This document shows positions 1 through 64,000 of a stretch of 64,000 bases of DNA, piece by piece. Each line of letters opens with the position of its first letter. The stretch's first letter is position 1. Location of the stretch: NCBI GenBank assembly GCA_965204745.1, contig OZ242010.1:1568001-1632000 (forward strand). The letters are read 5' to 3'. A program made the translations under genes and the position numbers. Origin of the DNA: Candidatus Latescibacterota bacterium. Its GTDB lineage: Bacteria > Latescibacterota > UBA2968. The notes below the pieces were generated by a model. It ran no database searches. It was given only the letters and a program-made list of their open reading frames with translations, and was not told the origin of the DNA.

Positions 1-721
1 AGAGCGCGCTGCCGACGGCAAAGACCCAAAAGGCCGGCGTCCCAAGTGCTCGGCAAAGGGTGAAGCCGATCATCGGGACATCCTCTGCCGCGCCTTCGGT
101 AGTGAGGCCGAGGGATTCGGGATCGCGCCTGACAAAGAGCAGGGACAGGCCCGCGACGATCATCAATATCCAGCCGAGGCCCGACCACATCACGCGCCAA
201 CCGCTGTTGAGCACCACATCGCCCGCGCCGACGATGGCGATGGAAAATCCTATGCTCATCAGGACCGCAAAGATGCCCATGGCAATGCTCAACCGCCGCA
301 CGAACCACTTGCCGACAAGGGTCAGGCTCGCGACAGACAACGCGCTTTGCCCGATGCCGCGCATCAAAATGAGGAGAACGAGCAACACACCCGCGCTCGC
401 CACGCGGCTAAATTGCAAGACCACCGCGCTCAACGCACCGAGTACGGCGGTCAGCACCGCGCGCACTCCAAAGCGGTCGATGGCGATGCCGCAGATCGCG
501 CTGAACAAGGCCCCGATGATGGGCGCCCAGAAATTCATCTCTGCAAAATGGAGGCGGGAGATGCCCAAATCCGCGATCAACGGCTCGGTGATCAAGCCGA
601 TGCCAACGGTTCTGCCCGGTAGCGTTGCCACCATCGCAATCGCCGCAAAAACCAAAATCACCCAGCCGTAATAAAAGGGCATGCGCGCAGGCCATGGATT
701 GCCGAAAATATTTTTGAACAT
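1..721 (-). CDS. MFS transporter (runs off the window start; C-terminus missing)
   Basis: Not in the ORF track; read manually from ATG at 721 (TGATG overlap with upstream stop): MFKNIFGNPWPARMPFYYGWVILVFAAIAMVATLPGRTVGIG..., with GIAIDRFGVR (MFS motif A) and many hydrophobic helices. Confidence 0.85.
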   Translation of the reverse strand, partial: MFKNIFGNPWPARMPFYYGWVILVFAAIAMVATLPGRTVGIGLITEPLIADLGISRLHFAEMNFWAPIIGALFSAICGIAIDRFGVRAVLTAVLGALSAVVLQFSRVASAGVLLVLLILMRGIGQSALSVASLTLVGKWFVRRLSIAMGIFAVLMSIGFSIAIVGAGDVVLNSGWRVMWSGLGWILMIVAGLSLLFVRRDPESLGLTTEGAAEDVPMIGFTLCRALGTPAFWVFAVGSAL

Positions 722-1578
722 CAATGCTCTGCTCTTTCCAAATTGACACACGCCTTGAGTTTTGCCAGTCCTTCTTCTGCGGCGGCGATGGCGCCCTGTG
801 CCCAGTAGGTCGGGTTGAAAAGCTCTAAGGACAGCCTGCCGTCGTAGCCCGCGTTTTGAAGCCCGGCCGCGATTTTTGGCCAAGGTGCCAGGCCATCCCC
901 CGGATAGACCCGATCCGCGTCTGTGAGGGCGTCTCGTTTGGGCGAGGCGGGGTAATCGTTCACATGTACCAAGCCCAATTTGCCCGGCCCGAGGTGTTCC
1001 AAGCCGTGAAAATGCCCGCTACCCTTGAACATGTGATAGATGTCGGCCAGCAACACGGTGTCGGGGCGTCCGCATTCGGCGGCGACGAACAAGGCTTCGC
1101 CCAAGGTGCCCAGGGTTTGTGCAATGCCCCAAAACTCCAGCAGGGGGACGGCTTGAAAGTCGGCGACCGCGTCTATCAGTTCGGCATATCGTTGCGCCAC
1201 GGGAAACAGATCGACTTTGCGATGCTGAATCCCATAAGGCGGCGCGGCCACATAATCGCAGTGGAGCGCGTCTGCCATTTCAAAGCAGCGACGGGCTTCT
1301 TCAATCCCCTTTGCACGCGGCGCATCTTCGGGCACGGCCCACTCGAAAAACGCAATCAGGTTGACGAGTTGAATCCCCCTGTCCGCGGCTTTGTCGCGTA
1401 GATCAATCAGCGACCCGCCCGCGGAAACCCAGTCGTCGATTTCCCTCACCCACAGTTCAATGCCCTCGTACCCCGCATTGGCCGCAATGTCGATGGCATC
1501 GAGGGCGGAGACCCCTGGGTTGCGAATCGTGCTGGTGTTCAAACAATAGGAAAAGCCCATGATATACTCCTCATACAC
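721..1578 (-). CDS. Sugar phosphate isomerase/epimerase (xylose-isomerase-like TIM barrel)
   Basis: AGYEGIELW, LLEFWG, LADIYH, VHVNDYP, DRVYPGDG, LSLELFN metal-binding pattern. Confidence 0.85.
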   Translation of the reverse strand: MYEEYIMGFSYCLNTSTIRNPGVSALDAIDIAANAGYEGIELWVREIDDWVSAGGSLIDLRDKAADRGIQLVNLIAFFEWAVPEDAPRAKGIEEARRCFEMADALHCDYVAAPPYGIQHRKVDLFPVAQRYAELIDAVADFQAVPLLEFWGIAQTLGTLGEALFVAAECGRPDTVLLADIYHMFKGSGHFHGLEHLGPGKLGLVHVNDYPASPKRDALTDADRVYPGDGLAPWPKIAAGLQNAGYDGRLSLELFNPTYWAQGAIAAAEEGLAKLKACVNLERAEH

Positions 1579-2959
1579 TCGGCAATGGCGCGGTGTCGCC
1601 GGTTTCGCGTTGCCATGTGCGAATCATCGCCGCCATGGCGCGAACGCGATCTCGGTGTTCGGTCGCGTCAAACAGGTTGGTTTCTTCAAACGGATCGGCA
1701 TTCAGGTCGAACAACTCGCATTGATCGCCGGCGCACAAATTCAGCTTCCAACGGTCGCCCGTCACCACGCAACGCCACGGTAGCGTGGCGATCAGATTGA
1801 TGTCGGGAGTGCCCAAATTGCGGTCCCCAATTCCGTTCCATTCCATAAATGCGCGGTGATCTTTCAAATCGCGGTCCCCGGTCAAAACAGCGGTCACACT
1901 CTCGCCCTGACATGCGTCTGGGATCGGCACATCGGCCAAATCCAAGAGGGTGGGAATCAAATCCGCATGCCCAAATACGCCATCTACATGCGTTTGCTCG
2001 GCCCCTAGCCACGGCACGGACAGCAGGAGGGGAACGCGGGCGGACTCGTCGTAAAATGCCCGTTTTTCCCACAGGCGATGATCCCCTGCCATTTCGCCGT
2101 GGTCGCTCGTGAACGCAAAGATCGTGTTCTCCATCTGCCCGGTTTCTCGGAGTGCGCGAACCATCTCGCCGATGGCGTCATCCACAATTTTCACATTGCC
2201 CAGATACTGCGCCCGAAGTTTTCGCCAGTTCTCGTCCCGCGTCATGTCGGTGGCGACGACGCGCGCGTCTGTGGTGTTGCGATAAAACGTTGCGCGCGTG
2301 CGGTTGAACAGGGAATGCCCTTCGGGGTGTTGCAAAAATGTGGGGCCGACCGGGAGGTCTTCCGGGTCGTACAAGCCATCATAAGGCCCGCGATACGGCG
2401 GGTGCGGCTCGAATGTGCTGGCGACGAGTAGCCACGGGCGGTCGTCGTTTTCCCGAATGAACCGCGCTGATTCCCGACCTACATAAGCGCCGATTTGGGC
2501 GGACGCGGGCATGGTCGCGCGTTGTTGCGGGGTGAATCTGCCGGGGACTTCTGGCGAGAAGCCCTGACCGAGTAGCCACTGGTGATAGCCGCATCCATCG
2601 GCGATGCTACACCACTCGTCAAATCCATGCTGGCAATTTCCCTCATCGCCCAAATGCCACTTGCCCACATAGCCCTTGCGGTAGGTATCGGGCATCATTT
2701 CGGCGAGGGATGGGGTCTCTCGTCTCAGCGGAATGCCATTGACCACGCATCCGTGCGCGTGCGGATAAAGCCCGGTCAGCAGGGACCCACGCGACGGCGT
2801 GCAGACCGCCTGCGTGACGTAGGCATTTTCAAAGACAAAGCTGCGCGCTGCCAGTGCGTTTTGATGCGGCGATTGAATCCACGCATTGCCATAACACGCC
2901 ATCGTATCCGCGCGCTGCTGGTCAGTGATGACAACGACGATATTGGGTTGACGCGACAT
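1571..2959 (-). CDS. Formylglycine-dependent sulfatase
   Basis: PNIVVVITDQQR, CTPSRGSLLTG (CxPxR), GKWHLG, TSDHGEM. Confidence 0.95.
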   Translation of the reverse strand: MSRQPNIVVVITDQQRADTMACYGNAWIQSPHQNALAARSFVFENAYVTQAVCTPSRGSLLTGLYPHAHGCVVNGIPLRRETPSLAEMMPDTYRKGYVGKWHLGDEGNCQHGFDEWCSIADGCGYHQWLLGQGFSPEVPGRFTPQQRATMPASAQIGAYVGRESARFIRENDDRPWLLVASTFEPHPPYRGPYDGLYDPEDLPVGPTFLQHPEGHSLFNRTRATFYRNTTDARVVATDMTRDENWRKLRAQYLGNVKIVDDAIGEMVRALRETGQMENTIFAFTSDHGEMAGDHRLWEKRAFYDESARVPLLLSVPWLGAEQTHVDGVFGHADLIPTLLDLADVPIPDACQGESVTAVLTGDRDLKDHRAFMEWNGIGDRNLGTPDINLIATLPWRCVVTGDRWKLNLCAGDQCELFDLNADPFEETNLFDATEHRDRVRAMAAMIRTWQRETGDTAPLPSV

Positions 2960-2978
2960 TGTGTTCTCCTAAGAAGAG

Positions 2979-3214
2979 GGGACCTATCCCCCCGGCCCCC
3001 TTTCCTACAAGGAAAGGGGGAGCGTAGGGCTTTCTGAAAGGTTTGTATCCCTGGCTGTTCTGATGGCTTTGAGCGACTGGAGCACGCCATAGAAACCCAA
3101 ACCCCCTTCGGGCAACCCCCTCACAAAACCTCTTGCTATTCCCCCCTTCCTCGCAGGCACAGACATAGCCTACAACGAAGCGGAGCGAGTAACGAGGGTT
3201 AGAGGGTAGGTCCC
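2979..3214. repeat. MITE-like palindromic element, family A copy 1
   Basis: Ends GGGACCTATCCCC ... GGGTAGGTCCC; internal ggtttgtatccctggctgttctgatggctttgagcga shared with copies at 18654 and 26212. Confidence 0.7.
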
Positions 3215-3342
3215 GATAGGGCGCGATTAAAAATCCCTCATCAATACCCTCGCAAAACCGCTCACAGTTCCCTCTCCCGTCTCACCGAAGGGTGTGGGGC
3301 AGGGCGGGAACTGACCACTGACTACTCTCGCCTTTTCCGTTG

Positions 3343-4104
3343 TTATTCGCGCAGGCCGCGCAGCATTTGACGGCAGCCATGGAGGTAGATGCCCGTATCC
3401 ACAGAGAGCGAAATGTACCCCACGCCCGCGTCTATCCAACGCTTCGCCGCGTCTGGGGAATCGGCAAATGTGCCGACCGTCAGCCCGGCATGGGTGATCA
3501 ATTTCGCGGCTCCGCGCATGCGATCCACCACGCGCGGATCGTGGACTTGGCCGGGAATGCCCAGGGATTGCGACAGATCATAAGGGCCCAAGAAGATCAC
3601 ATCGAGCCCTGGCACAGAGATGATCGCTTCGAGATTTTCGAGACCTTCCACGCCCTCGATGTGGACGAGCACCATCGACGCGGCATTGAGGCGTTCAAAA
3701 ATCGCCGCGCCATCGGCGAAATAGCGAGCCGCGCGCGTATAGGGCGAAACGCCCCGCATGCCCAGCGGCGAATACTTGGCCGCGCGCACCACGGCTTCGG
3801 CATCGGCTTTTGTGCAAATTTGCGGCACTTGCACCCCGGCCGCGCCGATATCCAACGCACGCAGGATTTGCGCGGGATCGTTTTCCCGCACCCGCACGAT
3901 AGGCGTGATCTCGACCCCGTGTGCGACTCGGCAGAGATCCTCGCAGGTGGGAATGTCGAGCGGCCCGTGTTCCGTATCGAGAATGACAAAATCAAATCCG
4001 CTGTACGCCGCGATCTCGATGAGCGCGCCAGAACTGAGATTGACGAAAGGCCCAATGGCGACTTCGCCGTTGGCAAATTTGTCTTTGAGCAGATTATCGG
4101 CCAT
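3343..4104 (-). CDS. HpcH/HpaI aldolase family protein
   Basis: GFDFVILDTEHGP, RALDIGAAGVQVP, KYSPLGMRG, HIEGVEG, FLGPYDLSQSLG. Confidence 0.9.
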   Translation of the reverse strand: MADNLLKDKFANGEVAIGPFVNLSSGALIEIAAYSGFDFVILDTEHGPLDIPTCEDLCRVAHGVEITPIVRVRENDPAQILRALDIGAAGVQVPQICTKADAEAVVRAAKYSPLGMRGVSPYTRAARYFADGAAIFERLNAASMVLVHIEGVEGLENLEAIISVPGLDVIFLGPYDLSQSLGIPGQVHDPRVVDRMRGAAKLITHAGLTVGTFADSPDAAKRWIDAGVGYISLSVDTGIYLHGCRQMLRGLRE

Positions 4105-4288
4105 GTCAAAGCTCCTCTAAAAGTTAAAAACGCGAAGTGGTATTCGGAATACGATACAAGGGGTGATTAGGAGGTCAGTCCCTGCAACCACCCACAAAAT
4201 GCGCGTAACAAATTGCGCCGTGAACGTGTCTAGACAGCGACGCGTTAAAACCCGTTGCGCGTCTTTCGCTGTGGTTCGGCAAAGCCCG

Positions 4289-5581
4289 TCACGCGCACAA
4301 TTTCAAAAATTCATCCCCTGTTTTCTCGCACCAGGCACGCAGGCGGCGGCGATGGTCGTCGAGTTCGTTTTTGAACCGCGCATTGACCGCGAGATTGACC
4401 ATTTCCCCGGGGTCGTTTTGGAGATCGACGAGTTGCTCGCGGTAGCGGCCCATGGGAAACGCGCTGTACTTGTAGCGATCCGTCAACACAGCGCGCGACG
4501 CACCCCCTCCGCCCGGGCCAGAGCCGATGTCGATGATGGTTTCAACCACGAGCTCATCGCGCCATTCGGTCAGCGCATTGCCCTCTGCGAGTGACCGCAA
4601 GCTCAAGCCCTCAAGCCCGTCCGGAACATGCGCGCCGCCGACCTCGCAAAGTGTGGGCAAAAGATCGAGGCCCAACGAGACGAGGTGCGTATCGTCAACG
4701 TGACCGCCCTTGGTGACGCCCGCGTGGCTGATGATAAAGGGGATGTTGATGACTTCTTCGTAGAGGCTGGTTTTTTGGTTCCAATTGTGCGCGCCGTGCC
4801 CGTCGCCGTGGTCGGAAGTGAAGACGATATAGGTGTTTTCTTCCATGCCGAGATCGCGCAAGCCGTCGAGCAGAACGCCGATTTCCGCATCCACTTTTTC
4901 GCACAGGCGATAGTAGAGGAAGCGCAGGCGGCGCCAGTCGTCGTCGGTGTATTCGATAGTGGGATAGACGCGGCGGTTGACCCGTCGCAACATTTGCAAA
5001 ATGTCGGGCGAATACGGTGGGATGGCGAAATTCGCGGGCAGACTCGGGCATTCTTCAATCGCGCTCGGGTCTGGCACAGGGCCTTGGGGCAAGGGCTGGC
5101 TGCGGGCCACTTGGCAGACGTCGTGCGGATTGAGAAAGGACGCGAACAGGAAAAAGGGATTGTCCCGGTCGCGTTTCATAAATTCAATGGCGCGCACCGG
5201 CACTTCGTCGTCCCGGCTACCGCAGATCACTTCGAAACCGCTTTCCTCGGGCGTGGTGCCGGGCACATGCCATTTGCCCGAAAGGGCGCAATCATAGCCC
5301 GCATCCGCGAGGAAATTGCCGAGGGTTTGGCCCTTGTATTCCGGCTTGATCGGCGTGCCATTGCTCGTCGCGCCGTTTTGATGCGGGTACACGCCCGTCA
5401 TCAAACTCGCCCGCTGTGGCCCGCACAGGGGATGCGTGCAATAAGCGCGGGTAAAGCGCGTGCCGGTTTGCGCGAGGCGGTCCATATTGGGGGTATGAAC
5501 ATCGGGATTCCCCGCACAAGACATCGCACCCGCGTATTGCTGGTCCGTGATGATAAAGAGAATATTGGGACGATCTGGCAT
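4289..5581 (-). CDS. Formylglycine-dependent sulfatase (choline-sulfatase-like subfamily)
   Basis: PNILFIITDQQ, CGPQRASLMTG, GKWH, TSDHGDG. Confidence 0.93.
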   Translation of the reverse strand: MPDRPNILFIITDQQYAGAMSCAGNPDVHTPNMDRLAQTGTRFTRAYCTHPLCGPQRASLMTGVYPHQNGATSNGTPIKPEYKGQTLGNFLADAGYDCALSGKWHVPGTTPEESGFEVICGSRDDEVPVRAIEFMKRDRDNPFFLFASFLNPHDVCQVARSQPLPQGPVPDPSAIEECPSLPANFAIPPYSPDILQMLRRVNRRVYPTIEYTDDDWRRLRFLYYRLCEKVDAEIGVLLDGLRDLGMEENTYIVFTSDHGDGHGAHNWNQKTSLYEEVINIPFIISHAGVTKGGHVDDTHLVSLGLDLLPTLCEVGGAHVPDGLEGLSLRSLAEGNALTEWRDELVVETIIDIGSGPGGGGASRAVLTDRYKYSAFPMGRYREQLVDLQNDPGEMVNLAVNARFKNELDDHRRRLRAWCEKTGDEFLKLCA

Positions 5582-5611
5582 GGTGAAACTCCTTTCAGGT
5601 CAGTTTCCGCT

Positions 5612-5757
5612 CCGCCCAACCCCCTTCGGTGAGAGGTGAGACGGGAGAGGTGAGTTTATTAGCCACAAAAGGCACAAAAACACAAAAGGGGTACAACTGG
5701 CGATAGCCAGTTCAAAGGTGAGCGATGCGTGTAGGGGCGATGCCCTGTGCTCGCCCG
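5612..5757. repeat. Composite intergenic repeat block (heptamer, ttagccacaaaaggcacaaaaacacaaaag module, GTAG-type REP)
   Basis: The same modules recur at ~15095-15270, 26150-26182 and 47862-47930; gtaggggcgatgccctgtgctcgccc is a REP-like hairpin. Confidence 0.65.
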
Positions 5758-5804
5758 AAGATAAGTAGTCAGCGGTCAGTTCCCGCCCATCTCGGAGAGG
5801 GGGC

Positions 5805-8345
5805 CTACAGCCGCGGATCCACGGGTTCGCTTTCGAGCGCGAGGACGCCGAATACGCATTCGTGGATGCGGCGTAGGGGGTCGTTTTGCACAAAGCGATT
5901 GAGGGCTTCGAGGCCCAAGGCAAATTCGCGCAGGGCCAGGGATTGCTTGGTTTTGACATTGCGCCACCGCAATTTTTCGAGATTTCCCGGAGTCGTGTAT
6001 TCCGGGCCGTAGATGATGCGGAGGTACTCGCGCCCTCGGCACTTGATGGCGGGCTGAATCAGCCGGCCTTTTTTGTTGCGTGCGATGAACGGGATGGGTT
6101 TGACGACCATGCCCTCGCGGCCCTGCGCCGTGATTCGTTCCCACCATGCAACGGCGTCGCCACAACTCTGCGCGTCATTGAGATCGACGATGCGATAGGG
6201 CGTGGCGTGGAGAAGATCCGCATCCGCACGACAGAGTGTTGCGAGGGTCTCCATGTGCCATGGGTGCGCCCGTGTGTGGTGAACCGCGCCTTCTGTGCCG
6301 AGGATGTGAAAGGGCGCGAGTTTGAGATCGTCCAAGCCGTGAACGGGCCAGCAATACGCCCGATACGCTTCGATATACCGGTCGACGCGCCGAGAACGCG
6401 CCCGGTACTCGGCGAGGCTATCGGCGACGTCAATGCCGTTGGCAGCGGCGGCGTTGAGCGCGTCCAAAGCAGCGTCGAGTGACGCACGGGCAGCCGCGCC
6501 CACCGCAGCGTATTGCTCCTGCAAGAGTTGTTGTGCGCGTGCGGACCAGGGCATCATTTCGCAGTCTAGCGCGATCCAATCCGTGTCGAGTCCCTTCCAG
6601 AGATCGGCTTTGGAGACCGCGTCTTGCAGGCGGGCGAGGCACGCGGATTCGAGACGCGCATCGTCGAAAAACGGCCGCCCGGTTCGCGTATAACACGCGC
6701 CCAATACCGGCTCGGACAGGCCAAAGCGGTCGCGGGCAACCTCGCCATTCTCGCAGAGGACGACCACGGCGCGAGACCCCATGTGCTTTTCCTCGCAGAT
6801 CACCTGCGCGAGCTCGTTCTCCCGGTAATAAGCCAACGCTTCGTCCGGGTGTTCGAGGACATCGGGGCGCGAACTCGTTTTTGACGGGGACATGGTCGGC
6901 GGCAAATAGATCAGCCATTTTGGATCGATGGCATAGCGGCTCATCACCTCTAACGCGGCGGTGGCGTGTTCCTCGCGGATGGTGATGCGCGGGATGAGGA
7001 AGGTATCCACCGCCCGCTTGCCGATCACATCGTCAATATCGAGCATATCGTCGTGCGTTTGTTGCGCCGAGCGATGCGTTTCGGGAATGAGGGGCCGCGC
7101 GGGTTTGGCATACACCTTGAGCGAGGGCACGGAAACGCATTCTTTTTCCGGATAGCGCAGGGCCGTGAGCGCGCCGCCATAGACGCAACCCGTGTCGATG
7201 TTGATGGTGTTGTTGAGCCATTCGGCCCGCGGCACCGGCGTATGTCCATAAACCACTGTGGCCGCGCCGCGATACCCGGCGGCCCAATTCAGGCGAACCG
7301 GCAAGCCAAATTCGTCTGTCTCGCCTGTGGGCTCGCCATAGAGGGCAAACGAGCGCACCGCGCCCGATGTGCGCCCGACCAATTCTTCCGTCATCCCCGC
7401 ATGTGCCACGACGAGATTGCCGCTATCGAGCGCGTAGTGGCTGACCAACGCATCGAGAAAATCCGCATAGCGTTTGCGGTCGCGTGCGTCGATCTGCGCC
7501 AACGAATCGGAAAGCCCATACGTGGGCCTGACCCGCCTGCCCCGAAGGGCGCGCACCAAGCGGACATCGTGATTCCCGGGGATACACAGGGCCGCGCCGG
7601 CCTCGACCATGTGCATGACCAGATCGAGCACATGGGGGATTTTTGGACCGCGATCCACCAAGTCCCCCAAAAAGATGGCCTTGCGCCCCGGCGGCGGCGT
7701 GATCAGATCCGGGCGGATATCGTAACCGAGTTTGTCCAACAGGGTGATCAATTCGTCATAACACCCGTGAACGTCGCCGATAATGTCAAATGGCCCGCAC
7801 TCGTCCTTGCGGTTCGACCAAACCTTCTCGCGGGTGACGCGCACGCGCCGGACTTCGGCTTCCGAGCGCAAAGTGTAAATCCGCCGAAACCCCTCGCGCT
7901 TGAGGCGTTTGAATGAGCGGCGCAACTGGTGGCATTGATGCCCGATCACATGCCCGCCAAAATTCCGGTCCGGGCGATGCGCGTTGCGCTGGCGGCACAG
8001 GGCTTCGGGCATGTCCAATACAATCGCTATCGGAAAAACGTGGTGCTGTTTTGCCAATGCGACGAGGGGCTTGCGCGCGCTTTCCTGAACACTCGTGGCG
8101 TCGATCACCGTGAGCTTGTAATTGCCGAGGCGTTTGCCCGCGACGTAGTGCAGGGTCTCAAATGCCTCTTTGGTGATGGTCTGGTCCGTTTCGTCGTCGC
8201 TGAGCATCCCGCGAAAGAAATCCGAGGACAGGACTTCGGTGCGTTTGAAGTGGGTCTTCGCAAACGTGGATTTGCCAGCCCCAGACGCGCCGATGAGGAC
8301 GACGAGGGCGATTTCCGGGATTGTGATGTGAATGGATTTGGACAT
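5805..8345 (-). CDS. pnkp: Bacterial polynucleotide kinase-phosphatase-ligase (Pnkp), RNA repair
   Basis: Kinase GASGAGKST; metallophosphoesterase GDVHGC/GDLVDRGP/GNHD/GHTP; ligase EEKHMGSR, DCEMMPW, EGMVVKP; C-terminal LESEPVDPRL. Confidence 0.93.
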   Translation of the reverse strand: MSKSIHITIPEIALVVLIGASGAGKSTFAKTHFKRTEVLSSDFFRGMLSDDETDQTITKEAFETLHYVAGKRLGNYKLTVIDATSVQESARKPLVALAKQHHVFPIAIVLDMPEALCRQRNAHRPDRNFGGHVIGHQCHQLRRSFKRLKREGFRRIYTLRSEAEVRRVRVTREKVWSNRKDECGPFDIIGDVHGCYDELITLLDKLGYDIRPDLITPPPGRKAIFLGDLVDRGPKIPHVLDLVMHMVEAGAALCIPGNHDVRLVRALRGRRVRPTYGLSDSLAQIDARDRKRYADFLDALVSHYALDSGNLVVAHAGMTEELVGRTSGAVRSFALYGEPTGETDEFGLPVRLNWAAGYRGAATVVYGHTPVPRAEWLNNTINIDTGCVYGGALTALRYPEKECVSVPSLKVYAKPARPLIPETHRSAQQTHDDMLDIDDVIGKRAVDTFLIPRITIREEHATAALEVMSRYAIDPKWLIYLPPTMSPSKTSSRPDVLEHPDEALAYYRENELAQVICEEKHMGSRAVVVLCENGEVARDRFGLSEPVLGACYTRTGRPFFDDARLESACLARLQDAVSKADLWKGLDTDWIALDCEMMPWSARAQQLLQEQYAAVGAAARASLDAALDALNAAAANGIDVADSLAEYRARSRRVDRYIEAYRAYCWPVHGLDDLKLAPFHILGTEGAVHHTRAHPWHMETLATLCRADADLLHATPYRIVDLNDAQSCGDAVAWWERITAQGREGMVVKPIPFIARNKKGRLIQPAIKCRGREYLRIIYGPEYTTPGNLEKLRWRNVKTKQSLALREFALGLEALNRFVQNDPLRRIHECVFGVLALESEPVDPRL

Positions 8346-8350
8346 AGATC

Positions 8351-8383
8351 GGTGAGAGGTAAGAGGTAAGAGGTAAGACGGGA
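8351..8383. repeat. Short (AGGTAAG)n heptamer array
   Basis: Three perfect aggtaag units at 8357-8377 plus degenerate flanking units, just upstream of the pnkp start. Confidence 0.85.
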
Positions 8384-8450
8384 GAAGACCTACACACGGC
8401 TCGCCTTTGAACGGGTACTTGAAGCCCCGTCAATTCATTTCGGGGGGCTA

Positions 8451-9029
8451 TCACGCAATCACAATCGCGTGTGCGACCTCCGGCCCATGTACCCCCAGCG
8501 TCAGCCGCATTTCGATATCGGCGGTTCGGCTCGGCCCGGAAATAAATGTGGCCGTTGCATTGTGGGAATGATCCACGAAAAATTGGCGCAACGGGGCGGC
8601 GGCATCCGTCAAATTTGCCAGCAACATAGCCGCCTTAAAAATGCCGATATGCACGCGGGGCAAGGTCGAAACGAGGCGCGCGGCATCGTCCAAGGCAAAC
8701 TCGACGAGACTGCCCGACTCGGCCACGGCAAATGCGGCCCATGACACCCCCACCTCGGTCGCGTCAATCGCGTGGGGCAATGCGCGATTGTCAAAGGGCG
8801 GCGCGAGCACCTCAACCCCCGCATCCACGCACGCGCTTTGGATCGCAACGTCCAACCCATCGGGCAATTCGGCGAGCGCGACCCGCTTGCAATCAACATC
8901 ACGGAGCACTTGCACCACGATGGGCGCGACCGCATCCGCGCCCTCGGCCACATGCGCGATGCCAGACAATGACGCATACTTTTTCACGAATACATCGATC
9001 AATTCAGCATTCATAGCACACCCATCCAT
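8451..9029 (-). CDS. LUD-domain protein (LutC/YkgG-like)
   Basis: AVAESGSLV, STLPRVHI, ISGPSRTADIEMRLTLGVHGP. Confidence 0.88.
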   Translation of the reverse strand: MDGCAMNAELIDVFVKKYASLSGIAHVAEGADAVAPIVVQVLRDVDCKRVALAELPDGLDVAIQSACVDAGVEVLAPPFDNRALPHAIDATEVGVSWAAFAVAESGSLVEFALDDAARLVSTLPRVHIGIFKAAMLLANLTDAAAPLRQFFVDHSHNATATFISGPSRTADIEMRLTLGVHGPEVAHAIVIA

Positions 9030-9194
9030 AGAAGTTTCAAAGCGCGCCCAAAGTAATGCGAAACCCCGTTTGACGCAAGTTTTTCGGGCGAGAAAACACC
9101 TGTCTGAATCGCAGATTCAACGGATTACGCAGATTACGCGGATTGGGCAACGCAGGTTGGGCAGAGGGCGCAGAAAGGCAACAGGCAAAGAGAA

Positions 9195-9222
9195 AGCCCG
9201 AGTTCCTTGCGAACCCGGGCTT
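9195..9222. terminator. Hairpin aagcccgagttc...gaacccgggctt
   Basis: Inverted repeat just downstream of brnA; a near-identical stem occurs at 18862-18907. Confidence 0.55.
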
Positions 9223-9248
9223 GGTTTGTTGCGTGCATTGTTTTGCCG

Positions 9249-9512
9249 CTATCCGGCATTGACTTTCTCGGACAGCCAGACCTCAATCAGCGATTGATAA
9301 GGGATATCCCTCTCGTTGGCCGCCACCTCAATGCGCTCGAGCAACTCGACGGGCAATCGCAGTGAAATCGCCTTAGTCCCTTTGAGATTGGGGAAACAGA
9401 CGCTTTCTGCCGCGCTCCAATCCACATAGTCGGTCGAGTCATGACGCTCCCAAAAAGCCCGCTCTTCCGCCTCGGTCTCAAAGGCGGGAATGGGTTTGAG
9501 TTCCTTCTTCAT
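9249..9512 (-). CDS. BrnA/CopG-family antitoxin
   Basis: IPAFETEAEERAFWERHDSTDYVDW...ISLRLP...IPYQSLI is the typical BrnA pattern. Confidence 0.88.
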   Translation of the reverse strand: MKKELKPIPAFETEAEERAFWERHDSTDYVDWSAAESVCFPNLKGTKAISLRLPVELLERIEVAANERDIPYQSLIEVWLSEKVNAG

Positions 9513-9537
9513 AACGAGTTCGCTCCTTGCGGCTCAT
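9478..9537 (-). pseudogene. C-terminal remnant of BrnT toxin
   Basis: MSRKERTRYEEGTQTHSRL* overlaps the antitoxin start and resembles the BrnT tail (..ARDMSRKERxxYE); the rest of the toxin is absent. Confidence 0.7.
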
Positions 9538-9566
9538 AATATATATATGCGTAAGAGCCGCGTCAA
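9538..9566 (-). promoter_or_regulatory. Sigma70-like promoter TTGACG-N17-TATATT
   Basis: Minus strand ttgacg cggctcttacgcatata tatatt, immediately before the toxin remnant. Confidence 0.6.
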
Positions 9567-9693
9567 TCAACCCTGTAATCCCTGAAGGGGTTGGTGCGGG
9601 GGCATGCGCTGTACTTTGCGCTTTGCACTTTGTGCTTTATCCATTATCTTAAATCCATCTTCGCATTCCCACTCACCATTTAGGTCATCTCCC

Positions 9694-10665
9694 ATGTCAT
9701 CTCCAATACGCATCGCGCAGGTTGGGCTTGGGCCGCTCGGCCTTATGCTCACGCCGTATTTGCTCGGGCGGTCGGGCATTGAAATCGTCAGTGCAATCGA
9801 CATTGACCCAGCCAAATCCGGGCGTGACTTGGGCGAGGTCAGCGCGGTCGGGCAACCCATCGGCATTGCGATCAGCGGCGATCTCGACCGGGGCTTGGCA
9901 GGCGTGGATCTCACGGTGGTGACGACCGTATCAGAACTCCAACGCATCGCGCCCACCTTGGAAAACATCCTCAATCGCGGCGTCCATGTGGTTTCCACTT
10001 GCGAAGAACTGTCCTATCCGTGGGCCACGCAACCCGATCTGTCCGCAACCATCGACGCATGGGCAACAGCACATGGTGTCTCGGTTCTCGGCACCGGCAT
10101 CAACCCCGGCTTTCTCATGGACTTCTTGCCCACCGCGGCCACGGGCATCTGTCACGACGTGCGGGCCATCCGCGTTGAACGCATCCAAGACGCCTCGGCG
10201 CGCCGCCTGCCCTTTCAGCAAAAAATAGGGGCCGGCCTGACCGTCGAAGAATTTGAATCCCGCGTATCCGACGGAAAACTCCGCCACGTCGGCCTCGCCG
10301 AATCCATGCACATGATCGCAGCGCGACTGGGCTGGACCCTCGACCACACCGAAGACATTGTGCAACCCGTCATCTCCCCGGATCCGGCGCGCTGTGCCGG
10401 GGTCTTGCAAACCGGGCGGGGGTACCAAAACGGCCGGGAAGTCATCACCTTGGTCTTCAAAGCCGCCGTTGGACAGACGGACCCGCGGGAACGCATCCAA
10501 ATCGCCGGCACGCCCTCATTCGACCTGATCATCCCGGGCGGCATCAACGGCGATCTCGCCACCTGCGCGGTCATTGCCAATGCCATTCCCATTGTCGCTG
10601 CGGCCCCTGCCGGGCTACACACTATGGTCGACCTGCCTCCGCTTTCCTGCGCGCAATCTGAATAG
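9694..10665 (+). CDS. Dihydrodipicolinate-reductase-like NAD(P)-dependent oxidoreductase (2,4-diaminopentanoate dehydrogenase/Ord family)
   Basis: GLGPLG Rossmann motif, VSTCEELSYP, GTGINPGFLMD, RRLPFQQKIGAG, GGINGDLAT. Confidence 0.8.
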   Translation: MSSPIRIAQVGLGPLGLMLTPYLLGRSGIEIVSAIDIDPAKSGRDLGEVSAVGQPIGIAISGDLDRGLAGVDLTVVTTVSELQRIAPTLENILNRGVHVVSTCEELSYPWATQPDLSATIDAWATAHGVSVLGTGINPGFLMDFLPTAATGICHDVRAIRVERIQDASARRLPFQQKIGAGLTVEEFESRVSDGKLRHVGLAESMHMIAARLGWTLDHTEDIVQPVISPDPARCAGVLQTGRGYQNGREVITLVFKAAVGQTDPRERIQIAGTPSFDLIIPGGINGDLATCAVIANAIPIVAAAPAGLHTMVDLPPLSCAQSE

Positions 10666-10674
10666 ACGCTCTCT

Positions 10675-10692
10675 CCCCCCCCCCCCCCCCCC
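10675..10692. repeat. Poly-C tract (18 nt), followed by gtggtca-type heptamers at ~10710-10738
   Basis: Seen directly. Confidence 0.8.
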
Positions 10693-10844
10693 GCCCCTCG
10701 ACCCCCAAGTGGTCAGTAGTCAGTGGTCAGTGGTCAGTCCCCGCCCCCCAATCCCCCAAAACCCGACGTACTTCGCAATGGGGTATAACGAGTTGCTTCT
10801 CAAGCCGGTTCCGTTGTTTCGCTGAATCAGTTCATGAGGGATCG

Positions 10845-13034
10845 ATGCCGTTCACTGTCTCCAAAAATGAAATCCAGCGCGTCGCCGCGGGCGATCACGC
10901 CGACCCTTTCGCCATCTTGGGCATGCACGTCGTCGCCACGGACAAGGGACGCGCACTCGCGGTACGCACCATGCAACCCGGCGCGGTATCCGTCGCCCTC
11001 GTCGCAGACACAGAACGCGCCATCCTCCAACAATATCGACAGACCGGCTTTTTTGAACTCCTCCTGCCGCAACGCCACGCGCCGTTTCCCTACCGCTTGC
11101 ACATCACCTATCCAGATGGCTATGACATGACCATCGCCGATCCCTATGCCTTCCCGCCCGTGCTCGGCGACTTTGACCTGCACCTGCACCGAGAAGGCAA
11201 GCACCACCGCATCTACGACCGGCTCGGCGCGCACCCGATGGCATTGCACGACCAACCCGGGGTGTGGTTTGCCGTGTGGGTGCCCAATGCGCGGCGCGTC
11301 AGCGTGGTTGGCGATTTCAACGCCTGGAACGGATGCCAGCACCCCATGCGGAACAGGGGCGACTCCGGGATATGGGAGCTTTTCATCCCCGACTTGGAGA
11401 TGGGCAACGTCTATAAATACGAAATCAAGGCCCAAACCGGCGACGTATTTGCCAAGAGCGACCCATATTGTTTTTGGATGGAACACCGCCCGCGCACCGG
11501 GTCTGTTGTGTACCGCCCAGACGACGCCCTGTGGAATGACGCGGATTGGCTATATGCACGCCAGCAGAGCAATCCCTACGCGGCCCCAATCGCCATATAC
11601 GAAGTCCACTTGGGATCGTGGCGGCGCAAAAACAACCGCTCGCTCACGTACCGAGAACTCGCCCCCGAGTTGGTCGAATACGCGCTCGACATGGGGTACA
11701 CGCACGTCGAGTTGCTCCCCATCATGGAACATCCCTTGGACGAATCGTGGGGCTATCAGGTCGCGGGCTACTACGCGCCCACCAGCCGCTTTGGCACGCC
11801 GGACGATTTCATCTATTTCGTCGACCATTGCCACGCGCACGGCCTTGGCGTGATCCTCGATTGGGTGCCCGCGCACTTTCCCACAGACGCACACGGCCTC
11901 GCCCAGTTCGACGGGTCCGCAGTGTACGAACACGCGGACCCCCGGCAAGGCGCGCATCCGGATTGGGGCACGTTGATTTTTAATTACGGCCGCGCCGAGG
12001 TTCGCAATTTTCTGATCGCCAATGCCCTGTTCTGGATCGAGAAATACCACATCGACGGGTTGCGCGTCGATGCGGTTTCGTCCATGCTCTACCTCGATTA
12101 TTCGCGCAAAGAGGGCGAGTGGATCCCCAACCCCGAGGGCGGGCGAGAAAATTTGGACGCCATTGCTTTGATGCGCGAACTCAACACCGCGATCCACGAC
12201 AAATTTCCGGGGGTGTTGATGATCGCCGAGGAATCGACCGCATGGCCCGGGGTCTCCCGGCCCGTGCATCTCGGCGGCTTGGGCTTTGGGTTCAAGTGGA
12301 ACATGGGCTGGATGAACGACGCGTTGTCCTACATGTCTAAAGAACCGATCCACCGCAAGTACCACCACGACAACCTCACCTTTGGCTTGGTCTATGCCTT
12401 CCACGAAAATTTTATCCTCGCCTTGTCCCACGACGAAGTCGTCCACGGCAAGGGCGCGCTTTTGAACAAAATGCCCGGCGACCGCTGGCAGAAATTCGCC
12501 AATCTGCGCGCTTTTTACGCTTTTCAATACGCGCATCCCGGGAAAAAATTGCTCTTCATGGGCGGCGAATTTGGGCAGTGGCGCGAATGGGACGCGCGGG
12601 AAAGCCTGCACTGGCACTTGCTCGCAGAACCCGACCACGCGGGCCTCCAACGCTTTGTGCGAGACCTCAACGCGCTCTATCGTTCAGAACCCGCGCTTTG
12701 CGAACGCGATTTTGACCCGACGGGCTTTGAATGGATCGCACGCCACGACGCCGCGAACAGCGTCCTCGCCTTCCTCCGCCGCGCCCACTCATCCGATGCT
12801 CCCCTGATCTTCGCGTGTAATTTTACTCCTATCCCGCGCAGAAATTACCGCATCGGCGTGCCCGCGCCAGGCATGTATCGAGAACTCATCAACAGCGACG
12901 CGCAGTGCTATGGCGGCAGCAACCTGGGCAACTTCGGCGCGGTTCACACCGAGCAAATAGAAAGCCACGGCCACCCGCACTCCCTCCAACTCACCCTCCC
13001 CCCGCTCGCCGCGGTCATGTTCAAGCGCGAGTAA
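10845..13034 (+). CDS. glgB: 1,4-alpha-glucan branching enzyme
   Basis: IYEVHLGSW, SWGYQ, DWVPAHFP, DGLRVDAVSSMLYLDYSR, AEESTAWP, LSHDEVVHGK. Confidence 0.97.
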   Translation: MPFTVSKNEIQRVAAGDHADPFAILGMHVVATDKGRALAVRTMQPGAVSVALVADTERAILQQYRQTGFFELLLPQRHAPFPYRLHITYPDGYDMTIADPYAFPPVLGDFDLHLHREGKHHRIYDRLGAHPMALHDQPGVWFAVWVPNARRVSVVGDFNAWNGCQHPMRNRGDSGIWELFIPDLEMGNVYKYEIKAQTGDVFAKSDPYCFWMEHRPRTGSVVYRPDDALWNDADWLYARQQSNPYAAPIAIYEVHLGSWRRKNNRSLTYRELAPELVEYALDMGYTHVELLPIMEHPLDESWGYQVAGYYAPTSRFGTPDDFIYFVDHCHAHGLGVILDWVPAHFPTDAHGLAQFDGSAVYEHADPRQGAHPDWGTLIFNYGRAEVRNFLIANALFWIEKYHIDGLRVDAVSSMLYLDYSRKEGEWIPNPEGGRENLDAIALMRELNTAIHDKFPGVLMIAEESTAWPGVSRPVHLGGLGFGFKWNMGWMNDALSYMSKEPIHRKYHHDNLTFGLVYAFHENFILALSHDEVVHGKGALLNKMPGDRWQKFANLRAFYAFQYAHPGKKLLFMGGEFGQWREWDARESLHWHLLAEPDHAGLQRFVRDLNALYRSEPALCERDFDPTGFEWIARHDAANSVLAFLRRAHSSDAPLIFACNFTPIPRRNYRIGVPAPGMYRELINSDAQCYGGSNLGNFGAVHTEQIESHGHPHSLQLTLPPLAAVMFKRE

Positions 13035-13040
13035 GCCTCT

Positions 13041-13085
13041 AAAAAAAATTGGACTCAATCCTCGAGGATTAAGTCCAAAAAATTT
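13041..13085. terminator. Hairpin after glgB
   Basis: ttggactcaatcctc gaggattaagtccaa with A-rich flanks. Confidence 0.55.
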
Positions 13086-13174
13086 CATTAGGTCATGTTG
13101 ACATTTTATTTTTTGACGTTACGCACAGATTAGCAAATGTGTTGCTTGCTCATTTAAGGCGTTTGGTCCTTTGG

Positions 13175-13445
13175 GGGACCTATCCCCCGGCCCCGTTATT
13201 CGCTTCGCTCATTGTAGGCTACGCCTGTGCCTACGAGGAAAGGGGAGTAAAGTGCCTTTGATGGCTTCTCGCTCTGGTTGCTCTAATGGCATTGCGCGAG
13301 GGGACCTATCCCCCGGCCCCTTTCCTACGAGGAAAGGGGAGTAAAGTGCCTTTGATGGCTTCTCGCTCTAGTTGCTCTGATGGCGTTGACCGAGGGCATA
13401 AAGCGATTAAATATCCCTCATCAATCCCCTCGCAAAACCGCATTT
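13175..13445. repeat. Two tandem partial family-A elements
   Basis: gggacctatcccccggcccc at 13175 and 13301; duplicated cctacgaggaaaggggagtaaagtgcctttgatggcttctcgctct. Confidence 0.75.
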
Positions 13446-13466
13446 TCGTATCCGTCGTACCCCGCA

Positions 13467-14558
13467 TCAGGAAAAGAGATCGCAGAGATCGTCTTGTTGG
13501 AGATGGTCGATGAGCGTGCGGCTCGTGCGGGAAAAGGCATACGTATTGAGACCTTTGAGCGCGACCCACGCGAGATCATCGCAGGCAAGGGGGCGCGCTT
13601 TGCCTTTGACATAGCGACACTGAAACGCGTGCAGGGTGATGCTGAAGTGCGTAAAAGCGTGTTTGACCGTGCGATAGCGACCGTCAATTGCGACTTGGAT
13701 GCCCGCGGTTTCCCAAAGGCCGCGCGTGCAGGTGTTTTGCAGGGACTCCCCGTCCCGTCGCGTGCCCGCGGGAAATTCCCAAAGCCCGCCGAGCAAGCCG
13801 TTTCGAGGGCGTTTTGTAATGAGCACTTTGTCGTCGTGCCACGCGATTCCCGCGCAAAGGGTGTGATGGGGGCGCGGTTTCTTTTTTGCTTTGACGGGCA
13901 GGCTTTGCGGGTCCCCTGCTTTGTGGGCCGCGCAGTATTTTTGCACGGGGCATTGATCGCACGCTGGTTTTTTGGGGGTGCAGACCGTCGCGCCGAGTTC
14001 CATGATCGCCTGATTGTAGTCGCCTGCCGCGCCTTTGGGCAGCAGGGATTCGGCGAGTTCCCAAAGTCGATTTTTGACCGCGGTTTGCGTCGTGTCGTCT
14101 CGAATGTCGAACAGGCGCGTGAGCACGCGAATAACATTGCCGTCGAGCACTGCGTGGTCGCGGTCATACGCAATGCTCAAAACCGCGGCAGTGGTATAAG
14201 GGCCGAACCCGGGCAGGGATTTGAGGTCGTCATAAGTACTGGGCACAGTGCCGGCAAAATCCGTAGCGATGGCGTGGGCCGCCTTGTGCAAATTGCGCGC
14301 GCGGGCGTAATACCCCAGTCCCTCCCACGCCTTGAGCACGTCGTCTTGAGACGCATTGGCGAGGTCGCCAACCGTGGGAAACCGGTCGAGAAACCGATGG
14401 TAATAGGGAATGACCGTATCTACCTGCGTTTGCTGGAGCATGAACTCGGCGAGCAAAATGCGATAGGGGTCATCCGTGTGCCGCCACGGCAAGTCGCGTT
14501 TGTGCTTGCGATACCACGCCAAGAGGCGGGTGGCGATCTGTGATGAGATAGGGGGCAT
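13467..14558 (-). CDS. mutY: A/G-specific adenine glycosylase
   Basis: RDLPWR, MLQQTQV, WEGLGYYARARNLH, LPGFGPYT, DGNVIRV, CTPKKPACDQCPVQKYC (4Fe-4S), C-terminal NUDIX-like domain. Confidence 0.96.
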   Translation of the reverse strand: MPPISSQIATRLLAWYRKHKRDLPWRHTDDPYRILLAEFMLQQTQVDTVIPYYHRFLDRFPTVGDLANASQDDVLKAWEGLGYYARARNLHKAAHAIATDFAGTVPSTYDDLKSLPGFGPYTTAAVLSIAYDRDHAVLDGNVIRVLTRLFDIRDDTTQTAVKNRLWELAESLLPKGAAGDYNQAIMELGATVCTPKKPACDQCPVQKYCAAHKAGDPQSLPVKAKKKPRPHHTLCAGIAWHDDKVLITKRPRNGLLGGLWEFPAGTRRDGESLQNTCTRGLWETAGIQVAIDGRYRTVKHAFTHFSITLHAFQCRYVKGKARPLACDDLAWVALKGLNTYAFSRTSRTLIDHLQQDDLCDLFS

Positions 14559-14561
14559 AGC

Positions 14562-14879
14562 TCACGTTTTCTCCGCGATATTGCGGGCGTGTTCGCGTAC
14601 GACCTCCGGCGGACTGGCGGCGATCAGGTTGCGAATGGCGAGGATGTTGAGCGCGATGTCTTCCCCAAAGCCGAGGTGGGGAAGGATGATTTCCGGGATA
14701 AAATCAAAGGGCGAAAGGCCGTAGAGCACCGCCAGTACCACGAACACTTTGGGCAACATCGGAACGCGGGCATCCCAAAAGAGCCGCCACGCAAGGCGCA
14801 GGTATTGCGGGAGGCGCGTGATGATCGAGAAAATTCCGCGGACGCGGATCAGACGCAACAGAGCAAAAAGGCCACGCAT
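14562..14879 (-). CDS. DUF1232/YkvA-family small membrane protein
   Basis: DARVP...K...LYGLSPFDFIPE..PHLGFGED; the longer ORF start runs into repeat DNA. Confidence 0.8.
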   Translation of the reverse strand: MRGLFALLRLIRVRGIFSIITRLPQYLRLAWRLFWDARVPMLPKVFVVLAVLYGLSPFDFIPEIILPHLGFGEDIALNILAIRNLIAASPPEVVREHARNIAEKT

Positions 14880-14904
14880 GATGATCACCCGGGAAATGAG
14901 GCGC

Positions 14905-14936
14905 GAGACGGGAGACGGGAGACGGGAGACGGGAGA
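14905..14936. repeat. (GAGACGG)n heptamer array
   Basis: About 4 tandem units. Confidence 0.8.
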
Positions 14937-14966
14937 GGCGAGAAGGCCACCCAACCCCCGGCCCCA

Positions 14967-15085
14967 AGTTGTCAGTTGTCAGTTGTCAGTTGTCAGTTGT
15001 CAGTTGTCAGTTGTCAGTTGTCAGTTGTCAGTTGTCAGTTGTCAGTTGTCAGTTGTCAGTTGTCAGTTGTCAGTTGTCAGTTGTC
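14967..15085. repeat. (AGTTGTC)17 perfect heptamer tandem repeat
   Basis: 119 nt = 17 perfect units. Confidence 0.97.
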
Positions 15086-15508
15086 AGCCCGCCCCGCCCA
15101 ACCCCCTTCGGTAAGAGGGGAGACGGGAGACGTAAGATGGGGTTAGCCACGAGCGGGGTACAACTGGCGATAGCCAGTTCAAAGGCACAAAAAGGGTACA
15201 TGGCAACAGCCCATTCAAAGGCGAGTAGCGAGTGTAGGTCTTCTCCCGTCTTGCCTCTCACCTCTCACCTTTTAAGGATACAAGAAGCAATTTTTCGTCA
15301 CTCCGGCGCACGCACAGGCGTAGCCAACGCCGGAATCCAGTGACTATTGCTTTTTTAATATACCGCGGATCACATCACTTGACAACGCGAATTGAGAATA
15401 GAAAGCAAGCGGTAGCCAATCGGACATGACAGGGTGGGACGGGCACGCACGGGCGGAGAGGCGGCGAGGCACGCACGGATTGACTACTCATTCCTCGAAA
15501 GTTATCCC

Positions 15509-18505
15509 ATGACTCCCGTGATACGTTGCGCTTGTCTTTTGGCTCTTTGGGGTGTGGTACACGCGCAAGTGCCCATGCCCGAGCAAATCACCTTGTTCGA
15601 CCGGGAACGGGTGTTTCAAGCCGATGGCAGCCGCGGGCCTTTTGCCATTTCCGACCGCGCCATTGAAAAGGCGACCGAGCGCGTTTGGGCAGGTGGCGCG
15701 TTGCTCGTGCGCGACCGCGATTACGTGGTGGATGCACGCCGCGCATTGCTGACGCTCTTGCGGGATGTGGCACGCGGCACGGTGATCGTGGTGCGTTTCA
15801 AACAGGGGCCACAGGTGACGACTCCCATTGTTCGGCGGCGCGTGCTCCAGCCCCGAGAACCGACGGACGACAAACCGATTGTGCCTGTGGTGCCCGCCGT
15901 GCGCGACGCAGAGGAAGAACAGAAATTGACTATTGGCGGGCACAAAAGCATTTCCGTTACCGCGGGGTCCCAACACGCGGTTCAGCAGGCTTTGCAGGTG
16001 CGGATTTCGGGCGAGGTCGCCGAGGGCGTGGCGTTGTTGGCCGTGTTGTCCGACCGCAATTTGCCCATTGGCGAGCGCGGGGGATCGCAGCGGTTGCGAG
16101 AATTGGACCGCGTGTTTTTTCAGGTCGATGCCAACCGCATATCCGCCACTTTGGGCGACCTCGACGTGGCGTTTGACGAGACGGTATTTGGACGCTATCG
16201 CCGGCAGTTGCAGGGCGCGCGCGTGTTTGCCCATCGGGAAAAAGGCCAGATCGCGGCGGTTGGGGCCATCTCCCGCGGACGGTGGGAAACGCGGCGGTTG
16301 GCGACCATTGAGGGGTACCAAGGGCCGTATCAAATCAGTGGCACAGCGAGGCAAATCGTGCCCGAATCCGAGCGCGTGTACCTCAACGGGCGGTTGCTCA
16401 ACCGCGGGGATGGCGTGGATTATACCATCGACTACGAGCGCGGGCACATCTCATTCGCGCCGGAAATACCGATTGGGGTCGAAAGCCGCCTGACTGTGGA
16501 GTATCAGGTCATCGACGCCGGCGGGCACAACCGGTTGATGGGCCTGGAATCCCAACTGTCCCTCGGCCGGGGCCTGTCGTTGGGCACAACGCTACTTCGA
16601 GAAACAGCGTCATCCGACCACCCCGCAATCGCGCCATCAGTGGGCCTTGCCCGACGACAGTTGGGGGTGGTCTCTGCGAAGTACGCGCCGTGGGCTGGAG
16701 CGCAGGTGTCGGGGGAAGTCGCCCTCAGTGATCGGGATGCCGGAAAAGGCCGCGCATTTCGCTTGGGCGGGGCATGGGCATCGCGCAATTTTGAAGTCGC
16801 GGGGCGGTTTCGCCATGTCGGTTCCCAGTTTGAAGCCTTTGAACGCCTGGACCGAGGGCGCGCTGCCGGGCGATGGGGTTGGCAGGCCGATACGACCCGC
16901 ACGACCCAGCGCGAGGGCGATGTGTCTGCGCGCTACAACTGGGGCGAGGCAGTTGCCATTTCTGGAGAATACGGACGGCGGTTGGGCGCGCGCCGAACAG
17001 ATCGCAAAAGCGTGGATATTCGCGTGCCCGTGGGGATGTACCGCTACGAATCCCTCGCGCATACCGAGGGCAACACGAGCCGCCACGAGGGGCAACTCGG
17101 CGTGTCGCTGGGCATGGTCAGGCCGGGGTTTCGCTTTTCGCTGGAAAATGGCGATGGCGATGGCGTGGGTAGCACGTCGCTCTTTTATGCCGCACGCCCG
17201 CATGTCTTGCCGCAGGGGATTGCCAACCGCGAGTTGATTTGGCAGATGGACATTGGGGAAGGCCGCAGGTGGACGTGGACATCGGAATTGAAATATCGGC
17301 ATTTTAGGCAGCGGGAAACGACGTGGCGCGACAGTTTGCGCGGGTGGTTACACACGCACAGGGCGCAGGTGACAAATTGGAAGGGGTGGATTTTTTCAGG
17401 ATCGTACACGCGGGGAACGACGCGAATGGGTCACAGCCGCCAACAGGCGATGCACTTGGGCCGCGTGCGGTTGGGGCATGCGCGCCCGGGCCTGTCGCAT
17501 CAAATTACCTATCGCGTTTCGAGCATTGGGGTGCATGCGCGCCGGCCCGTTTTTATCGAAGTCGCGCCCGGGCACGGGGAATATCTATGGGAAGACGCCG
17601 ATGGCGATGGGTTGCGCGATGCAGAAGAGTTCGCGCCCGATAGAGATGGCAATTACGTCCAGGTATCCGATATCGGTCAATACACCCCCGCCCGCGATGG
17701 CGCGCTCGGCATGCGCGTGGAACTCGATTTTCGCCGCCTGATCGGCCCCGACCACCTCTTGTCTGCCCTCGCGTTAGATGCGTCTTTGCGCGCAGAGCAG
17801 CAGATCGCCGCGGGGACAGCGCGGGCGATGCCATGGGATCTGTTGGGATTTGCGTCCGGCGATGGGGTTTTGGGCGCGCACAGGGACGCGCTGGTGCGTC
17901 TCTACTTATTTCGGTATCACAAGCGCGGGTCCCTGCGCCTGACCGCACGCACGCGCCATCGGGTCAACCGAGGGTTTTACGACGGCGCCGCCGAAGTTTT
18001 CACCGAGGGAAACGCGCTGGGCAAATGGCGACCTGCCTATCGCCTCGAGTTGGAAACCGAGGTTGCTTTTGGACGGCGCGTGCGCGAAGGCGCGGGTGCA
18101 TTTGCCTATCGCATTGACAGCGCGAGCAATGCGTTTCGTTGCGCGTTTCGCCCCTCGCGTTACTGGCACTCGCGCTTGGGCGTTTTGATCGGACGAGACC
18201 GCGAACGCATGCGCGCCCTGCGCGTGTTTTACGTTGCGGTTCAGCCCGAGATCATTCGCGCTTTGCCAGGGCGCGGGCGATTGCGCGGCCGCGTGGATTG
18301 GACGATGGTTCGATCAACAGCCCCGATGCCCCTGTTTTTGGGCTTGGCAAACGGCAATCGGCACGGGCAGAACTGGACATGGCGATTGGGCATCGACCGC
18401 CGATTCGGCAAGTACGTCACCGCACAAGTCATGTACGATGGCCGCATCCGCCCCGACCGCCAAGCCATACATCTGGCGCGCGTGGAAATGCGGGCGGTGT
18501 TTTAA
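15509..18505 (+). CDS. Large secreted/outer-membrane beta-barrel-like hypothetical protein (~1000 aa)
   Basis: Signal peptide ending VHA-Q; ESERVYLNGRLL.RG..VDYTIDYERG motif; DADGDG Ca-binding loop; amphipathic beta strands; C-terminal Phe. Confidence 0.7.
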   Translation: MTPVIRCACLLALWGVVHAQVPMPEQITLFDRERVFQADGSRGPFAISDRAIEKATERVWAGGALLVRDRDYVVDARRALLTLLRDVARGTVIVVRFKQGPQVTTPIVRRRVLQPREPTDDKPIVPVVPAVRDAEEEQKLTIGGHKSISVTAGSQHAVQQALQVRISGEVAEGVALLAVLSDRNLPIGERGGSQRLRELDRVFFQVDANRISATLGDLDVAFDETVFGRYRRQLQGARVFAHREKGQIAAVGAISRGRWETRRLATIEGYQGPYQISGTARQIVPESERVYLNGRLLNRGDGVDYTIDYERGHISFAPEIPIGVESRLTVEYQVIDAGGHNRLMGLESQLSLGRGLSLGTTLLRETASSDHPAIAPSVGLARRQLGVVSAKYAPWAGAQVSGEVALSDRDAGKGRAFRLGGAWASRNFEVAGRFRHVGSQFEAFERLDRGRAAGRWGWQADTTRTTQREGDVSARYNWGEAVAISGEYGRRLGARRTDRKSVDIRVPVGMYRYESLAHTEGNTSRHEGQLGVSLGMVRPGFRFSLENGDGDGVGSTSLFYAARPHVLPQGIANRELIWQMDIGEGRRWTWTSELKYRHFRQRETTWRDSLRGWLHTHRAQVTNWKGWIFSGSYTRGTTRMGHSRQQAMHLGRVRLGHARPGLSHQITYRVSSIGVHARRPVFIEVAPGHGEYLWEDADGDGLRDAEEFAPDRDGNYVQVSDIGQYTPARDGALGMRVELDFRRLIGPDHLLSALALDASLRAEQQIAAGTARAMPWDLLGFASGDGVLGAHRDALVRLYLFRYHKRGSLRLTARTRHRVNRGFYDGAAEVFTEGNALGKWRPAYRLELETEVAFGRRVREGAGAFAYRIDSASNAFRCAFRPSRYWHSRLGVLIGRDRERMRALRVFYVAVQPEIIRALPGRGRLRGRVDWTMVRSTAPMPLFLGLANGNRHGQNWTWRLGIDRRFGKYVTAQVMYDGRIRPDRQAIHLARVEMRAVF

Positions 18506-18653
18506 GGCGAACGAGGGCCTCTCCCTCCGCCACCCCGCCGTGTCTAAATCGCGGATTAAACGGATTAGGGGATTGCGCGGATTACCCCACACATCCCTAC
18601 CGCCGCTTCATCGTTCCCACTCCGCTATGTCCTTCGCATGCCTTGTCGCCATA

Positions 18654-18859
18654 GACCTATCCCCCCGGGCCCCGTTATTCGCTTCGCTCCTTGTAGGCTA
18701 CGCCTGTGCCTACAAGGAAAGGGGGAGCGCATGGCTTTTTGAAGGTTTGTATCCCTGGCTATTCTGATGGCTTTGAGCGAATGGATCACGCCATGAACCC
18801 CAAAAAACCTATCGCCATTTCCCCCTTCCTCGTAGGAAGGGGGCCAGGGGGTAGGTCCC
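18654..18859. repeat. MITE-like element, family A
   Basis: gacctatcccccc...gggggtaggtccc terminal inverted repeats; same core as 2979-3214. Confidence 0.7.
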
Positions 18860-18861
18860 AA

Positions 18862-18907
18862 AAAGTAAAGCCCGAGTTCACTAAGAACCCGGGCTTTACT
18901 TTTTTTC
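18862..18907. terminator. Bidirectional rho-independent terminator
   Basis: aaaagtaaagcccgagttc actaa gaacccgggctttacttttttt between convergent genes. Confidence 0.75.
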
Positions 18908-18919
18908 GTTTTTCGTCGT

Positions 18920-19120
18920 TCAGCCTGTCGATCCAAAGTCGGCGGCGAAGATGAAGCAATCGGCAGAGTCAATTTGACCATCGCCATTGAGATCGCACCG
19001 GGGGTCATATCGCTCCTGGCCGGGCCGCGAGCCGAACTTGCTGGCAAAGGTCAAGAAGTCGGCGAAATTCGCATTGCCATCGCCATTTTCATCTGTGGCG
19101 GTCAGGGAACAGGCTTTCAT
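18920..19120 (-). pseudogene. Detached EF-hand/dockerin-like domain (small ORF or relic C-terminus)
   Basis: DENGDGNANFADFLTFASKFG...DLNGDGQIDSADCFIFAADFG; no signal peptide; ATGA overlap with the adhesin stop. Confidence 0.6.
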
Positions 19121-22100
19121 TGGAAGTGGGAGTCGGGATAGAGGCTTCGAATGTAGGGTTCAATGGCTTGAGCGGTCGTGCGCGTAGCAGTTGGCTCGAT
19201 GACGTTCCCTCTGACGAGGGCCTCGTTCCGGAAGAAGAGGACGTATCGAATGATCAGGATTATATCCGAGAACAGCCTCACATCGCCATCGCCATCCACA
19301 TCGAGAATGTTCTGACCGACCAAAGTGTCGAGGTAGGGTTCAATTTCTTGAGCGGTCTTGCGCGTGGCAGTTGGCTCGATGACGTTCCCTCTGAGGAGGG
19401 CCTCTTCCCGGAAGAAGAGGACGTATCGAATGACCAGGATTATATCCGAGAACAATCTCACCCGGCCATCGCCATCCACATCCAAGTTGGCACTCGGTGT
19501 TTCGTCATCGGTCAGGGTCAGGGTCACGGGCGAAGGATCGGTGATGCCTTGGGCGTTGTTTGCGGTTGCAGACACCCTGACCATCTTCTCGTCTGCCTGG
19601 TCGTTGTTGTCCTCTGCGGTGATCGTCACGGTGCCCGTGCTCGTTGTGGTCGTCGCCGCGATGATCAGCGTGTCTGCACTCGATAGCGTGAAGTCGCTCG
19701 CAGTCGCAGGGGACACAGGCGTAGCAGAGACCGTGATCGTCGTGATCGCGCTCGATGGGTGCGATAGGGTCGCCGTGATCGTGGAAACCTCGCCGTTTTC
19801 CGAGATGGACGAGGGCATCAGCACCAACGTCACGGTCGGCGCATCTTCATCGTCGGTCGTCGTCACTGGAACATCCTCGTCCGAAAGGGTGTTGTAGTTG
19901 GCATCGCCGCTTGACGAGGCGAGTCGCACCGTCCAGGTGACGTTCCCGTCGTCGATGATGTCGTCTTGCCCGGTCACGGTCACGGTTTGTGCCGTGTTAT
20001 AGCCTGACGTCGTGAAGGTCAGCATCGCAGGCTCAACCCGCCCCTCGCTCGGGTCTTGGCTCGTCACCGAAATCGTCACCGCCGCCGTGGGTTGCGTCAG
20101 CAGGGCCACCGTGAAGGTCGCCGAGGCACCGGCCTCTGTCGCCTGCCCGGTCAGCGCGCTGATGTCCAAGCCGAAATCGTTATCGCGGTTGACCATGTAC
20201 ACGCTGATCGCGGTGAGCGCGTCGTAGTTGGTGTCCTGCGTATCCGTCTGGTTCACCGAAAGGGTGACCGTATAGTTCTGGTTGCCATCGACGTTGTTGG
20301 CGGGGGCATCGTCCTGTCCGGTCACGGTCACGGTTTGCGCCGTGCTCCATGTTGTCGATGAGAAGGTCAGCACCGAGGGCGATACAGTGCCTTCCGTCGT
20401 GTCTGAACTGACCACCGAGAGGGCCACGTTCCCGGTTGGCTCGGAGGCGAGCGTGACCGTGAAGGTCTCTGCCCTGCCCGACTCTGTCGTGTGGAGCCTG
20501 ACCGTCGTCGTGGTCATCGCCGACACCTCAATCGCCGCCTCGTCGTCATCGGTGATCGTCAGCGACGTAGCCTGCACGTTGCCCGCGCCGTGGTCGTTCT
20601 CCACAGCGGCGGTCTGCACCATCACCGCGTTGTCTGATGCGTCTATGTCGTTGTCCACGGCGGTGAGTGCCACCGTGTCCGTCGCGTTCGCCGTGCTCCC
20701 GGCCGCGATGGTGATCGTCGAATCCGACCCCACCGTGTAGGCATTCGCCACCGGGCGTACCGTGATCGTTGTCGCCGCGCTCGATGGGTGTGTCAGCGTC
20801 GCGCTCACCGTGCTCACGCCGCCGGCCTCCGAGATGGACGCGGGCGACAGCATTAGTGTCACGTCCGGCGCGGCGTCATCGTCTGTGATTGTCAAAGCCG
20901 TGCCGGTCACACTGCCTGCGCCTTGGGCGTTGTTCGCCACAACGGACACGGTCACGTCGCGATTAGGCGCGTCTTGGGTGTTGTTCACCGCTGTAATGAC
21001 CACGGTATCCGTCGCGTTCGCCGTGCTCCCAGCCGCGATGGTGATCGTCGAATCCATCCCCACCGTGTAAGCACCGGTCACAGGGCGCACTGTGATCGTC
21101 GTCGCCGCGCTCGACGCATGCGACAGCGTCGCCGTGATCGTCGAAACACCGCCGGTCTCTGCAATCGACGCGGGCGACAGCGTCAGTGCCACATCCGGCG
21201 CGGCCTCATCGTCTGTGATCGTCAGGATCACGGCAGACGATAGCGACGCCCCATTGCCACCTGCCACCGTTGCAGACACGGTCACGCGCTTGTCCGGCGC
21301 ATCGGTCGTGTCGTTCACCGAGGTGATCGTCACGGCGCCCGTGCTCGTCGTCACATTCGCCGCGAAGGTCAGCGTGGTCGTGGTCGATAGCGTAAAATCG
21401 CCCGCAACCGCAGGCGACACCTCGGTCGCTGAAACCGTGACCGTCGTCGCCACGGTTGCAACGCGATCTAGCGTCGCCGTGATCGTGGAAATCTGGGCAT
21501 TCTCCGTAATTGACGCAGGAGTCAAAACCAACGTCACCTGCGCCACTTCGTCATCGATAATCGTCAGCGTCGCATCAGTGACCGATCCCGTGCCTATGCT
21601 GTTGCCCGCCGTGCTCGACACGGTCACCGTCTTGTTCCCCGAAGATATGCTGTTGTCCACCGTCCTGATCGTCACGGTGCCCGTGCTCATCGTTTGCCCC
21701 GCCGCGACGGTCAGCGTGGCCGGCGTACTCAGCATGTAGTCGCCCGGAACCGCAGGCGACACAGCCGACGCTGAAACCGTGATCGTCGTCGCCGCGCTCG
21801 ACGTGTGAGACAGGGTCGCGGTCACCGTCGAAATCGCGCCGTTCTCTGAAATCGACGCAGGAGACAAAACCATCGTCACGTCCGGCGCAACGTCGTCGTC
21901 CGTCAGCGTCAAAGCCGCACCGGTCACACTGCCCGCGCCTTGGGTGTTGCTCATCACACCTAGCACGGTCACGTCGCGATTAGGCGCGTCTTGGGTATTG
22001 TTCACCGCTGTGATGACCACCGTGTCCGACGCGTTAATCGTGTCCCCGGCCGCGATGGTGATCGTCGTATCCGACCCCACCGTGTAAGCACCCGCCACCG

Positions 22101-25100
22101 GGCGCACCGTGATCGTCGTCGCCGCGCTCGATGGACGCGATAGCGACGCCGTGACCGTCGAAACCGCGCCGTTCTCCGAAATCGACGCCGGTGACGCCGC
22201 CAACGTCGCTGTCGGTGCAGGGTCGTCGTCCTCCAGCGTCAAAGTCGCACCAGTTACACTGCCCGCGACTTGGGCGTTGCCCGCCACACCGGACACGGTC
22301 ACGTTGCGATTAGGCTCGTCTCGGGTGTTGTTCACCGCTGTGATGACCACCGTGTCCGACGCGTTCGCAGTGCTCCCGGCCGCGATGGTGATCGTCGAAT
22401 CCGCCGCCACCGTGTAAGCACCCGCCACCGGGCGCACCGTGATCGTCGTCGCCGCGCTCAACGGGTGTGCCAGCGTCGCGGTCACAGTGCTCATCCCGCC
22501 GTTTTCCGAGATCGACGAGGGCATCAGGGTCAACGTCACTCTCGCGGGTTGAAGCTGAAATTGCGCGGTGGTGTCCATGCCGGCATACTTCAAGGCCGGA
22601 TACTGATCCATCGCGCCAAAGGTCCACGGATCATCGTTGCCGGGTTGTCCGTCGAGGTTGGCGTTCCAGTTGTAGTAGGTGTCGTTGGCGGTGGCACCGT
22701 AGGTAGTAGGGCTTTGGAGCTCGCTGGTCGTCTTGCCCGCCGCGCCGCTACCGCCGAAGCTCGTTGTGCGCCCGCTGGTTGTGGTGTCCCAGTAGCTATC
22801 GGTAACCGTGCCCGTGCCGGCATTCGACTCGCCCAACAGCCCGCCGATAGATGTCATCGACCCGCTGGAGAGGCTGACCGCGCCGGTGGAGTAGGAGTTT
22901 GTTATGGAGCCGGTGGTCGCTTTTGAGCCTACCAGCCCACCGAGGTTCTGAGTCGCGCTGACGGATGCGAGGGAGTAGCTTGTGGAAATGGAGCCTCCGG
23001 TCCAGCCGACCAGACCGCCGACGACATTGTCGCCCGTCATGCGACCGGTGGTGTAGCAGGCGACGATTTCGCCGCGATTGGCGCCGACCAGAATGCCACT
23101 AAAGTCGTCTGCCGTAACATCGGCGTCGGTTACGCCCAGCGACTCGATGCGGGAGTTGGTGCCGGTGCCGCCGAACAGTGCTTGGTAGCTAACGGTGTTG
23201 CGGCTGATGAACAGGTTTTGGACGGTGTAGCCGTTGCCTTTGAAATCGCCTGTGTATCGAAACGCTGGGCTGGCGTCGGAGCCGATGGGCATCCAGCCTT
23301 GGCCGCTATTCCAGTAGGTGGTGTCTGCTTGGGTGATTGCGCCGTCGTTGTTCTCGTCAAAATCCAAGTTGTTGAGCAGTTCGTAGCCAGTGCAACCGCT
23401 GGAAGGGCAACCCTTTCCGACTGAGGCGTTGGGAAAGACGGCGTTGTAGGCGGTCGTATCGCTGGTCGAGGCACTGGCGTCTATGAAACCATTGCCATCC
23501 AAATCCCAGCGCATGGCATGCAGTTGCGCCAAGGTCGAGACCTCAAGGAGGCCATCGCTATCCGTGTCATAATGCACGGGTTGGGCAGCGTACTGCACCG
23601 TGGTGTCCATGTCGGCAAACTTCAAGACCGGATACTGCTTTGTCGTGCCAAAGGTCCAGGGATCATCATCGTTGGCCCCCGAAGCATCTATGGTCAGATC
23701 GTCCCAAGCGGCATAGATATCACGCGCAGACGTGACCGATTGTAAGTCGGCAGTCAACTTGCCCTCCGGCGCAACAGTATCGCCATCGTCGGCAATGCCG
23801 CTTTCTTGCGTGTCCCAATAGCTATCGGTCACTGTGCCAGCCGAACTGCCCACCAAACCGCCTTTCGTACCGGTACCCGTGACCCGGCCTATCGCGTAAC
23901 TGGCGGTCACGCCACCGCTACTCGCGATTTGACCCACCAAACCGCCACCCACCGCGCTGCTGTGTCCCACGAACACCGAGCCCAGCGCGTAAGACGCCAC
24001 CACCTCGGTCTGATCGGTCAGCCAACCCACCAAACCGCCGGCCATCCCGCCACTCGTCACATGTGCAGGAACCCGCACAGAGACGAGCGCATAGCTGCTC
24101 ACAATGCGGTTGGTGCCCGAAGTGCGATAAGACCGACCAACCAAACCACCCACACCCCACTTCGCCCCCTCAACGCGACCCGTCACATAACACGACGAGA
24201 TGGTGCTTCCACCACCTTGATTACCGGCCAGACCACCCACGCGGTCAGCGCCGGTCACATTCACATTCAACAACCCCAACCCCGAAACATCGCCATCAAC
24301 CGCATGGAACAATCCTACATTATGCCGAGACCGGTTGATGAACAGGTGGGAGATCGTCTTGTTGTTGCCTTTGAACGTGCCGCCGTAAGGCCCCACAGGG
24401 TTCCAGCCGGCGCCGCTATTCCAGTAGGTGGTGTCTGCTTGGGTGATTGCGCCGTCGTTGTTCTCGTCAAAATCCAAATTGTTGAGCAGTTCGTAGCCGA
24501 TGCAGGTACCGGACGGGCAACCCATCCGGCCGGTATTGCTGGTGTTGCGGAGGGGAAAGGCGGCGCCATAATCGGCGTGGGTAGCGTCGCCATTGCCGTT
24601 GAGGTCGTGGCGAATGGCGTTGAGTTGCGCCAAGGTGGTGATGTCAATCAGGCGGTCATTGTCCATGTCGTAGTCGGTGGCCGGTCGGCCCTGGGCAACC
24701 AGGGAATGACCGCCGTACTTCAGCACCGGATACTGCGATGACGTTCCGAAGTCCCAGGGGTCGTCGTTGCCGGTCTGTCCGTCAATGTTGATGTTCCAGG
24801 TGGCGTAGATGCCGGTGTAGCCGGTGGGAGTTTGGAGAGTGCTGGTGGTCTGACCCGTGCCGCCTGCGCTGGTGGTCTGACCGCTGGTTTCGGTGTCCCA
24901 GTAGCTACTGACCACGCTAGCTGCGCCAAAACCCTGTGCTGTGAAGAAACTTGCTACTAAACCGCCGATGGTTGATGCTGTTCCGCTGGACAGGCTGACC
25001 CGGCCGATAGAGTAGGAGTTTGTTATATTTCTTCCTTGGCCTAACAGACCGCCGACTTGGCTTGTTCCGCTGACAGAAGCAATCGAGTAACTGGTCGAGA

Positions 25101-25764
25101 AAGTCCGATTAGTCCAGCCGACTAATCCACCAACATAATTGGTGCCTTGTACCCTGCCGGTGGTGTAACAGGCGACAACGTCGCCGCTGGTACCGGCTAG
25201 AATGCCGCTGAATTCCCTTCCCGTGACATTGGCGTTGGTCACGCCCAGGGATTCGATTTGACTACTTGAGCCGCCGAACAGCCCAATGTAATCATCTCCG
25301 CTACGGTTGATGAACAGGTTGTTGATGGTATAGCCGTTGCCCTTGAAAGGGGCACTGTAACTCTGTGTACCATCGGGATCGCCCACGGGTCTCCAACCTG
25401 CACCGCTGTTCCAGTAGTTGCCGCTGTGGTCATTGGCGTCCACGTCGCCGTCGCCGTCGCTGTCGAAGTCCAGGTTGTTCATCAGTTCGTAGCCGTTACA
25501 GCCGGGGGACGGGCAACCCATACCCGAGGCGGCGTTGGGGAAGGCGGTGTTGTAAAGTGTCCATTCGCCGGCTGTCGCGTAGCCTTGCACGGCATTGCCG
25601 TCGAGGTCGTAGTTTATGGCTTGGAGTTGTGCCAAAGTGGTGATGTCAATCAGGCGGTCGTTGTCCATGTCGTAGTCAACGGTGGTTTGGGCAAAAGCCT
25701 GCCCCGATGCCACCAGCATGCCCAACGCGACCAGGGCCAACAAGTGAGCGTAGCGGGACATCAT
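19117..25764 (-). CDS. Giant secreted repeat protein/adhesin (3 GLUG-type beta-helix modules, ~9 Ig/Calx-beta-like repeats, duplicated dockerin-like C-terminus)
   Basis: Signal peptide ending AFA-Q; three DYD.D.D.L.....LAQL modules with VGGLVG repeats; repeated VTLxLxPASISENGGVSTxTATL...LTxTDDD units; terminal DVDGDG..RLFSDIIL x2. Confidence 0.85.
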   Translation of the reverse strand: MMSRYAHLLALVALGMLVASGQAFAQTTVDYDMDNDRLIDITTLAQLQAINYDLDGNAVQGYATAGEWTLYNTAFPNAASGMGCPSPGCNGYELMNNLDFDSDGDGDVDANDHSGNYWNSGAGWRPVGDPDGTQSYSAPFKGNGYTINNLFINRSGDDYIGLFGGSSSQIESLGVTNANVTGREFSGILAGTSGDVVACYTTGRVQGTNYVGGLVGWTNRTFSTSYSIASVSGTSQVGGLLGQGRNITNSYSIGRVSLSSGTASTIGGLVASFFTAQGFGAASVVSSYWDTETSGQTTSAGGTGQTTSTLQTPTGYTGIYATWNINIDGQTGNDDPWDFGTSSQYPVLKYGGHSLVAQGRPATDYDMDNDRLIDITTLAQLNAIRHDLNGNGDATHADYGAAFPLRNTSNTGRMGCPSGTCIGYELLNNLDFDENNDGAITQADTTYWNSGAGWNPVGPYGGTFKGNNKTISHLFINRSRHNVGLFHAVDGDVSGLGLLNVNVTGADRVGGLAGNQGGGSTISSCYVTGRVEGAKWGVGGLVGRSYRTSGTNRIVSSYALVSVRVPAHVTSGGMAGGLVGWLTDQTEVVASYALGSVFVGHSSAVGGGLVGQIASSGGVTASYAIGRVTGTGTKGGLVGSSAGTVTDSYWDTQESGIADDGDTVAPEGKLTADLQSVTSARDIYAAWDDLTIDASGANDDDPWTFGTTKQYPVLKFADMDTTVQYAAQPVHYDTDSDGLLEVSTLAQLHAMRWDLDGNGFIDASASTSDTTAYNAVFPNASVGKGCPSSGCTGYELLNNLDFDENNDGAITQADTTYWNSGQGWMPIGSDASPAFRYTGDFKGNGYTVQNLFISRNTVSYQALFGGTGTNSRIESLGVTDADVTADDFSGILVGANRGEIVACYTTGRMTGDNVVGGLVGWTGGSISTSYSLASVSATQNLGGLVGSKATTGSITNSYSTGAVSLSSGSMTSIGGLLGESNAGTGTVTDSYWDTTTSGRTTSFGGSGAAGKTTSELQSPTTYGATANDTYYNWNANLDGQPGNDDPWTFGAMDQYPALKYAGMDTTAQFQLQPARVTLTLMPSSISENGGMSTVTATLAHPLSAATTITVRPVAGAYTVAADSTITIAAGSTANASDTVVITAVNNTRDEPNRNVTVSGVAGNAQVAGSVTGATLTLEDDDPAPTATLAASPASISENGAVSTVTASLSRPSSAATTITVRPVAGAYTVGSDTTITIAAGDTINASDTVVITAVNNTQDAPNRDVTVLGVMSNTQGAGSVTGAALTLTDDDVAPDVTMVLSPASISENGAISTVTATLSHTSSAATTITVSASAVSPAVPGDYMLSTPATLTVAAGQTMSTGTVTIRTVDNSISSGNKTVTVSSTAGNSIGTGSVTDATLTIIDDEVAQVTLVLTPASITENAQISTITATLDRVATVATTVTVSATEVSPAVAGDFTLSTTTTLTFAANVTTSTGAVTITSVNDTTDAPDKRVTVSATVAGGNGASLSSAVILTITDDEAAPDVALTLSPASIAETGGVSTITATLSHASSAATTITVRPVTGAYTVGMDSTITIAAGSTANATDTVVITAVNNTQDAPNRDVTVSVVANNAQGAGSVTGTALTITDDDAAPDVTLMLSPASISEAGGVSTVSATLTHPSSAATTITVRPVANAYTVGSDSTITIAAGSTANATDTVALTAVDNDIDASDNAVMVQTAAVENDHGAGNVQATSLTITDDDEAAIEVSAMTTTTVRLHTTESGRAETFTVTLASEPTGNVALSVVSSDTTEGTVSPSVLTFSSTTWSTAQTVTVTGQDDAPANNVDGNQNYTVTLSVNQTDTQDTNYDALTAISVYMVNRDNDFGLDISALTGQATEAGASATFTVALLTQPTAAVTISVTSQDPSEGRVEPAMLTFTTSGYNTAQTVTVTGQDDIIDDGNVTWTVRLASSSGDANYNTLSDEDVPVTTTDDEDAPTVTLVLMPSSISENGEVSTITATLSHPSSAITTITVSATPVSPATASDFTLSSADTLIIAATTTTSTGTVTITAEDNNDQADEKMVRVSATANNAQGITDPSPVTLTLTDDETPSANLDVDGDGRVRLFSDIILVIRYVLFFREEALLRGNVIEPTATRKTAQEIEPYLDTLVGQNILDVDGDGDVRLFSDIILIIRYVLFFRNEALVRGNVIEPTATRTTAQAIEPYIRSLYPDSHFQ

Positions 25765-25781
25765 TTTGTCCCCCTCTCCGA

Positions 25782-25797
25782 GGGGGGGGGGGGGGGG
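25782..25797. repeat. G16 homopolymer in the adhesin 5' leader
   Basis: 17 nt upstream of the ATG; on the mRNA the poly-C can pair with the GAGGGG SD. Confidence 0.8.
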
Positions 25798-26023
25798 TAC
25801 ACTGTACTGATCATCCTAACAGACTGTTTTGCAATGAAATAGAAGCATGCCTCAAGACGAGAATGGGCACCATGAACGCCCGTTTTCGCAGGAGAACGGT
25901 GGCCTCCAAACAGGTTTGAACAACGTCGAAAAATGGCGGGAATCATCTGAAGTCTCCTTTGCAAAAGCTGTCGCACAGACCGGGCGCGGCCTTTCCTCCG
26001 CGCTCAAAATCGCAATGGTGAAC

Positions 26024-26128
26024 GAAAAAAACTAAAAAATCGCGCTATTATTTGTCAAGCGAAAAAATGACGATGGGATCGGTGGTCAGTCAAGCGAGAA
26101 GGACAGGCGCAGGGGCCTGTGCCTGCGA
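26024..26128 (-). promoter_or_regulatory. Duplicated promoter-like module, copy 1 (upstream of the adhesin)
   Basis: TTGACA on the minus strand at 26053-26058; ~100 nt similar to 27782-27882. Confidence 0.6.
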
Positions 26129-26211
26129 CGGATGGCGGCAGGATGTGCGATTAGCCACAAAAGGCACAAAAACACAAAAGGGCGATGGGTCTTCCGAGGG
26201 ATTGTGCGAGG

Positions 26212-26442
26212 GGGACCTACCCCCTGGCCCCCTTCCTGCGAGGAAGGGGGAACTGTGAGCGGTTTTGCGAGGGGAATGGCGTAGAGGTTTTTTGGGGTTC
26301 ATAGCGTGATCTATTCGCGCAAAGCCATCAAAACAGCCAGGGATACAAACCTTCAAGAAAGCCATGCGCTCCCCCTTTCCTTGTAGGCACAGGCGTAGCC
26401 TACAATGAGCGAAGCGAATAACGGGGGCCGGGGGGATAGGGC
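26212..26442. repeat. MITE-like element, family A (inverted relative to 18654)
   Basis: gggacctacccc ... gggggataggg; core is the reverse complement of the other copies. Confidence 0.7.
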
Positions 26443-26780
26443 TTGCGGTAGGGCGGTGTGGGGTAATCCGCGCAATCCGCGTAATCCGTTTAATCCGCGA
26501 TTCAGACACGGTGGGGTGGGGACGGGGACGCACGGGTGGAGAGGCGGCGCGGATCGAGGCTTTCTCTGTTTTGCGGGCACGCTTATCGCTCTAAAACAAA
26601 ATGTCAACAGAACCTCGTTCATGTCTTTGGATGATGGGGTGCGGCTTGCTTCTTACTCGCTTTCTACTCTCAATTCGCATTGTCAGTTGACTAATTCTAA
26701 CGAACATAGCGGTGGGGCACGGGCGGGGCGGAAAGGTGAGGCCGCACGGGCGGCAGGGTCGTGGGTAATGCAAAATCGCG

Positions 26781-27095
26781 TCACGCCTCCGCATCCAATG
26801 CGCGCTGAAATTCACCCAGATCAGCGACTTGCACTGCCGAGCGATGCAACTGCTTGAGGCGTTGCAAATCTTCGATGGTCCGAAGGCGACCTGCGACCTG
26901 ATCGGCCACGGCAGGATCAAAGCGAATCTCCAACACGTCGAGAATCGCGTCCATGGTATGTTCCCTACCCCCTCGCTCGATGCCCTGCTCGATGCCCTGC
27001 TCGATGCCCTGCTCAATGCCCTGCTCAATAAACTGTTCCTTGAAGTGCTCCTTGAGGTATTGGGCAAACGATGATTCACGCATAATCGCGTCCAT
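26781..27095 (-). CDS. Putative internal in-frame small Rpn product (RpnS-like, 104 aa)
   Basis: Perfect AGGAGG SD (27101-27106) 5 nt before the internal ATG of MDAIMRESS. Confidence 0.6.
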   Translation of the reverse strand: MDAIMRESSFAQYLKEHFKEQFIEQGIEQGIEQGIEQGIERGGREHTMDAILDVLEIRFDPAVADQVAGRLRTIEDLQRLKQLHRSAVQVADLGEFQRALDAEA

Positions 27096-27734
27096 AAAAC
27101 CCTCCTGAGAAAGAATTCGGTTGATGGTGGTCGGCTCATAAGCCAAACCACTCATGACCGCCAAGCCACCCAAAAAGTCGATCTTGCTTGAATGATCCAA
27201 GGGCATCACATCGGTCTTGCGGATACACTGACGCAACCAAGTCTCTGAATCCACCCCCACAGGAGGTTTCATCAACGGCGCGAAAGGAAGCAAGCCCGCC
27301 TGACCCCCTTCAAGAATGCTTTGCCCATCCATCTCACTCAGCCGAATCACCTTGTATTCCACATAGATGAAATGGCCGGGAAGTTCTTGCGTGTAGCATC
27401 CTGGATCGTGCCGCCCGGCATTGCGCCGCAAGTAGATCACACAGGAATAGACCGGCAGGCCATACTGCGCGATAATGTAACCCATGTAATTGATCATGCG
27501 GCGATTCATCGGGGTGCCCGTGCTGTCGGTGGTTTGAAATTCCGTGTGAACCAAGGCATCCTGACCGTCAATCCGCACGCGAATCAGATTATCGCTTCGG
27601 CGCATTTCAACGGTGGGTTGTTCGGTTTCGAGCAGACCGTCAACTTCCACGTCAACTCGTCCGAGAATGAATTGGACAAGGTCGTCTGGATAGTTTTGAA
27701 TCAGGTGTTTGGAAATTGTATCGTACTCGGCCAT
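26781..27734 (-). CDS. Rpn family recombination-promoting nuclease / PD-(D/E)XK 'putative transposase'
   Basis: YDTISKHLI, RRSDNLIRV, VHTEFQT, MNRRMINY, LLPFAPLM, C-terminal (EQGI)n repeats. Confidence 0.88.
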   Translation of the reverse strand: MAEYDTISKHLIQNYPDDLVQFILGRVDVEVDGLLETEQPTVEMRRSDNLIRVRIDGQDALVHTEFQTTDSTGTPMNRRMINYMGYIIAQYGLPVYSCVIYLRRNAGRHDPGCYTQELPGHFIYVEYKVIRLSEMDGQSILEGGQAGLLPFAPLMKPPVGVDSETWLRQCIRKTDVMPLDHSSKIDFLGGLAVMSGLAYEPTTINRILSQEGFMDAIMRESSFAQYLKEHFKEQFIEQGIEQGIEQGIEQGIERGGREHTMDAILDVLEIRFDPAVADQVAGRLRTIEDLQRLKQLHRSAVQVADLGEFQRALDAEA

Positions 27735-27781
27735 GTGAATCCCCTTCAATAAAGTCATCCCCATTCGATTTCAAAGCGAAT

Positions 27782-27882
27782 GAAAAAAATAAAGAATCAC
27801 GCTATTGTTTGTCAAGGGGTAAAATGACGATGGGATCGGTGGTCAAGCGAGAAGGACAGGCACGGGGCCCTATCCCTACGGA
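27782..27882 (-). promoter_or_regulatory. Duplicated promoter-like module, copy 2 (upstream of rpn)
   Basis: TTGACA on the minus strand at 27810-27815; shares aaaatgacgatgggatcggtggtca..agcgagaaggacaggc with copy 1. Confidence 0.6.
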
Positions 27883-28022
27883 TGATGAGGCGGGGGATGC
27901 GAAGGAGATAGCGGAGTGGGAACGATGAAGCGGCGGTAGGGCGGTGGGTGGATCTCACCTCTTACTTCTTGCCTCTTACTTGGGGGTAGGGCTTGCGGTG
28001 GGGCGGCGAGGATGCGTACGCC

Positions 28023-28310
28023 CTATTCTTCTGCCTTGGCTTTGACGACGCGCTCGAGTTTGTGGATGTCGCGCCAGAGTACGCGAATCCTGCCTTGCGT
28101 CTCTGTGGTGACGACGATTTCTCCTGCGGTTGACCGCAATGCGATGCCTTGAAATGTCGCGCCGTCTTTGGTCTCTATACGCACGGAATCGCCAGTGGTG
28201 ATTTGTTCGGGGGAATGCACCACTTCGTAAAAAAAATAAGAAGAGGGCGAGGTGGTCTCGCAACCACACAGACACAGGCTCAAGACCGCGAATGCGAGCA
28301 ATTGGTTCAT
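28023..28310 (-). CDS. Small lipoprotein
   Basis: MNQLLAFAVLSLCLCGC lipobox; ATGA overlap with the upstream gene. Confidence 0.7.
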   Translation of the reverse strand: MNQLLAFAVLSLCLCGCETTSPSSYFFYEVVHSPEQITTGDSVRIETKDGATFQGIALRSTAGEIVVTTETQGRIRVLWRDIHKLERVVKAKAEE

Positions 28311-29194
28311 GGCATCCTCACCGGTTCTGCGGAAAAAACCCGCCACTGCTCCACAGGTCGAAATTTTTGTTTGAACTGACGCAGGCCCGAGAGGCCCAAG
28401 TCGCCGGCGTCATTGACGCGGCGATACGCAGACAACGCGCCATAGACCCGCCAGCGCAAAAAATACGAGAGGTCGGGCAAATCGGGATTGGCTTTGGCGA
28501 CGAAAAAGTGCGCCAGATCGGGTTGCATAGCGCCCGTTAGTGCGAACGCTTGAACCCGGCCATCGAGTTCCACGCACCATCCCCGCAACATCTCTTTTGA
28601 CCAATGGTGAAACTGATCGAGGGCGGCTTGCGTATATCCCCAGTCCAACAAAAAGGGGTGCCGCCTGCCTTGCCGTCGCCGCCAGTATTTTAGGAGGGCG
28701 ATGCAATGCGGTATATCGCGGGCATTGAGGGCGCGAAAGCGCGATAGATGGTTGCGTTCAAACCGGCGCACGCGCTTGCGAACATCTCGAAACGGGCGGC
28801 CTTTGACCGAAGCGATTTGAGACGGGTCGTAAATATATTCGGCGTCTTTGTCGCGCAGTGCAAAGCATTGGGGGTCCAACAACTGGGCGTCGCGGGCATC
28901 TAGCCACAAAATTCTCGGCAGGCGGCCCCGTTGCTGCGCTGCCAATTTTTGTACGACCCGATTCAACCCATCGGCATCAAAGGGAATGGGCGGCGCGAGC
29001 AAGTCGGTCCCGGTTGGACGTTGCACGAACAACCACGCACATCCCGCCATTTCACCGACGCGCACGATCCGGTTGGGCGCGAGGCTAAACGCACAGAGAA
29101 AGGGCGGGAAATAGCACCACGCCCGTTTGTCGGCGTGCAAAAACACATCGCGCAAGTACCCGCCGTGCGCTGGCTCAATAGGTTGTCCGATCAC
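28307..29194 (-). CDS. Stand-alone DUF2156 / phosphatidylglycerol lysyltransferase C-terminal domain protein
   Basis: EYIYD...VKGRPFRDVRKRVRRF, FVAKAN, VNDAGDLGLSGLRQFKQKFRP. Confidence 0.75.
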   Translation of the reverse strand: MIGQPIEPAHGGYLRDVFLHADKRAWCYFPPFLCAFSLAPNRIVRVGEMAGCAWLFVQRPTGTDLLAPPIPFDADGLNRVVQKLAAQQRGRLPRILWLDARDAQLLDPQCFALRDKDAEYIYDPSQIASVKGRPFRDVRKRVRRFERNHLSRFRALNARDIPHCIALLKYWRRRQGRRHPFLLDWGYTQAALDQFHHWSKEMLRGWCVELDGRVQAFALTGAMQPDLAHFFVAKANPDLPDLSYFLRWRVYGALSAYRRVNDAGDLGLSGLRQFKQKFRPVEQWRVFSAEPVRMP

Positions 29195-30239
29195 TTTGTC
29201 GCTGCCTTTTGCAATCCGCTGTGTACAGGGCGCCGTGGTACGGGCCGGTCACGAGCGGCTGTGGCTTCCCGGTGGCGATGAGGTGGATCATCTGACTGAC
29301 CCCGCCCAACACTTGCGCGCCCACGTATTCGTTAAATTCCGGTACGATTTCCACGGGCGCGAAGCCCATCTGGATCAACGAGGCCATGGCCTGGGCGGTT
29401 TCAGCGGGCGAGCGGCGGCCAAAGCTGACAAACCCCTGTTTGCCCACTTCGGGCGCGAGTGCGGTGGCCCCGCGCGAGACGAACAATGCCAGACCGGGCA
29501 AGGTATAGGGCGGGTCCGTAACGAACCCGTCCATTTGCCCGCACAAGGTCGCTGGCAGGTCTTCGCGCAAATCGCGTGCGATCACCGTGATGGGCAACCC
29601 CTCGCGTTTCTCGACCGCATTGAGAAACGCGATGAGCCGCTGGTCGCATTCTAGCACCACCACTTGCCCGAGTGCGATTTCCAAATGTTGCGCGAGCAAG
29701 CCCACGCCCACCGAGGTCAGGTCGTCGTCGCCGAGGATGAGCAGGTTTCGGCCTTCGAGGGCGTCGTGTTCGTACAAGTACACGGCGCGTTTGAGGACCG
29801 TTTCGGGCGTTGCGTGGGACTGATCCAGTTTGACGTTGACCTTGGGGCGGCTCGCGGCGATCTCTGCGAGGCGTTCGCGCACGTCGTCCAAAATTGCGGG
29901 CGTGGGGGGCGCGCTTGGCCGCGCAAAGCGTTTGCGGCACGAAATCCCCAGTGCGGATTGGACGACGCCGAGGCCCTCGTCGCTGAGGGAGACCCCGCCG
30001 CGGCGCGTCAAAATCCCTCGTTTTTCCAGTTCGCCCCGCACGGCAGCGACCACGGGAACGGGCAGGCCCACCTGCTGCGCGATGTTGCGAATGGGAATTT
30101 GTTGGGCCACGAAGACCGTTCGCAAAATGCGGCGCACGCCCTCGGCGCCTTCGGCCAAGCGCGCGTGGGTTGCCACGTCGCGCAGCAACGCGCTGCTGTC
30201 GATAGAAGCAGTTGGCTTACGCCGTTTCGGAATCCGCAT
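29175..30239 (-). CDS. BpsA-like N4-bis(aminopropyl)spermidine synthase family (DUF43) with N-terminal HTH-like extension
   Basis: LDQSHATPETVLKRA, LEGRNLLILGDDDLTSV (GDDD), VLECDQRLI, TDPPYTLPG..LFVSRG, FNEY. Confidence 0.8.
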   Translation of the reverse strand: MRIPKRRKPTASIDSSALLRDVATHARLAEGAEGVRRILRTVFVAQQIPIRNIAQQVGLPVPVVAAVRGELEKRGILTRRGGVSLSDEGLGVVQSALGISCRKRFARPSAPPTPAILDDVRERLAEIAASRPKVNVKLDQSHATPETVLKRAVYLYEHDALEGRNLLILGDDDLTSVGVGLLAQHLEIALGQVVVLECDQRLIAFLNAVEKREGLPITVIARDLREDLPATLCGQMDGFVTDPPYTLPGLALFVSRGATALAPEVGKQGFVSFGRRSPAETAQAMASLIQMGFAPVEIVPEFNEYVGAQVLGGVSQMIHLIATGKPQPLVTGPYHGALYTADCKRQRQSDRTTY

Positions 30240-31311
30240 GATGGCCGGCCTCCTCTTCTTCGGGTTCTTCTTCATCGTTCCATTCGAGCAGATTTGCATT
30301 GTCTTTGCGATGCCGCAACGCCACGTACATCAAACACAATCCCGAAGCGTAAGTCGCTTGCACATAAGATATGACGATCCCGGTCACCAAGACGAGCATC
30401 ACCCCCAAAATACCCCCACTCCAGACCTCTGCGCCCGACGGCGTGCCCAGCGCGGGCAAACTGGCGAGCCACAGATCCCATTTTGCGGGTTGGAACAAGA
30501 GATAGTGCGATGCCTCGGAAAAGAGATGGGTCAATTTGACGCCCATAAACAAACCGCACGCCCAAATGATGAGGCCAATCGCGGCCATGGTCAACGCGCC
30601 CATCAGCATCAGGCCAACCCACGCGGAAACAACTGTCCACACCAAGTACAAAACCAATCGCCACGGTTGCGACCACGTCAGGGAAAAGGACTGGATCACG
30701 ACCTCTAAGGTGTCATCCTCCACCGTGCCCACCATCGCTGGGGACAGGATGGACGCGACGACGAAGACCACGCCTGTGAACACGGTCAACAAGGCCGCGA
30801 AGAAGATGGGGATGAAGCACAGCGCGAAGGCCAGTTCCCCCAACGCGGGAATCCACCCGGCGATCCATCCGATGACCATGCCGCCAATGACGACCATGGC
30901 AAAGAGGAAAAGCAGGGTTAGCGGGCCAAACAGCACGGCTTTCCAGTTCGCTTTTGCGAATTGCCATGCATCGCTGCCCGAATAAAAGTCGTCTCCGCGC
31001 AGGTGCTGAAAAGTGATTTTGCACATCATGCTGGTCGTGACAAAGACCACGCCCAAGGCGAACAGCAGGCCCGCGATGTGCAACACTGCGCCCAACAGGT
31101 CAAAGTCGCCGGCTGTCGCGCCGGGAAACAAGCCGTAGCGTTGCCACACCGCGCCGATAGATGCGCCCGTGCGGAGATGCGCGATGAGCAGCAAGACAGC
31201 GTACCCCGCCCAAGCCGCGATCAGTCCCAGCAGTCCAATCCAGATTTTCTTTCCAGACCACCCCAGTCGCACGCAGCGAAACAGGTCTCGAATGTCGAAA
31301 TGTAGAGTCAT
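30217..31311 (-). CDS. Polytopic membrane hypothetical protein
   Basis: ~6-7 hydrophobic helices and an acidic tail; SD aaggag before ATG 31311; overlaps the BpsA-like start. Confidence 0.75.
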   Translation of the reverse strand: MTLHFDIRDLFRCVRLGWSGKKIWIGLLGLIAAWAGYAVLLLIAHLRTGASIGAVWQRYGLFPGATAGDFDLLGAVLHIAGLLFALGVVFVTTSMMCKITFQHLRGDDFYSGSDAWQFAKANWKAVLFGPLTLLFLFAMVVIGGMVIGWIAGWIPALGELAFALCFIPIFFAALLTVFTGVVFVVASILSPAMVGTVEDDTLEVVIQSFSLTWSQPWRLVLYLVWTVVSAWVGLMLMGALTMAAIGLIIWACGLFMGVKLTHLFSEASHYLLFQPAKWDLWLASLPALGTPSGAEVWSGGILGVMLVLVTGIVISYVQATYASGLCLMYVALRHRKDNANLLEWNDEEEPEEEEAGHHADSETA

Positions 31312-31326
31312 GAGATGCTCCTTTTT

Positions 31327-31368
31327 AGGTAAGAGGTGAGACGTAAGAGGTAAGAGGTAAGAGGTAAG
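31327..31368. repeat. (AGGTAAG)n array, 6 units, left of the IS110
   Basis: aggtaag aggtgag acgtaag aggtaag aggtaag aggtaag. Confidence 0.9.
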
Positions 31369-31384
31369 ATACTCTCTTAAAAGG

Positions 31385-32392
31385 TCAAGGGGTTTTCGGG
31401 GTGATTCGATAGAATTTTTCGCCCTCAAAATCTTGGTCATGGCGCAACATGCCCCAGATCGAATGGAGCAACTTTCGCATCACCGCAACGATAGCCTGCA
31501 AAGGTTTCTTGCCGCGGGCGATGAGTTGGTCATAGAAGGCTTTGACATGGCCTTCGTGTCTGATGGCCACCCAGGCAGGCATATAGAGGGCATGGCGGAG
31601 GTACTTATTCCCGGTTTTCGAGATGCGTCTTTGTGGATTGGCGGTTCCGGATTGTTTGGGTTTGGGATCCAGGCCTGCATGTGCGACCCACTGGGGCGGT
31701 TGCATCTCCTCTGGCAAAAGGGTCAACTCGGCCAAGAGCCGCAAGGCACTCGTTTGCGCGATGCCAGGCGTCGAGCAGAGGCGTTGGTAGGCACGCTTGA
31801 GGGGCTCATCGTGCAAAACGAGATCGAGGGCTTGGCTTTCCAAGTATGCAATCCGGCGTTTGAAGTGTCGAATATTCACCTGAATATCGCGTGCGATGAG
31901 ACGTGTGCTGCGGATGTGGTAGCTCTGCGCGTGGTTGCGGCTCTGTTCGCGGATGATCTCCTGCTTGAGTTGGTCAATGCGTCTGGTGAGGGCTTGCAGT
32001 TGAAGCCGTTGCTCGCTCGGCGCTTGCCAAGGCACAAAAGGCATGCGCTCGGCATAGTCGAGGATCAACAACGCATCCTTCGCATCCGTCTTCGCCCGTT
32101 GCATGCAGGCTTGGGCGTACTTGCTCATCGCTTTGGGATTGACGACCATGACCTTTGTGTGGCGATGCCGATGCAAGGCCAAGGCCACCCCCAAACTGTA
32201 AAGCCCGGTCGCTTCGAGGCACACAGAGACCATGTGCCCGCCCTTCGTGAGCCACTTCAGCAACCGCTTATGCGCTTGGGGATCATTGGCAAAGGTCGCT
32301 TGCATGACAGCTTGTCCGGGTCTGGACAGGGCAACGGACAACGTGCGGGCACTGACATCAATGCCGGCAAAAGCGGGGTGAGATTTCGACAT
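31385..32392 (-). CDS. IS110 transposase/recombinase (DEDD RuvC-like + Tnp domain)
   Basis: GIDVS, CLEATG, KTDAKDA (DEDD); AGLDPKPKQSG (catalytic Ser); SKTGNKYLRHALYMPA; SD caggagg. Confidence 0.95.
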   Translation of the reverse strand: MSKSHPAFAGIDVSARTLSVALSRPGQAVMQATFANDPQAHKRLLKWLTKGGHMVSVCLEATGLYSLGVALALHRHRHTKVMVVNPKAMSKYAQACMQRAKTDAKDALLILDYAERMPFVPWQAPSEQRLQLQALTRRIDQLKQEIIREQSRNHAQSYHIRSTRLIARDIQVNIRHFKRRIAYLESQALDLVLHDEPLKRAYQRLCSTPGIAQTSALRLLAELTLLPEEMQPPQWVAHAGLDPKPKQSGTANPQRRISKTGNKYLRHALYMPAWVAIRHEGHVKAFYDQLIARGKKPLQAIVAVMRKLLHSIWGMLRHDQDFEGEKFYRITPKTP

Positions 32393-32466
32393 GGGGGCCT
32401 CCTGTGATGAGGGGGTTGTAAGGGATCTGGTGCGCGCTCGGGGTCGCGTCCCGACCATTGACGCCA

Positions 32467-32645
32467 AGTCTACCGGTCTTGTATATGCAGCCTCAAGGGG
32501 CTTAGATACTCTTCGGCATAGACCCGGCGGTCGGGGGGCCTATCTTACCTACAAGGTCATCGCCTTCAAGAGGGGCCGGCCTTCCCCGAGCCGGGCATCA
32601 AGATGGCTTATCTCGATACGAGGGCGCAACTCCTAATTAACCCTT
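32467..32645 (-). ncRNA. Putative bridge RNA (boundaries approximate)
   Basis: 5' hairpin (32595-32619); target loop with LTG GGCCCCUCU (32569-32577) and RTG AGGUAAG (32544-32550); donor loop with LDG AGAGUAUCU (32504-32512) and RDG AUACAAG (32478-32484), closed by a gucua/uagac stem. Confidence 0.8.
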
Positions 32646-32661
32646 ACTTCCAAGATACAAG

Positions 32662-32759
32662 AGGTAAGAGGTAAGAGGTAAGAGGTAAGAGGTAAGAGGT
32701 AAGAGGTAAGAGGCAAGAGGCAAGAGGTAAGAGGTAAGAGGTAAGAGGTAAGAGGTAAG
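32662..32759. repeat. (AGGTAAG)14 array, right of the IS110
   Basis: 98 nt, 14 units, two of them AGGCAAG. Confidence 0.95.
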
Positions 32760-32901
32760 AGGGCCACCCAACCCGACCACCAAGCGGTTAGCAGTTCGTT
32801 ACCCGATCCTATCCCCATTACCCGGACAGGCCGTGTTCAATCCTTTGAAACCGCGTTCATCCGCGCTTCGGTTTCTTGGTTGTCCTTACACCGCGCACGC
32901 A

Positions 32902-32928
32902 GTAGGGGGCTATAATTATAGCCCCTAC
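32902..32928. repeat. GTAG-type REP-like palindrome
   Basis: gtagggggctataattatagcccctac. Confidence 0.6.
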
Positions 32929-33034
32929 TCACAGCGACGACGAGGGAACTTGACGGAGGTCTTGGAAGCGGCTATCTTGGGCATGACAGGTTCCTGCTGA
33001 GAAAGGGTGCGTTGTTTCGGTGGCAAATATGCCC

Positions 33035-33129
33035 AATCTACGAAGGAGCCTATCTTTTTGCAACTTTGCCCCCTCTGCGCTCGAGATCGCAGATACCGAA
33101 ATCTACGAAGGAGCCTGTCTTTTTGCAAC
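33035..33129. repeat. 30-bp direct repeat x2 with a 35-bp spacer
   Basis: aatctacgaaggagcct(a/g)tctttttgcaac at 33035-33064 and 33100-33129. Confidence 0.85.
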
Positions 33130-33195
33130 CCCCAAACTAGCTATTTATGCAACAACGCCACTGACCACTGACCGCCTGAATGCGAATCGACGACC

Positions 33196-34578
33196 ATGGC
33201 CAAACCACTTGAAACCACCGCAGAGCCTACCCCTCGCAAAGTCGATTTTTCCCTGACCCGGAAAATCCTCTCCATGACCTTCCCTGTCGCGCTGGGCGGG
33301 CAAATCGAAACGGCTGTGGGGATGGCGCAACTCTTCTTGATCGGCATGCTCGGCCCCGTGGCCCTGTCCGCCGTGGGGATTGCACAGGCATTTACGCGCG
33401 TCTTGTTCACCGCGATGATGTCCATTTCGCGGGGCGCGCTCACAATGGTCGCACGGGCCATTGGCGCGGATTCCATGCGCGAGGCCAGTGCCGCGGCAAA
33501 GCAGGCGTTCACCCTGCTGTTCGCGTTCAGCATCGCGTTTGGCGTGGGTAGCCTGATTTTGTCGCCCTTCCTCATTCCCGCGCTGACCTCTGACCCGGAA
33601 GTGGCGGCTTTGGGCACGCCCTACTTGCAGGTCTTCTTTCTCGGCGTCCCCTTCATGACCCTGAACCGCGCGATAGCGAGTTGTTTGCAAGGCGCGGGCG
33701 ATACGCGCACCCCGTTCTTCTTAAGCCTCGTCAGCAGCAGCATTCAAATCGCGATGGCGTACGTCTTGATTTTCGGCTATTGGGGATTTCCAGAATTAGG
33801 CGTCGTGGGCGCGGCTATAGGTGGGTTTATGGGACGCTGTGCCGCGACCCTGATTGGATTTGCCTGTCTTTACAGCGGGCGGTTTGCCCTCGCGCTTCTG
33901 CCGGATACGTCCTACCGCTTCAACTGGGAGGTGGCGCGGCGCATCCTCAAAATCGGCGTGCCTTCCGGGCTTCAGGGCATTTTACGCAATGGCTCCGGGT
34001 TGGTGTACATCCGCCTCATCGCCATGTCCGCGCTTTCGACCACGGCGGTCGCCGCGTACTCGATAGGGAATCAGGTGGAACACATCTTGCGCCGAACCGG
34101 GCTGGCTTTTGGCACGGTTGCCACGGCCTTTGTGGGGCAGCATCTCGGCGCGAAAGACCCGGCAGGCGCGGAGCGTCACGGGTGGACCATCCTCGTCATC
34201 TCCGTCGCGACAAACCTCATTCTCTCCCTGCCCGCCGCGCTGTTTGCGGGATTTTTCATGTCCATCTTCACAGACGCGCACGCGGTCATCAGCACAGGCG
34301 TGGTCTATCTCTACGCGATGGTCATTGCCGAACCCTTTTTGTGCGCGGCCAATACCAGCAGCGGCAGCCTCAGAGGCGCGGGCGATACCATGCCTCCGAT
34401 GTACTACACCCTGATCGCCCAATGGATCGTACGCCTGCCCATCGCCTATATTTTGGGCTTCACCCTCGGCTTTGACATCCACGGCATTTGGGCCGCGCTC
34501 ATCATCTACAGCACCGTGCAAGGCACGCTCACCATCCGCAAATTCGCGCAGGGCCACTGGAAAACGCGAGAGATTTAG
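33196..34578 (+). CDS. MATE family efflux transporter
   Basis: LQGAGDTRTP, ELGVVGAAI, ILKIGVPS, VGQHLGA, LRGAGDT; 12 TM segments. Confidence 0.92.
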   Translation: MAKPLETTAEPTPRKVDFSLTRKILSMTFPVALGGQIETAVGMAQLFLIGMLGPVALSAVGIAQAFTRVLFTAMMSISRGALTMVARAIGADSMREASAAAKQAFTLLFAFSIAFGVGSLILSPFLIPALTSDPEVAALGTPYLQVFFLGVPFMTLNRAIASCLQGAGDTRTPFFLSLVSSSIQIAMAYVLIFGYWGFPELGVVGAAIGGFMGRCAATLIGFACLYSGRFALALLPDTSYRFNWEVARRILKIGVPSGLQGILRNGSGLVYIRLIAMSALSTTAVAAYSIGNQVEHILRRTGLAFGTVATAFVGQHLGAKDPAGAERHGWTILVISVATNLILSLPAALFAGFFMSIFTDAHAVISTGVVYLYAMVIAEPFLCAANTSSGSLRGAGDTMPPMYYTLIAQWIVRLPIAYILGFTLGFDIHGIWAALIIYSTVQGTLTIRKFAQGHWKTREI

Positions 34579-37500
34579 CCGCCTGCCAACACCTCCTTCA
34601 AAAACCGCCCGGTGTGCGAGGCGGTGACAGCGGCCACCTCCTCGGGCGTGCCGCAGGCGATCAGGTCGCCGCCCGCATCGCCGCCTTCCGGCCCCAAATC
34701 GATCACCCAATCCGCGGTCTTGATCACATCCAAATTGTGCTCGATCACAATCGCTGTATTGCCCGCATCCACGAGGCGATTGAGCACGTCGAGCAACTTT
34801 TGAATATCGGCGACGTGCAAGCCCGTGGTCGGTTCGTCCAAAATATAAACCGTCTGCCCGGTATTCGGGCGGGCCAATTCGCGGGCGAGTTTCACGCGCT
34901 GTGCCTCGCCGCCCGAAAGCGTGGTCGACGCCTGCCCCATTTCGAGATAGCCCAGGCCCACGTCAAACAGCGTTTGCAAGGACCGCGCAATGCCGGGCAC
35001 GGTAGCGAAATGCGCGAGGGCCTCTGCCACGTTCATCGCCAGCACCTCCGCGATAGACGCGCCCTTGTACGTTATGTCGAGCACGTCTCGGTTGTACCGC
35101 TTTCCGCCGCAAAGCTCGCACTGCACCCACACATCCGGCAAGAAGTGCATCTCGATACAGCGCGCGCCCAACCCCGCGCACGCATCGCACCGCCCGCGCT
35201 TGTGGTTAAAACTAAAATGCCCGGCCAAAAACCCGCGCACTTGGGCATTGGGCAGGCTGGCGTATAGCTGGCGGATCTTGTCGAACACCTTCACATACGT
35301 CGCCGGATTGCTGCGCGGCGAATGCCCTATCGGGGTCTGGTCGATGTTGATCACCTTATCCACCAGTTCCAAGCCCATCGCATCGTCGTGTTCCCCCCAC
35401 GCATTTCGCGCCTTGTTCACGCGGGCCGCGAGCGCGCCGAACAACACGTCATTGACGAGCGAACTCTTGCCCGAGCCGGAAACCCCGGTCACGCACGTCA
35501 ACGTGCCCAAGGGGAATGCCACATCCACATTTTTCAAATTGTTGTGCCGTGCGCCCCGGATGCACAACGCGCCATTCCCCGCCTCGCGCCGCGCTTCGGG
35601 CACTGCGATCTGCAACGCGCCGGACAGATAGCGCGCCGTCGATGACCCATTGTCGCCGTGCAAGGTGTGCGGAGCGCCCGTAGCCACAACGCGCCCGCCT
35701 TCACCCCCCGCGCCCGGGCCAAAATCCAAAATGTGATCCGCTTTGGTCAAGGTCTCGCGGTCGTGTTCCACAACGAGCAGGGAATTGCCCAAATCGCGCA
35801 GCCGCGCCAACGCGCCCAACAACCGCCGGTTGTCGCGCTGATGCAGGCCAATGGTCGGCTCGTCGAGCACGTAGAGCACCCCGGTCAGCCCAGAGCCGAT
35901 CTGACTCGCCAAGCGAATGCGCTGCGCCTCACCCCCGGACAGGGTGGGGGCGCGCCGTCCCAAATTCAAATAGCCCAGGCCCACCTCGTGGAGAAAGCGC
36001 GCCCGGCTCTGAATCTCGGACAACACCTCGCCCGCGGCCTCGCGCGCCTGCCCGGTCAGTGCCATCGCGTCGAACCACGCGCGCACATCCGCTATCGGCA
36101 TCGCCGCCACCTCGGGCATCGTCTTTCCAAAAAGCCGAACGGCCGCGCTCTCTGCCCGCAACCGCACGCCCTTGCAGGTCGGGCACGGCACATCTTGGAT
36201 AAATTCGCCCATCAGCCGGCGAAACCGCGGCGCCTGGCGCACCAGCGCGTCAAGGGTTGGAAACAACCCCTTAAACTGGAACGCGATCCGGTCGGGGCCT
36301 TTCAACCATCGCTCGCCCAACCCGTACAAAATCGCGTGTTGCCCCTGTTGTGAGATGCGCGCAAACGGCGTGTCGAGCGCGAAGCCCGCGGCCTCGCCCA
36401 CCGCAGACAACATGCGACCTAGCGGCGTGGTCGCCCCCACCTCGCCCCATGCGAGCACCGCGCCCTCGGCCAATGACTTGTGGACATCCGGTATCAGGGT
36501 GTGGAGTCCCATGCCGCGTTGCGTGCCGAGCCCCTCGCACGCCAAACACCACCCTTCGTAACTGTTGAACGACATCCGCTGTGGGATGATCGCCTCGAAA
36601 CTCCGGCCGCATGACGGGCACGACAAGTGCTGGCTGAACCGCGTCTCCTCCTCGTCATCCGGCGACGCGACGATCAAAATCCCCCCGGAAATATCCAATG
36701 CGCGCTCTGCGGACTCGGCGATGCGCTTGCGATTCTTCTCTTCCGCGACCACGCGATCCACCAAAATCTCGACCCGATGCGACTGCCGGTAATCGATCTC
36801 CGGCGGCGTTGCCAACTCAAAAACCCTGCCATCGAGCCTGCCGCGCAAATACCCATCCCGCCGAAAGCGGTTGAGCAAGCTGGCGTAATCCTCCCCCTTG
36901 CCGAGGTCCACCGGCGCGAGCAGGTATAAGCGTCGCCCCAGTTTCAGCACGCGATCCACGATCTCGGCCACGGCTTGGCTGCCGGCCTTTGCGTCGCACT
37001 CCGGGCAATACACATCGCCCAACAGCGCGTACAATGCCCGCAGATAATCGTACACCTCGGTCACCGTGCCCACGGTCGAGCGCGGGTTCTTGCTCGCGGC
37101 CTTTTGCTCAATCGCTATCGCGGGCGACAAGCCCAACACGCGATCCACCTTGGGCTTGGGCATTCGCCCCAAAAATTGCCGCGCATAAGCCGAGAGGGAT
37201 TCCACGTATCGCCTTTGCCCCTCGGCGTAAATCGTATCGAGTGCCAGCGAGGATTTGCCCGAACCGGACACCCCGGAAATCACGGTCATTTTCTCGCGCG
37301 GAATGGACACATCCACGTCTTGCAAATTGTTCTCCCGCGCGCCCCAGACGTCAATCGTGCGAACCCGTCCGTGCGCCCGCATCCGGTCCGCCTCGTCCGC
37401 GACCACCGGCGTTCGCGCCAACACCTCGCCCAGGGCGCGCCCGGTGTGGGACTCGGGGGACTCGGCCAATTGTTCCGGCGTGCCCACGCCCAGCACTCGC

Positions 37501-40226
37501 CCGCCTGCTTCCCCGCCTTCCGGCCCCAGGTCGATCACCCAATCCGCAGTCTTAATCACGTCCAAATTGTGTTCGATCACCACCACGGAATTGCCCATAT
37601 CCACCAACCTGTGCAGCACGTCTAACAGATTTTGAATATCGGCAAAATGCAGGCCCGTGGTCGGCTCGTCCAAAATGTACAGGGTCTTGCCCGTGCTCTT
37701 GCGGCACAATTCCTTTGACAACTTGACCCGTTGGGCCTCGCCGCCGGACAGGGTGGGCGCGGGTTGCCCCAAGCGCACGTACCCCATTCCCACGTCGACC
37801 AGGGTTTGCAACACTCGGGAGATGCGCGGGATCGCCTGAAAAAACGCATGGGCCTCCAAAACCTCCATCTCCAGCACGTCCGCAATGGACTTGCCCTTGT
37901 AACGCACGTCCAATGTCTCGCGCTTAAAACGCCGTCCCTCGCACACCGGGCACGTCACCCACACATCCGCCAAAAAATCCATCTCCACCAAATTCGCGCC
38001 ATTGCCCTTGCACGCCTCGCACCGCCCGCCCTTCACATTAAAACTGAATCGCCCGGGCTTGTACCCGCGCACCTTGGACTCGGGCAACTCGGCAAACAAC
38101 GCGCGAATCGGGTCAAAAACACCCGTATAGGTCGCCGCATTGCTGCGCGGCGTGCGCCCGATAGGCTGCTGGTCGATCTCGATGACCTTGTCCAAATGCT
38201 CGATGCCCTCGATGCAGCGGTGCGCGCCGCGCGCCACCTCTGCGCGATTGAGTGCCCGCGCCAGGGCCGGATAGAGAATATCCGCAATCAGCGATGATTT
38301 GCCCGAACCGGACACGCCCGTAACGCAAGTGAACGCGCTGACCGGGATTTTCACGTCGATGTTTTTCAGATTGTTTTGCCGCGCGCCCCGTATCCAGATC
38401 CCCTGGTCCGACACGGCCCGCCTTTGCGGGATGCGGATTTTCCTCTTCCCGGCCAGATACGCCCCGGTCGCGGACCGCGTGCGCCGCGCCACCTGCTTCC
38501 ACGATCCCTCGGCGACCACGCACCCGCCCGTGTGCCCCGCGCCCGGCCCAAAATCCACCACCCGGTCCGCGCGTCTCATCGCGTCTTCATCGTGTTCCAC
38601 CACGATGACCGTATTGCCCACATCCCGCAGTCGGCACAGCGCGTCGAGCAGTCGGCGGTTGTCGCGGTGATGCAGGCCAATCGACGGCTCGTCCAACACG
38701 TACGTCACCCCGACCAAGCCGGAGCCGATCTGACTCGCCAAGCGAATGCGCTGCGCCTCGCCCCCGGACAGGGTCGGCGCCGTGCGATCCAGCGCGAGAT
38801 AATCCAGCCCCACGTCCAACAGAAATCGCAACCGCCCGACAATTTCCTTCAATGCGTCCTCGGCGATCCGCGCCTGCACTTCGGTCAGTTTGAGCGAAGT
38901 AAAAAAAGCGTGCGCCTCGGCGACCGTCATCGCCGCGACCTCGGGCAGGTTCTCGCCTTCGATCTCGACCGAGAGGGCTTCGGGCTTTAAGCGTGCGCCG
39001 CGGCATTTGGGACATTTGCCCACGCGCATAAACGGCGCCAACCGCTTGCGGATCAGGGGGCTGCGCCCCTCGGCAAATTGTCGTTCCAGCGGTGGCAAAA
39101 TCCCCTCGAAAACATCGCGGTGGCGTTTCACACTGCCATTGCTCCGCCGCCATTCAAAGATCATCTCGCCCTCGATGCCGTATAACAACGCCCGTTGTCC
39201 CTTGCGTGAAATGCGTTGCCACGGCACGTCCAAGGTCGCGCCATAGCGTTTCAACACGCCCGCGTAATAGTGGTTCTTCCACCGGTTTTTGGGGATGCCC
39301 AACGGCGCGATAGCGCCCTTGCGTACGGACAGCGTGGGATCGGCTACGACCTTGTCGAGATCCATCGCAACGCGCGTACCCAAGCCGTGACAGCCGGGGC
39401 ACATCCCCTGCGGGCTGTTGAACGAAAACAACTGCGGCACGGGTTCCTGCGCGCTGCGCCCGCACTTGGGACAGGAAAAATGCGTGCTCAACAACAGATC
39501 GTCCGCCCCCTCTGCGCTGACGATCACCGCGCCCTTGCCCATCAGCAACCCGGCATCTACGGCCTCGCCGATGCGCGCCCGCGCGTCCTCTTTGACCGCG
39601 ATCCTGTCGATCACCACCTCGATATCGTGTCGGATATAGCGTTCCAATTTTGGGGTCTCGGTCAGTGCCGCCACTCGCCCATCCACGCGCACGCGGATGT
39701 ACCCCTCCTTTTGCAAATTCTCAAACAGATCGCGGTACTCCCCTTTGCGGCCCTGCACTAGTGACGCCATGATGTGAATGCGCGTGCCCTCGCCCAATGC
39801 CATGATGCGATCCACGATGCCATCGCGCGTTTGCGCCCCTATCGGCGTGTGGTCATACACGCAATGCGGCGTGCCCACCCGCGCAAACAGCACGCGCAAG
39901 TAGTCGTAGATTTCCGTGATCGTGCCCACAGTAGATCGGGGGTTGCGCCCCGCGGTCTTTTGCTCGATAGAAATCGTCGGCGACAAGCCCGTGATCTGAT
40001 CCACTTCGGGCTTTTCCATCTGCCCCAAAAATTGCCGCGCATACGCCGATAACGACTCGACATACCGCCGCTGCCCTTCGGCGTAAATCGTATCAAACGC
40101 CATCGACGACTTGCCCGAACCCGAAACACCCGTAAAACAGATCAAGGCGTGTCGGGGCAACGTCAGGTCCACATTCTGCAAATTGTGAACCCGCGCGCCC
40201 TTCACGACGATATTCTTTGTCTCCAT
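34575..40226 (-). CDS. uvrA: Double-length excinuclease ABC subunit A (tandem UvrA-UvrA fusion)
   Basis: Four GVSGSGKSS Walker A motifs, four LSGGEAQR signatures, two YAEGQRRYVESLSAYARQFLG blocks, zinc fingers. Confidence 0.93.
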   Translation of the reverse strand: METKNIVVKGARVHNLQNVDLTLPRHALICFTGVSGSGKSSMAFDTIYAEGQRRYVESLSAYARQFLGQMEKPEVDQITGLSPTISIEQKTAGRNPRSTVGTITEIYDYLRVLFARVGTPHCVYDHTPIGAQTRDGIVDRIMALGEGTRIHIMASLVQGRKGEYRDLFENLQKEGYIRVRVDGRVAALTETPKLERYIRHDIEVVIDRIAVKEDARARIGEAVDAGLLMGKGAVIVSAEGADDLLLSTHFSCPKCGRSAQEPVPQLFSFNSPQGMCPGCHGLGTRVAMDLDKVVADPTLSVRKGAIAPLGIPKNRWKNHYYAGVLKRYGATLDVPWQRISRKGQRALLYGIEGEMIFEWRRSNGSVKRHRDVFEGILPPLERQFAEGRSPLIRKRLAPFMRVGKCPKCRGARLKPEALSVEIEGENLPEVAAMTVAEAHAFFTSLKLTEVQARIAEDALKEIVGRLRFLLDVGLDYLALDRTAPTLSGGEAQRIRLASQIGSGLVGVTYVLDEPSIGLHHRDNRRLLDALCRLRDVGNTVIVVEHDEDAMRRADRVVDFGPGAGHTGGCVVAEGSWKQVARRTRSATGAYLAGKRKIRIPQRRAVSDQGIWIRGARQNNLKNIDVKIPVSAFTCVTGVSGSGKSSLIADILYPALARALNRAEVARGAHRCIEGIEHLDKVIEIDQQPIGRTPRSNAATYTGVFDPIRALFAELPESKVRGYKPGRFSFNVKGGRCEACKGNGANLVEMDFLADVWVTCPVCEGRRFKRETLDVRYKGKSIADVLEMEVLEAHAFFQAIPRISRVLQTLVDVGMGYVRLGQPAPTLSGGEAQRVKLSKELCRKSTGKTLYILDEPTTGLHFADIQNLLDVLHRLVDMGNSVVVIEHNLDVIKTADWVIDLGPEGGEAGGRVLGVGTPEQLAESPESHTGRALGEVLARTPVVADEADRMRAHGRVRTIDVWGARENNLQDVDVSIPREKMTVISGVSGSGKSSLALDTIYAEGQRRYVESLSAYARQFLGRMPKPKVDRVLGLSPAIAIEQKAASKNPRSTVGTVTEVYDYLRALYALLGDVYCPECDAKAGSQAVAEIVDRVLKLGRRLYLLAPVDLGKGEDYASLLNRFRRDGYLRGRLDGRVFELATPPEIDYRQSHRVEILVDRVVAEEKNRKRIAESAERALDISGGILIVASPDDEEETRFSQHLSCPSCGRSFEAIIPQRMSFNSYEGWCLACEGLGTQRGMGLHTLIPDVHKSLAEGAVLAWGEVGATTPLGRMLSAVGEAAGFALDTPFARISQQGQHAILYGLGERWLKGPDRIAFQFKGLFPTLDALVRQAPRFRRLMGEFIQDVPCPTCKGVRLRAESAAVRLFGKTMPEVAAMPIADVRAWFDAMALTGQAREAAGEVLSEIQSRARFLHEVGLGYLNLGRRAPTLSGGEAQRIRLASQIGSGLTGVLYVLDEPTIGLHQRDNRRLLGALARLRDLGNSLLVVEHDRETLTKADHILDFGPGAGGEGGRVVATGAPHTLHGDNGSSTARYLSGALQIAVPEARREAGNGALCIRGARHNNLKNVDVAFPLGTLTCVTGVSGSGKSSLVNDVLFGALAARVNKARNAWGEHDDAMGLELVDKVINIDQTPIGHSPRSNPATYVKVFDKIRQLYASLPNAQVRGFLAGHFSFNHKRGRCDACAGLGARCIEMHFLPDVWVQCELCGGKRYNRDVLDITYKGASIAEVLAMNVAEALAHFATVPGIARSLQTLFDVGLGYLEMGQASTTLSGGEAQRVKLARELARPNTGQTVYILDEPTTGLHVADIQKLLDVLNRLVDAGNTAIVIEHNLDVIKTADWVIDLGPEGGDAGGDLIACGTPEEVAAVTASHTGRFLKEVLAGG

Positions 40227-40346
40227 AAAAACCTCACATAAAAAAAACCCATGACAAAACATATCATGGGCTTTATTTTTTTCAAGTCAACAAAGCGATA
40301 AAAAAAAACGCTAACCAGATCAACGCAAAGGGGTTCGGAAAGCACG

Positions 40347-40613
40347 TCAATAGCCCTCTTTGTGGGGGTCCCAACCAAATGCCTCGATCATGGTCTGTCG
40401 ATCCAAGCGCAACGCGCCGAAGCGAAGGCGAATTTCCCGATCATCTGCTTTGGGATACCGACTGCGAATGCCCGCGACTGCGAGATCCGTACACGCCTGA
40501 GAGAGTTGAGATATTTTTTCGGCTTTCTCGTGCGGCGTCATGCGCCGATACGCTTCAATGAGCAGGCGTTCCACTTTGAAGCTGGTATCGTGCGATTGTG
40601 TTTTGTAAGCCAT
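40347..40613 (-). CDS. Small protein resembling Rv0078B (MenA1)-type antitoxins
   Basis: DTS..VERLLIEAYRRMTP.EK...L...GIRSRYP.AD.REIRLR pattern; family assigned from memory. Confidence 0.55.
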   Translation of the reverse strand: MAYKTQSHDTSFKVERLLIEAYRRMTPHEKAEKISQLSQACTDLAVAGIRSRYPKADDREIRLRFGALRLDRQTMIEAFGWDPHKEGY

Positions 40614-40640
40614 ACCATGCCATACCATGCCATACCATGC
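40611..40640. repeat. (CATACCATGC)3 over the start codon
   Basis: Three perfect 10-mers. Confidence 0.9.
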
Positions 40641-40837
40641 TCCAGCGACAGCGATTTGGACTTTGAATTTTAATATCTGAGGATATTTCGCCGATGTTCC
40701 TTCGGTGTCCAATTTGGATATCGCATCATCAACCCGTCTTCAACACATTCCGCGTTCCCCCGTTCAGGGGGTTAGGGTAAGCCTACGTAGCAGTTCAATA
40801 TAGCGATTTTGAGTTGCAAAGTCTATTTTCAAAAAAA

Positions 40838-40867
40838 GGTCGGATGGACTGATTGCCCATCCGACCC
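40838..40867 (-). terminator. Rho-independent terminator
   Basis: ggtcggatgg actgattgc ccatccgacc stem; the A-run at 40831-40837 gives a U-tract on the minus strand. Confidence 0.7.
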
Positions 40868-40891
40868 GTTGACAAACCCGTTGTGTCGAGG

Positions 40892-42691
40892 TTACTGACC
40901 TGCGGGTTTTTCGTTGGTTGTCCAGCCTTTCAACCAATTGTTGGCAGGATCGACGCCGCCGATAAAGTTGACGGAGTCAAAGAAGCCATCATCCGGAGGC
41001 GAGGCCACGGGCACTGTGCCATTAACCGCAGGCGAACCGGCTCCGGGCGTGAAGTCGGGCGATGACTGATTGTAAGGATCCATCAGCATGGGATCGGTTT
41101 CGGCATTGTTAAACTGCGGATTGGTTGCCCATGCTCTTTCGTCAAACCCGTCGCTGTCGATTTCAAAGTTGCCTGCGACGCCTTCAACCTTGTTGTTGAA
41201 GAAGATGGTGTTCTGAAGCGAGAGCGCGCCGCTTTCGGCTTGGTTGTGGGTGGAGGAACCATCGACATCCAACCCGCCCTTGTTGAAACCTATGACGATG
41301 AAGTTTCGCAAGGTCGCTGCTGTGCCGTGACGCAACAACAGGCCAGTGTCGGATTCGGGGCCATTGGGATCGCCCACCAGGGTCACGTTGTAAATCGTAG
41401 GATTGGAGCGCGGTATGAGTTCGGTGTTGTCTTTTTTGTTGTCGGCTTCAAAGCCGTGGTTAGCAGCGTCGCCGTGTTGCTGTGCCACCCAGAACTGCCC
41501 CTTGCCCGTCCAGCCGTCTGTCCAGTCGAAAGAGTCGTCGCGGATGCCAGAGCAGTAGAGGTATTTGGCGTTGACCGTGCCGCCGAAGAACTCGATGCCG
41601 TCGTCCTGATTGTAGTGAACCTGTATGTATTCCACAACTGTGCCAGAGCCGACGCCTTGGAAGGCGATGCCATTGAGTTCGTTATCCGGAGAGAACTCGA
41701 TGCCTGCGAACTCGACTCGGACGTAACGCAGGACGCCAGAATTGTCGCCGGGATCATTGCCGCCGTACGTTCCCGTATTGCCTTCGCCTTCAGCGGTGGC
41801 CCCTGTGTTGACGGGCGCGCGACCGTTGATGATGAGACCGCCCCATTGACCGCGATCACGCTGGCCTTCCTCTGCGTCAGAAGTGAACACTATCGGCTTG
41901 TCCGCACGGCCATTGGCATGGATTTTGCCACCTTGCGCGATGATGAGCGTGCCATTGGTGGCCCCCTCGCCAAAGATGGTGGTGCCGGGTTCAATGGTGA
42001 GTGTCGCGCCTGCTTGTACGAAAACTGCATCGGAGAGGAGATAGTATTTATCGGCGGTCAAAAGGCGATCAGACGTTATGTTGCCCCTGATCACTTCGGG
42101 ATGACCAGAGGCCATGCCCGAAGGCGTGGTCATTGCCATCGCGGTTGCGCTCGGGATTGACGCGCCCGCTGAGGTAACGGGGACAATGCGATAGGTGTAT
42201 TCCGTGCCAGGAACCAGATCGGTATCGGTGTAACTCGTGCCTGCTATGTTTTCAATGGCTGTGAAGTCAGACATGCCCTGCATTGCGCGTTCCACATTGT
42301 AACTCGTGGCGTCGGCAACAGCCGCCCAACTGATGGCGATAGACATGCCGCTTTGTGCGGCGAGCATCGGGGCTTCAGTTCCTGGTGGTGTGTAAGATTG
42401 ACCAAAAACACCGGCAAAGACGAGGAAGTCGGGAAAGTCAATCTCTCCATTTCCATTGAGATCCATCCTGACATCAAAATCGGGATCTGATGAAGTTTTG
42501 CCAAAAACACCGGCAAAGGCGAGAAAGTCGGGGAAATCGACCGCCCCACTTTCATCGAAATCGGCACGCACCACATTATCTGTTTGTGCGTGGGCGACGC
42601 CGACCAGACCATACGTTAAGCCCAAAACGAGAACTGCGCGGTAAAAACGTCTCACAAGTTGTCCTTTCATGCGTGAGTGGATGAGCCTCAT
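40892..42691 (-). CDS. Secreted protein: EF-hand/dockerin-like + FN3 + conserved beta-helix domain
   Basis: Signal peptide ending AHA-Q; ADFDESGAVDFPDFLAFAGVFG x2; FN3 (W..V..ATSY.V.R...YTDT.L.PGTEYTYRI); LTIEPGT, QWGGLIING, DNSGVLRYVRVEFAG, DDGIEFFGG, DDSFDWTDG. Confidence 0.8.
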   Translation of the reverse strand: MRLIHSRMKGQLVRRFYRAVLVLGLTYGLVGVAHAQTDNVVRADFDESGAVDFPDFLAFAGVFGKTSSDPDFDVRMDLNGNGEIDFPDFLVFAGVFGQSYTPPGTEAPMLAAQSGMSIAISWAAVADATSYNVERAMQGMSDFTAIENIAGTSYTDTDLVPGTEYTYRIVPVTSAGASIPSATAMAMTTPSGMASGHPEVIRGNITSDRLLTADKYYLLSDAVFVQAGATLTIEPGTTIFGEGATNGTLIIAQGGKIHANGRADKPIVFTSDAEEGQRDRGQWGGLIINGRAPVNTGATAEGEGNTGTYGGNDPGDNSGVLRYVRVEFAGIEFSPDNELNGIAFQGVGSGTVVEYIQVHYNQDDGIEFFGGTVNAKYLYCSGIRDDSFDWTDGWTGKGQFWVAQQHGDAANHGFEADNKKDNTELIPRSNPTIYNVTLVGDPNGPESDTGLLLRHGTAATLRNFIVIGFNKGGLDVDGSSTHNQAESGALSLQNTIFFNNKVEGVAGNFEIDSDGFDERAWATNPQFNNAETDPMLMDPYNQSSPDFTPGAGSPAVNGTVPVASPPDDGFFDSVNFIGGVDPANNWLKGWTTNEKPAGQ

Positions 42692-42726
42692 AGCTCGGTG
42701 ACGGGGTTTCGGGGAGAGAAGGGGAG

Positions 42727-45522
42727 TTAGTAATCGTAGCTGATGCCAAAGGAGAAGGATCGCCCGGCCTTGTATTCGCGGGCGATGCTCTCTCGCTGTT
42801 TGAACCGTATCTCGCTGTCGAGCAGGTTTTTGGCCGATGCTTTCAAGGTGAATTGGGCGAATTTTTTCTTGATATTAAAGTCGAGTTGGTGCCGGGGTTG
42901 TTCAAAGACATCGGGCAAGCCTTGCGCGCCCACTTCGCTGATGCGGCGGCCAAAGACGTTGTAGAGCAAGTTGGCTTGGAACCCGTGGTCGGGTTTGTCG
43001 TAGCCGAGTGTGGCGTTGACCGCGTAGGGCGATTGGCCCTGAAGCGCGCGTTCGCTGGAAGTCTGGACGCCAATGTCGGGGTCGATTTCGATTTGTGACT
43101 TGACCAGCGTGACATTGGTGTTGATGGACAGGGGTTCTAGCGAGGGGGCGAGCGCGTCGAGGCGACGGCGAAATTCAAATTCGATGCCGTAATTGGTCGC
43201 AACTTTGGCGTTTTGATAGGTGACGCTGAGTTGTGCGGTGGGGCGAATGATTTGCTCGATGGGGCCGTGGAACTTTTTGTAGAAGGCACTGATGGCGACG
43301 AGTTCACCCAAACGAGGGAAAATTTCAAAGCGAAAATCGAAGTTGTCGATGGTGCTGCGCTGGAGGTCGGGATTGCCCGAGACGGCGCGCCCGCCGATGA
43401 AATCGACAAACTCAAAGGGCGCGAGTTCTCGAAAGTCTGGACGCGACAAGGTGCGGGAATACGCCGTGCGGAAATTGGTGCGGTCATTGAGTTTATAGAC
43501 CAAGTTGAGGCCGGGCAGGTAGTCCGTGTTGTCGAGGGTCACTTCAATAGGGGTGGCGGTCGTGCTGAACGGATCGAAGGAAATGAGTTCTTGTTTGGAA
43601 TTTTCAACGCGCACGCCGCCCACAAAACGCCACTGGCGCGAGAGCTGGAGATCGGCCATCGCGTACGCGGCCCAGGTGTATTGAGACGCGCTGTAGTTAT
43701 CCACGTTGCGGGTGGTTTCGCGCAACTCGAACCGACGGGGCGCGATGTTGTCTGGCGTAAAAATGTCTTCGGGATCGAGGGTCAGATCGACATAGCGCTG
43801 AATGCCGCTAGATTGCTCAAAGCGGAATCGGCGGGCGTCAAAGGTGCGGTCTTTGGTCAAGCCCTTGGTGCCGAACTTCAATTTGGAGGGGCGGCCGTTG
43901 AAGCCCGAAAAGGGAATCGCCCAATCGACTTTGGCGCTTTGGGCATTGTCGATGAGGTCGAAAAAGAAGCGGCTGCCGCTTTGCGTGATGTCGAAAAAGG
44001 TCCATTCGCCATCGCGCATTTCGTAGAGGACTTCGCGGTTGTCGGGTTCGTCTCGCGTGGCTTTGGACAAATTGAGCAGCCAGTCGATGTTGGAATTGAG
44101 GAGAAAGCCAATGTGATGCGCGCCGGACAATTGCCCAGAGAGAATGCCGCGCTCCACGAATCGCAACCGGTAATCGCGCAGGTCCGTGTCGCGGTCGGAA
44201 TTGAAGCCCGTGTACGTGCGCGCTTCGTTGTCCGTGTTGCGGTTAAAGAGGGTCTTGAGGCTGATTTTGTGACGGGGCGACAAGCGGAGGCTGCTGTTGA
44301 ACAAGACGCCCCAAAGGATGTTGTTGGTCGTGCTGTTCACGTCATAAGTGGAAAAGGGCGAGAGCACTTCGTCGCCGGATTGGTCTTTGGTGATGTGGTA
44401 GGAGTTCCAAATTTCGCTTCTGTTGTCAAAGCTGTTGTCGTAGGTAAATGAGAAGATGTAGCCGAGTTCGCGGTCACCCGAGCCAACGGCGTTGCCGATG
44501 CTGATGCTATAGCCCTGATTGGCTGGCGCGGTTTTGGTTTTGGGCTGCCACACATTGGCGAATGCCTGCCCAAATTGCTGGATTTCTTCGGCGGTAAATC
44601 CGGTGGTGGAAAACCGCCCGCGTTTGCGAACGGGCTGGTCCGCGGCCTGCGTTTTGAGCATTTCGGGCAGGGCGCGCGTGCCGTCATCCACGCCAAAAAA
44701 ATCCCACGAGCCGCCGTCGTAGGTTTGAATGTCTTTGAAACTGGTTTGGGAGTGGTAGCCCGCAGAGGTGGAAATTGAGAAGGTGAATTTGCTCGGGAAC
44801 TCCCGGGTTTTGATTTGGACGGATCCGCCGGAAAAATCCCCCGGTTGATCGGGCGAAAAGGTTTTGGAGACTTGGATGTTTTCCAACAGGCCCGCGGGGA
44901 AAATGTCCATGGGCACGACGCGCCTGTTCGGCTCGGGGCTTGGAATGTCTGCACCGTTGACTTGCGTGTTGCTATAACGCTCTCCAAGGCCGCGCACGTA
45001 CGTGTATTTGCCGCCCACGATGGTGATGCCGGTCACGCGCTTGAGGGCGTCTCCCGCGTCTGAGGACGAGGATCGGCTCATCAATTCCGCGCTGATGCCG
45101 TCCGTGACCACCGGGGCTTTTTGCTGAATGATGAGCATCGAGACTTCGCTGTTTTGTTCGGCTCGGGCGGTGACGACGATTTCAGCGGCGCGCATGGTTT
45201 CGGGAGGGAGGGAGATGTTGAGGATTGTGGGGTCGTCGGCTTTGACTGCCACGCCGGTGATTTTTTTGGTGGCGTAGGAGATGTAGCTGACTTCTAGGTC
45301 GTGCGTGCCCACGGGCGCGCCGAGGGTAAAGCGACCGTCGAGGTCCGTCGCCGTGCCATAAGCGGGCGCGCCGGTTTCGCTTTTGATGACGACGTTCGCG
45401 CCGATGAGGGATTCGCCGGTTTCCGCATCGACGACAATGCCCTGCACTTTGCCCCTGTCCTGCGCTTGGGCGGGGAGCATGGTGGCAACGAGGATGAACA
45501 GGAGTGATCGCATTTTCTTCAT
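42727..45522 (-). CDS. TonB-dependent receptor
   Basis: N-terminal carboxypeptidase-regulatory-like domain, plug [25 protein letters not shown], terminal ISYDY. Confidence 0.92.
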
Positions 45523-45596
45523 GGGACGGTTCCTTTCGATAACGAGCAGTGCCCTTTCAAGTGTGCGAAAATGTAAGTTGACCATGTTGTGGCGCA

Positions 45597-45625
45597 GTTA
45601 CAACTGAGTGACGATTTTGTGACAA
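45597..45625 (-). promoter_or_regulatory. Pho box (three 11-bp-spaced half sites)
   Basis: Minus strand TTGTCAC aaaa TCGTCAC tcag TTGTAAC; PhoB consensus is CTGTCAT-N4 repeats. Confidence 0.7.
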
Positions 45626-45794
45626 CCCGATTCGCCAAACCCGCAGACAGATCCGGCGTCAACGCGCCATTCTCCCCTATCGCCGCAGGCAACGCGATAG
45701 CGTCGCGGTGAACTCCGGCGGTGCTTTGGCTTTCTTCATTGCGGAGAACGCGGTTGTTTGTTATGGTTTATCTTTGAACGGAAAGGAGGCGCGT

Positions 45795-46739
45795 ATGCGC
45801 GGTTGTAGGGCAATTTTGGGCGTGCTCTGGTTGGTTTGGGCAGGGCCAAGCGAGGGGGCAGATGCCGAGTTCAAGGGCATGGTGTTTGGCGATTATTATT
45901 TTATTGCCAGCGGCGCACGGGAGAAGGAGAACGGGTTTCGGGTTCGGCGCGTGTACCTCACGCACGACTTGAGGTGGAATAAGGCGATTGCGGGGCGGGT
46001 TCGTCTGGAGGCGAACGATGGCGGGTTTAACAGCCAAAAAAAATTAGAGGTCTATCTTAAAAATGTCTATTTACATCTGAAAAATGATCGACACGCGGTT
46101 TATGTGGGCCTGTCGGGCACGCCAACGTGGAATGTATCGGAGGCGGCGTGGGGTTATCGCTCCGTACAGAAGACGATGATGGATCGCAACAAGATCGCTT
46201 CCTCCACGGATATGGGCATTGCGTATCGCGGGCGATTGGATGGAGATGGAAAGGTGAATGCGCGGTTGACGTTGGGCAATGGCAGCGGGGTGCGCTCGGA
46301 GGAGAACAATGGGAAGCGGATCTACGGGTTGCTGCATTTCAAACCGAGTGCTTTGAATGCGACCGCGTATGCCGATTGGGAAAGGCGCGGGGGTGGTGAA
46401 GACCGCACGACGGTTGCGGCCTTTGTGGGGCTGATAGACAGAAAATTTCACGGAGGGGTGGAGGGCTTTGTGCAATGGCGAAATGTTGACAACACACAGG
46501 TGCGGGGGATTTCGCTGTTCGGCACGGGGCGAATCAGCAGAAAGGCCAAGGTGTTTGTGCGCGGCGATTTGTTCGATCCAAACGACCAGTCTGGCAAAGA
46601 CCACGAGTATTTCTTCCTCGGGGGCGTGGATTATGAACCCGCAAGAGATGTTCACGTCATGCCCAATGTGCTGGTCGCGCAGGTGGGGGATGACGAGGCC
46701 GAAGTGATTCCCAGGCTGACGCTTTTTGTGAAGTTTTGA
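45795..46739 (+). CDS. Outer-membrane porin (phosphate-selective OprO/P-like)
   Basis: Signal peptide, GFRVRRVYL, LKNVYL, amphipathic strands, terminal Phe; directly upstream of pstS. Confidence 0.7.
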   Translation: MRGCRAILGVLWLVWAGPSEGADAEFKGMVFGDYYFIASGAREKENGFRVRRVYLTHDLRWNKAIAGRVRLEANDGGFNSQKKLEVYLKNVYLHLKNDRHAVYVGLSGTPTWNVSEAAWGYRSVQKTMMDRNKIASSTDMGIAYRGRLDGDGKVNARLTLGNGSGVRSEENNGKRIYGLLHFKPSALNATAYADWERRGGGEDRTTVAAFVGLIDRKFHGGVEGFVQWRNVDNTQVRGISLFGTGRISRKAKVFVRGDLFDPNDQSGKDHEYFFLGGVDYEPARDVHVMPNVLVAQVGDDEAEVIPRLTLFVKF

Positions 46740-46801
46740 CCTACTCCCCGGCCCCGTTAGGGGAATGGAGCAACGAGCGGTATCACATGAATGACGCGCT
46801 T

Positions 46802-46819
46802 TTGTCATATCGTTGTAAC
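46802..46819 (+). promoter_or_regulatory. Pho box upstream of pstS
   Basis: TTGTCAT atcg TTGTAAC. Confidence 0.7.
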
Positions 46820-46881
46820 ACGGTAGAAGTTCATTTTTGTACGACTAACCTTTGTGCGTAACCATGGAGAGGAGGATCGTG

Positions 46882-47850
46882 ATGACGCGGTTTATTTGTC
46901 TGCTTGCGAGCGTGGCTGTTTTCGCCCATGCCGGGGCGCAGGCGCAGCAAGCCGAAGGGGATGCGGGGATTCCCGCGTATCAGAAGGTGAGTGGGATTTC
47001 GGGCAGTGCGAATAGCATTGGGTCCGATACGATGAACAATTTGATGACCCTGTGGCTGGAGGGATTTCGCAAGTACTATCCCAATGTCAAAATTCAGGTT
47101 GAGGGCAAGGGGTCGAGCACGGCACCGCCCGCGCTGATCGAGGGCACGGCGCAATTTGGGCCTATGTCGCGCCCGATGAAGAATACGGAGATCGATAAAT
47201 TTGAGCAGCATTTTGGGTATCCCCCAACCCTGTTGCGGACTTCGCTGGACGCGCTGGCGATTTTTGTCAACAAGGACAATCCGATTGAAGGGTTGAGTTT
47301 GCCGCAGGTGGATGCGATTTTTTCCAAGACGCGGCGCGGGGAGTACAAAGAAAATATCGCGCGCTGGAAGCAGGTGGGTTTGGAAGGCGATTGGGCAAAT
47401 GCCGCGCTGAGTCTTTACGGGCGCAATTCCGCGTCTGGCACGTATGGGTTTTTCAAGGATCACGCCTTGTTTAAGGGCGATTACAAAGACGAGGTGAAGG
47501 AGCAACCGGGGTCCGCTTCGGTGGTTCAAGGCGTTGCCGAAGACCGGTATGGCATTGGGTACAGCGGGATTGGGTACAGGACTTCTGGCGTGCGGATCGT
47601 GCCACTCTCATTGGAGACGGGCGGAGAGTTTAAGGAGGGGACTATCGAAAACGTGATCGACGGGTCGTACCCGCTCGGGCGTTTTTTGTATTTGTACATC
47701 AACAAGGCCCCAAACAAGCCGCTCGATCCGCTGGTGCGGGAATTTTGCAAGTTCATTTTTTCCCAAGAAGGCCAAGAGATCGTGACAAAAGACGGGTACA
47801 TGCCCGTGCCCGCCCAAGTGGCGAAAGAAGCGCGGGAGAAGCTGGAATAG
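46882..47850 (+). CDS. pstS: Phosphate ABC transporter substrate-binding protein
   Basis: GSDTMNNLM, GKGSSTAPPAL, GRNSASGTYGFF, YPLGRFLYLY. Confidence 0.95.
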   Translation: MTRFICLLASVAVFAHAGAQAQQAEGDAGIPAYQKVSGISGSANSIGSDTMNNLMTLWLEGFRKYYPNVKIQVEGKGSSTAPPALIEGTAQFGPMSRPMKNTEIDKFEQHFGYPPTLLRTSLDALAIFVNKDNPIEGLSLPQVDAIFSKTRRGEYKENIARWKQVGLEGDWANAALSLYGRNSASGTYGFFKDHALFKGDYKDEVKEQPGSASVVQGVAEDRYGIGYSGIGYRTSGVRIVPLSLETGGEFKEGTIENVIDGSYPLGRFLYLYINKAPNKPLDPLVREFCKFIFSQEGQEIVTKDGYMPVPAQVAKEAREKLE

Positions 47851-47861
47851 GGAGATGGAAG

Positions 47862-47930
47862 TTTAGCCACAAAAGGCGACAGCCAGTTCAAAGGCGAATT
47901 AGCCACAAAAGGCACAAAAACACAAAAGGC
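47862..47930. repeat. Family-B intergenic repeat (ttagccacaaaaggcacaaaaacacaaaag)
   Basis: Same module as at 5658, ~15142 and 26150. Confidence 0.7.
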
Positions 47931-48248
47931 GAATGTCATCCTGCAAGTGCTCTCGCAAAACCCCTCCGATCAAGCCATCACGCACAGCGCGTAAGTCCGT
48001 CTCGCAACCAATGTCCATATTGCAACCCACCTTGCAGGCTGGCGTATATCGTTCTGTTACAAAAGCGATTTGCGCTGTGCAAGCCTCTCGGCGTTTGAGA
48101 GCGGCATTTTTTGCTTACTTTTTTTTGCTGTTGAAAAAAAGTAAGTCGCCGAAGGCATCAAAGGCAACCAACGAGGCTGTAGGACCAAACGCCTTAAATG
48201 AGCAAGCAACACATTTTTTAATCTGTGCATAACGTGAAAAAAAATAAA

Positions 48249-50477
48249 ATGTCAACACGACCTAATATGACAGCAGGGATTACGCCGGGGGCGCGGTTGA
48301 TGGATCGCGCGGGGCGATGGGTGATCACCGCGGGTGGGATTGGGGTGATCCTGTCGGTGCTCGGCATTTTTTTGTTCGTGTTGCTGGAGTCCTATCCCCT
48401 GTTTTTGAAGCCGAGTGTGTCGCAGGCACGGGTTTTTGATTTTTCGCATCGACAACCGGTTTTGGGCACTGGGGTCGATCCCTACCGGGTCGTGATGTTT
48501 GTGGTGCATGAGACCGGGGTTGATTTTGTGGATGTGAATACGCAGTCCCTGCTCGCGTCCGTGTCGCCCGCAGAGTTGCAGGGCAGGCGCGTGCGCTCGG
48601 CGTATCGCGGGTTGCACAATACGCACATCGGCTTGGGGTTGGACGACGGGTCGATGCTCGGCTGCCGCGTGGCGTACAAGGTGGCTTACGATGCGGATGG
48701 CAAGCGGCTTGTGACGCCGTCTTTTGCTGTGGAATCCTCGATGAAATTAGCGGATGACGCGCTGGAGCAGATCGTTTTTCGGCACGATGGGCGCGTGCGG
48801 GGAACTGCGCTGGGCATCGCGGCGTCTGGGCAACTCGTTTTGGGCGTTTCCGAGACGCGGCGCGGTTTGTTGGGCGGGGGCAAGACGACGGTGCGTACAC
48901 ACGATTTGACGGCGGATATCAAGGGGCGGGCCACTGCCGGGGCCGTGACAAGGAAGGGACGCTACGTGCTGGTGGGCACGGACCGGGGCGAGGTGTTTCG
49001 GTGGGAAATGGGCCGCGCGGGGGCCGCGCCCAACTTGTTGGATCACTTTCGCGTGTCGGATCGAGCGGTGACTGCGTTGGATTTTTTGTTGGGCGATGTG
49101 TCGCTCACGGTGGGCGACGCGGGTGGGCGCGTCTCCACGTGGATGCCGGTCAGGATGCGCGAGGCCGACAACAAGCGGACGTTTAAGAAGATTCACACCT
49201 TAGCGTCGCATGCAACAGCGGTGATGGGATTTTCGGCGTCTGCGCGGGACAAGCAATTTTTGTCCGGCGACGCACAGGGCGGGGTCGCCTTGCACCACAT
49301 GACGTCTGAACAGACGTTTGTGCAGTTGCCCGGCACTGGCGCCCCCGTGCAGGCGATGGCGTTCACGCCCAAGGCAAATGGCTTTTTGACCGTGGCAAAG
49401 TCCGGGCAGGTGGTGGCGTTCGACCTGCACAATCCGCATCCGGAAGTGACGTTGCAAACGCTGTTTGGCAAGGTGTGGTACGAGGGCTATACCGAGGCGC
49501 AACACGTCTGGCAATCCACGGGCGGGTCAGATGATTTTGAACCCAAGTTGGGCATTGTCCCCTTGGTGTTTGGCACGTTTAAGGGCACGCTGTACGCGAT
49601 GTTGTTCGCGTTGCCGCTGGCGATTCTCGCGGCGATTTACACGGCTGAATTTGCGTCTCCCAACGTGCGAAATTTGGTCAAGCCGGCGGTGGAGTTGATG
49701 GCGTCGTTGCCGAGTGTGATTTTGGGCTTTTTGGCCGGCTTGTGGTTGGCGCCGATGCTGGAGACGCGGGTGGTCGGCGCGCTGTTGTTGTTGCCATTTG
49801 TGCCCGTCGTGATCGTGGTCGGCGCGTGGGCATGGGGGCAAGTGTCGGATGAGTTTGCGCGGCGCGTGCCGGATCATTGGATTCTCGCACTGCTATCGGG
49901 CATCGCGTTGCTCGCGCTGTATTTGTCCTTCGCGCTCGGCCCGGCTGTGGAGTCGCTGTTTTTCGGGGGCAATTTTCAACGCTGGTTGCTCGGCTCGACG
50001 GGCACGCGCTACGATCAGCGCAACTGTCTGGTGGTGGGCTTTGCCATGGGCTTTGCGGTGGTGCCCATTATTTACACGATTTGCGAAGACGCGCTGTCGA
50101 GCGTGCCACAGCATTTGCGCGCGGGGTCCCTCGCGCTTGGGGCAACGCCGTGGCAAACCGCGATTCGCGTGGTGGTGCCCACGGCGAGTCCGGGAATTTT
50201 TTCCGCGACGATGATCGGGTTTGGGCGCGCGGTGGGCGAGACGATGATCGTGTTGATGGCCACGGGCAATACGCCCATTTTGGATTGGACGATTTTTAAT
50301 GGCATGCGGACGATGTCGGCCAATATCGCGGTGGAGATTCCCGAGGCGCCGCACGAAGGCACGCTGTACCGCGTGTTGTTTTTGACCGGGGTGTTGCTGG
50401 CGGGCATCACGTTTTTGGTCAATACCCTGGCCGAGGTGGTGCGGCAACGGCTACGCGAGAAGTACAGCCGAATTTGA
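48249..50477 (+). CDS. pstC: Phosphate ABC permease PstC with large beta-propeller-like extracytoplasmic insertion
   Basis: WQSTGGSDDFEPK, ELMASLPSVILGF, EDALSSVP, GRAVGETMIVLMATGN. Confidence 0.92.
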   Translation: MSTRPNMTAGITPGARLMDRAGRWVITAGGIGVILSVLGIFLFVLLESYPLFLKPSVSQARVFDFSHRQPVLGTGVDPYRVVMFVVHETGVDFVDVNTQSLLASVSPAELQGRRVRSAYRGLHNTHIGLGLDDGSMLGCRVAYKVAYDADGKRLVTPSFAVESSMKLADDALEQIVFRHDGRVRGTALGIAASGQLVLGVSETRRGLLGGGKTTVRTHDLTADIKGRATAGAVTRKGRYVLVGTDRGEVFRWEMGRAGAAPNLLDHFRVSDRAVTALDFLLGDVSLTVGDAGGRVSTWMPVRMREADNKRTFKKIHTLASHATAVMGFSASARDKQFLSGDAQGGVALHHMTSEQTFVQLPGTGAPVQAMAFTPKANGFLTVAKSGQVVAFDLHNPHPEVTLQTLFGKVWYEGYTEAQHVWQSTGGSDDFEPKLGIVPLVFGTFKGTLYAMLFALPLAILAAIYTAEFASPNVRNLVKPAVELMASLPSVILGFLAGLWLAPMLETRVVGALLLLPFVPVVIVVGAWAWGQVSDEFARRVPDHWILALLSGIALLALYLSFALGPAVESLFFGGNFQRWLLGSTGTRYDQRNCLVVGFAMGFAVVPIIYTICEDALSSVPQHLRAGSLALGATPWQTAIRVVVPTASPGIFSATMIGFGRAVGETMIVLMATGNTPILDWTIFNGMRTMSANIAVEIPEAPHEGTLYRVLFLTGVLLAGITFLVNTLAEVVRQRLREKYSRI

Positions 50478-52099
50478 CGGTGGAGATGGATGTGCGGAAT
50501 TTACCGATTTGGAAAACGGGCGTGCCGTTTATTTGGTTGACCGGGGGCGCGCTGGCGATTTGTCTGCTGATGATCACGGGGCTGGTCGCGCTGGTTTTGT
50601 ACAATGGCACCGGGTTTTTCTGGCCGTCGGATATCGAGGCCGTGACGCTCAAAGACGGGCAAAAGGCCATGGGGCAACGGTGGGACGAGCAGGAGATTCC
50701 CGCGTCGAGCCGAACCGGGTCCGGCCGCTTTCGCATTCAACTCAAGGTGGGCAACCGCGACGTGTACGGCAGCGATTTTCGGTGGATCGACGAAGCGGAT
50801 ATTCAGGACGCGCAGCATCCCAAAGACGCGGTGGTTTTCGAGCGGCGCGAGTGGGGCAATTTTTACGGGTTTATCAACGCGCTGTACGAAGGGGAGGCCA
50901 GGGTGTCGCACACCTGGGATGCGTTGCAAGGCCAACTGGAGAAGACGCACGCCTTGCACGCGCAGATCAGGGCAATTGAAGAAGACGCGATTGGGGACGT
51001 GAACCGGGAAATTGAAGCCCTGCGCCTCGAGAAGCGCGAGATCGAGTTGCGCGGCGGCAATGCCGATGCCATAGCCGCGATAGACCGGGCGGGCGAGACG
51101 CATTGGGCGCGGTACGAACAACTGGCCGATCAACTCGCGCAGTTGCGCGCGGCCAACGAGCGGTATCGCGTGGAGGTGCGGCTCATCGGCGGGGAAGTGC
51201 GGCAGATCGCCACCGCGGATATTGTGCGCGCCCATCGGCCCAACCGGTTGGGGCTAGGCGGCAAGGTGGGCGTTTATTTGGATCGCGTGGGCGAGTTTTT
51301 GTTCGATGAACCCCGCGAGTCCAATACCGAGGGGGGGATTTTCCCCGCGATTTTCGGCACGGTGATGATGGTGTTTTTGATGAGTTTGGCGGCTGTGCCA
51401 TTTGGGATTTTGGCCGCGCTCTATTTGCGCGAATACGCCCGGCAGGGCACGTTGGTGCGCCTGATTCGCATCGCGGTGAACAATTTGGCCGGCGTGCCTT
51501 CTATCGTTTTTGGGATGTTCGGGCTCGGGTTTTTCGTGTACGGCATTGGCGGGAGCATCGATCAACTCTTTTTCGCCGAGGCATTGCCCACGCCCACTTA
51601 TGGCACGGGCGGCATTTTGTGGGCATCGCTGACGCTGGCGCTGTTGACGGTGCCGGTGATGATCGTTTCCTCAGAAGAGGCCCTGTCCGCTGTGCCGAGC
51701 GATGTGCGCGCGGGGTCATTGGCACTGGGGGCGACGAAGTTGCAGACGATTTTGCGCGTGGTGCTACCGGGCGCGTTGCCGGGCATTCTCACGGGCATTA
51801 TCCTCGTGATTGCGCGCGGCGCGGGCGAGGTGGCGCCGCTGATGATTACCGGCGTCGTGAAATTGGCCCCCGCGCTGCCGGTGGATGGGATTTGGCCCTT
51901 TTTTCACCTCGAGCGCAAGTTTATGCACTTGGGCTTTCACATTTACGACGTGGGGTTTCAGTCGCCCAATGTCGAGGCGGCCCGGCCAATGGTGTACACG
52001 ACGACCCTGTTGCTGATGGGCATTGTGCTGGCGTTGAATCTGGTGGCGATTCTGGTTCGCAATCGCCTCCGCAGACGCGCGGGCGGGCCGACATTTTGA
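50474..52099 (+). CDS. pstA: Phosphate ABC permease PstA (long form)
   Basis: PRESNTEGGIFPAIFGT, NLAGVPSIVFG, ARGAGEVAPL. Confidence 0.93.
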   Translation: MTVEMDVRNLPIWKTGVPFIWLTGGALAICLLMITGLVALVLYNGTGFFWPSDIEAVTLKDGQKAMGQRWDEQEIPASSRTGSGRFRIQLKVGNRDVYGSDFRWIDEADIQDAQHPKDAVVFERREWGNFYGFINALYEGEARVSHTWDALQGQLEKTHALHAQIRAIEEDAIGDVNREIEALRLEKREIELRGGNADAIAAIDRAGETHWARYEQLADQLAQLRAANERYRVEVRLIGGEVRQIATADIVRAHRPNRLGLGGKVGVYLDRVGEFLFDEPRESNTEGGIFPAIFGTVMMVFLMSLAAVPFGILAALYLREYARQGTLVRLIRIAVNNLAGVPSIVFGMFGLGFFVYGIGGSIDQLFFAEALPTPTYGTGGILWASLTLALLTVPVMIVSSEEALSAVPSDVRAGSLALGATKLQTILRVVLPGALPGILTGIILVIARGAGEVAPLMITGVVKLAPALPVDGIWPFFHLERKFMHLGFHIYDVGFQSPNVEAARPMVYTTTLLLMGIVLALNLVAILVRNRLRRRAGGPTF

Positions 52100-52159
52100 A
52101 AGGCGAAATAGGAGCGCGGTGGACTGACCACTGACAACTGCCTTTAAGAAGGAATCGCG

Positions 52160-52972
52160 ATGGCCGCAGAATCCGTTCGGGATGGTGAAAACACACGGAC
52201 CGTTATGCCAGATATTCGGAATCCGATTGTCAAGGTGTCGAATCTGAATTTGTACTACGGCGAGACGCAGGCACTTTTTGAGATTGACCTTCGGATTCCC
52301 GAACACCGGGTAACGGCGTTTATCGGGCCTTCTGGATGCGGGAAATCCACGCTTTTGCGGTGCATGAACCGGCTGAACGATTTGATCGATTCGGTGCGGA
52401 TCGAGGGCGTAGTTGAAATTGACGATGACGATATTTACAGCGCGGGCTACGATGTGATTTCGCTGCGCCGGCGCGTGGGGATGGTGTTTCAAAAGTCCAA
52501 TCCCTTTCCCAAGTCGATTTACGAGAACTTGGTGTACGGATTGCGGATTGCGGGTGAAAATCGGCGGCCCATGCTCGATGAAGTGGTGGAGCGGAGTTTG
52601 CGCGCGGCCGCGCTTTGGGACGAGGTGAAGGATCGGTTGGACAGCAGCGCGCTGGGGCTTTCGGGCGGGCAACAGCAGCGGTTGTGTATTGCGCGCGCGA
52701 TAGCGGTCGAGCCTTCGGTGATTTTGATGGACGAGCCGTGTTCCGCGCTGGATCCGATTGCGACAGGGCGCATTGAGGAAACCATAGAAGAGCTCAAGAG
52801 GGATTATACGATTGTGATCGTGACGCACAACATGCAACAGGCGTCTCGCATTTCGGATTATACGGCGTTTTTCTATTTGGGGCGTTTGATCGAAATGGCC
52901 GAAACGAGCGATATGTTCACCAATCCACAACGCAAACAGACCGAGGATTACGTGACGGGTCGGTTTGGCTAA
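52160..52972 (+). CDS. pstB: Phosphate ABC ATPase
   Basis: [44 protein letters not shown]. Confidence 0.97.
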
Positions 52973-52987
52973 GAACGGGAGTCAGGT

Positions 52988-53671
52988 ATGGAGCGCACAC
53001 TCGACCAGCACCTCGACCACCTCAAGGGCGAGTTGTTGAAGATGGGCAGCGCGGTGGAAGAATCCATCGAACAGGCGGTGCAATCGCTTGTCGACCGCGA
53101 CAATCGCCTCGCGGATGTGGTTGAAGAAGGCGGGCATCACATTGACGCCTGGGAAGTGGCGATTGAAGAGGAGTGTTTGAAATTGCTGGCCGTGCAACAG
53201 CCCGTGGCCAGTGATTTGCGCTTGGTGGCGGGCATTATGAAGATCAATTACGATCTCGAGCGCATCAATGATCAAGCGGTGAATATCGCGCAACGCGCGC
53301 GCTTGCTCAATCAGATGCCGCAGCTAAAACCCCTGATCGATATTCCGCGCATGGCCGAGTTGGCGCGGCGCATGGTGAAGAATGCCCTCGATGCGTTTGT
53401 CAACCGGGATGTGGCATTGGCGAATGAGGTGCGGCGCATTGACGATACCGTAGATGCGTTGCGCGATCAGATTTTCCGCGAGTTGCTGACCTATCTCAAC
53501 ACGGGCGTACCTTCGACGGTGGATCAGGCGATTTTGCTCATTCTCGTGTCGCGGCATTTGGAGCGCATCGGCGATCATTCGTCCAATATCGCGGAAAATG
53601 TGGTCTATCTCGTGCAGGGGCGCATCGTGCGGCATCAACAGGCGAAATTGCGTGCGGAGAGTGAGAGTTAG
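52988..53671 (+). CDS. phoU: Phosphate signalling protein PhoU
   Basis: QQPVASDLR, DLERINDQAVNIA, LERIGDHSSNIAE. Confidence 0.95.
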   Translation: MERTLDQHLDHLKGELLKMGSAVEESIEQAVQSLVDRDNRLADVVEEGGHHIDAWEVAIEEECLKLLAVQQPVASDLRLVAGIMKINYDLERINDQAVNIAQRARLLNQMPQLKPLIDIPRMAELARRMVKNALDAFVNRDVALANEVRRIDDTVDALRDQIFRELLTYLNTGVPSTVDQAILLILVSRHLERIGDHSSNIAENVVYLVQGRIVRHQQAKLRAESES

Positions 53672-53859
53672 TGCGCTCGTCACGCGGTTATTGTATCGCG
53701 ATTGGCACAGGAGGTTTTCTCCCGCTTGGGAACCGGTCTTTGACCCGGTTCCCATTTTTTTGCCCGAATTTGGTTCGGGCTTTTTCGTTGACCGAAAATA
53801 AATCCCGGTGTATTTTGTGGTTTGAGAGTTGTGTCCTGAAAACAAAATGGTTGATTTCC

Positions 53860-54378
53860 TTGTCCAATCGTCTAAAATCCAAAGCCTGGTTTTGCGAGCG
53901 GTGCGGTGCCCCATTGGTTTCAAAAGTCGTTGAAGGCACGGACAGGCCGTGTTGTCCCGCGTGTGGGTTTGTGGCCTATCTCGATCCCAAAGTGGCGGCC
54001 GGGGTGATCGTTACCCTCGCTGATGGCGTGGTGTTGCTCAAGCGCAATATCGAACCCGGGTTTGGCAAGTGGGTGTTTCCGGGCGGATATGTGGATGCGG
54101 GCGAGCCGCCCGAGGTGGCGGCTGTGCGCGAGGCCCGCGAGGAGGCGGGCTTAGAGGTCGAGGTGGAGGACTTGCTCGGGGTGTTTTCTATCGAAGGGGA
54201 GCGCGTGGTGCTGATCGCGTATGCAGGGCGGGTCATGGGCGGAACGTTGGCGGGCAATTTTGAATCGCAAGCCGTGGCGACATTTGCCCCCGAGGATATT
54301 CCGTGGGACGACTTGGCTTTTCACACCACCGAAGCAGCATTAAAAATCTGGGCGCGCAGGCATGGCGCGATGCCCTGA
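53860..54378 (+). CDS. NUDIX hydrolase with N-terminal zinc ribbon (start uncertain)
   Basis: FCERCG...CPACG; GGYVDAGEPPEVAAVREAREEAGL Nudix box. Confidence 0.85.
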   Translation: MSNRLKSKAWFCERCGAPLVSKVVEGTDRPCCPACGFVAYLDPKVAAGVIVTLADGVVLLKRNIEPGFGKWVFPGGYVDAGEPPEVAAVREAREEAGLEVEVEDLLGVFSIEGERVVLIAYAGRVMGGTLAGNFESQAVATFAPEDIPWDDLAFHTTEAALKIWARRHGAMP

Positions 54379-54393
54379 CTGGCACGGAGAAAG

Positions 54394-55323
54394 GTGATCA
54401 TGCTCAATTCCATCGAAGAGGTCGAGAAGCGGTTTGCCGAGCAGGGGTACATTACGGACCGCACGTTGGCAACGACGATTTTTTTGGCGCAGTCGCTTGG
54501 CAAACCGATTTTTTTGGAGGGCGAACCCGGGGTTGGAAAGACCGAGGTGGCGAAGGTCATGGCGGGTATTTTTGACACGGAGTTGATTCGGTTGCAGTGT
54601 TATGAGGGCATCGATGCCAATACCGCGTTGTACGAGTGGAATTACCCGCGCCAGATGCTGGAGTTGCGCCTCGAGGAAGCGCGGGGTATTGACAAGGCCA
54701 AAATCGGTCAGAATATTTTCCGCGAGGAATTTTTGCTCAAGCGGCCCTTGTTGTCCGCGCTCGAGGGCAGTGCGAATCAGCAACGGGTGTTGTTGATCGA
54801 CGAGGTGGATCGGTCAGACGAGGAGTTCGAGGCGTTTTTGCTGGAAGTGCTGTCCGATTTTCAGATTACGATTCCCGAGATCGGCGCGATTCGGGCGATG
54901 AATGTGCCGTTTGTGGTGCTGACGTCCAATCGCACGCGGGAGTTGCACGACGCGCTGAAGCGGCGGTGTTTGTATTTGTGGATCGACTATCCCTCGTTTG
55001 ACAAGGAAATGGATATCGTGCGGTCGCGCGTGGCCGGCGTGCAAGACGAGTTGGCAGAACAGGTTTGTGGGTTTATGCAGTTGTTGCGGAACCGGGATTT
55101 TTACAAGAAGCCCGGAGTCGCCGAGACGATTGACTGGGCACTGGCGTTGATGGCGATGAAAATCGAGGAACTGGATCCGCAAACCGTGGATGCGACGTTG
55201 GGATGCGTTTTGAAGTACAAGGAAGATATCGAGAAAATTCAGGAAGATGGCTTGCCACAACTCATCGAAAAGGCGCGGTTGCTGAAAGAGCAGGCGCAGG
55301 TGGATGGGGCGAAAGCGTTTTGA
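54394..55323 (+). CDS. MoxR-family AAA+ ATPase (CoxD-like)
   Basis: GEPGVGKT, RLQCYEG, LLIDEVDR, TSNRTRELHDALKRRC. Confidence 0.92.
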   Translation: MIMLNSIEEVEKRFAEQGYITDRTLATTIFLAQSLGKPIFLEGEPGVGKTEVAKVMAGIFDTELIRLQCYEGIDANTALYEWNYPRQMLELRLEEARGIDKAKIGQNIFREEFLLKRPLLSALEGSANQQRVLLIDEVDRSDEEFEAFLLEVLSDFQITIPEIGAIRAMNVPFVVLTSNRTRELHDALKRRCLYLWIDYPSFDKEMDIVRSRVAGVQDELAEQVCGFMQLLRNRDFYKKPGVAETIDWALALMAMKIEELDPQTVDATLGCVLKYKEDIEKIQEDGLPQLIEKARLLKEQAQVDGAKAF

Positions 55324-55368
55324 GTTCAGGCGACCTATTCCCTGCGGGGAAGGTCGGTGGGAGAGGAT

Positions 55369-56505
55369 ATGTCAAAAACCATGCTGGGGCGGGTGGTCGG
55401 TTTTTCGCGGGCATTGCACAGCGCGGGCGTAGAGGTCAACGCGGGCAATTTGATCGATTTGTGCGATAGTTTTCGCTATATCGACCTGCACAATCGGCCC
55501 GATTTTTACGCTGCCGCGCGCGCGACGCTCGTGTCGCGCTTCGACGATTTGGAGACGTTTGACGCGGTTTTTAAGGCGTTTTGGGCGCGGCCCGTTTTGC
55601 CCGACGATCTGACGTTGACGGATACAGAGGCCGGGGGCGATCCGGATCTCGATGTTCAAGCCGATGTCGACGAGGTGGTGGATACCGCGGATTTGCAGGA
55701 GGAGGCCGAGGGGGAAGGCGAGTCCGAGGAGGTGGGGTATAGCCCGGACGAGGCCCTGATGGCAAAGGACTTGGCCGCGATGTCGGATCGAGAGATCGAG
55801 CAGGCCCGCAAGGTGATCCACGAAATTGTGAACATCATCGCCAACCGGCGCAGCCGCAGGCGCGTGCCCGAGAACCGAGGGGCCGAGTTGGATTTCAGGC
55901 GCACCTGGCGGCGCAACGCGCTGTACGGTTCGGATGGCGTGGCATTGATGATGAAGCGGCGGCGCATCAAGAAGACGAAGTTGATGTTGCTGTGCGATGT
56001 GAGCGGGTCGATGGACTGTTACAGCCGGTTTTTGATCCGGTTTATCTACGCGCTCAAGCGCGAAATCCGCGATGTGGAGGTGGGGGTGTTTTCCACGCGG
56101 ATGACCGCCATTTCGCGCTTGCTGAAAACAAAGGGCATCGAGGAATCGCTCGTAGAGGTGGCCGAGACGGTTCACGACTGGGCCGGGGGCACGGATATCG
56201 GCGGGTGTTTGCGCGAGTTCAACGACCGGTTTGCGCGCGATATGTTGCACTCGCGCACCGTGATGATCATCGTGAGCGATGGCTGGGATAGGGGCAACCC
56301 GGATCTGATGCGGCAAGAGATGACGCGCCTGCGGAAGCGCGTCCACAAGTTGCTGTGGCTCAATCCGCTTTTGGGCACGCCTGGGTATCAACCCCTCTGC
56401 TTGGGCATGAAAACCGCGTTGCCCTATCTGGACTATTTTTTGCCCGCACACAATTTGGAAAGCCTGATCCAACTCGCCCGCACCCTGCGGTCTGTTTGGA
56501 AATAG
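55369..56505 (+). CDS. VWA-domain CoxE-like protein
   Basis: DVSGSM (MIDAS), FSTR, WAGGTDIG, SDGWDRG, WLNPL. Confidence 0.92.
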   Translation: MSKTMLGRVVGFSRALHSAGVEVNAGNLIDLCDSFRYIDLHNRPDFYAAARATLVSRFDDLETFDAVFKAFWARPVLPDDLTLTDTEAGGDPDLDVQADVDEVVDTADLQEEAEGEGESEEVGYSPDEALMAKDLAAMSDREIEQARKVIHEIVNIIANRRSRRRVPENRGAELDFRRTWRRNALYGSDGVALMMKRRRIKKTKLMLLCDVSGSMDCYSRFLIRFIYALKREIRDVEVGVFSTRMTAISRLLKTKGIEESLVEVAETVHDWAGGTDIGGCLREFNDRFARDMLHSRTVMIIVSDGWDRGNPDLMRQEMTRLRKRVHKLLWLNPLLGTPGYQPLCLGMKTALPYLDYFLPAHNLESLIQLARTLRSVWK

Positions 56506-56524
56506 CCGCTCGCCGGAGGCCGAT

Positions 56525-57508
56525 ATGAAGAACAACCCCCTGCCAAGGCTTGACGCATCGCGGCACATAAGGGATGAACTGCTTCCACATTGTCGCCTCC
56601 AACCCGGCGAAATCTGGATCGACAGGGTTCGCGGGCACCGCGTTGGGTGTCTCGATGTTGCCGATAGCAACGCAGTGCAAACCCTCATGGACGGGGAACG
56701 GGCGCGACTGGCGATTCACGACCCGCCGTATAACCTCGCCGCATTTGAACTGCGGTCAATCGCGGAGTTTATCAACTGGTGTCGAAACTGGGTATCCCAC
56801 ACGGATGCCGCGTTGGCGCGCGATTCATCCCTCTATGTTTGGCTAGGGGCCGATCAAAACGAGGGGTTTCAGCCCTTGCCGGATTTTGTGCTCATGATGC
56901 GCGATCATCCATTTCGCCCGCGCAGCTTGATTACCATGCGGAATCAACGCGGCTATGGCACGCAGAAAAACTGGATGGCGATTCGACAAGAATTGCTCTA
57001 TTACATCAAAGGAAATCCGATCTTCAATGTCGATGCGGAATACACCGACATTCCGAAGATCCTCCGCGGATACTACAAAGAAGTCAACGGAAAGAAGATG
57101 GAGAATTTCGAAAGGAGTCGTTCCAATACGATTCGAGCGGGGAATGTTTGGGTTGACATCCAGCAGGTCTTTTATCGGATGGAGGAAAATGTCTCTGGCT
57201 GCTACGCGCAAAAGCCCATAAAGTGCATTGATCGAATCATTCGCGCGAGTTCAATCCCCGACGATCTGGTGATCGACTTTTTCGCGCACTCGGGAACCAC
57301 CTTGCTCGCATCCGAGATCCTCAACCGCAGATGTTTCACGACGGATATCGATCCCATTTATGCCGAGATTGCCATTCGCCGCCTCGAGCGATTCCGCGCA
57401 ACAGGGCGAATGGGATGGCAAAATGGGCATCCTTTTGAAAGCGATGCGCCCGACATCGGGCTTTCTCCAAAACGCCAACCCAAAAAGATGCAAAGAACTT
57501 TGTTTTAA
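56525..57508 (+). CDS. DNA N4-C/N6-A methyltransferase (beta class)
   Basis: DPPY near the N-terminus, QKP, DFFAHSGTT near the C-terminus. Confidence 0.9.
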   Translation: MKNNPLPRLDASRHIRDELLPHCRLQPGEIWIDRVRGHRVGCLDVADSNAVQTLMDGERARLAIHDPPYNLAAFELRSIAEFINWCRNWVSHTDAALARDSSLYVWLGADQNEGFQPLPDFVLMMRDHPFRPRSLITMRNQRGYGTQKNWMAIRQELLYYIKGNPIFNVDAEYTDIPKILRGYYKEVNGKKMENFERSRSNTIRAGNVWVDIQQVFYRMEENVSGCYAQKPIKCIDRIIRASSIPDDLVIDFFAHSGTTLLASEILNRRCFTTDIDPIYAEIAIRRLERFRATGRMGWQNGHPFESDAPDIGLSPKRQPKKMQRTLF

Positions 57509-57513
57509 GCCCT

Positions 57514-58245
57514 ATGGAATACCTCCAAGAACAACTCGACTCGTTACTCGCACAACTACCCAATGAGGACGAAATTCGAGATCGAATCAACTCTCTCGTG
57601 TCGGTTTATCCTTTCAATGAATACGAGTACATCATCTCCACATTGCTCGCTATGGATGTTCTGACGCTGGATGGCTATTGCGAATTGCGCGACAATTACA
57701 TCGACAGGAATCTTTACCTCTACATTTTTGAAATCAGCGCGCCCCGTTCCTTTGGAGAGGCTTGGGCACAAGGCCACTTGAAGGAACTCATCCCCGCTCT
57801 CCAAAAACCGTCAAAGAAAATCGATCCAAACTACTCGGGTCAATACGATCTCTATCTCGATGGGATCCGCATTGAAGTCAAAGCATCTCGCGCAGTTGAT
57901 GCAACTATGGACGCGCCACTTTACGTCAAAGCTCTGGCCTCGGATTCGGACAAGGAGTTTTGGATGAATTTTCAACAGGTGAAGCCGAGTTGTTGCGATG
58001 TATTTGTGTGGGTTGCCGTGTGGCGCGATGTCATTCGGTATTGGGTACTGTCTTCAAGCGAAGTCGAAACGAACCCGTATTATTCCAAAGGGCAACACCG
58101 CGGCAATATCGGGGAAGGGCAACTTCACATGAGGCATGATAACATTCGGGATTTCGTGCGTTACGAAGTGAAGCCCAACAAACTGGAAGAAGCAATTCGC
58201 GCAGCATTTGATCGACAAACCCAAGGAAAAGCCGCGCATAGTTGA
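57514..58245 (+). CDS. Putative type II restriction endonuclease (PD-(D/E)XK)
   Basis: FGE...YDLYLDGIRIEVKASR; NFQQVKP; starts 5 nt after the MTase stop. Confidence 0.7.
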   Translation: MEYLQEQLDSLLAQLPNEDEIRDRINSLVSVYPFNEYEYIISTLLAMDVLTLDGYCELRDNYIDRNLYLYIFEISAPRSFGEAWAQGHLKELIPALQKPSKKIDPNYSGQYDLYLDGIRIEVKASRAVDATMDAPLYVKALASDSDKEFWMNFQQVKPSCCDVFVWVAVWRDVIRYWVLSSSEVETNPYYSKGQHRGNIGEGQLHMRHDNIRDFVRYEVKPNKLEEAIRAAFDRQTQGKAAHS

Positions 58246-58311
58246 GCGAGTCATGCGCTGGGTCCGACTCTGGGTTTCTGGCGATTTTACATTTTTTGAG
58301 TGGGTGATGTC

Positions 58312-59436
58312 ATGGCTGGTCAGGATGTTTTTCAAGAGGCGTTGGCCCTGGTTTCGCGGGGTGAGAAGGCGGCGTTATCGACGATTGTGTCGAGCAAGGG
58401 GTCGTTGCCGATGAGCAAAAAGGCCAAGATGCTCGTGCGCGCGGATGGCGAGATGGTGGGCACTGTGGGCGGGGGGTGTTTGGAGGCGGATGTGTGGGCC
58501 GAAGCGCGGCAGGTGATGGAAGCGGGCGTGCCGACCTTGCAGAAGTTTATTTTGACGGAGAAACACGCGGGCGAGAACGGTCTCAACTGCGGGGGCAATG
58601 TCGAGATTTTTACCGAGCCATTGTTGCCCGGGCGTGCAGATGAGATGCTCGACGCGATTGCGCGGGTTCGCAAAGCGAGGGGTTCAGCGGTGTTGGCAAC
58701 GCTGGTTTCGGGCGGAGAGCAGATAGGCGCGAAGTTGTTGATCCATCCCGACGGCAGGAGCGCGGGCGGGTTGGGGCACGCAAAAGCCGAGGCGGGCGTG
58801 CGCGAGGAAGTGGCGGGGCTTGCGGCGATTCCCGAAGATTTGCTCGAGGTGGTGGCGATAGGCGCGGAACCGGCCGTGGTGTTTTTGGAGTCGATCTGCC
58901 CGGAACCCACGCTGTTTTTGTTTGGCGGGGGGCACGTTTCCTTTGCCATTGCGCGAATCGCGCAGTCGGTCGGATTTCGGATTGTGGTGATCGACGACCG
59001 GCCGATGTTCGCCAACAAAGCGCGGTTTCCCATGGCGAGTGAGACCCTGACGTTGGATATGGAGACCGCGTTTGATCACTTGGCGATTGACGATTTGTCT
59101 TATGTGGTGGCGGTGACGCGCGGGCACCAACACGACAAGCCGATCATCGAGCAGGCCGTTAAGACGCATGCGGCGTACATCGGGATGATCGGCAGCCGGC
59201 GCAAGATCGCGCTGATGTGGAAGGAATTGGAGGCCAAGGGCATTCCGCGCGAGAAATTGGACGCGGTTCACGCACCGATTGGGTTGGATATCGGCGCGGA
59301 TACGCCCGAAGAGATCGCGGTGAGCGTCGTGGCTGAACTCATTCAAGCGCGCCGCTCAAGGGGCAAACCCACCCATCGCGGCGTCTCGCTGTCCGCGATA
59401 CGAGGTCGCCATGGCGAGCATCACAAGACGCGCTGA
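58312..59436 (+). CDS. XdhC/CoxI/CoxF-family molybdoenzyme accessory protein
   Basis: GTVGGGCLE, CGGNVEIF, FGGGHVS, TRGHQHD, YIGMIGSRRK, APIGLDIGADTPEEIAVS. Confidence 0.92.
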   Translation: MAGQDVFQEALALVSRGEKAALSTIVSSKGSLPMSKKAKMLVRADGEMVGTVGGGCLEADVWAEARQVMEAGVPTLQKFILTEKHAGENGLNCGGNVEIFTEPLLPGRADEMLDAIARVRKARGSAVLATLVSGGEQIGAKLLIHPDGRSAGGLGHAKAEAGVREEVAGLAAIPEDLLEVVAIGAEPAVVFLESICPEPTLFLFGGGHVSFAIARIAQSVGFRIVVIDDRPMFANKARFPMASETLTLDMETAFDHLAIDDLSYVVAVTRGHQHDKPIIEQAVKTHAAYIGMIGSRRKIALMWKELEAKGIPREKLDAVHAPIGLDIGADTPEEIAVSVVAELIQARRSRGKPTHRGVSLSAIRGRHGEHHKTR

Positions 59437-59591
59437 ACAAAGTCGCTGATGGGCGTTGCGACACGCGATACAGGTGATCTTGAGGCCGTTTTGAAAAAAT
59501 AAGGAGGTGATATGAGCGTAGAGATGCGAATGGGTTGTGCGGTTCCGATTTTTGGATGTGTTTTGGTCGTTCTTTTTGAAGGGAGGAAGTC

Positions 59592-62510
59592 ATGATGAGA
59601 TGGATGATCGCACTTATTGCGATGTCGTGGTTGCACGCATCGGCAATGGCCGGGGTGACGGGCAAAATTGCGGGTCAGATCGCGGACCGAGATGGCAGCG
59701 GCGCATTGCCCGGGGCAAATGTGGTGATTTTGGACATGCCCAGCACTTTTGGCGCGGTGTCCGATGCCGAGGGTCATTTTGCGATTTTGAATGTGCCTGC
59801 GGGTACGCATAACCTCAAGTGCAGTTTTATCGGGTATCAAGACGTGGTGCTCAAGGGCATCAAAGTGTTGCCGGATTTGACCACAGAGGTCGATTTTGTG
59901 TTGGCGGCGCAGGCATTGGAAGCCGATGTGCTCGAGGTGGTGGCCGAGCGTCCGCTGGTGCAAAAAGACAATACGAGTTCGCTGCGGTTGGTCACCAGTG
60001 AAGAACTCGAATACATGCCCATCCGCGGGTACGCGGCGGCCACGTCTTTGCAGGCCGGGGTGACGAGTTTGGGCGGCGAATTGCACATCCGCGGCGGGCG
60101 GTATTCCGAAGTGGATTACATCGTCGATGGCGTGTCGCAGAAGGATTTGCAATTCGGCACCTCGACCACGATCCTCAGCAATGGCGCCATCGATCAGGTG
60201 TCGGTGATCGTGGGCGGGTTTGAAGCGGAGTACGGGCGCGTGATGTCGGGCGTCGTCAAGGTGGTGACGCGCGAAGGCGGGCAAAAGTATTCCGGGTCCG
60301 TGGAATACATCACGGATGAGTTGAATGACCGCAGTTGGGCCGGCGCGCCTTCTTTTGGGTACAACAACGTGGATGCGACATTGGGCGGCCCACTGGCACC
60401 CGGGTCGGATCGGCTTTCGTTTTTCGTTTCCGCAGAACGCCTCGACCGCCTCGACCGCGGCCCGCGCTGGGGCGTGGAAGCGCACGAGTGGGAGCGCGAG
60501 TTGTTGTCGGAGGAAGAGTTCGAGTTGCTCAGCGATGGCATTTTGCCGCACTACACCCTCAACCGCTGGGGTTGGCAGGCCAAGTTGTCGTCTCGGGTGT
60601 CGGATGCCGTGGGGTTTAAGGCCGGCGTCGTAGGCTCGATGACGGACCGCTTGAGCTATGTCCACACGTACCGCTACAATTTGCGGCACTCTCCGCGCGT
60701 GACGAGAAACAACAATTCGGCGTTTGCGCGCATCACCTATACGCACGGCGCGAAGACTTTTTTCACCTTGCAGACGAGTCTTTTCGACCAGAACTTCAAG
60801 GGCGGCGACGGGGTTTATTTCGACAATTTGAACGACTATTCCCGGCCGCAGGGCAATCCGCGCTTTGACGCGGAGAATTTGTTTGCCCGCGGGGATGTGG
60901 ATTCCACAGAGATCACGCCCACGACCGAGACGTTCAACGACCGGTCCGTGACGTATTTCGAGGGCGACGAGGGGCGCGTGTATGACGACTTTGAGCAGAG
61001 CAGTTCGTTTTACATCACGCCCATAGATTTTGATTTGACCAGCCAGATCAGCCGCAACCACCAGTTTAAGTTGGGCTTTGACCTCCAGCTACACCGCTTG
61101 CGCTATTTCCGGCACCTGACCCCGACATTGACGTATCGCGGGCCGTACGAGGATGCGGACAACCGGGGCGGGTTCCAAGATACGGATCGCTACGGGTATC
61201 AGTACGATTGGAACAACGAAGTCCTCGAGCCGTTGGACTCGACCCGAGACGCCAAAAAGCAACCCATCTTGGCGTCGTTTTACGTGCAGGACAAGATGGA
61301 GTACGACGGGTTGATCATCAATGCCGGGTTGCGCTACGATTATTTGAATGCGCGCACGGATGTGTTGTCCGACGAGAGCGTGCCCTTGGGGGGCGACTCC
61401 ACGCTGGATCCGCAGGACTTGGCCGGCAACAGCGTGTACCACAAACTCAGCCCGCGCTTGGGCGTTGGGTTTCCGGTGACGGACAAGACCGTGTTCCACA
61501 TGAACTACGGCATTTTTTACCAGCAACCCAAGTTGGAAGACCTGTACGTGGGCTTGGATTATCTCGAATACAAAGCGCCGCTGGGCGGGTATTACTACGC
61601 TTTTGGCAACCCCAACCTCAAGCCGGAAAAGACCACGGCGTACGAAGTGGGCTTGGTGCAACAACTCGGCGGGCATGCCAGCGTGGATATCACGGCGTAC
61701 TACAAAGCCGTGGAAAACCTCGTTCAGGTGGCGACGATTCCGTCCAATCCCGCGGCCTTTTCCTCGTTCCGCAACCGCGACTACGGCACGATTAAGGGGT
61801 TGGACGTCGGCCTTTTGATGCGGCGCAGGGGGCGCACCACAGCGCGCATCTCCTATTCGCTCGCCTTTGCCACGGGCACGGGGTCCACGCCGCAAACCCA
61901 GCGGCAGATCGCTTGGACCTTTCAGCCCGGGGTGAACGAGCCGCCCAAGTCAACCGCGCCGCTCGATTTTGATCAACGCCACAACATTTCCGCGTCGGTG
62001 GATTATCGCTTTGTCGATAATGACGGGCCGAGGCTGCTAGGCGGGCGGCCCCTGTCCAATGCGGGCCTCAATGTGCTGATCGACGCGGGAAGTGGCTTTC
62101 CCTATACGCCCACCTTCACGTTTAATGAAGTGACCACCTTGGCGACGTTTTCCCGGCCTTCGGGTTCGGTCAATTCCAGCTACGGGCCCTGGACGTTCCG
62201 CGTCGATCTCAAGGCCAACAAGCGGTTCAAAATCGCCTCGATTCAGGGCGACTTCTACGTGTGGGTGATCAATCTGTTGAATCGCGCCAATGTGACGGCC
62301 CGCAACACAGACGGCCGCGGCACCGAGTCGGCGTTGTATTCGGGCACGGGCAGTGCCACGACCACGGGTTGGTTGAACACGGATGAAGGCCGCGAATTCG
62401 TGCGGCGATTTGGTCAGTTGGGCGAAGACAAATACAAGCTAAAAGAAAAAGACCCGCGCAACTTTGGCTCGCCCCGACAAGTGCGCTTTGGGCTCGCGCT
62501 CAGCTTCTAA
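59592..62510 (+). CDS. TonB-dependent receptor
   Basis: TGKIAG, carboxypeptidase-regulatory domain, HIRGGR, GGFEAEYG, SPRLGVGFP, GNPNLKPEKT, PRQVRFGLALSF. Confidence 0.9.
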   Translation: MMRWMIALIAMSWLHASAMAGVTGKIAGQIADRDGSGALPGANVVILDMPSTFGAVSDAEGHFAILNVPAGTHNLKCSFIGYQDVVLKGIKVLPDLTTEVDFVLAAQALEADVLEVVAERPLVQKDNTSSLRLVTSEELEYMPIRGYAAATSLQAGVTSLGGELHIRGGRYSEVDYIVDGVSQKDLQFGTSTTILSNGAIDQVSVIVGGFEAEYGRVMSGVVKVVTREGGQKYSGSVEYITDELNDRSWAGAPSFGYNNVDATLGGPLAPGSDRLSFFVSAERLDRLDRGPRWGVEAHEWERELLSEEEFELLSDGILPHYTLNRWGWQAKLSSRVSDAVGFKAGVVGSMTDRLSYVHTYRYNLRHSPRVTRNNNSAFARITYTHGAKTFFTLQTSLFDQNFKGGDGVYFDNLNDYSRPQGNPRFDAENLFARGDVDSTEITPTTETFNDRSVTYFEGDEGRVYDDFEQSSSFYITPIDFDLTSQISRNHQFKLGFDLQLHRLRYFRHLTPTLTYRGPYEDADNRGGFQDTDRYGYQYDWNNEVLEPLDSTRDAKKQPILASFYVQDKMEYDGLIINAGLRYDYLNARTDVLSDESVPLGGDSTLDPQDLAGNSVYHKLSPRLGVGFPVTDKTVFHMNYGIFYQQPKLEDLYVGLDYLEYKAPLGGYYYAFGNPNLKPEKTTAYEVGLVQQLGGHASVDITAYYKAVENLVQVATIPSNPAAFSSFRNRDYGTIKGLDVGLLMRRRGRTTARISYSLAFATGTGSTPQTQRQIAWTFQPGVNEPPKSTAPLDFDQRHNISASVDYRFVDNDGPRLLGGRPLSNAGLNVLIDAGSGFPYTPTFTFNEVTTLATFSRPSGSVNSSYGPWTFRVDLKANKRFKIASIQGDFYVWVINLLNRANVTARNTDGRGTESALYSGTGSATTTGWLNTDEGREFVRRFGQLGEDKYKLKEKDPRNFGSPRQVRFGLALSF

Positions 62511-62523
62511 CAGGAGGTAGGAG

Positions 62524-64000
62524 ATGAAATTTTTGCGAAGTTTGACGCTGACTTTGATGGCCTTGGGCATGGCCGGCACGGCATGGGCCGAACAGCTCAA
62601 TCAAAGGCCGCGGTTGGGCAAAATCGACAATGACAAGCTGATCGATGTGAACAACATCGCCATGTTTGTGACCAACCGAGGATCTTTTGCCTGGGATGTG
62701 GGCACCGGGGCTTCGGGCCTCGAATTTCCCAAGGGCACGGGCAAGACCGCGGTCTTTGCGGCCGGCCCGTGGATCGCGGGGAAGGTGAATGGCGAGATTC
62801 GCGTGGCGATAGCCGAGTATCGGTTTGAGTTCGCGCCCGGCCCCATTTTGCCCGATGGCACGCCTGCGGACCCGCAAAGTGACCGCTATCGCGTGTACAA
62901 GATCAACCGCGGCGATGGCCCGGAAAATCCGGATTACGCGCAGTGGCCCGTGGAAGACGGCGCGCCGGTCAATGCGGATGGCACGCCGATGATGCTGGGC
63001 GATCAGATGTTGTGGGCCGTGTATAACGACGCGGATCCGGGGGTTCACACCGGCATGCAGACCGCGCCTTTGGGCGTTGAAATCCAGCAGACGACCTTTG
63101 CGTTTAACCGCACCGGGCCGCTCGGCAATGTGGTGTTCATCAAGTTTTTGATCCTCAACAAGGGCGGCAACACCATCGACAGCACGTATGTGTCGCTGTG
63201 GTCCGATCCCGACTTGGGGCAGGCCGACAACGATTTGGTGGGGTGCGATGTGGAAACGAGTCTGGGATTTTGCTACAACGGGTCGAACACGGACTCGCAG
63301 TACGGGTCGTCGCCCCCTGCTGTGGGGTACGACTTTTTCAAGGGGCCCATTGGCGACGATGGCGAGGAATTGCCCATGACGTCGTTTAGCAAGTACATCA
63401 ACGGCACGGACCCGAACACGGCAGAAGAGACGTACAATTACATGAAGGGCATCGACGCAGACGGCACGGTGACACTGCACACGGACCCGATTACCGGGCA
63501 GGTCAAGGCGTTTATGGTGGATGGGGATCCGGTTGCGGGCACGGGCTGGAACGACGAGAACCCGGCGGACCGGCGCTTGATGCTCACCGCGGGGCCCTTT
63601 ACGTTCGCGCCCGGGGACACGCAGGAAGTGGTGGGCGCGATCATCCTGGGGCAAGGGCAAGACCGGCTCACGTCGATCACCGCGGCGCGGTTCAACGACA
63701 CGTTTGCCCAGTCGGCTTTTGACGCCAATTTTGAATTGCCCTCGCCGCCGCCCGCGCCCAAAGTGCTGGTCGCGACTACGGGCGACCACATGGGCAATGG
63801 CAAAATTCAGTTGACCTGGGGCAAGGATTCGGAAATTTCTAGCGGCGACTATGCGTTTGAAGGGTACAACGTGTACCAGGGCGAGTCTGTCGCAGGCCCG
63901 TGGCGGCGCATTGCGACTTTTGACGTGATCAACGGGTCGGCGATTATTTTCGACAATCAGTTTGACGAAGGCTCTGGCGTGGTGGTCAATTCGCCCGCGC
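62524..64000 (+). CDS. Large secreted protein (FCB-type, possible T9SS substrate), runs off the window end
   Basis: Not in the ORF track; SD aggagg; MKFLRSLTLTLMALGMAGTAWA-EQ...IDVNNIAMFVTNRG...GLEFPKGTGKTAVFAAGPWIAG...GDQMLWAVYND...WSDPDLG; no stop seen before 64000. Confidence 0.8.
   Translation, partial: MKFLRSLTLTLMALGMAGTAWAEQLNQRPRLGKIDNDKLIDVNNIAMFVTNRGSFAWDVGTGASGLEFPKGTGKTAVFAAGPWIAGKVNGEIRVAIAEYRFEFAPGPILPDGTPADPQSDRYRVYKINRGDGPENPDYAQWPVEDGAPVNADGTPMMLGDQMLWAVYNDADPGVHTGMQTAPLGVEIQQTTFAFNRTGPLGNVVFIKFLILNKGGNTIDSTYVSLWSDPDLGQADNDLVGCDVETSLGFCYNGSNTDSQYGSSPPAVGYDFFKGPIGDDGEELPMTSFSKYINGTDPNTAEETYNYMKGIDADGTVTLHTDPITGQVKAFMVDGDPVAGTGWNDENPADRRLMLTAGPFTFAPGDTQEVVGAIILGQGQDRLTSITAARFNDTFAQSAFDANFELPSPPPAPKVLVATTGDHMGNGKIQLTWGKDSEISSGDYAFEGYNVYQGESVAGPWRRIATFDVINGSAIIFDNQFDEGSGVVVNSPA

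Follow-up and report, generated by a model that had tools for sequence, protein, structure and literature searches.

What could an enzyme of polyamine metabolism and a relative of the lipid aminoacyltransferases make together? BpsA produces heat-protective branched polyamines, and DUF2156 enzymes produce aminoacyl lipids by which bacteria withstand cationic peptides. In the genome of a sponge-associated Candidatus Latescibacterota bacterium, genes for relatives of both lie side by side within the 64,000-nucleotide stretch of DNA that we analysed (the window), between genes for a membrane protein and a small predicted lipoprotein (Table 1). The original prediction described four consecutive overlapping reading frames. 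All four are indeed present on the minus strand, and their junctions can be read directly.

Table 1. Genes of the operon in order of transcription, with positions in the window.
Gene	Position	Strand	Product
Polytopic membrane protein	30217..31311	-	364 aa; no Pfam family; operon's first gene
BpsA-family (PF01861) aminopropyltransferase-like enzyme	29175..30239	-	354 aa; BpsA_C Pfam match
Stand-alone DUF2156 / LPG_synthase_C protein	28307..29194	-	295 aa; PF09924 match
Small predicted lipoprotein	28023..28310	-	95 aa; operon's last gene; Cys17

The TAA stop codon of the membrane protein gene (30219-30217) and the ATG of the BpsA-like gene (30239) give an overlap of 23 nucleotides. The BpsA-like gene ends with TGA at 29177-29175, and the DUF2156 gene begins with GTG at 29194, a 20-nucleotide overlap. 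At the last junction, ATGA (28310-28307) is common to the TGA of the DUF2156 gene and the ATG of the lipoprotein gene, which overlap by 4 nucleotides. The start of the membrane protein gene at 31311 is preceded by the Shine-Dalgarno sequence AAGGAG 7 nucleotides before the ATG, and it is fixed by conservation of the N-terminus in all 17 aligned homologues. The BpsA-like start is supported by GAGGAGG about 10 nucleotides upstream, and that of the DUF2156 protein is fixed by an alignment of 20 orthologues.

Pfam upholds the family assignments that had been predicted for both enzymes. The BpsA-like protein, encoded by a single-copy gene, matches BpsA_C (PF01861) with E=1.2e-42 and 146.3 bits against a gathering cut-off of 27. 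With characterized BpsA and its relatives (EC 2.5.1.128; T. kodakarensis 5xnc, Thermus thermophilus 6j27, P. furiosus homologue 2qm3) it shares the PF01861 domain, a two-domain layout, a winged-helix-like N-domain and the GDDD motif. The match to 2qm3 (E=4e-29) covers residues 22-307, and that to the T. kodakarensis enzyme Tk-BpsA (5xnc, E=6e-24) begins at query residue 59, with roughly 30% identity as estimated by eye from the alignment. The original prediction saw an N-terminal winged-helix-like extension here. However, both solved structures align across this segment, which is therefore the normal BpsA N-domain; Pfam also gives a weak HTH_24 match in the protein (E=0.0011). The GDDD motif (G170, D171, D172, D173) does not vary among the 15 homologues aligned, and the corresponding residues of Tk-BpsA (Gly157-Asp160) position the aminopropyl group of dcSAM (PMC12979288).

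Within the BpsA family, this enzyme differs from characterized BpsA in several features. In Tk-BpsA the acceptor is activated by Asp225, Glu259, Tyr290 and Tyr316, and an acidic C-terminal cluster (Glu339, Asp342-Glu345) carries the aminopropyl group in a ping-pong mechanism (PMC12979288). We mapped these residues through the HMMER alignment to 5xnc, in which chain numbering is native plus 20. Asp225 and Tyr290 correspond to D242 and Y305, both invariant, whereas Glu259 is replaced by S277; the alignment does not extend as far as Tyr316. The motif TDPPET reads TDPPYT. The C-terminal acidic cluster is absent and the last 12 residues are net basic; similarly, the family consensus ends with YTAD followed by K/R-rich residues. 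The missing carrier cluster and the serine at the Glu259 position suggest that the mechanism or the acceptor is unlike that of BpsA. The host differs too, belonging to a sponge-associated, mesophile-type MAG lineage rather than to the thermophiles, and the product need not be branched. Homologues are annotated in their sources as 'bis-aminopropyl spermidine synthase family protein'.

The DUF2156 protein is the sole DUF2156/MprF copy in the genome. It matches LPG_synthase_C (DUF2156, PF09924) across profile positions 39-292 of 298 (E=8.2e-20, 71.5 bits against a cut-off of 27.5) and, as predicted, it has no flippase: it is soluble and carries no fused membrane domain. Its AF2 model (pLDDT 90.2) has a tandem-GNAT fold. 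The best Foldseek match is 2hqy (TM 0.83), after which aminoacyl-tRNA enzymes (MprF/aaPGS, FemX and Sba18/Sbb17) outrank CoA-dependent tandem GNATs. The MprF/aaPGS structures 9goe, 4v34, 4v36, 5vrv, 6lv0 and 7duw match with TM 0.56-0.68 (E=4e-12 to 1e-9), and FemX with TM of about 0.57. Moreover, helix 133-148 is basic, with eight Arg/Lys residues, of which R139 and K140 are invariant. A positively charged helix of aaPGS binds the tRNA acceptor stem (PMC6103681, available excerpt), and we assume that helix 133-148 is its equivalent. The protein shares with MprF/aaPGS (4v34, 4v36, 9goe, 7duw) the PF09924 domain and the tandem GNAT fold (TM 0.63-0.68 for the catalytic domains), and its basic helix may be of the tRNA-binding kind. 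It differs in having no membrane or flippase domain and an aminopropyltransferase-like operon partner, and its acceptor is probably not PG.

A profile of the 20 DUF2156 orthologues matched no MprF chain at E<=1, so that tRNA dependence is argued from the order of the fold matches and from a single basic helix. The sole solved sequence relative is the uncharacterized 2HQY (profile E=6e-20), a soluble protein of about 300 aa from Bacteroides thetaiotaomicron determined by structural genomics. It is the closest solved relative by both sequence and fold, but at 18% identity, and as an uncharacterized protein it lends no function to ours.

The two enzymes are found together with near-perfect regularity. 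Adjacency was read from coordinates in 151 genomes of the phylum, 56 of which have a DUF2156 orthologue (E<=1e-10), and in 56 of 56 the gene immediately upstream, in the same orientation, is the BpsA-like one, spanning several families of the phylum. Among 80 related loci fetched with the BpsA-like profile, 40 have a DUF2156 gene following the BpsA-like gene; four of these are from Chloroflexota/Dehalococcoidia, all without the membrane gene. The two can also be a single protein: at one locus (L050) BpsA_C and LPG_synthase_C are joined in 702 aa, and a second fusion cluster is represented by P0122 (713 aa, 47% identical). Such an arrangement is far beyond chance. Synteny across other genomes, on which the original prediction could have failed, is thus strongly conserved, gene fusions included. 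The pair, sometimes fused, occurs in mesophilic, mostly uncultured phyla: Latescibacterota, Gemmatimonadota and Chloroflexota. Unlike BpsA, the BpsA-like gene here always precedes a DUF2156 gene. The claim that no characterized system has this pairing also holds, in that our literature search found no description of it.

What might the BpsA-like enzyme transfer? Its relatives are tied to SAM decarboxylase (AdoMet_dc) by both adjacency and fusion. In three of four distant loci of the phylum that we inspected (L088, L089 and L090), an AdoMet_dc gene stands between the BpsA-like and DUF2156 genes, and the L050 fusion is flanked by AdoMet_dc and a PNP_UDP_1 phosphorylase. Among the 40 loci without DUF2156, AdoMet_dc adjoins the BpsA-like gene in 11, and of 22 long relatives scanned, 9 carry it as a fusion with the enzyme. 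Because of these ties, the BpsA-like enzyme does not appear to be a plain methyltransferase, the reading that the original prediction had named as its undoing. Acyltransferases form a second recurring theme. Of the 40 loci without DUF2156, 9 have a GNAT acetyltransferase as a neighbour or fusion partner; 5 of the 22 long relatives carry such a fusion, and ordinary GNATs occupy the position of DUF2156 beside BpsA-like genes in Bacillota and Bathyarchaeota. Together, the SAM decarboxylase and GNAT neighbours and fusions point to dcSAM-dependent aminopropyl transfer coupled to N-acylation. Putative dcSAM use is consistent with a supply that is encoded in the genome and genetically linked in relatives.

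We propose that the two enzymes act on one small amine-type metabolite, and that the module most likely makes an aminoacylated (tRNA-dependent), aminopropylated polyamine-like amine, a reading that we hold with about as much confidence as doubt. The BpsA-family enzyme would transfer an aminopropyl group from dcSAM to an amine, releasing methylthioadenosine, with dcSAM presumably supplied by the one SAM decarboxylase of the source genome, encoded about 117 kb from the operon. The stand-alone DUF2156 enzyme would transfer an amino acid from a charged tRNA to the same molecule, no order of steps being implied, and the expected product would be an aminoacylated, aminopropylated polyamine-like cation. 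In this Latescibacterota-type class the pair has become coupled, through overlapping frames, behind the membrane protein and usually ahead of the lipoprotein, and the product would therefore probably be delivered to the cell envelope or exported across it. The donors and acceptors, the step order, the destination and the chemistry of the product are what we infer. That SAM decarboxylase lies outside the operon in the source genome counts against the proposal, as do the missing acidic carrier cluster of the BpsA-like enzyme and the failure of the DUF2156 profile to reach any MprF chain.

VlmA takes a hydroxylamine as its acceptor. SpeG, PaiA and SSAT are GNATs that acylate polyamine amines, using acetyl-CoA as donor; compared by description, they have a single GNAT domain whereas the DUF2156 protein is a tandem GNAT. 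The precedent for the proposed reaction is the group comprising VlmA, Orf11/Sba18/Sbb17 (streptothricin-type), PacB and FemX, GNAT-fold enzymes that move an amino acid from tRNA to a non-protein acceptor (PMC6103681, available excerpt). The Sba18/Sbb17 structures carry the ligand streptothrisamine according to their entry titles, and this is presumably their amine acceptor. However, the group shows lower fold similarity to our protein (TM of about 0.55), and its members lie in antibiotic clusters, none with an aminopropyltransferase.

If the proposal is right, the conserved pairing predicts an undescribed class of metabolites: polyamine-type cations carrying tRNA-derived amino acids. The characterized DUF2156 enzymes named in the literature read acylate the hydroxyls of PG, DAG and ergosterol (PMC6103681; PMC7334510, available excerpts), which counts against the proposal; a polyamine amide would extend the family, and tRNA-dependent transferases, to a new kind of acceptor. 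A function would be gained for the large branch of stand-alone DUF2156 proteins to which the orphan 2HQY belongs, and outside thermophiles the label 'bis-aminopropyl spermidine synthase family' would in most cases probably be wrong in detail. The module is small, comprising two genes plus a SAM decarboxylase.

The main rival explanation is a split pathway of cationic lipid remodelling, which we consider unlikely. DUF2156 would aminoacylate a membrane lipid such as PG, DAG or a glycolipid, the BpsA-like enzyme would then aminopropylate the head-group amine and so raise its positive charge, the membrane protein would serve as the flippase or anchor that is present in cis in MprF, and the lipoprotein would receive the lipid outside. 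The DUF2156 domain is, after all, the synthase domain of MprF and its fold matches aaPGS; VlmA apart, the characterized acceptors are lipids in the same excerpts (PMC6103681; PMC7334510); the genome has no other DUF2156/MprF gene; and the membrane protein and the lipoprotein are translationally coupled to the pair here, the membrane gene being adjacent in 49 phylum genomes.

The membrane protein shows 61% mean column identity in a 17-sequence alignment. Its N-terminal segment is amphipathic and conserved, its long hydrophobic helices number six to seven, and its C-terminal tail is acidic. It has no Pfam or NCBIfam match, no Pfam family is common to more than 4 of the 17 homologues at E<=5 and none of those few is a transporter family, and its Atlas neighbours are unnamed clusters. 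Its AF2 model is all-helical (pLDDT 78) and found nothing with Foldseek at E<=0.001. VIA-align gave a weak whole-length likeness to PNS1/CTL1/CysZ (9f63, Z 14.0, rmsd 9.4, 266 aligned; 7wwb, Z 11.2; 3tx3, Z 9.8), where a Z under about 13 can be chance for helical models; the next row (Z 8.4) covers a hairpin only. Neither Pfam nor the fold searches revealed any likeness to the MprF membrane domain, which argues against lipid remodelling.

The distribution of the membrane family argues in the same direction. The original prediction cast this protein as a partner of the pair. Of 75 phylum genomes that have the family, 49 do place its gene directly upstream of the BpsA-like gene, but the association is lineage-specific and the family also occurs without the pair. 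It is unaccompanied by a DUF2156 orthologue in 20 genomes and unlinked to the BpsA-like gene in six; of these six, five have the pair and one (G003) has a BpsA-like gene alone, also unlinked. Conversely, the membrane partner is missing from the Chloroflexota pair loci, from both fusion clusters and from the BpsA/AdoMet_dc/DUF2156 operons. The envelope destination is consequently a weak part of our own proposal as well, because the membrane family is often without the pair or unlinked and its transporter-like fold match is borderline.

Of 35 related three-gene operons, no more than 22 have the lipoprotein gene after the DUF2156 gene. The lipoprotein has no Pfam or NCBIfam family. The lipobox consensus is a hydrophobic leader ending in a conserved cysteine, and Cys17 follows a hydrophobic stretch and is invariant in 12 of 12 homologues; a short beta-rich domain comes next. 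The protein is thus a predicted bacterial lipoprotein. Returning to the acceptor, a small soluble GNAT holds the DUF2156 position in relatives, and a soluble amine therefore fits better than a lipid.

The same GNATs lend themselves to another reading, a somewhat more doubtful one, in which the DUF2156 protein has lost its tRNA dependence and uses CoA to acetylate or acylate the BpsA-like product for storage, detoxification or export, in the manner of SpeG/PaiA. Ordinary GNATs do stand in the same position, no donor has been established for 2hqy, the nearest relative with a structure, and the P0122 fusion gives a weak Acetyltransf_6 match (E=7e-5). Nevertheless, aminoacyl-tRNA enzymes outrank CoA-dependent tandem GNATs by fold and the conserved basic helix is kept. 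Moreover, in the excerpts available, all DUF2156 enzymes with a named donor use aminoacyl-tRNA (PMC6103681; PMC7334510).

A further variant is a long shot: instead of acting on a free polyamine, the BpsA-like enzyme would place the aminopropyl group on the alpha-amino nitrogen of an amino acid still esterified to tRNA, and the DUF2156 enzyme would then transfer the N-aminopropyl-aminoacyl group, so that tRNA serves as the scaffold for a polyamine/amino-acid hybrid. We keep it in view because the acidic carrier tail has been lost, because a phosphopantetheine carrier domain is fused to two close BpsA-like relatives (P0141 and P0142), and because another relative (L092) adjoins genes for a phosphopantetheinyl transferase and a class II aminoacyl-tRNA synthetase.

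Finally, it is very improbable that the BpsA-like enzyme makes ordinary branched polyamines beside an unrelated DUF2156 protein, as neighbours by descent only: homologues do carry the synthase annotation and close relatives can keep gene order without a functional link, but the adjacency is complete across several families, recurs in a second phylum, extends to two divergent fusions and has outlived rearrangements that removed both flanks, and the enzyme lacks BpsA's acidic carrier tail. Indeed, the four genes have remained together as a block, although the sequences that once flanked them are today 346 kb and 3.7 Mb distant.

Four genes on the minus strand of the window form an operon, in the order membrane protein, BpsA-like protein, DUF2156 protein and lipoprotein. 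Pfam places the second protein in PF01861 (BpsA_C, E=1.2e-42) and the third in PF09924 (LPG_synthase_C/DUF2156, E=8.2e-20), has no family for the membrane protein or the lipoprotein, and no NCBIfam model matches any of the four. The genome, a single contig of 5.48 Mb whose nearest public relatives are Latescibacterota MAGs, carries one copy each of the BpsA-like and DUF2156 families.

Features of the operon and its surroundings (window positions)
Feature	Position	Strand	Details
Secreted repeat protein	19117-25764	minus	2215 aa
327-aa ORF	26781-27764	minus	Rpn-family nuclease/transposase, TIGR01784, E=0.007 (weak)
Tandem repeat in 327-aa ORF	26970-27026		12-nt unit
Third heptamer array, inverted	27953-27979		~4 copies
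Lipoprotein	28023-28310	minus	95 aa
DUF2156 protein	28307-29194	minus	295 aa
BpsA-family protein	29175-30239	minus	354 aa
Membrane protein	30217-31311	minus	364 aa
Heptamer array	31327-31369		6 copies
IS110-family transposase	31385-32467 (element ~31330-32664)	minus	NF033542, E=5e-63
Heptamer array	32659-32762		15 copies
Tandem UvrA-like ORF	34575-40262	minus	1895 aa

The four genes are translationally coupled. The membrane gene opens with an ATG at 31311, with AAGGAG 7 nt upstream, at the start of the stretch kept in 17 of 17 homologues. Read directly, its TAA (30219-30217) lies 23 nt inside the BpsA-like gene, which has GAGGAGG ahead of its ATG at 30239. That gene in turn ends in a TGA (29177-29175) 20 nt into the DUF2156 gene, whose start codon is the GTG at 29194, and the ATGA at 28310-28307 is common to the DUF2156 TGA and the lipoprotein ATG. 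The original prediction of four overlapping ORFs with two family assignments was thus borne out. Rfam, at the gathering threshold, gave no match in 26000-33500, and promoter and terminator patterns over 27700-32700 (4 versus 1.7 and 7 versus 5.5 in shuffled sequence) gave nothing usable.

The BpsA-like/DUF2156 pairing is real, conserved and so far undescribed, and joins two known families. Scanning 185,579 species genomes with a degenerate pattern yielded 255 BpsA-like relatives, and we compared the four window proteins with all ORFs of the best 80 of these 255 loci (phmmer). A DUF2156 gene lies immediately 3' of the BpsA-like gene in 40 of the best 80. Thirty-five of the 40 are labelled Latescibacterota or Gemmatimonadota and also have the membrane gene upstream; four are Chloroflexota/Dehalococcoidia loci without the membrane gene, and one is a fusion. 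The other 40 loci, lacking DUF2156, belong to Bathyarchaeota, Bacillota and actinomycetes. Conserved synteny, on which the original prediction depended, is therefore what the survey found, including a second phylum and fusions. Among listings and abstracts of the openly accessible literature on either family, we found no paper that pairs the two.

We then compared coordinates in 151 evenly drawn genomes of the phylum. A DUF2156 orthologue (E<=1e-10) is present in 56, and in 56 of 56 it is preceded by the BpsA-like gene, with contig and strand shared; these genomes include kin that are not independent, and the counts describe conservation and are not a statistic. Spacing between the two genes ranges from overlap up to ~830 nt, and in three loci inspected spacings of ~470 and ~660 nt are filled by a SAM decarboxylase gene (AdoMet_dc). 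In two genomes a close BpsA-like gene (E<1e-40) has no DUF2156 orthologue beside it or elsewhere: G003, and G053, where the gene is at a contig end. In f3, a large family within the same class, none of 64 genomes has the orthologue.

The evidence that carries the most weight for the pairing is gene fusion. The fused protein of locus L050 has 702 residues and comprises BpsA_C, a zinc ribbon and LPG_synthase_C. A search for longer homologues returned one fused protein, P0121, and querying 1.84 billion representatives exhaustively with the L050 fusion added P0122, a second full-length fusion cluster (713 aa, 47% identity) in which Pfam recognizes both domains. The same search brought up three proteins of ~1260-1285 aa (P0175, P0249, P0256) in which three stretches match the DUF2156 part of the query. 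In P0175, LPG_synthase_C repeats occur together with a RimK-like ATP-grasp domain, another uncharacterised joining of DUF2156 to an amide-forming enzyme. Directly upstream of the pair, three of the four Chloroflexota loci (L041, L051, L081) have an NAD-dependent epimerase/dehydratase-family gene (PF01370); the fourth locus ends at a contig edge.

The BpsA-like protein retains much, though not all, of the characterised enzyme. It aligns with the Pyrococcus furiosus homologue 2qm3 (E=4e-29, query residues 22-307) and with Thermococcus kodakarensis BpsA (Tk-BpsA, 5xnc; E=6e-24; HMMER). Because these alignments span the N-terminal segment, that segment is the normal N-domain of the BpsA family, and the winged-helix extension proposed for it falls away. 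The review PMC12979288 describes Asp159 and Asp160 of the GDDD motif as holding the aminopropyl group of decarboxylated SAM (dcSAM), Asp225, Glu259, Tyr290 and Tyr316 as activating the acceptor, and a C-terminal acidic cluster (Glu339, Asp342-Glu345) as carrying the aminopropyl group in a ping-pong mechanism. We mapped these residues through the HMMER alignment. All 15 diverse homologues that we aligned keep GDDD unchanged. The counterparts of Asp225 and Tyr290 are D242 and Y305, both invariant; Ser277 stands opposite Glu259, and Tyr316 falls outside the HMMER alignment. The acidic tail is missing, and the tail of the BpsA-like protein is net basic. The protein is thus a family member that keeps its donor site intact, but it lacks one of the features that define the BpsA mechanism as characterised.

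What does it transfer? Among the best 80 of 255 relatives, AdoMet_dc adjoins the BpsA-like gene in 11 of the 40 loci without a DUF2156 neighbour (eight of nine Bathyarchaeota, two Clostridium and one actinomycete). Four more distant loci from the phylum of the window were inspected, and three of them (L088, L089, L090) have AdoMet_dc inserted between the pair; it is fused to the BpsA-like protein in 9 of 22 long relatives scanned; and at L050 the fused gene is flanked by AdoMet_dc and a PNP_UDP_1 phosphorylase, which we infer to be methylthioadenosine phosphorylase-like. This adjacency, insertion and fusion, together with the L050 flanks, argue for aminopropyl transfer from dcSAM rather than the plain methyltransferase that the original prediction had named as its counter-case. 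The genome itself has one AdoMet_dc gene (E=1.3e-41), ~117 kb from the operon, and four Spermine_synth-type matches; a search with PF01536 (eukaryote-type SAM decarboxylase) gave no match, and its control likewise matched in no genome. The window's operon is the variant in which the decarboxylase is encoded elsewhere and the pair is joined by a membrane protein and a lipoprotein.

The DUF2156 protein is soluble and short. Its only solved sequence relative is the orphan structure 2hqy, a DUF2156 protein of Bacteroides thetaiotaomicron (E=5e-8 as a single query, 6e-20 using a profile of 20 sequences), which also ranks first by Foldseek (TM 0.83) against the AF2 model (pLDDT 90.2, pTM 0.88). At E<=1 neither sequence query matched an MprF chain. 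MprF/aaPGS catalytic domains come next (TM 0.56-0.68, E=4e-12 to 1e-9), followed by FemX (TM ~0.57) and the aminoacyl-tRNA-dependent peptide synthases Sba18/Sbb17 (TM ~0.56). Helix 133-148 of the model contains eight Arg/Lys, with R139 and K140 invariant in 20 orthologues. According to the review PMC6103681, a positively charged helix is the common tRNA acceptor-stem binder of such aminoacyl-tRNA-dependent transferases, and we assume helix 133-148 to be its equivalent.

Other BpsA-like genes keep different company. Of the 40 loci without DUF2156 among the best 80 of 255, 9 have a GNAT acetyltransferase next to the BpsA-like gene or fused with it, and a GNAT fusion is also seen in 5 of the 22 long relatives; ATP-grasp ligases occur in a few loci (L069, L071, L077, L091). 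The DUF2156 gene occupies the same downstream position as these acylating partners. The simplest reading is that this BpsA-like clade would make an aminopropylated amine that a partner N-acylates, the acyl group here being an amino acid from tRNA. Six Bacillota loci (L052, L059, L061, L072, L074, L075) have the order BpsA-like, GNAT acetyltransferase (~150 aa) and a protein of ~345 aa that has a weak HAD-hydrolase match in L052 and no family in the other five; this order looks like a counterpart of the window's module.

We propose that the BpsA-like enzyme would aminopropylate an amine with dcSAM and the DUF2156 enzyme would aminoacylate the same molecule from aminoacyl-tRNA, in either order. 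In the window's lineage the product may then be passed to, or exported through, the membrane protein, with the lipoprotein outside the cytoplasmic membrane. We hold the scheme as a whole, envelope hand-over included, to be evenly balanced between right and wrong. Its main rival is a split MprF-like pathway in which a lipid is aminoacylated and its head group then aminopropylated. We consider this unlikely. CoA-dependent acylation, which the GNAT partners would suit, is more doubtful; CoA-dependent tandem GNATs (clavulanate tandem GNAT, Eis2, VipF) rank below Sba18/Sbb17 in the Foldseek search. Independent functions of the two enzymes are highly improbable beside the fusions. A co-fold prediction of the two proteins with both alignments scored 0.00, which speaks neither for nor against binding. 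Two relatives (P0141, P0142) have an N-terminal phosphopantetheine carrier domain, and the relative at locus L092 neighbours genes for a phosphopantetheinyl transferase and for a class II aminoacyl-tRNA synthetase; this allows for the bolder, though improbable, idea that the aminopropyl acceptor may be a carrier-bound amino acid.

The role of the membrane protein as a partner stands less firmly than originally predicted. Its family occurs in 75 of the 151 phylum genomes and in 49 (families f1, f2 and f4) immediately precedes the BpsA-like gene, but it is unlinked in six (five with the pair, and G003 with the BpsA-like gene alone) and occurs without a DUF2156 orthologue in 20. This distribution weakens the idea. 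Pfam at E<=5 gave no consistent family for 17 homologues, and in the Atlas its neighbours are clusters without a name, from Fidelibacterota and Planctomycetota. The AF2 model (pLDDT 78, pTM 0.78) is a long-helix bundle with no Foldseek match in the PDB at E<=0.001. An independent fold search gave three whole-length matches at the top, to yeast PNS1 (Z 14.0, rmsd 9.4, 266 aligned), human CTL1 (Z 11.2) and CysZ (Z 9.8), with the next rows at Z<=8.4 covering one hairpin only. Such Z values are borderline for helical models, so "organic-cation-transporter-like" is a lead only. The lipoprotein has Cys17 after a hydrophobic leader, invariant in 12 of 12, and follows the DUF2156 gene in only 22 of 35 three-gene operons.

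In the lineage to which the window belongs, the four genes behave like a single block. Relatives share the order EPSP-synthase-family gene, CCA-type nucleotidyltransferase, ~190 aa gene, membrane protein, BpsA-like, DUF2156, lipoprotein and PhyH. In this genome 346 kb separates the operon from its ancestral upstream flank and 3.7 Mb from the downstream one, and the four genes are still together. We rejected the CCA-adding-type nucleotidyltransferase as a system member, as it lies 346 kb from the operon here.

Mobile elements surround the block. An IS110 transposase gene read in the same direction as the operon stops 73 nt before the initial ATG; the native promoter region has therefore been replaced, and read-through into the operon is possible. 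Of this element, the genome has 52 copies above 1200 bp, and identity exceeds 94% for most. One copy is found just upstream of the operon's ancestral flank (G000:C1:1942475-1943794). AGGTAAG-type heptanucleotide arrays lie on both sides of the window's copy, as if it had inserted into one microsatellite, and with the inverted array just past the lipoprotein gene they bracket the four-gene block. There are only 17 perfect heptamer arrays of at least three units in the genome; we rejected them as IS110 ends, since only 7 of 17 are near an IS copy and only 1 of 52 copies has them at both ends. The 327-aa ORF downstream of the operon, whose EQGI repeat matches the 12-nt tandem repeat, is probably another mobile-element remnant bounding the block.

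Elsewhere in the window, the 1895-aa ORF reads like two complete tandem UvrA proteins, a duplicated UvrA fusion. The secreted repeat protein has many Ig-like repeats that are nearly identical, and two dockerin-like repeats at its C-terminus, an architecture typical of large surface proteins in host-associated bacteria. DNA near-identical to 28023-31400 occurs in public runs of several studies (0.47-0.99 of sampled words), with no RNA run among those listed; they include runs labelled as sponge metagenomes (X3-X5, X8, X12) and marine metagenomes (X10, X11); these labels fit a sponge-associated lineage.

Follow-up and report, generated by a model that had tools for sequence, protein, structure and literature searches.

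A putative bridge-RNA insertion sequence of the IS110 group that targets junctions of variant heptamer repeats in a Candidatus Latescibacterota genome

Within the stretch of 64,000 nucleotides analyzed here (the window, from contig OZ242010.1 of a Candidatus Latescibacterota bacterium), an element of 1291 bp interrupts an array of short tandem repeats on the minus strand. Judged from its sequence, it is very probably a recently active insertion sequence (IS) of the IS110 group and of the IS621/ISCro4 type, which targets a junction of variant heptamers by means of its own guide RNA. Its features, from the left end to the right end, are the following.

32662..32762, minus strand, upstream heptamer array of CTCTTAC type, about 14 units, source of the left target, with CTTACCT as the unit next to the core
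32660..32661, minus strand, left CT core dinucleotide; CT is present at the junction in 52/52 copies
31369..32659, minus strand, IS body of 1291 bp (cores excluded), from TGTATCTTGG... at the left end to ...AAGAGAGTAT at the right end
32652..32657, minus strand, TATCTT, candidate -10 half of a promoter completed only in the circle; kept in relatives
32595..32619, minus strand, 5' hairpin of the predicted bridge RNA, 10 bp including 2 G-U pairs (minimum-free-energy fold)
32533..32587, minus strand, predicted target-binding stem-loop with internal loop (fold and covariation)
32569..32576, minus strand, GCCCCUCU, left target guide with the core, in the same sense as CCCCT-CT of the flank
32544..32550, minus strand, right target guide AGGUAAG, reverse complement of CT-TACCT
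32464..32527, minus strand, predicted donor-binding stem-loop with internal loop (fold and covariation)
32504..32512, minus strand, AGAGUAUCU, left donor guide with the core; the same sequence as the right end followed by CT
32478..32484, minus strand, right donor guide AUACAAG, reverse complement of CT-TGTAT
31385..32392, minus strand, recombinase gene, 335 aa from ATG, with a DEDD RuvC-like domain and a Tnp domain
31383..31388, minus strand, right-end hexamer TTGACC, which overlaps the stop codon; candidate -35 half of a promoter formed at the junction
31367..31368, minus strand, right CT core
31327..31366, minus strand, downstream heptamer array, about 6 units, source of the right target TACCT

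The junctions on the minus strand read ...CTTACCT-CT-TGTATCTTGG... and ...AGAGTAT-CT-TACCTC..., just as they had been given in an initial annotation made from the sequence, and Tandem Repeats Finder detected a period-7 array on either side, with 6.1 copies at 31327-31369 and 14.9 copies at 32659-32762. The proposal that excision restores an in-register array was confirmed by reading the sequence, as taking out the element together with one CT yields ...CTTACCT|CTTACCT.... A non-coding left end of about 267 nt precedes the ATG and a right end of 16 nt follows the stop codon, and the two ends, TGTAT... and ...GAGTAT, are not inverted repeats of each other. A gene starts about 56 nt downstream of this copy.

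The predicted recombinase matches the Pfam families PF01548 (E 1.2e-24) and PF02371 (E 4.8e-20), and also NCBIfam NF033542, 'IS110 family RNA-guided transposase', with 213.8 bits at a cut-off of 140. Sequence matches to PDB entries include the transposases of IS621 (E 5.8e-36) and of ISCro4 (PDB 9t56), the latter being the best sequence match with a solved structure (E 7.6e-40, residues 7-326). Residues D12, E60, D103, D106, and S248-G249 align with D11, E60, D102, D105, and S241-G242 of IS621, for which the catalytic residues are named in PMC11208158. IS621 from Escherichia coli (Durrant et al., 2024, PMC11208160; Hiraizumi et al., 2024, PMC11208158) shares with the element of the window both protein domains, the D-E-D-D-S residues, and the CT core, and according to PMC11208160 its left end also encodes a bridge RNA with the order 5' hairpin, target loop, donor loop. 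The earlier assignment to IS621-type bridge elements is therefore upheld by the two domains, the catalytic residues, the CT cores, a two-loop RNA in a long left end, and the presence of both guide pairs.

In the predicted fold of the left end, a 5' hairpin precedes two stem-loops, each with an internal loop, on which the four guides are located, and the 10-bp hairpin that had been noticed ahead of both loops is part of the minimum-free-energy fold (32595-32619). When the structure was placed on 20 aligned sequences, 95.5% of cells were paired as compared to 31-50% in slid controls, and 9 pairs had changed on both sides as compared to 4.3 in shuffles, with 0/500 shuffles reaching 9; in the outer helix of the donor stem-loop such changes affect 7/13 pairs. 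The stability of the single-sequence fold is not significant (z = -1.66; 9/200 shuffles fold as well), and an Rfam scan of 31000-33100 (E up to 10) detected no bridge-RNA family, its five matches being at chance level. All guide strings listed initially were recovered in the left end, namely AGAGTATCT (32504-32512), ATACAAG (32478-32484), AGGTAAG (32544-32550), and GGCCCCTCT (ending at 32569). The donor guides match the element's own ends plus core at 9/9 (left) and 7/7 (right) positions. When the 266-nt left end was shuffled 200,000 times by mononucleotides, the 9-mer arose in 117 shuffles, the two 7-mers arose in 2004 and 2571, and no shuffle contained all three, indicating that the donor guide matches exceed chance expectation. 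In the relative from genome G097, a changed right end (GAGAAAAC-CT) is accompanied by a changed left donor guide (GGAAAAC).

Transcription, circle formation, and catalysis of the element are inferred by homology to IS621, whose promoter is split across the joined ends; the present element has a candidate counterpart. By analogy, the element would leave as a circle, in which the joined right and left ends would unite the -35 (TTGACC) and -10 (TATCTT) boxes. The joined ends would give TTGACC, an 18-nt spacer, and TATCTT, and TTGA-type hexamers at 17-nt spacing are found in relatives. From this junction promoter, the left end would be transcribed into a bridge RNA of about 180 nt, the donor loop of which would pair with the element's own junction AGAGTAT-CT-TGTAT, while the target loop would pair with both strands of the genomic site, and strand exchange at the CT core would be carried out by the DEDD/Ser recombinase. 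A promoter scan of the integrated copy detected no site upstream of the RNA and one inside the open reading frame, at chance level, and no RNA sequencing run containing the element was identified. The element's own junction, GTATCTT-GTATCTT, is also 7-nt periodic.

The genome of 5.48 Mb contains 52 full-length copies, of which 30 are 100% identical over 1291 bp and yet differ beyond the arrays, and these identical copies in different surroundings are taken as support for recent activity. It might be argued that the copies date from a former burst of an element that has since lost its mobility, or that polishing of the assembly made the copies alike. The circle junction had 0 matches in the assembly, neither a circle nor an empty-site joint was present in contigs of four sequencing runs (contigs drop rare forms), only 5 perfectly matching target sites are left empty, and 15 partial copies that retain one terminus (10 the left end, 5 the right end) exist in addition to internal fragments, all of which would suit such an explanation. 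We nevertheless regard it as improbable, because nearly all full copies retain an intact open frame, the catalytic residues are conserved, 30 copies are identical, and in contigs of run X1 the depth over the IS is about 25x that of its flanks, in line with a high copy number in the population sampled. One contig of another run, X6, lacks 31348-32477; 10 other letters separate its two sides, the shorter of which has 22 letters.

Tabulation of the sequence contexts places 52/52 full copies among at least three heptamer units, in one orientation and with CT cores, and none in unrelated sequence, in keeping with what had been anticipated from the single copy of the window. The four-unit pattern CTYNCBT occurs 1566 times in the source genome (G000) and 1288 times in G018, which are the two genomes with an array-targeting IS, and 0-70 times in the other 19 genomes of the same genus. 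This distribution, and the 7-nt period of the element's junction, might suggest that the arrays were made by the element, either as footprints or through recombinase-driven unit duplication, so that the IS drove the expansion and met no pre-existing target. Such an origin appears very unlikely, since 606 strict arrays with 3383 units stand against 52 IS copies in G000, CTYNCBT-type arrays are present at low number also in genomes in which no IS was found, and the known mechanism duplicates the 2-nt core alone. In addition, a second, untargeted heptamer family, TGACNAC, has expanded in G000 (881 matches; 0 in G018), and no other IS110-family gene able to account for this expansion was found. 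A link between repeat abundance and IS spread, drawn from two related genomes only, fits the data.

In 45 copies the guides are identical and predict the flanks CCCCT-CT-T(A/G)CCT. Positions -5 to -1 are C, C, C, C, and T in 41, 41, 45, 45, and 45 of these copies. On the other side of the core, +1 is T in 43 copies, +2 is A in 25 or G in 18, +3 and +4 are C in 45 and 42, and +5 is T in 44. CCCCT-CT, the cognate of the left guide, flanks 41/45 of them; pairing on this side involves five guide bases plus core, and the two 5'-most GG stand opposite CT in 40-43/45 copies. Occupancy falls steeply with mismatch number, from 20 occupied and 5 empty perfect-match sites to 18 and 219 sites with one mismatch, 5 and 1125 with two, and 2 and 3142 with three. 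Among the one-mismatch sites, those that differ by a G:U wobble are occupied in 17 cases and empty in 65, and the non-wobble sites are occupied in 1 case and empty in 154. From these sequence counts it is evident that the preferred site is a CTCCCCT unit followed by a CTTACCT unit (or CTTGCCT by G:U wobble) within variable (CTYNCBT)n arrays of the host. The initial view of the target as the heptamer repeat thus stands with respect to the array context, but the preferred pair is CCCCT-CT-TACCT and not the homogeneous CTTACCT. Likewise, of the two target guides read in the second loop of the window copy, the right one matches at 7/7 positions whereas the left one, GCCCCUCU, matches the local flank TACCT-CT at only 5/7; this copy occupies a minority, half-matched site (TACCT-CT-TACCT) and is one of 4 copies at such a two-mismatch site. 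The target CCCCT-CT-TACCT is not palindromic and 52/52 copies lie in direct tandem heptamer units; the REP-targeting class (IS621, ISPpu9 type), characterized by a palindromic target, was considered for the element and rejected. With regard to the earlier suggestion that such targets offer safe intergenic sites, which may or may not apply here, a crude stop-to-stop test in this G+C-rich genome gave at least 150 open codons across 39/52 reconstructed empty sites as compared to 92% of random positions. Two copies are only 9 bp apart, which may be explained by the fact that insertion into a tandem array leaves other sites nearby.

Guides and flanks also vary together. Copy u5, with the guides UCCCU and AGGUGAG, is flanked by TCCCT-CT-CACCT (10/10). 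Within the 89% subfamily, four copies with the left guide CGCCU (right guide AAGUAAG) have the flanks C(G/A)CCT-CT-TAC(T/C)T and copy u8, with the guide UGCCU, has TACCT-CT-TACTT, so that guides and flanks of these five copies match at 9-10/10 positions. Copy u6 matches its own guides at 7/10 positions but those of u5 at 10/10, and by eye it looks mosaic. Elements of G018, G016, G128, G101, G036, G097, G152, and G151 each possess their own guides with correspondingly different flanks; left-flank matches are modest in G016 (3-5/5), and the right guide of G018 matches the core plus 3 bases only. On average, guides match their own flanks at 8.6/10 positions and the flanks of other classes at 4.6/10, own flanks are the best match for 12/15 classes, and 0/100,000 permutations reach the observed value, a figure that overstates independence because the compared classes are kin. 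As read from the copies, sister subfamilies with mutated guides occupy correspondingly different unit pairs. That the protein, or the DNA structure of the heptamer arrays, picks the site and the guide-like strings are coincidental or merely regulatory is scarcely credible, for even if the pyrimidine-rich CTYNCBT context is common to all sites, flank pairing comprises just 5+2 and 5+2 bases, and a preprint reports a specificity layer beyond base pairing in another IS110 element (10.64898/2026.03.19.712850), within one and the same repeat context 20/25 perfect sites are occupied versus 1/155 non-wobble one-mismatch sites, and guide and flank changes are paired in at least eight lineages, the majority of them with targets other than heptamer arrays.

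Starting from RNA-guided choice of unit pairs, a further and rather doubtful proposal is that arrays and bridge-RNA element co-evolve: pairs of variant units would serve as addresses, guide mutants would colonize new pairs, the supply of cognate pairs would cap the copy number, and the recombinase might even reshape or expand arrays by exchange between neighboring CT cores. The unit pairs concerned are CCCCT|TACCT, TCCCT|CACCT, and CGCCT|TACTT in the source genome and CGCCT|CCCGT in a sister species. If true, co-evolution with array reshaping would amount to a natural RNA-guided editor of microsatellites.

Among known systems, IS621 has as its natural target the REP-associated ATCAGGCCTAC, in contrast to the junction of two variant tandem-heptamer units described here. 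The IS621 donor, given in the initial annotation as one base different, was located as ACAGTATCTTGTAT within a donor oligo in PMC13396178, and the circle junction of the present element shares 13/14 bases with it; a blastn search of 5,426 E. coli genomes with the element returned no hits. The right guide of the present element pairs with the core plus five bases, as compared to four bases for IS621 in the target-motif analysis of PMC11208160, and unlike IS621 as described, the element is present in 52 copies with guide subfamilies in one genome. ISPpu10 and ISPpu9 from Pseudomonas putida (10.64898/2026.03.19.712850; PMC12288879) likewise belong to IS110 and insert at a repeated intergenic sequence that is present in many copies, but the targets reported for them, REP or one conserved intergenic sequence, are not short tandem repeats with variable units. 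Searches of the literature on IS110 with tandem repeats or microsatellites, and on insertion sequences of Latescibacteria, revealed no IS110 element described as targeting short tandem repeats, and in papers pairing IS110 with 'tandem repeat' the phrase denotes tandem cargo or IS duplications. Durrant et al. (PMC11208160) covered thousands of natural target-RNA pairs, and their supplementary tables may already list repeat-targeting elements.

The mechanism is the published bridge-RNA one, and what is new is the natural target class, namely heptamer arrays of variable units, in which different guide subfamilies use different unit pairs. The 45 insertions from one guide pair represent an in vivo specificity profile in a single genome, with perfect sites filled far more frequently than G:U-wobble sites and these far more frequently than other mismatches, and with distal mismatches to the left guide tolerated at about 5% occupancy. 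For engineering, the element offers an orthologue that is compact and has a documented natural wobble tolerance. In the source genome most perfect sites are already filled, and guide variants on different unit pairs of one repeat family show natural retargeting.

The element occupies the minus strand of the window, inside a heptamer array, with the following features.

Features of the element and its surroundings (window positions)
32659-32762, minus-strand reading: upstream period-7 array, 14.9 copies, running into ...CTTACCT-CT-TGTATCTTGG
31369-32659, minus strand: element body, 1291 bp, single ORF
31385-32392, minus strand: recombinase ORF, 335 aa counted from the ATG
31327-31369, minus-strand reading: downstream period-7 array, 6.1 copies, into which ...AAGAGAGTAT-CT-TACCTCTTACCT... 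continues

In this reading about 1.29 kb separate the left and right junctions, and the non-coding ends comprise about 267 nt ahead of the ATG (left) and 16 nt past the stop codon (right). The initial annotation described an element flanked by CT cores whose excision restores an in-register array, and junctions and period-7 arrays bear this out, as such an array is regained from the window sequence when the element and one CT are taken out. Near 31311 (minus strand), about 15 nt past the end of the downstream array, come the AAGGAG ribosome-binding site and ATG of a membrane-protein-like ORF. The element thus lies between divergent genes, about 56 nt ahead of a gene start, and may alter the expression of that gene.

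The recombinase ORF contains the Pfam domains DEDD_Tnp_IS110 and Transposase_20 and passes the threshold of NCBIfam NF033542 ('IS110 family RNA-guided transposase'). Its only two solved-structure relatives by sequence are the transposases of the bridge-RNA elements ISCro4 (E 7.6e-40) and IS621 (E 5.8e-36), and in the alignment D12, E60, D103, D106 and S248-G249 are placed opposite the IS621 catalytic residues, as named by Hiraizumi et al. (PMC11208158).

Folding of the first 220 nt by minimum free energy yields a hairpin of 10 bp and, after it, two stem-loops that each have a large internal loop; the stability of this fold is unremarkable by itself (z = -1.66). Twenty left ends were aligned, from six subfamilies of the host genome (G000, 5.48 Mb), two genomes of the same genus and six Latescibacterota genomes at a greater distance, the recombinases of the last six being 52-64% identical in protein. 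RNAalifold found both stem-loops again, with 95.5% of cells paired (31-50% in slid controls) and both-side changes at 9 pairs versus 4.3 in shuffles (0/500 as high). All four guides sit in internal loops of this covariation-supported fold, in agreement with their earlier assignment to two loops.

Guides of the window copy
Left target guide: GCCCCUCU, first internal loop, 5' side
Right target guide: AGGUAAG, first internal loop, 3' side
Left donor guide: AGAGUAUCU, second internal loop, 5' side
Right donor guide: AUACAAG, second internal loop, 3' side

The left donor guide equals the right end's final 7 bases plus CT, the right donor guide is the reverse complement of CT plus the left end's first 5 bases, and both donor strings together with the right target guide never co-occurred in 200,000 left-end shuffles. 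Durrant et al. (PMC11208160) give the order of the IS621 RNA as 5' stem-loop, target loop and donor loop; the bottom strand is paired by the 5' sides of the loops, the top strand by their 3' sides, and all four pairings take in the core. The left-end RNA has the same layout. No Rfam family matched it. The joined ends AGAGTAT-CT-TGTAT share 13/14 bases with the IS621 donor printed in PMC13396178, in agreement with the one-base difference given in the initial annotation. The element is a canonical bridge-RNA member of the IS110 group; by homology, its transcription, circle formation and RNA-dependent catalysis would be expected.

Joining the ends (31369-31375 with 32650-32659) would give GTATCTT-GTATCTT, a two-unit 7-nt repeat with TCT phased as in host units. 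As the left-end motif is kept in relatives without heptamer targeting, it is regarded as ancestral and not as an adaptation. In the distant genome G097 the right end has changed to GAGAAAAC-CT, and GGAAAAC now stands as left donor guide. A candidate -35 hexamer, TTGACC, overlaps the stop codon, and a circle would place TATCTT of the left end 18 nt away; a TTGA-type hexamer at 17-nt spacing is kept in relatives despite diverged surroundings, as read from the sequences, and a promoter scan of the integrated copy gave nothing promoter-like ahead of the RNA. IS621 is described as having a split promoter, with which the candidate arrangement would be compatible.

In the host genome, blastn detected 52 full-length copies besides truncated ones (left end kept in 10, right end in 5). 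Identity to the window copy is 100% for 30, 99.07-99.92% for 7, 96.1% for 8, 95.7% and 94.8% for one each and 88.5-89.1% for 5. The comparison of flanks proposed with the initial annotation gave CT at the junction and at least 3 heptamer units in a single orientation around the element in 52/52. Guides are identical in the 45 copies of at least 96% identity; their left flank (-5 to -1) is CCCCT in 41/45 and their right flank T, then A (25) or G (18), then C, C, T, as predicted from GCCCCUCU and AGGUAAG if G facing U is counted as a wobble pair. An exception is the 5' end of the nominal 9-nt left guide, where the first two bases disagree with the flanks. All N5-CT-N5 sites of the genome were classed by mismatches to this prediction.

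Occupancy of N5-CT-N5 sites
Perfect match: occupied 20, empty 5
CCCCT-CT-TGCCT wobble: occupied 17, empty 65
Remaining one-mismatch: occupied 1, empty 154
Two-mismatch: occupied 5, empty 1125
Three-mismatch: occupied 2, empty 3142

The claim of a bridge recombinase aimed at a tandem repeat is upheld, but the preferred left flank is CCCCT and the window copy occupies a half-matched site, TACCT-CT-TACCT, where the right guide is fully matched and the left guide at proximal bases only. Four copies including this one are found at TACCT-CT-TACCT, with 83 sites of this sequence empty, and half-matched insertion of this kind is reported for IS621 in a 2026 preprint (10.64898/2026.08.31.748434).

At locus L025 (G000:C1:1121594-1124181) two full copies follow each other head to tail with just 9 bp between them (T-CT-TACCT-C); one is 100% and the other 96% identical to the window copy. 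As the element targets a tandem array, neighbouring unit junctions are still usable after one insertion. Left-end relics (CTCTTGTATCTT followed by unrelated sequence) occur in heptamer arrays near full copies (left flank at G000:C1 2713404), and similar short ones in the same-genus genome G018 (right flanks of loci L035 and L044). One contig of sequencing run X6 (depth 10.8) connects 31348 to 32477 via 10 other letters, skipping 1128 element bases; with a shorter side of only 22 letters, it could be an other-strain deletion derivative or a chimeric contig.

Diverged copies and relatives carry other guides.

Target guides and flanks
Copy u5: left UCCCU-CU, right AGGUGAG; flanks TCCCT-CT-CACCT
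89% subfamily, four copies: left CGCCU-CU, right AAGUAAG; flanks C(G/A)CCT-CT-TAC(T/C)T
Copy u8, 89% subfamily: left UGCCU-CU, right AAGUAAG; flanks TACCT-CT-TACTT
G018, 79% DNA identity, 18 full copies: left CUCGCCUCU, right UAGGGAG; flanks C(G/A)CCT-CT-CCCGT, also heptamer arrays
G016, same genus, 83%: left AUCC(U/C)C-CU, right AGAAAAG; flanks mostly (T/G/C)CC(T/C)C-CT-TTTCT, outside arrays

Guides match their own flanks at 9-10/10 in all five copies of the 89% subfamily, and the left flank matches at 3-5/5 in G016. None of the six distant genomes displays heptamer targeting, and there the right guide matches its flank at 5/5 in G036, G097, G152 and G151, 4/5 in G101 and 3-4/5 in G128. Over 15 guide classes, own flanks were matched at 8.6/10 non-core positions versus 4.6 for the flanks of other classes, own flanks being the best match in 12/15; 0/100,000 permutations reached the observed own-flank sum, a generous figure, the classes being kin. 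The flanks of copy u6 fit the guides of u5 at 10/10 but those of u6 itself at just 7/10; this copy is like the 89% subfamily in the target-loop region and like the 96% subfamily elsewhere, and is therefore read as a mosaic arisen after insertion.

Judged by eye, two further positions act like the handshake guides of IS621. The dinucleotide past the right target guide is AU in 18/20 sequences; G097 has GU there, and its right end terminates in AC, not AT. The base past the right donor guide can pair with the final base of the left target in 6 of 9 lineages, forms a wobble in 2 and is mismatched in 1. The left target guide of G036 terminates in AU, not CU, and in 2/3 copies (L095, L100) AT replaces CT before TGTATC at the left junction, the right junction still being CT; the donor core and the core that the left guide reads could be naturally mismatched here.

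The host genome contains 606 strict arrays (at least 3 CTYNCBT units) totalling 3383 units, the commonest being CTTGCCT (692), CTCACCT (561), CTCCCGT (343), CTTACCT (296) and CTCCCCT (246). A second heptamer family, TGACNAC, gives 881 four-unit matches in G000 (e.g., C1:619290-619373 and C1:902441-902580) and 0 in G018. As all 57 PF01548 matches in G000 are part of the present element, heptamer expansion also occurs without an IS110 partner. At 66/606 CTYNCBT arrays (TGACNAC)n is found no more than about 45 nt away, and the intervening DNA has G-rich motifs, for example GGGCGGGGTGG or GGTGGCC, suggesting that both families belong to a larger composite repeat. The four-unit CTYNCBT pattern occurs 1566 times in G000, 1288 in G018, 70 in G001, 5 in G016 and, G016 apart, 0-36 times in each of the other 17 same-genus genomes, and therefore the array-rich genomes are those with array targeting and most element copies. 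This coincidence amounts to a single evolutionary event or two and has no statistical force. The natural target of the element is a particular unit junction within variable heptamer tandem repeats.
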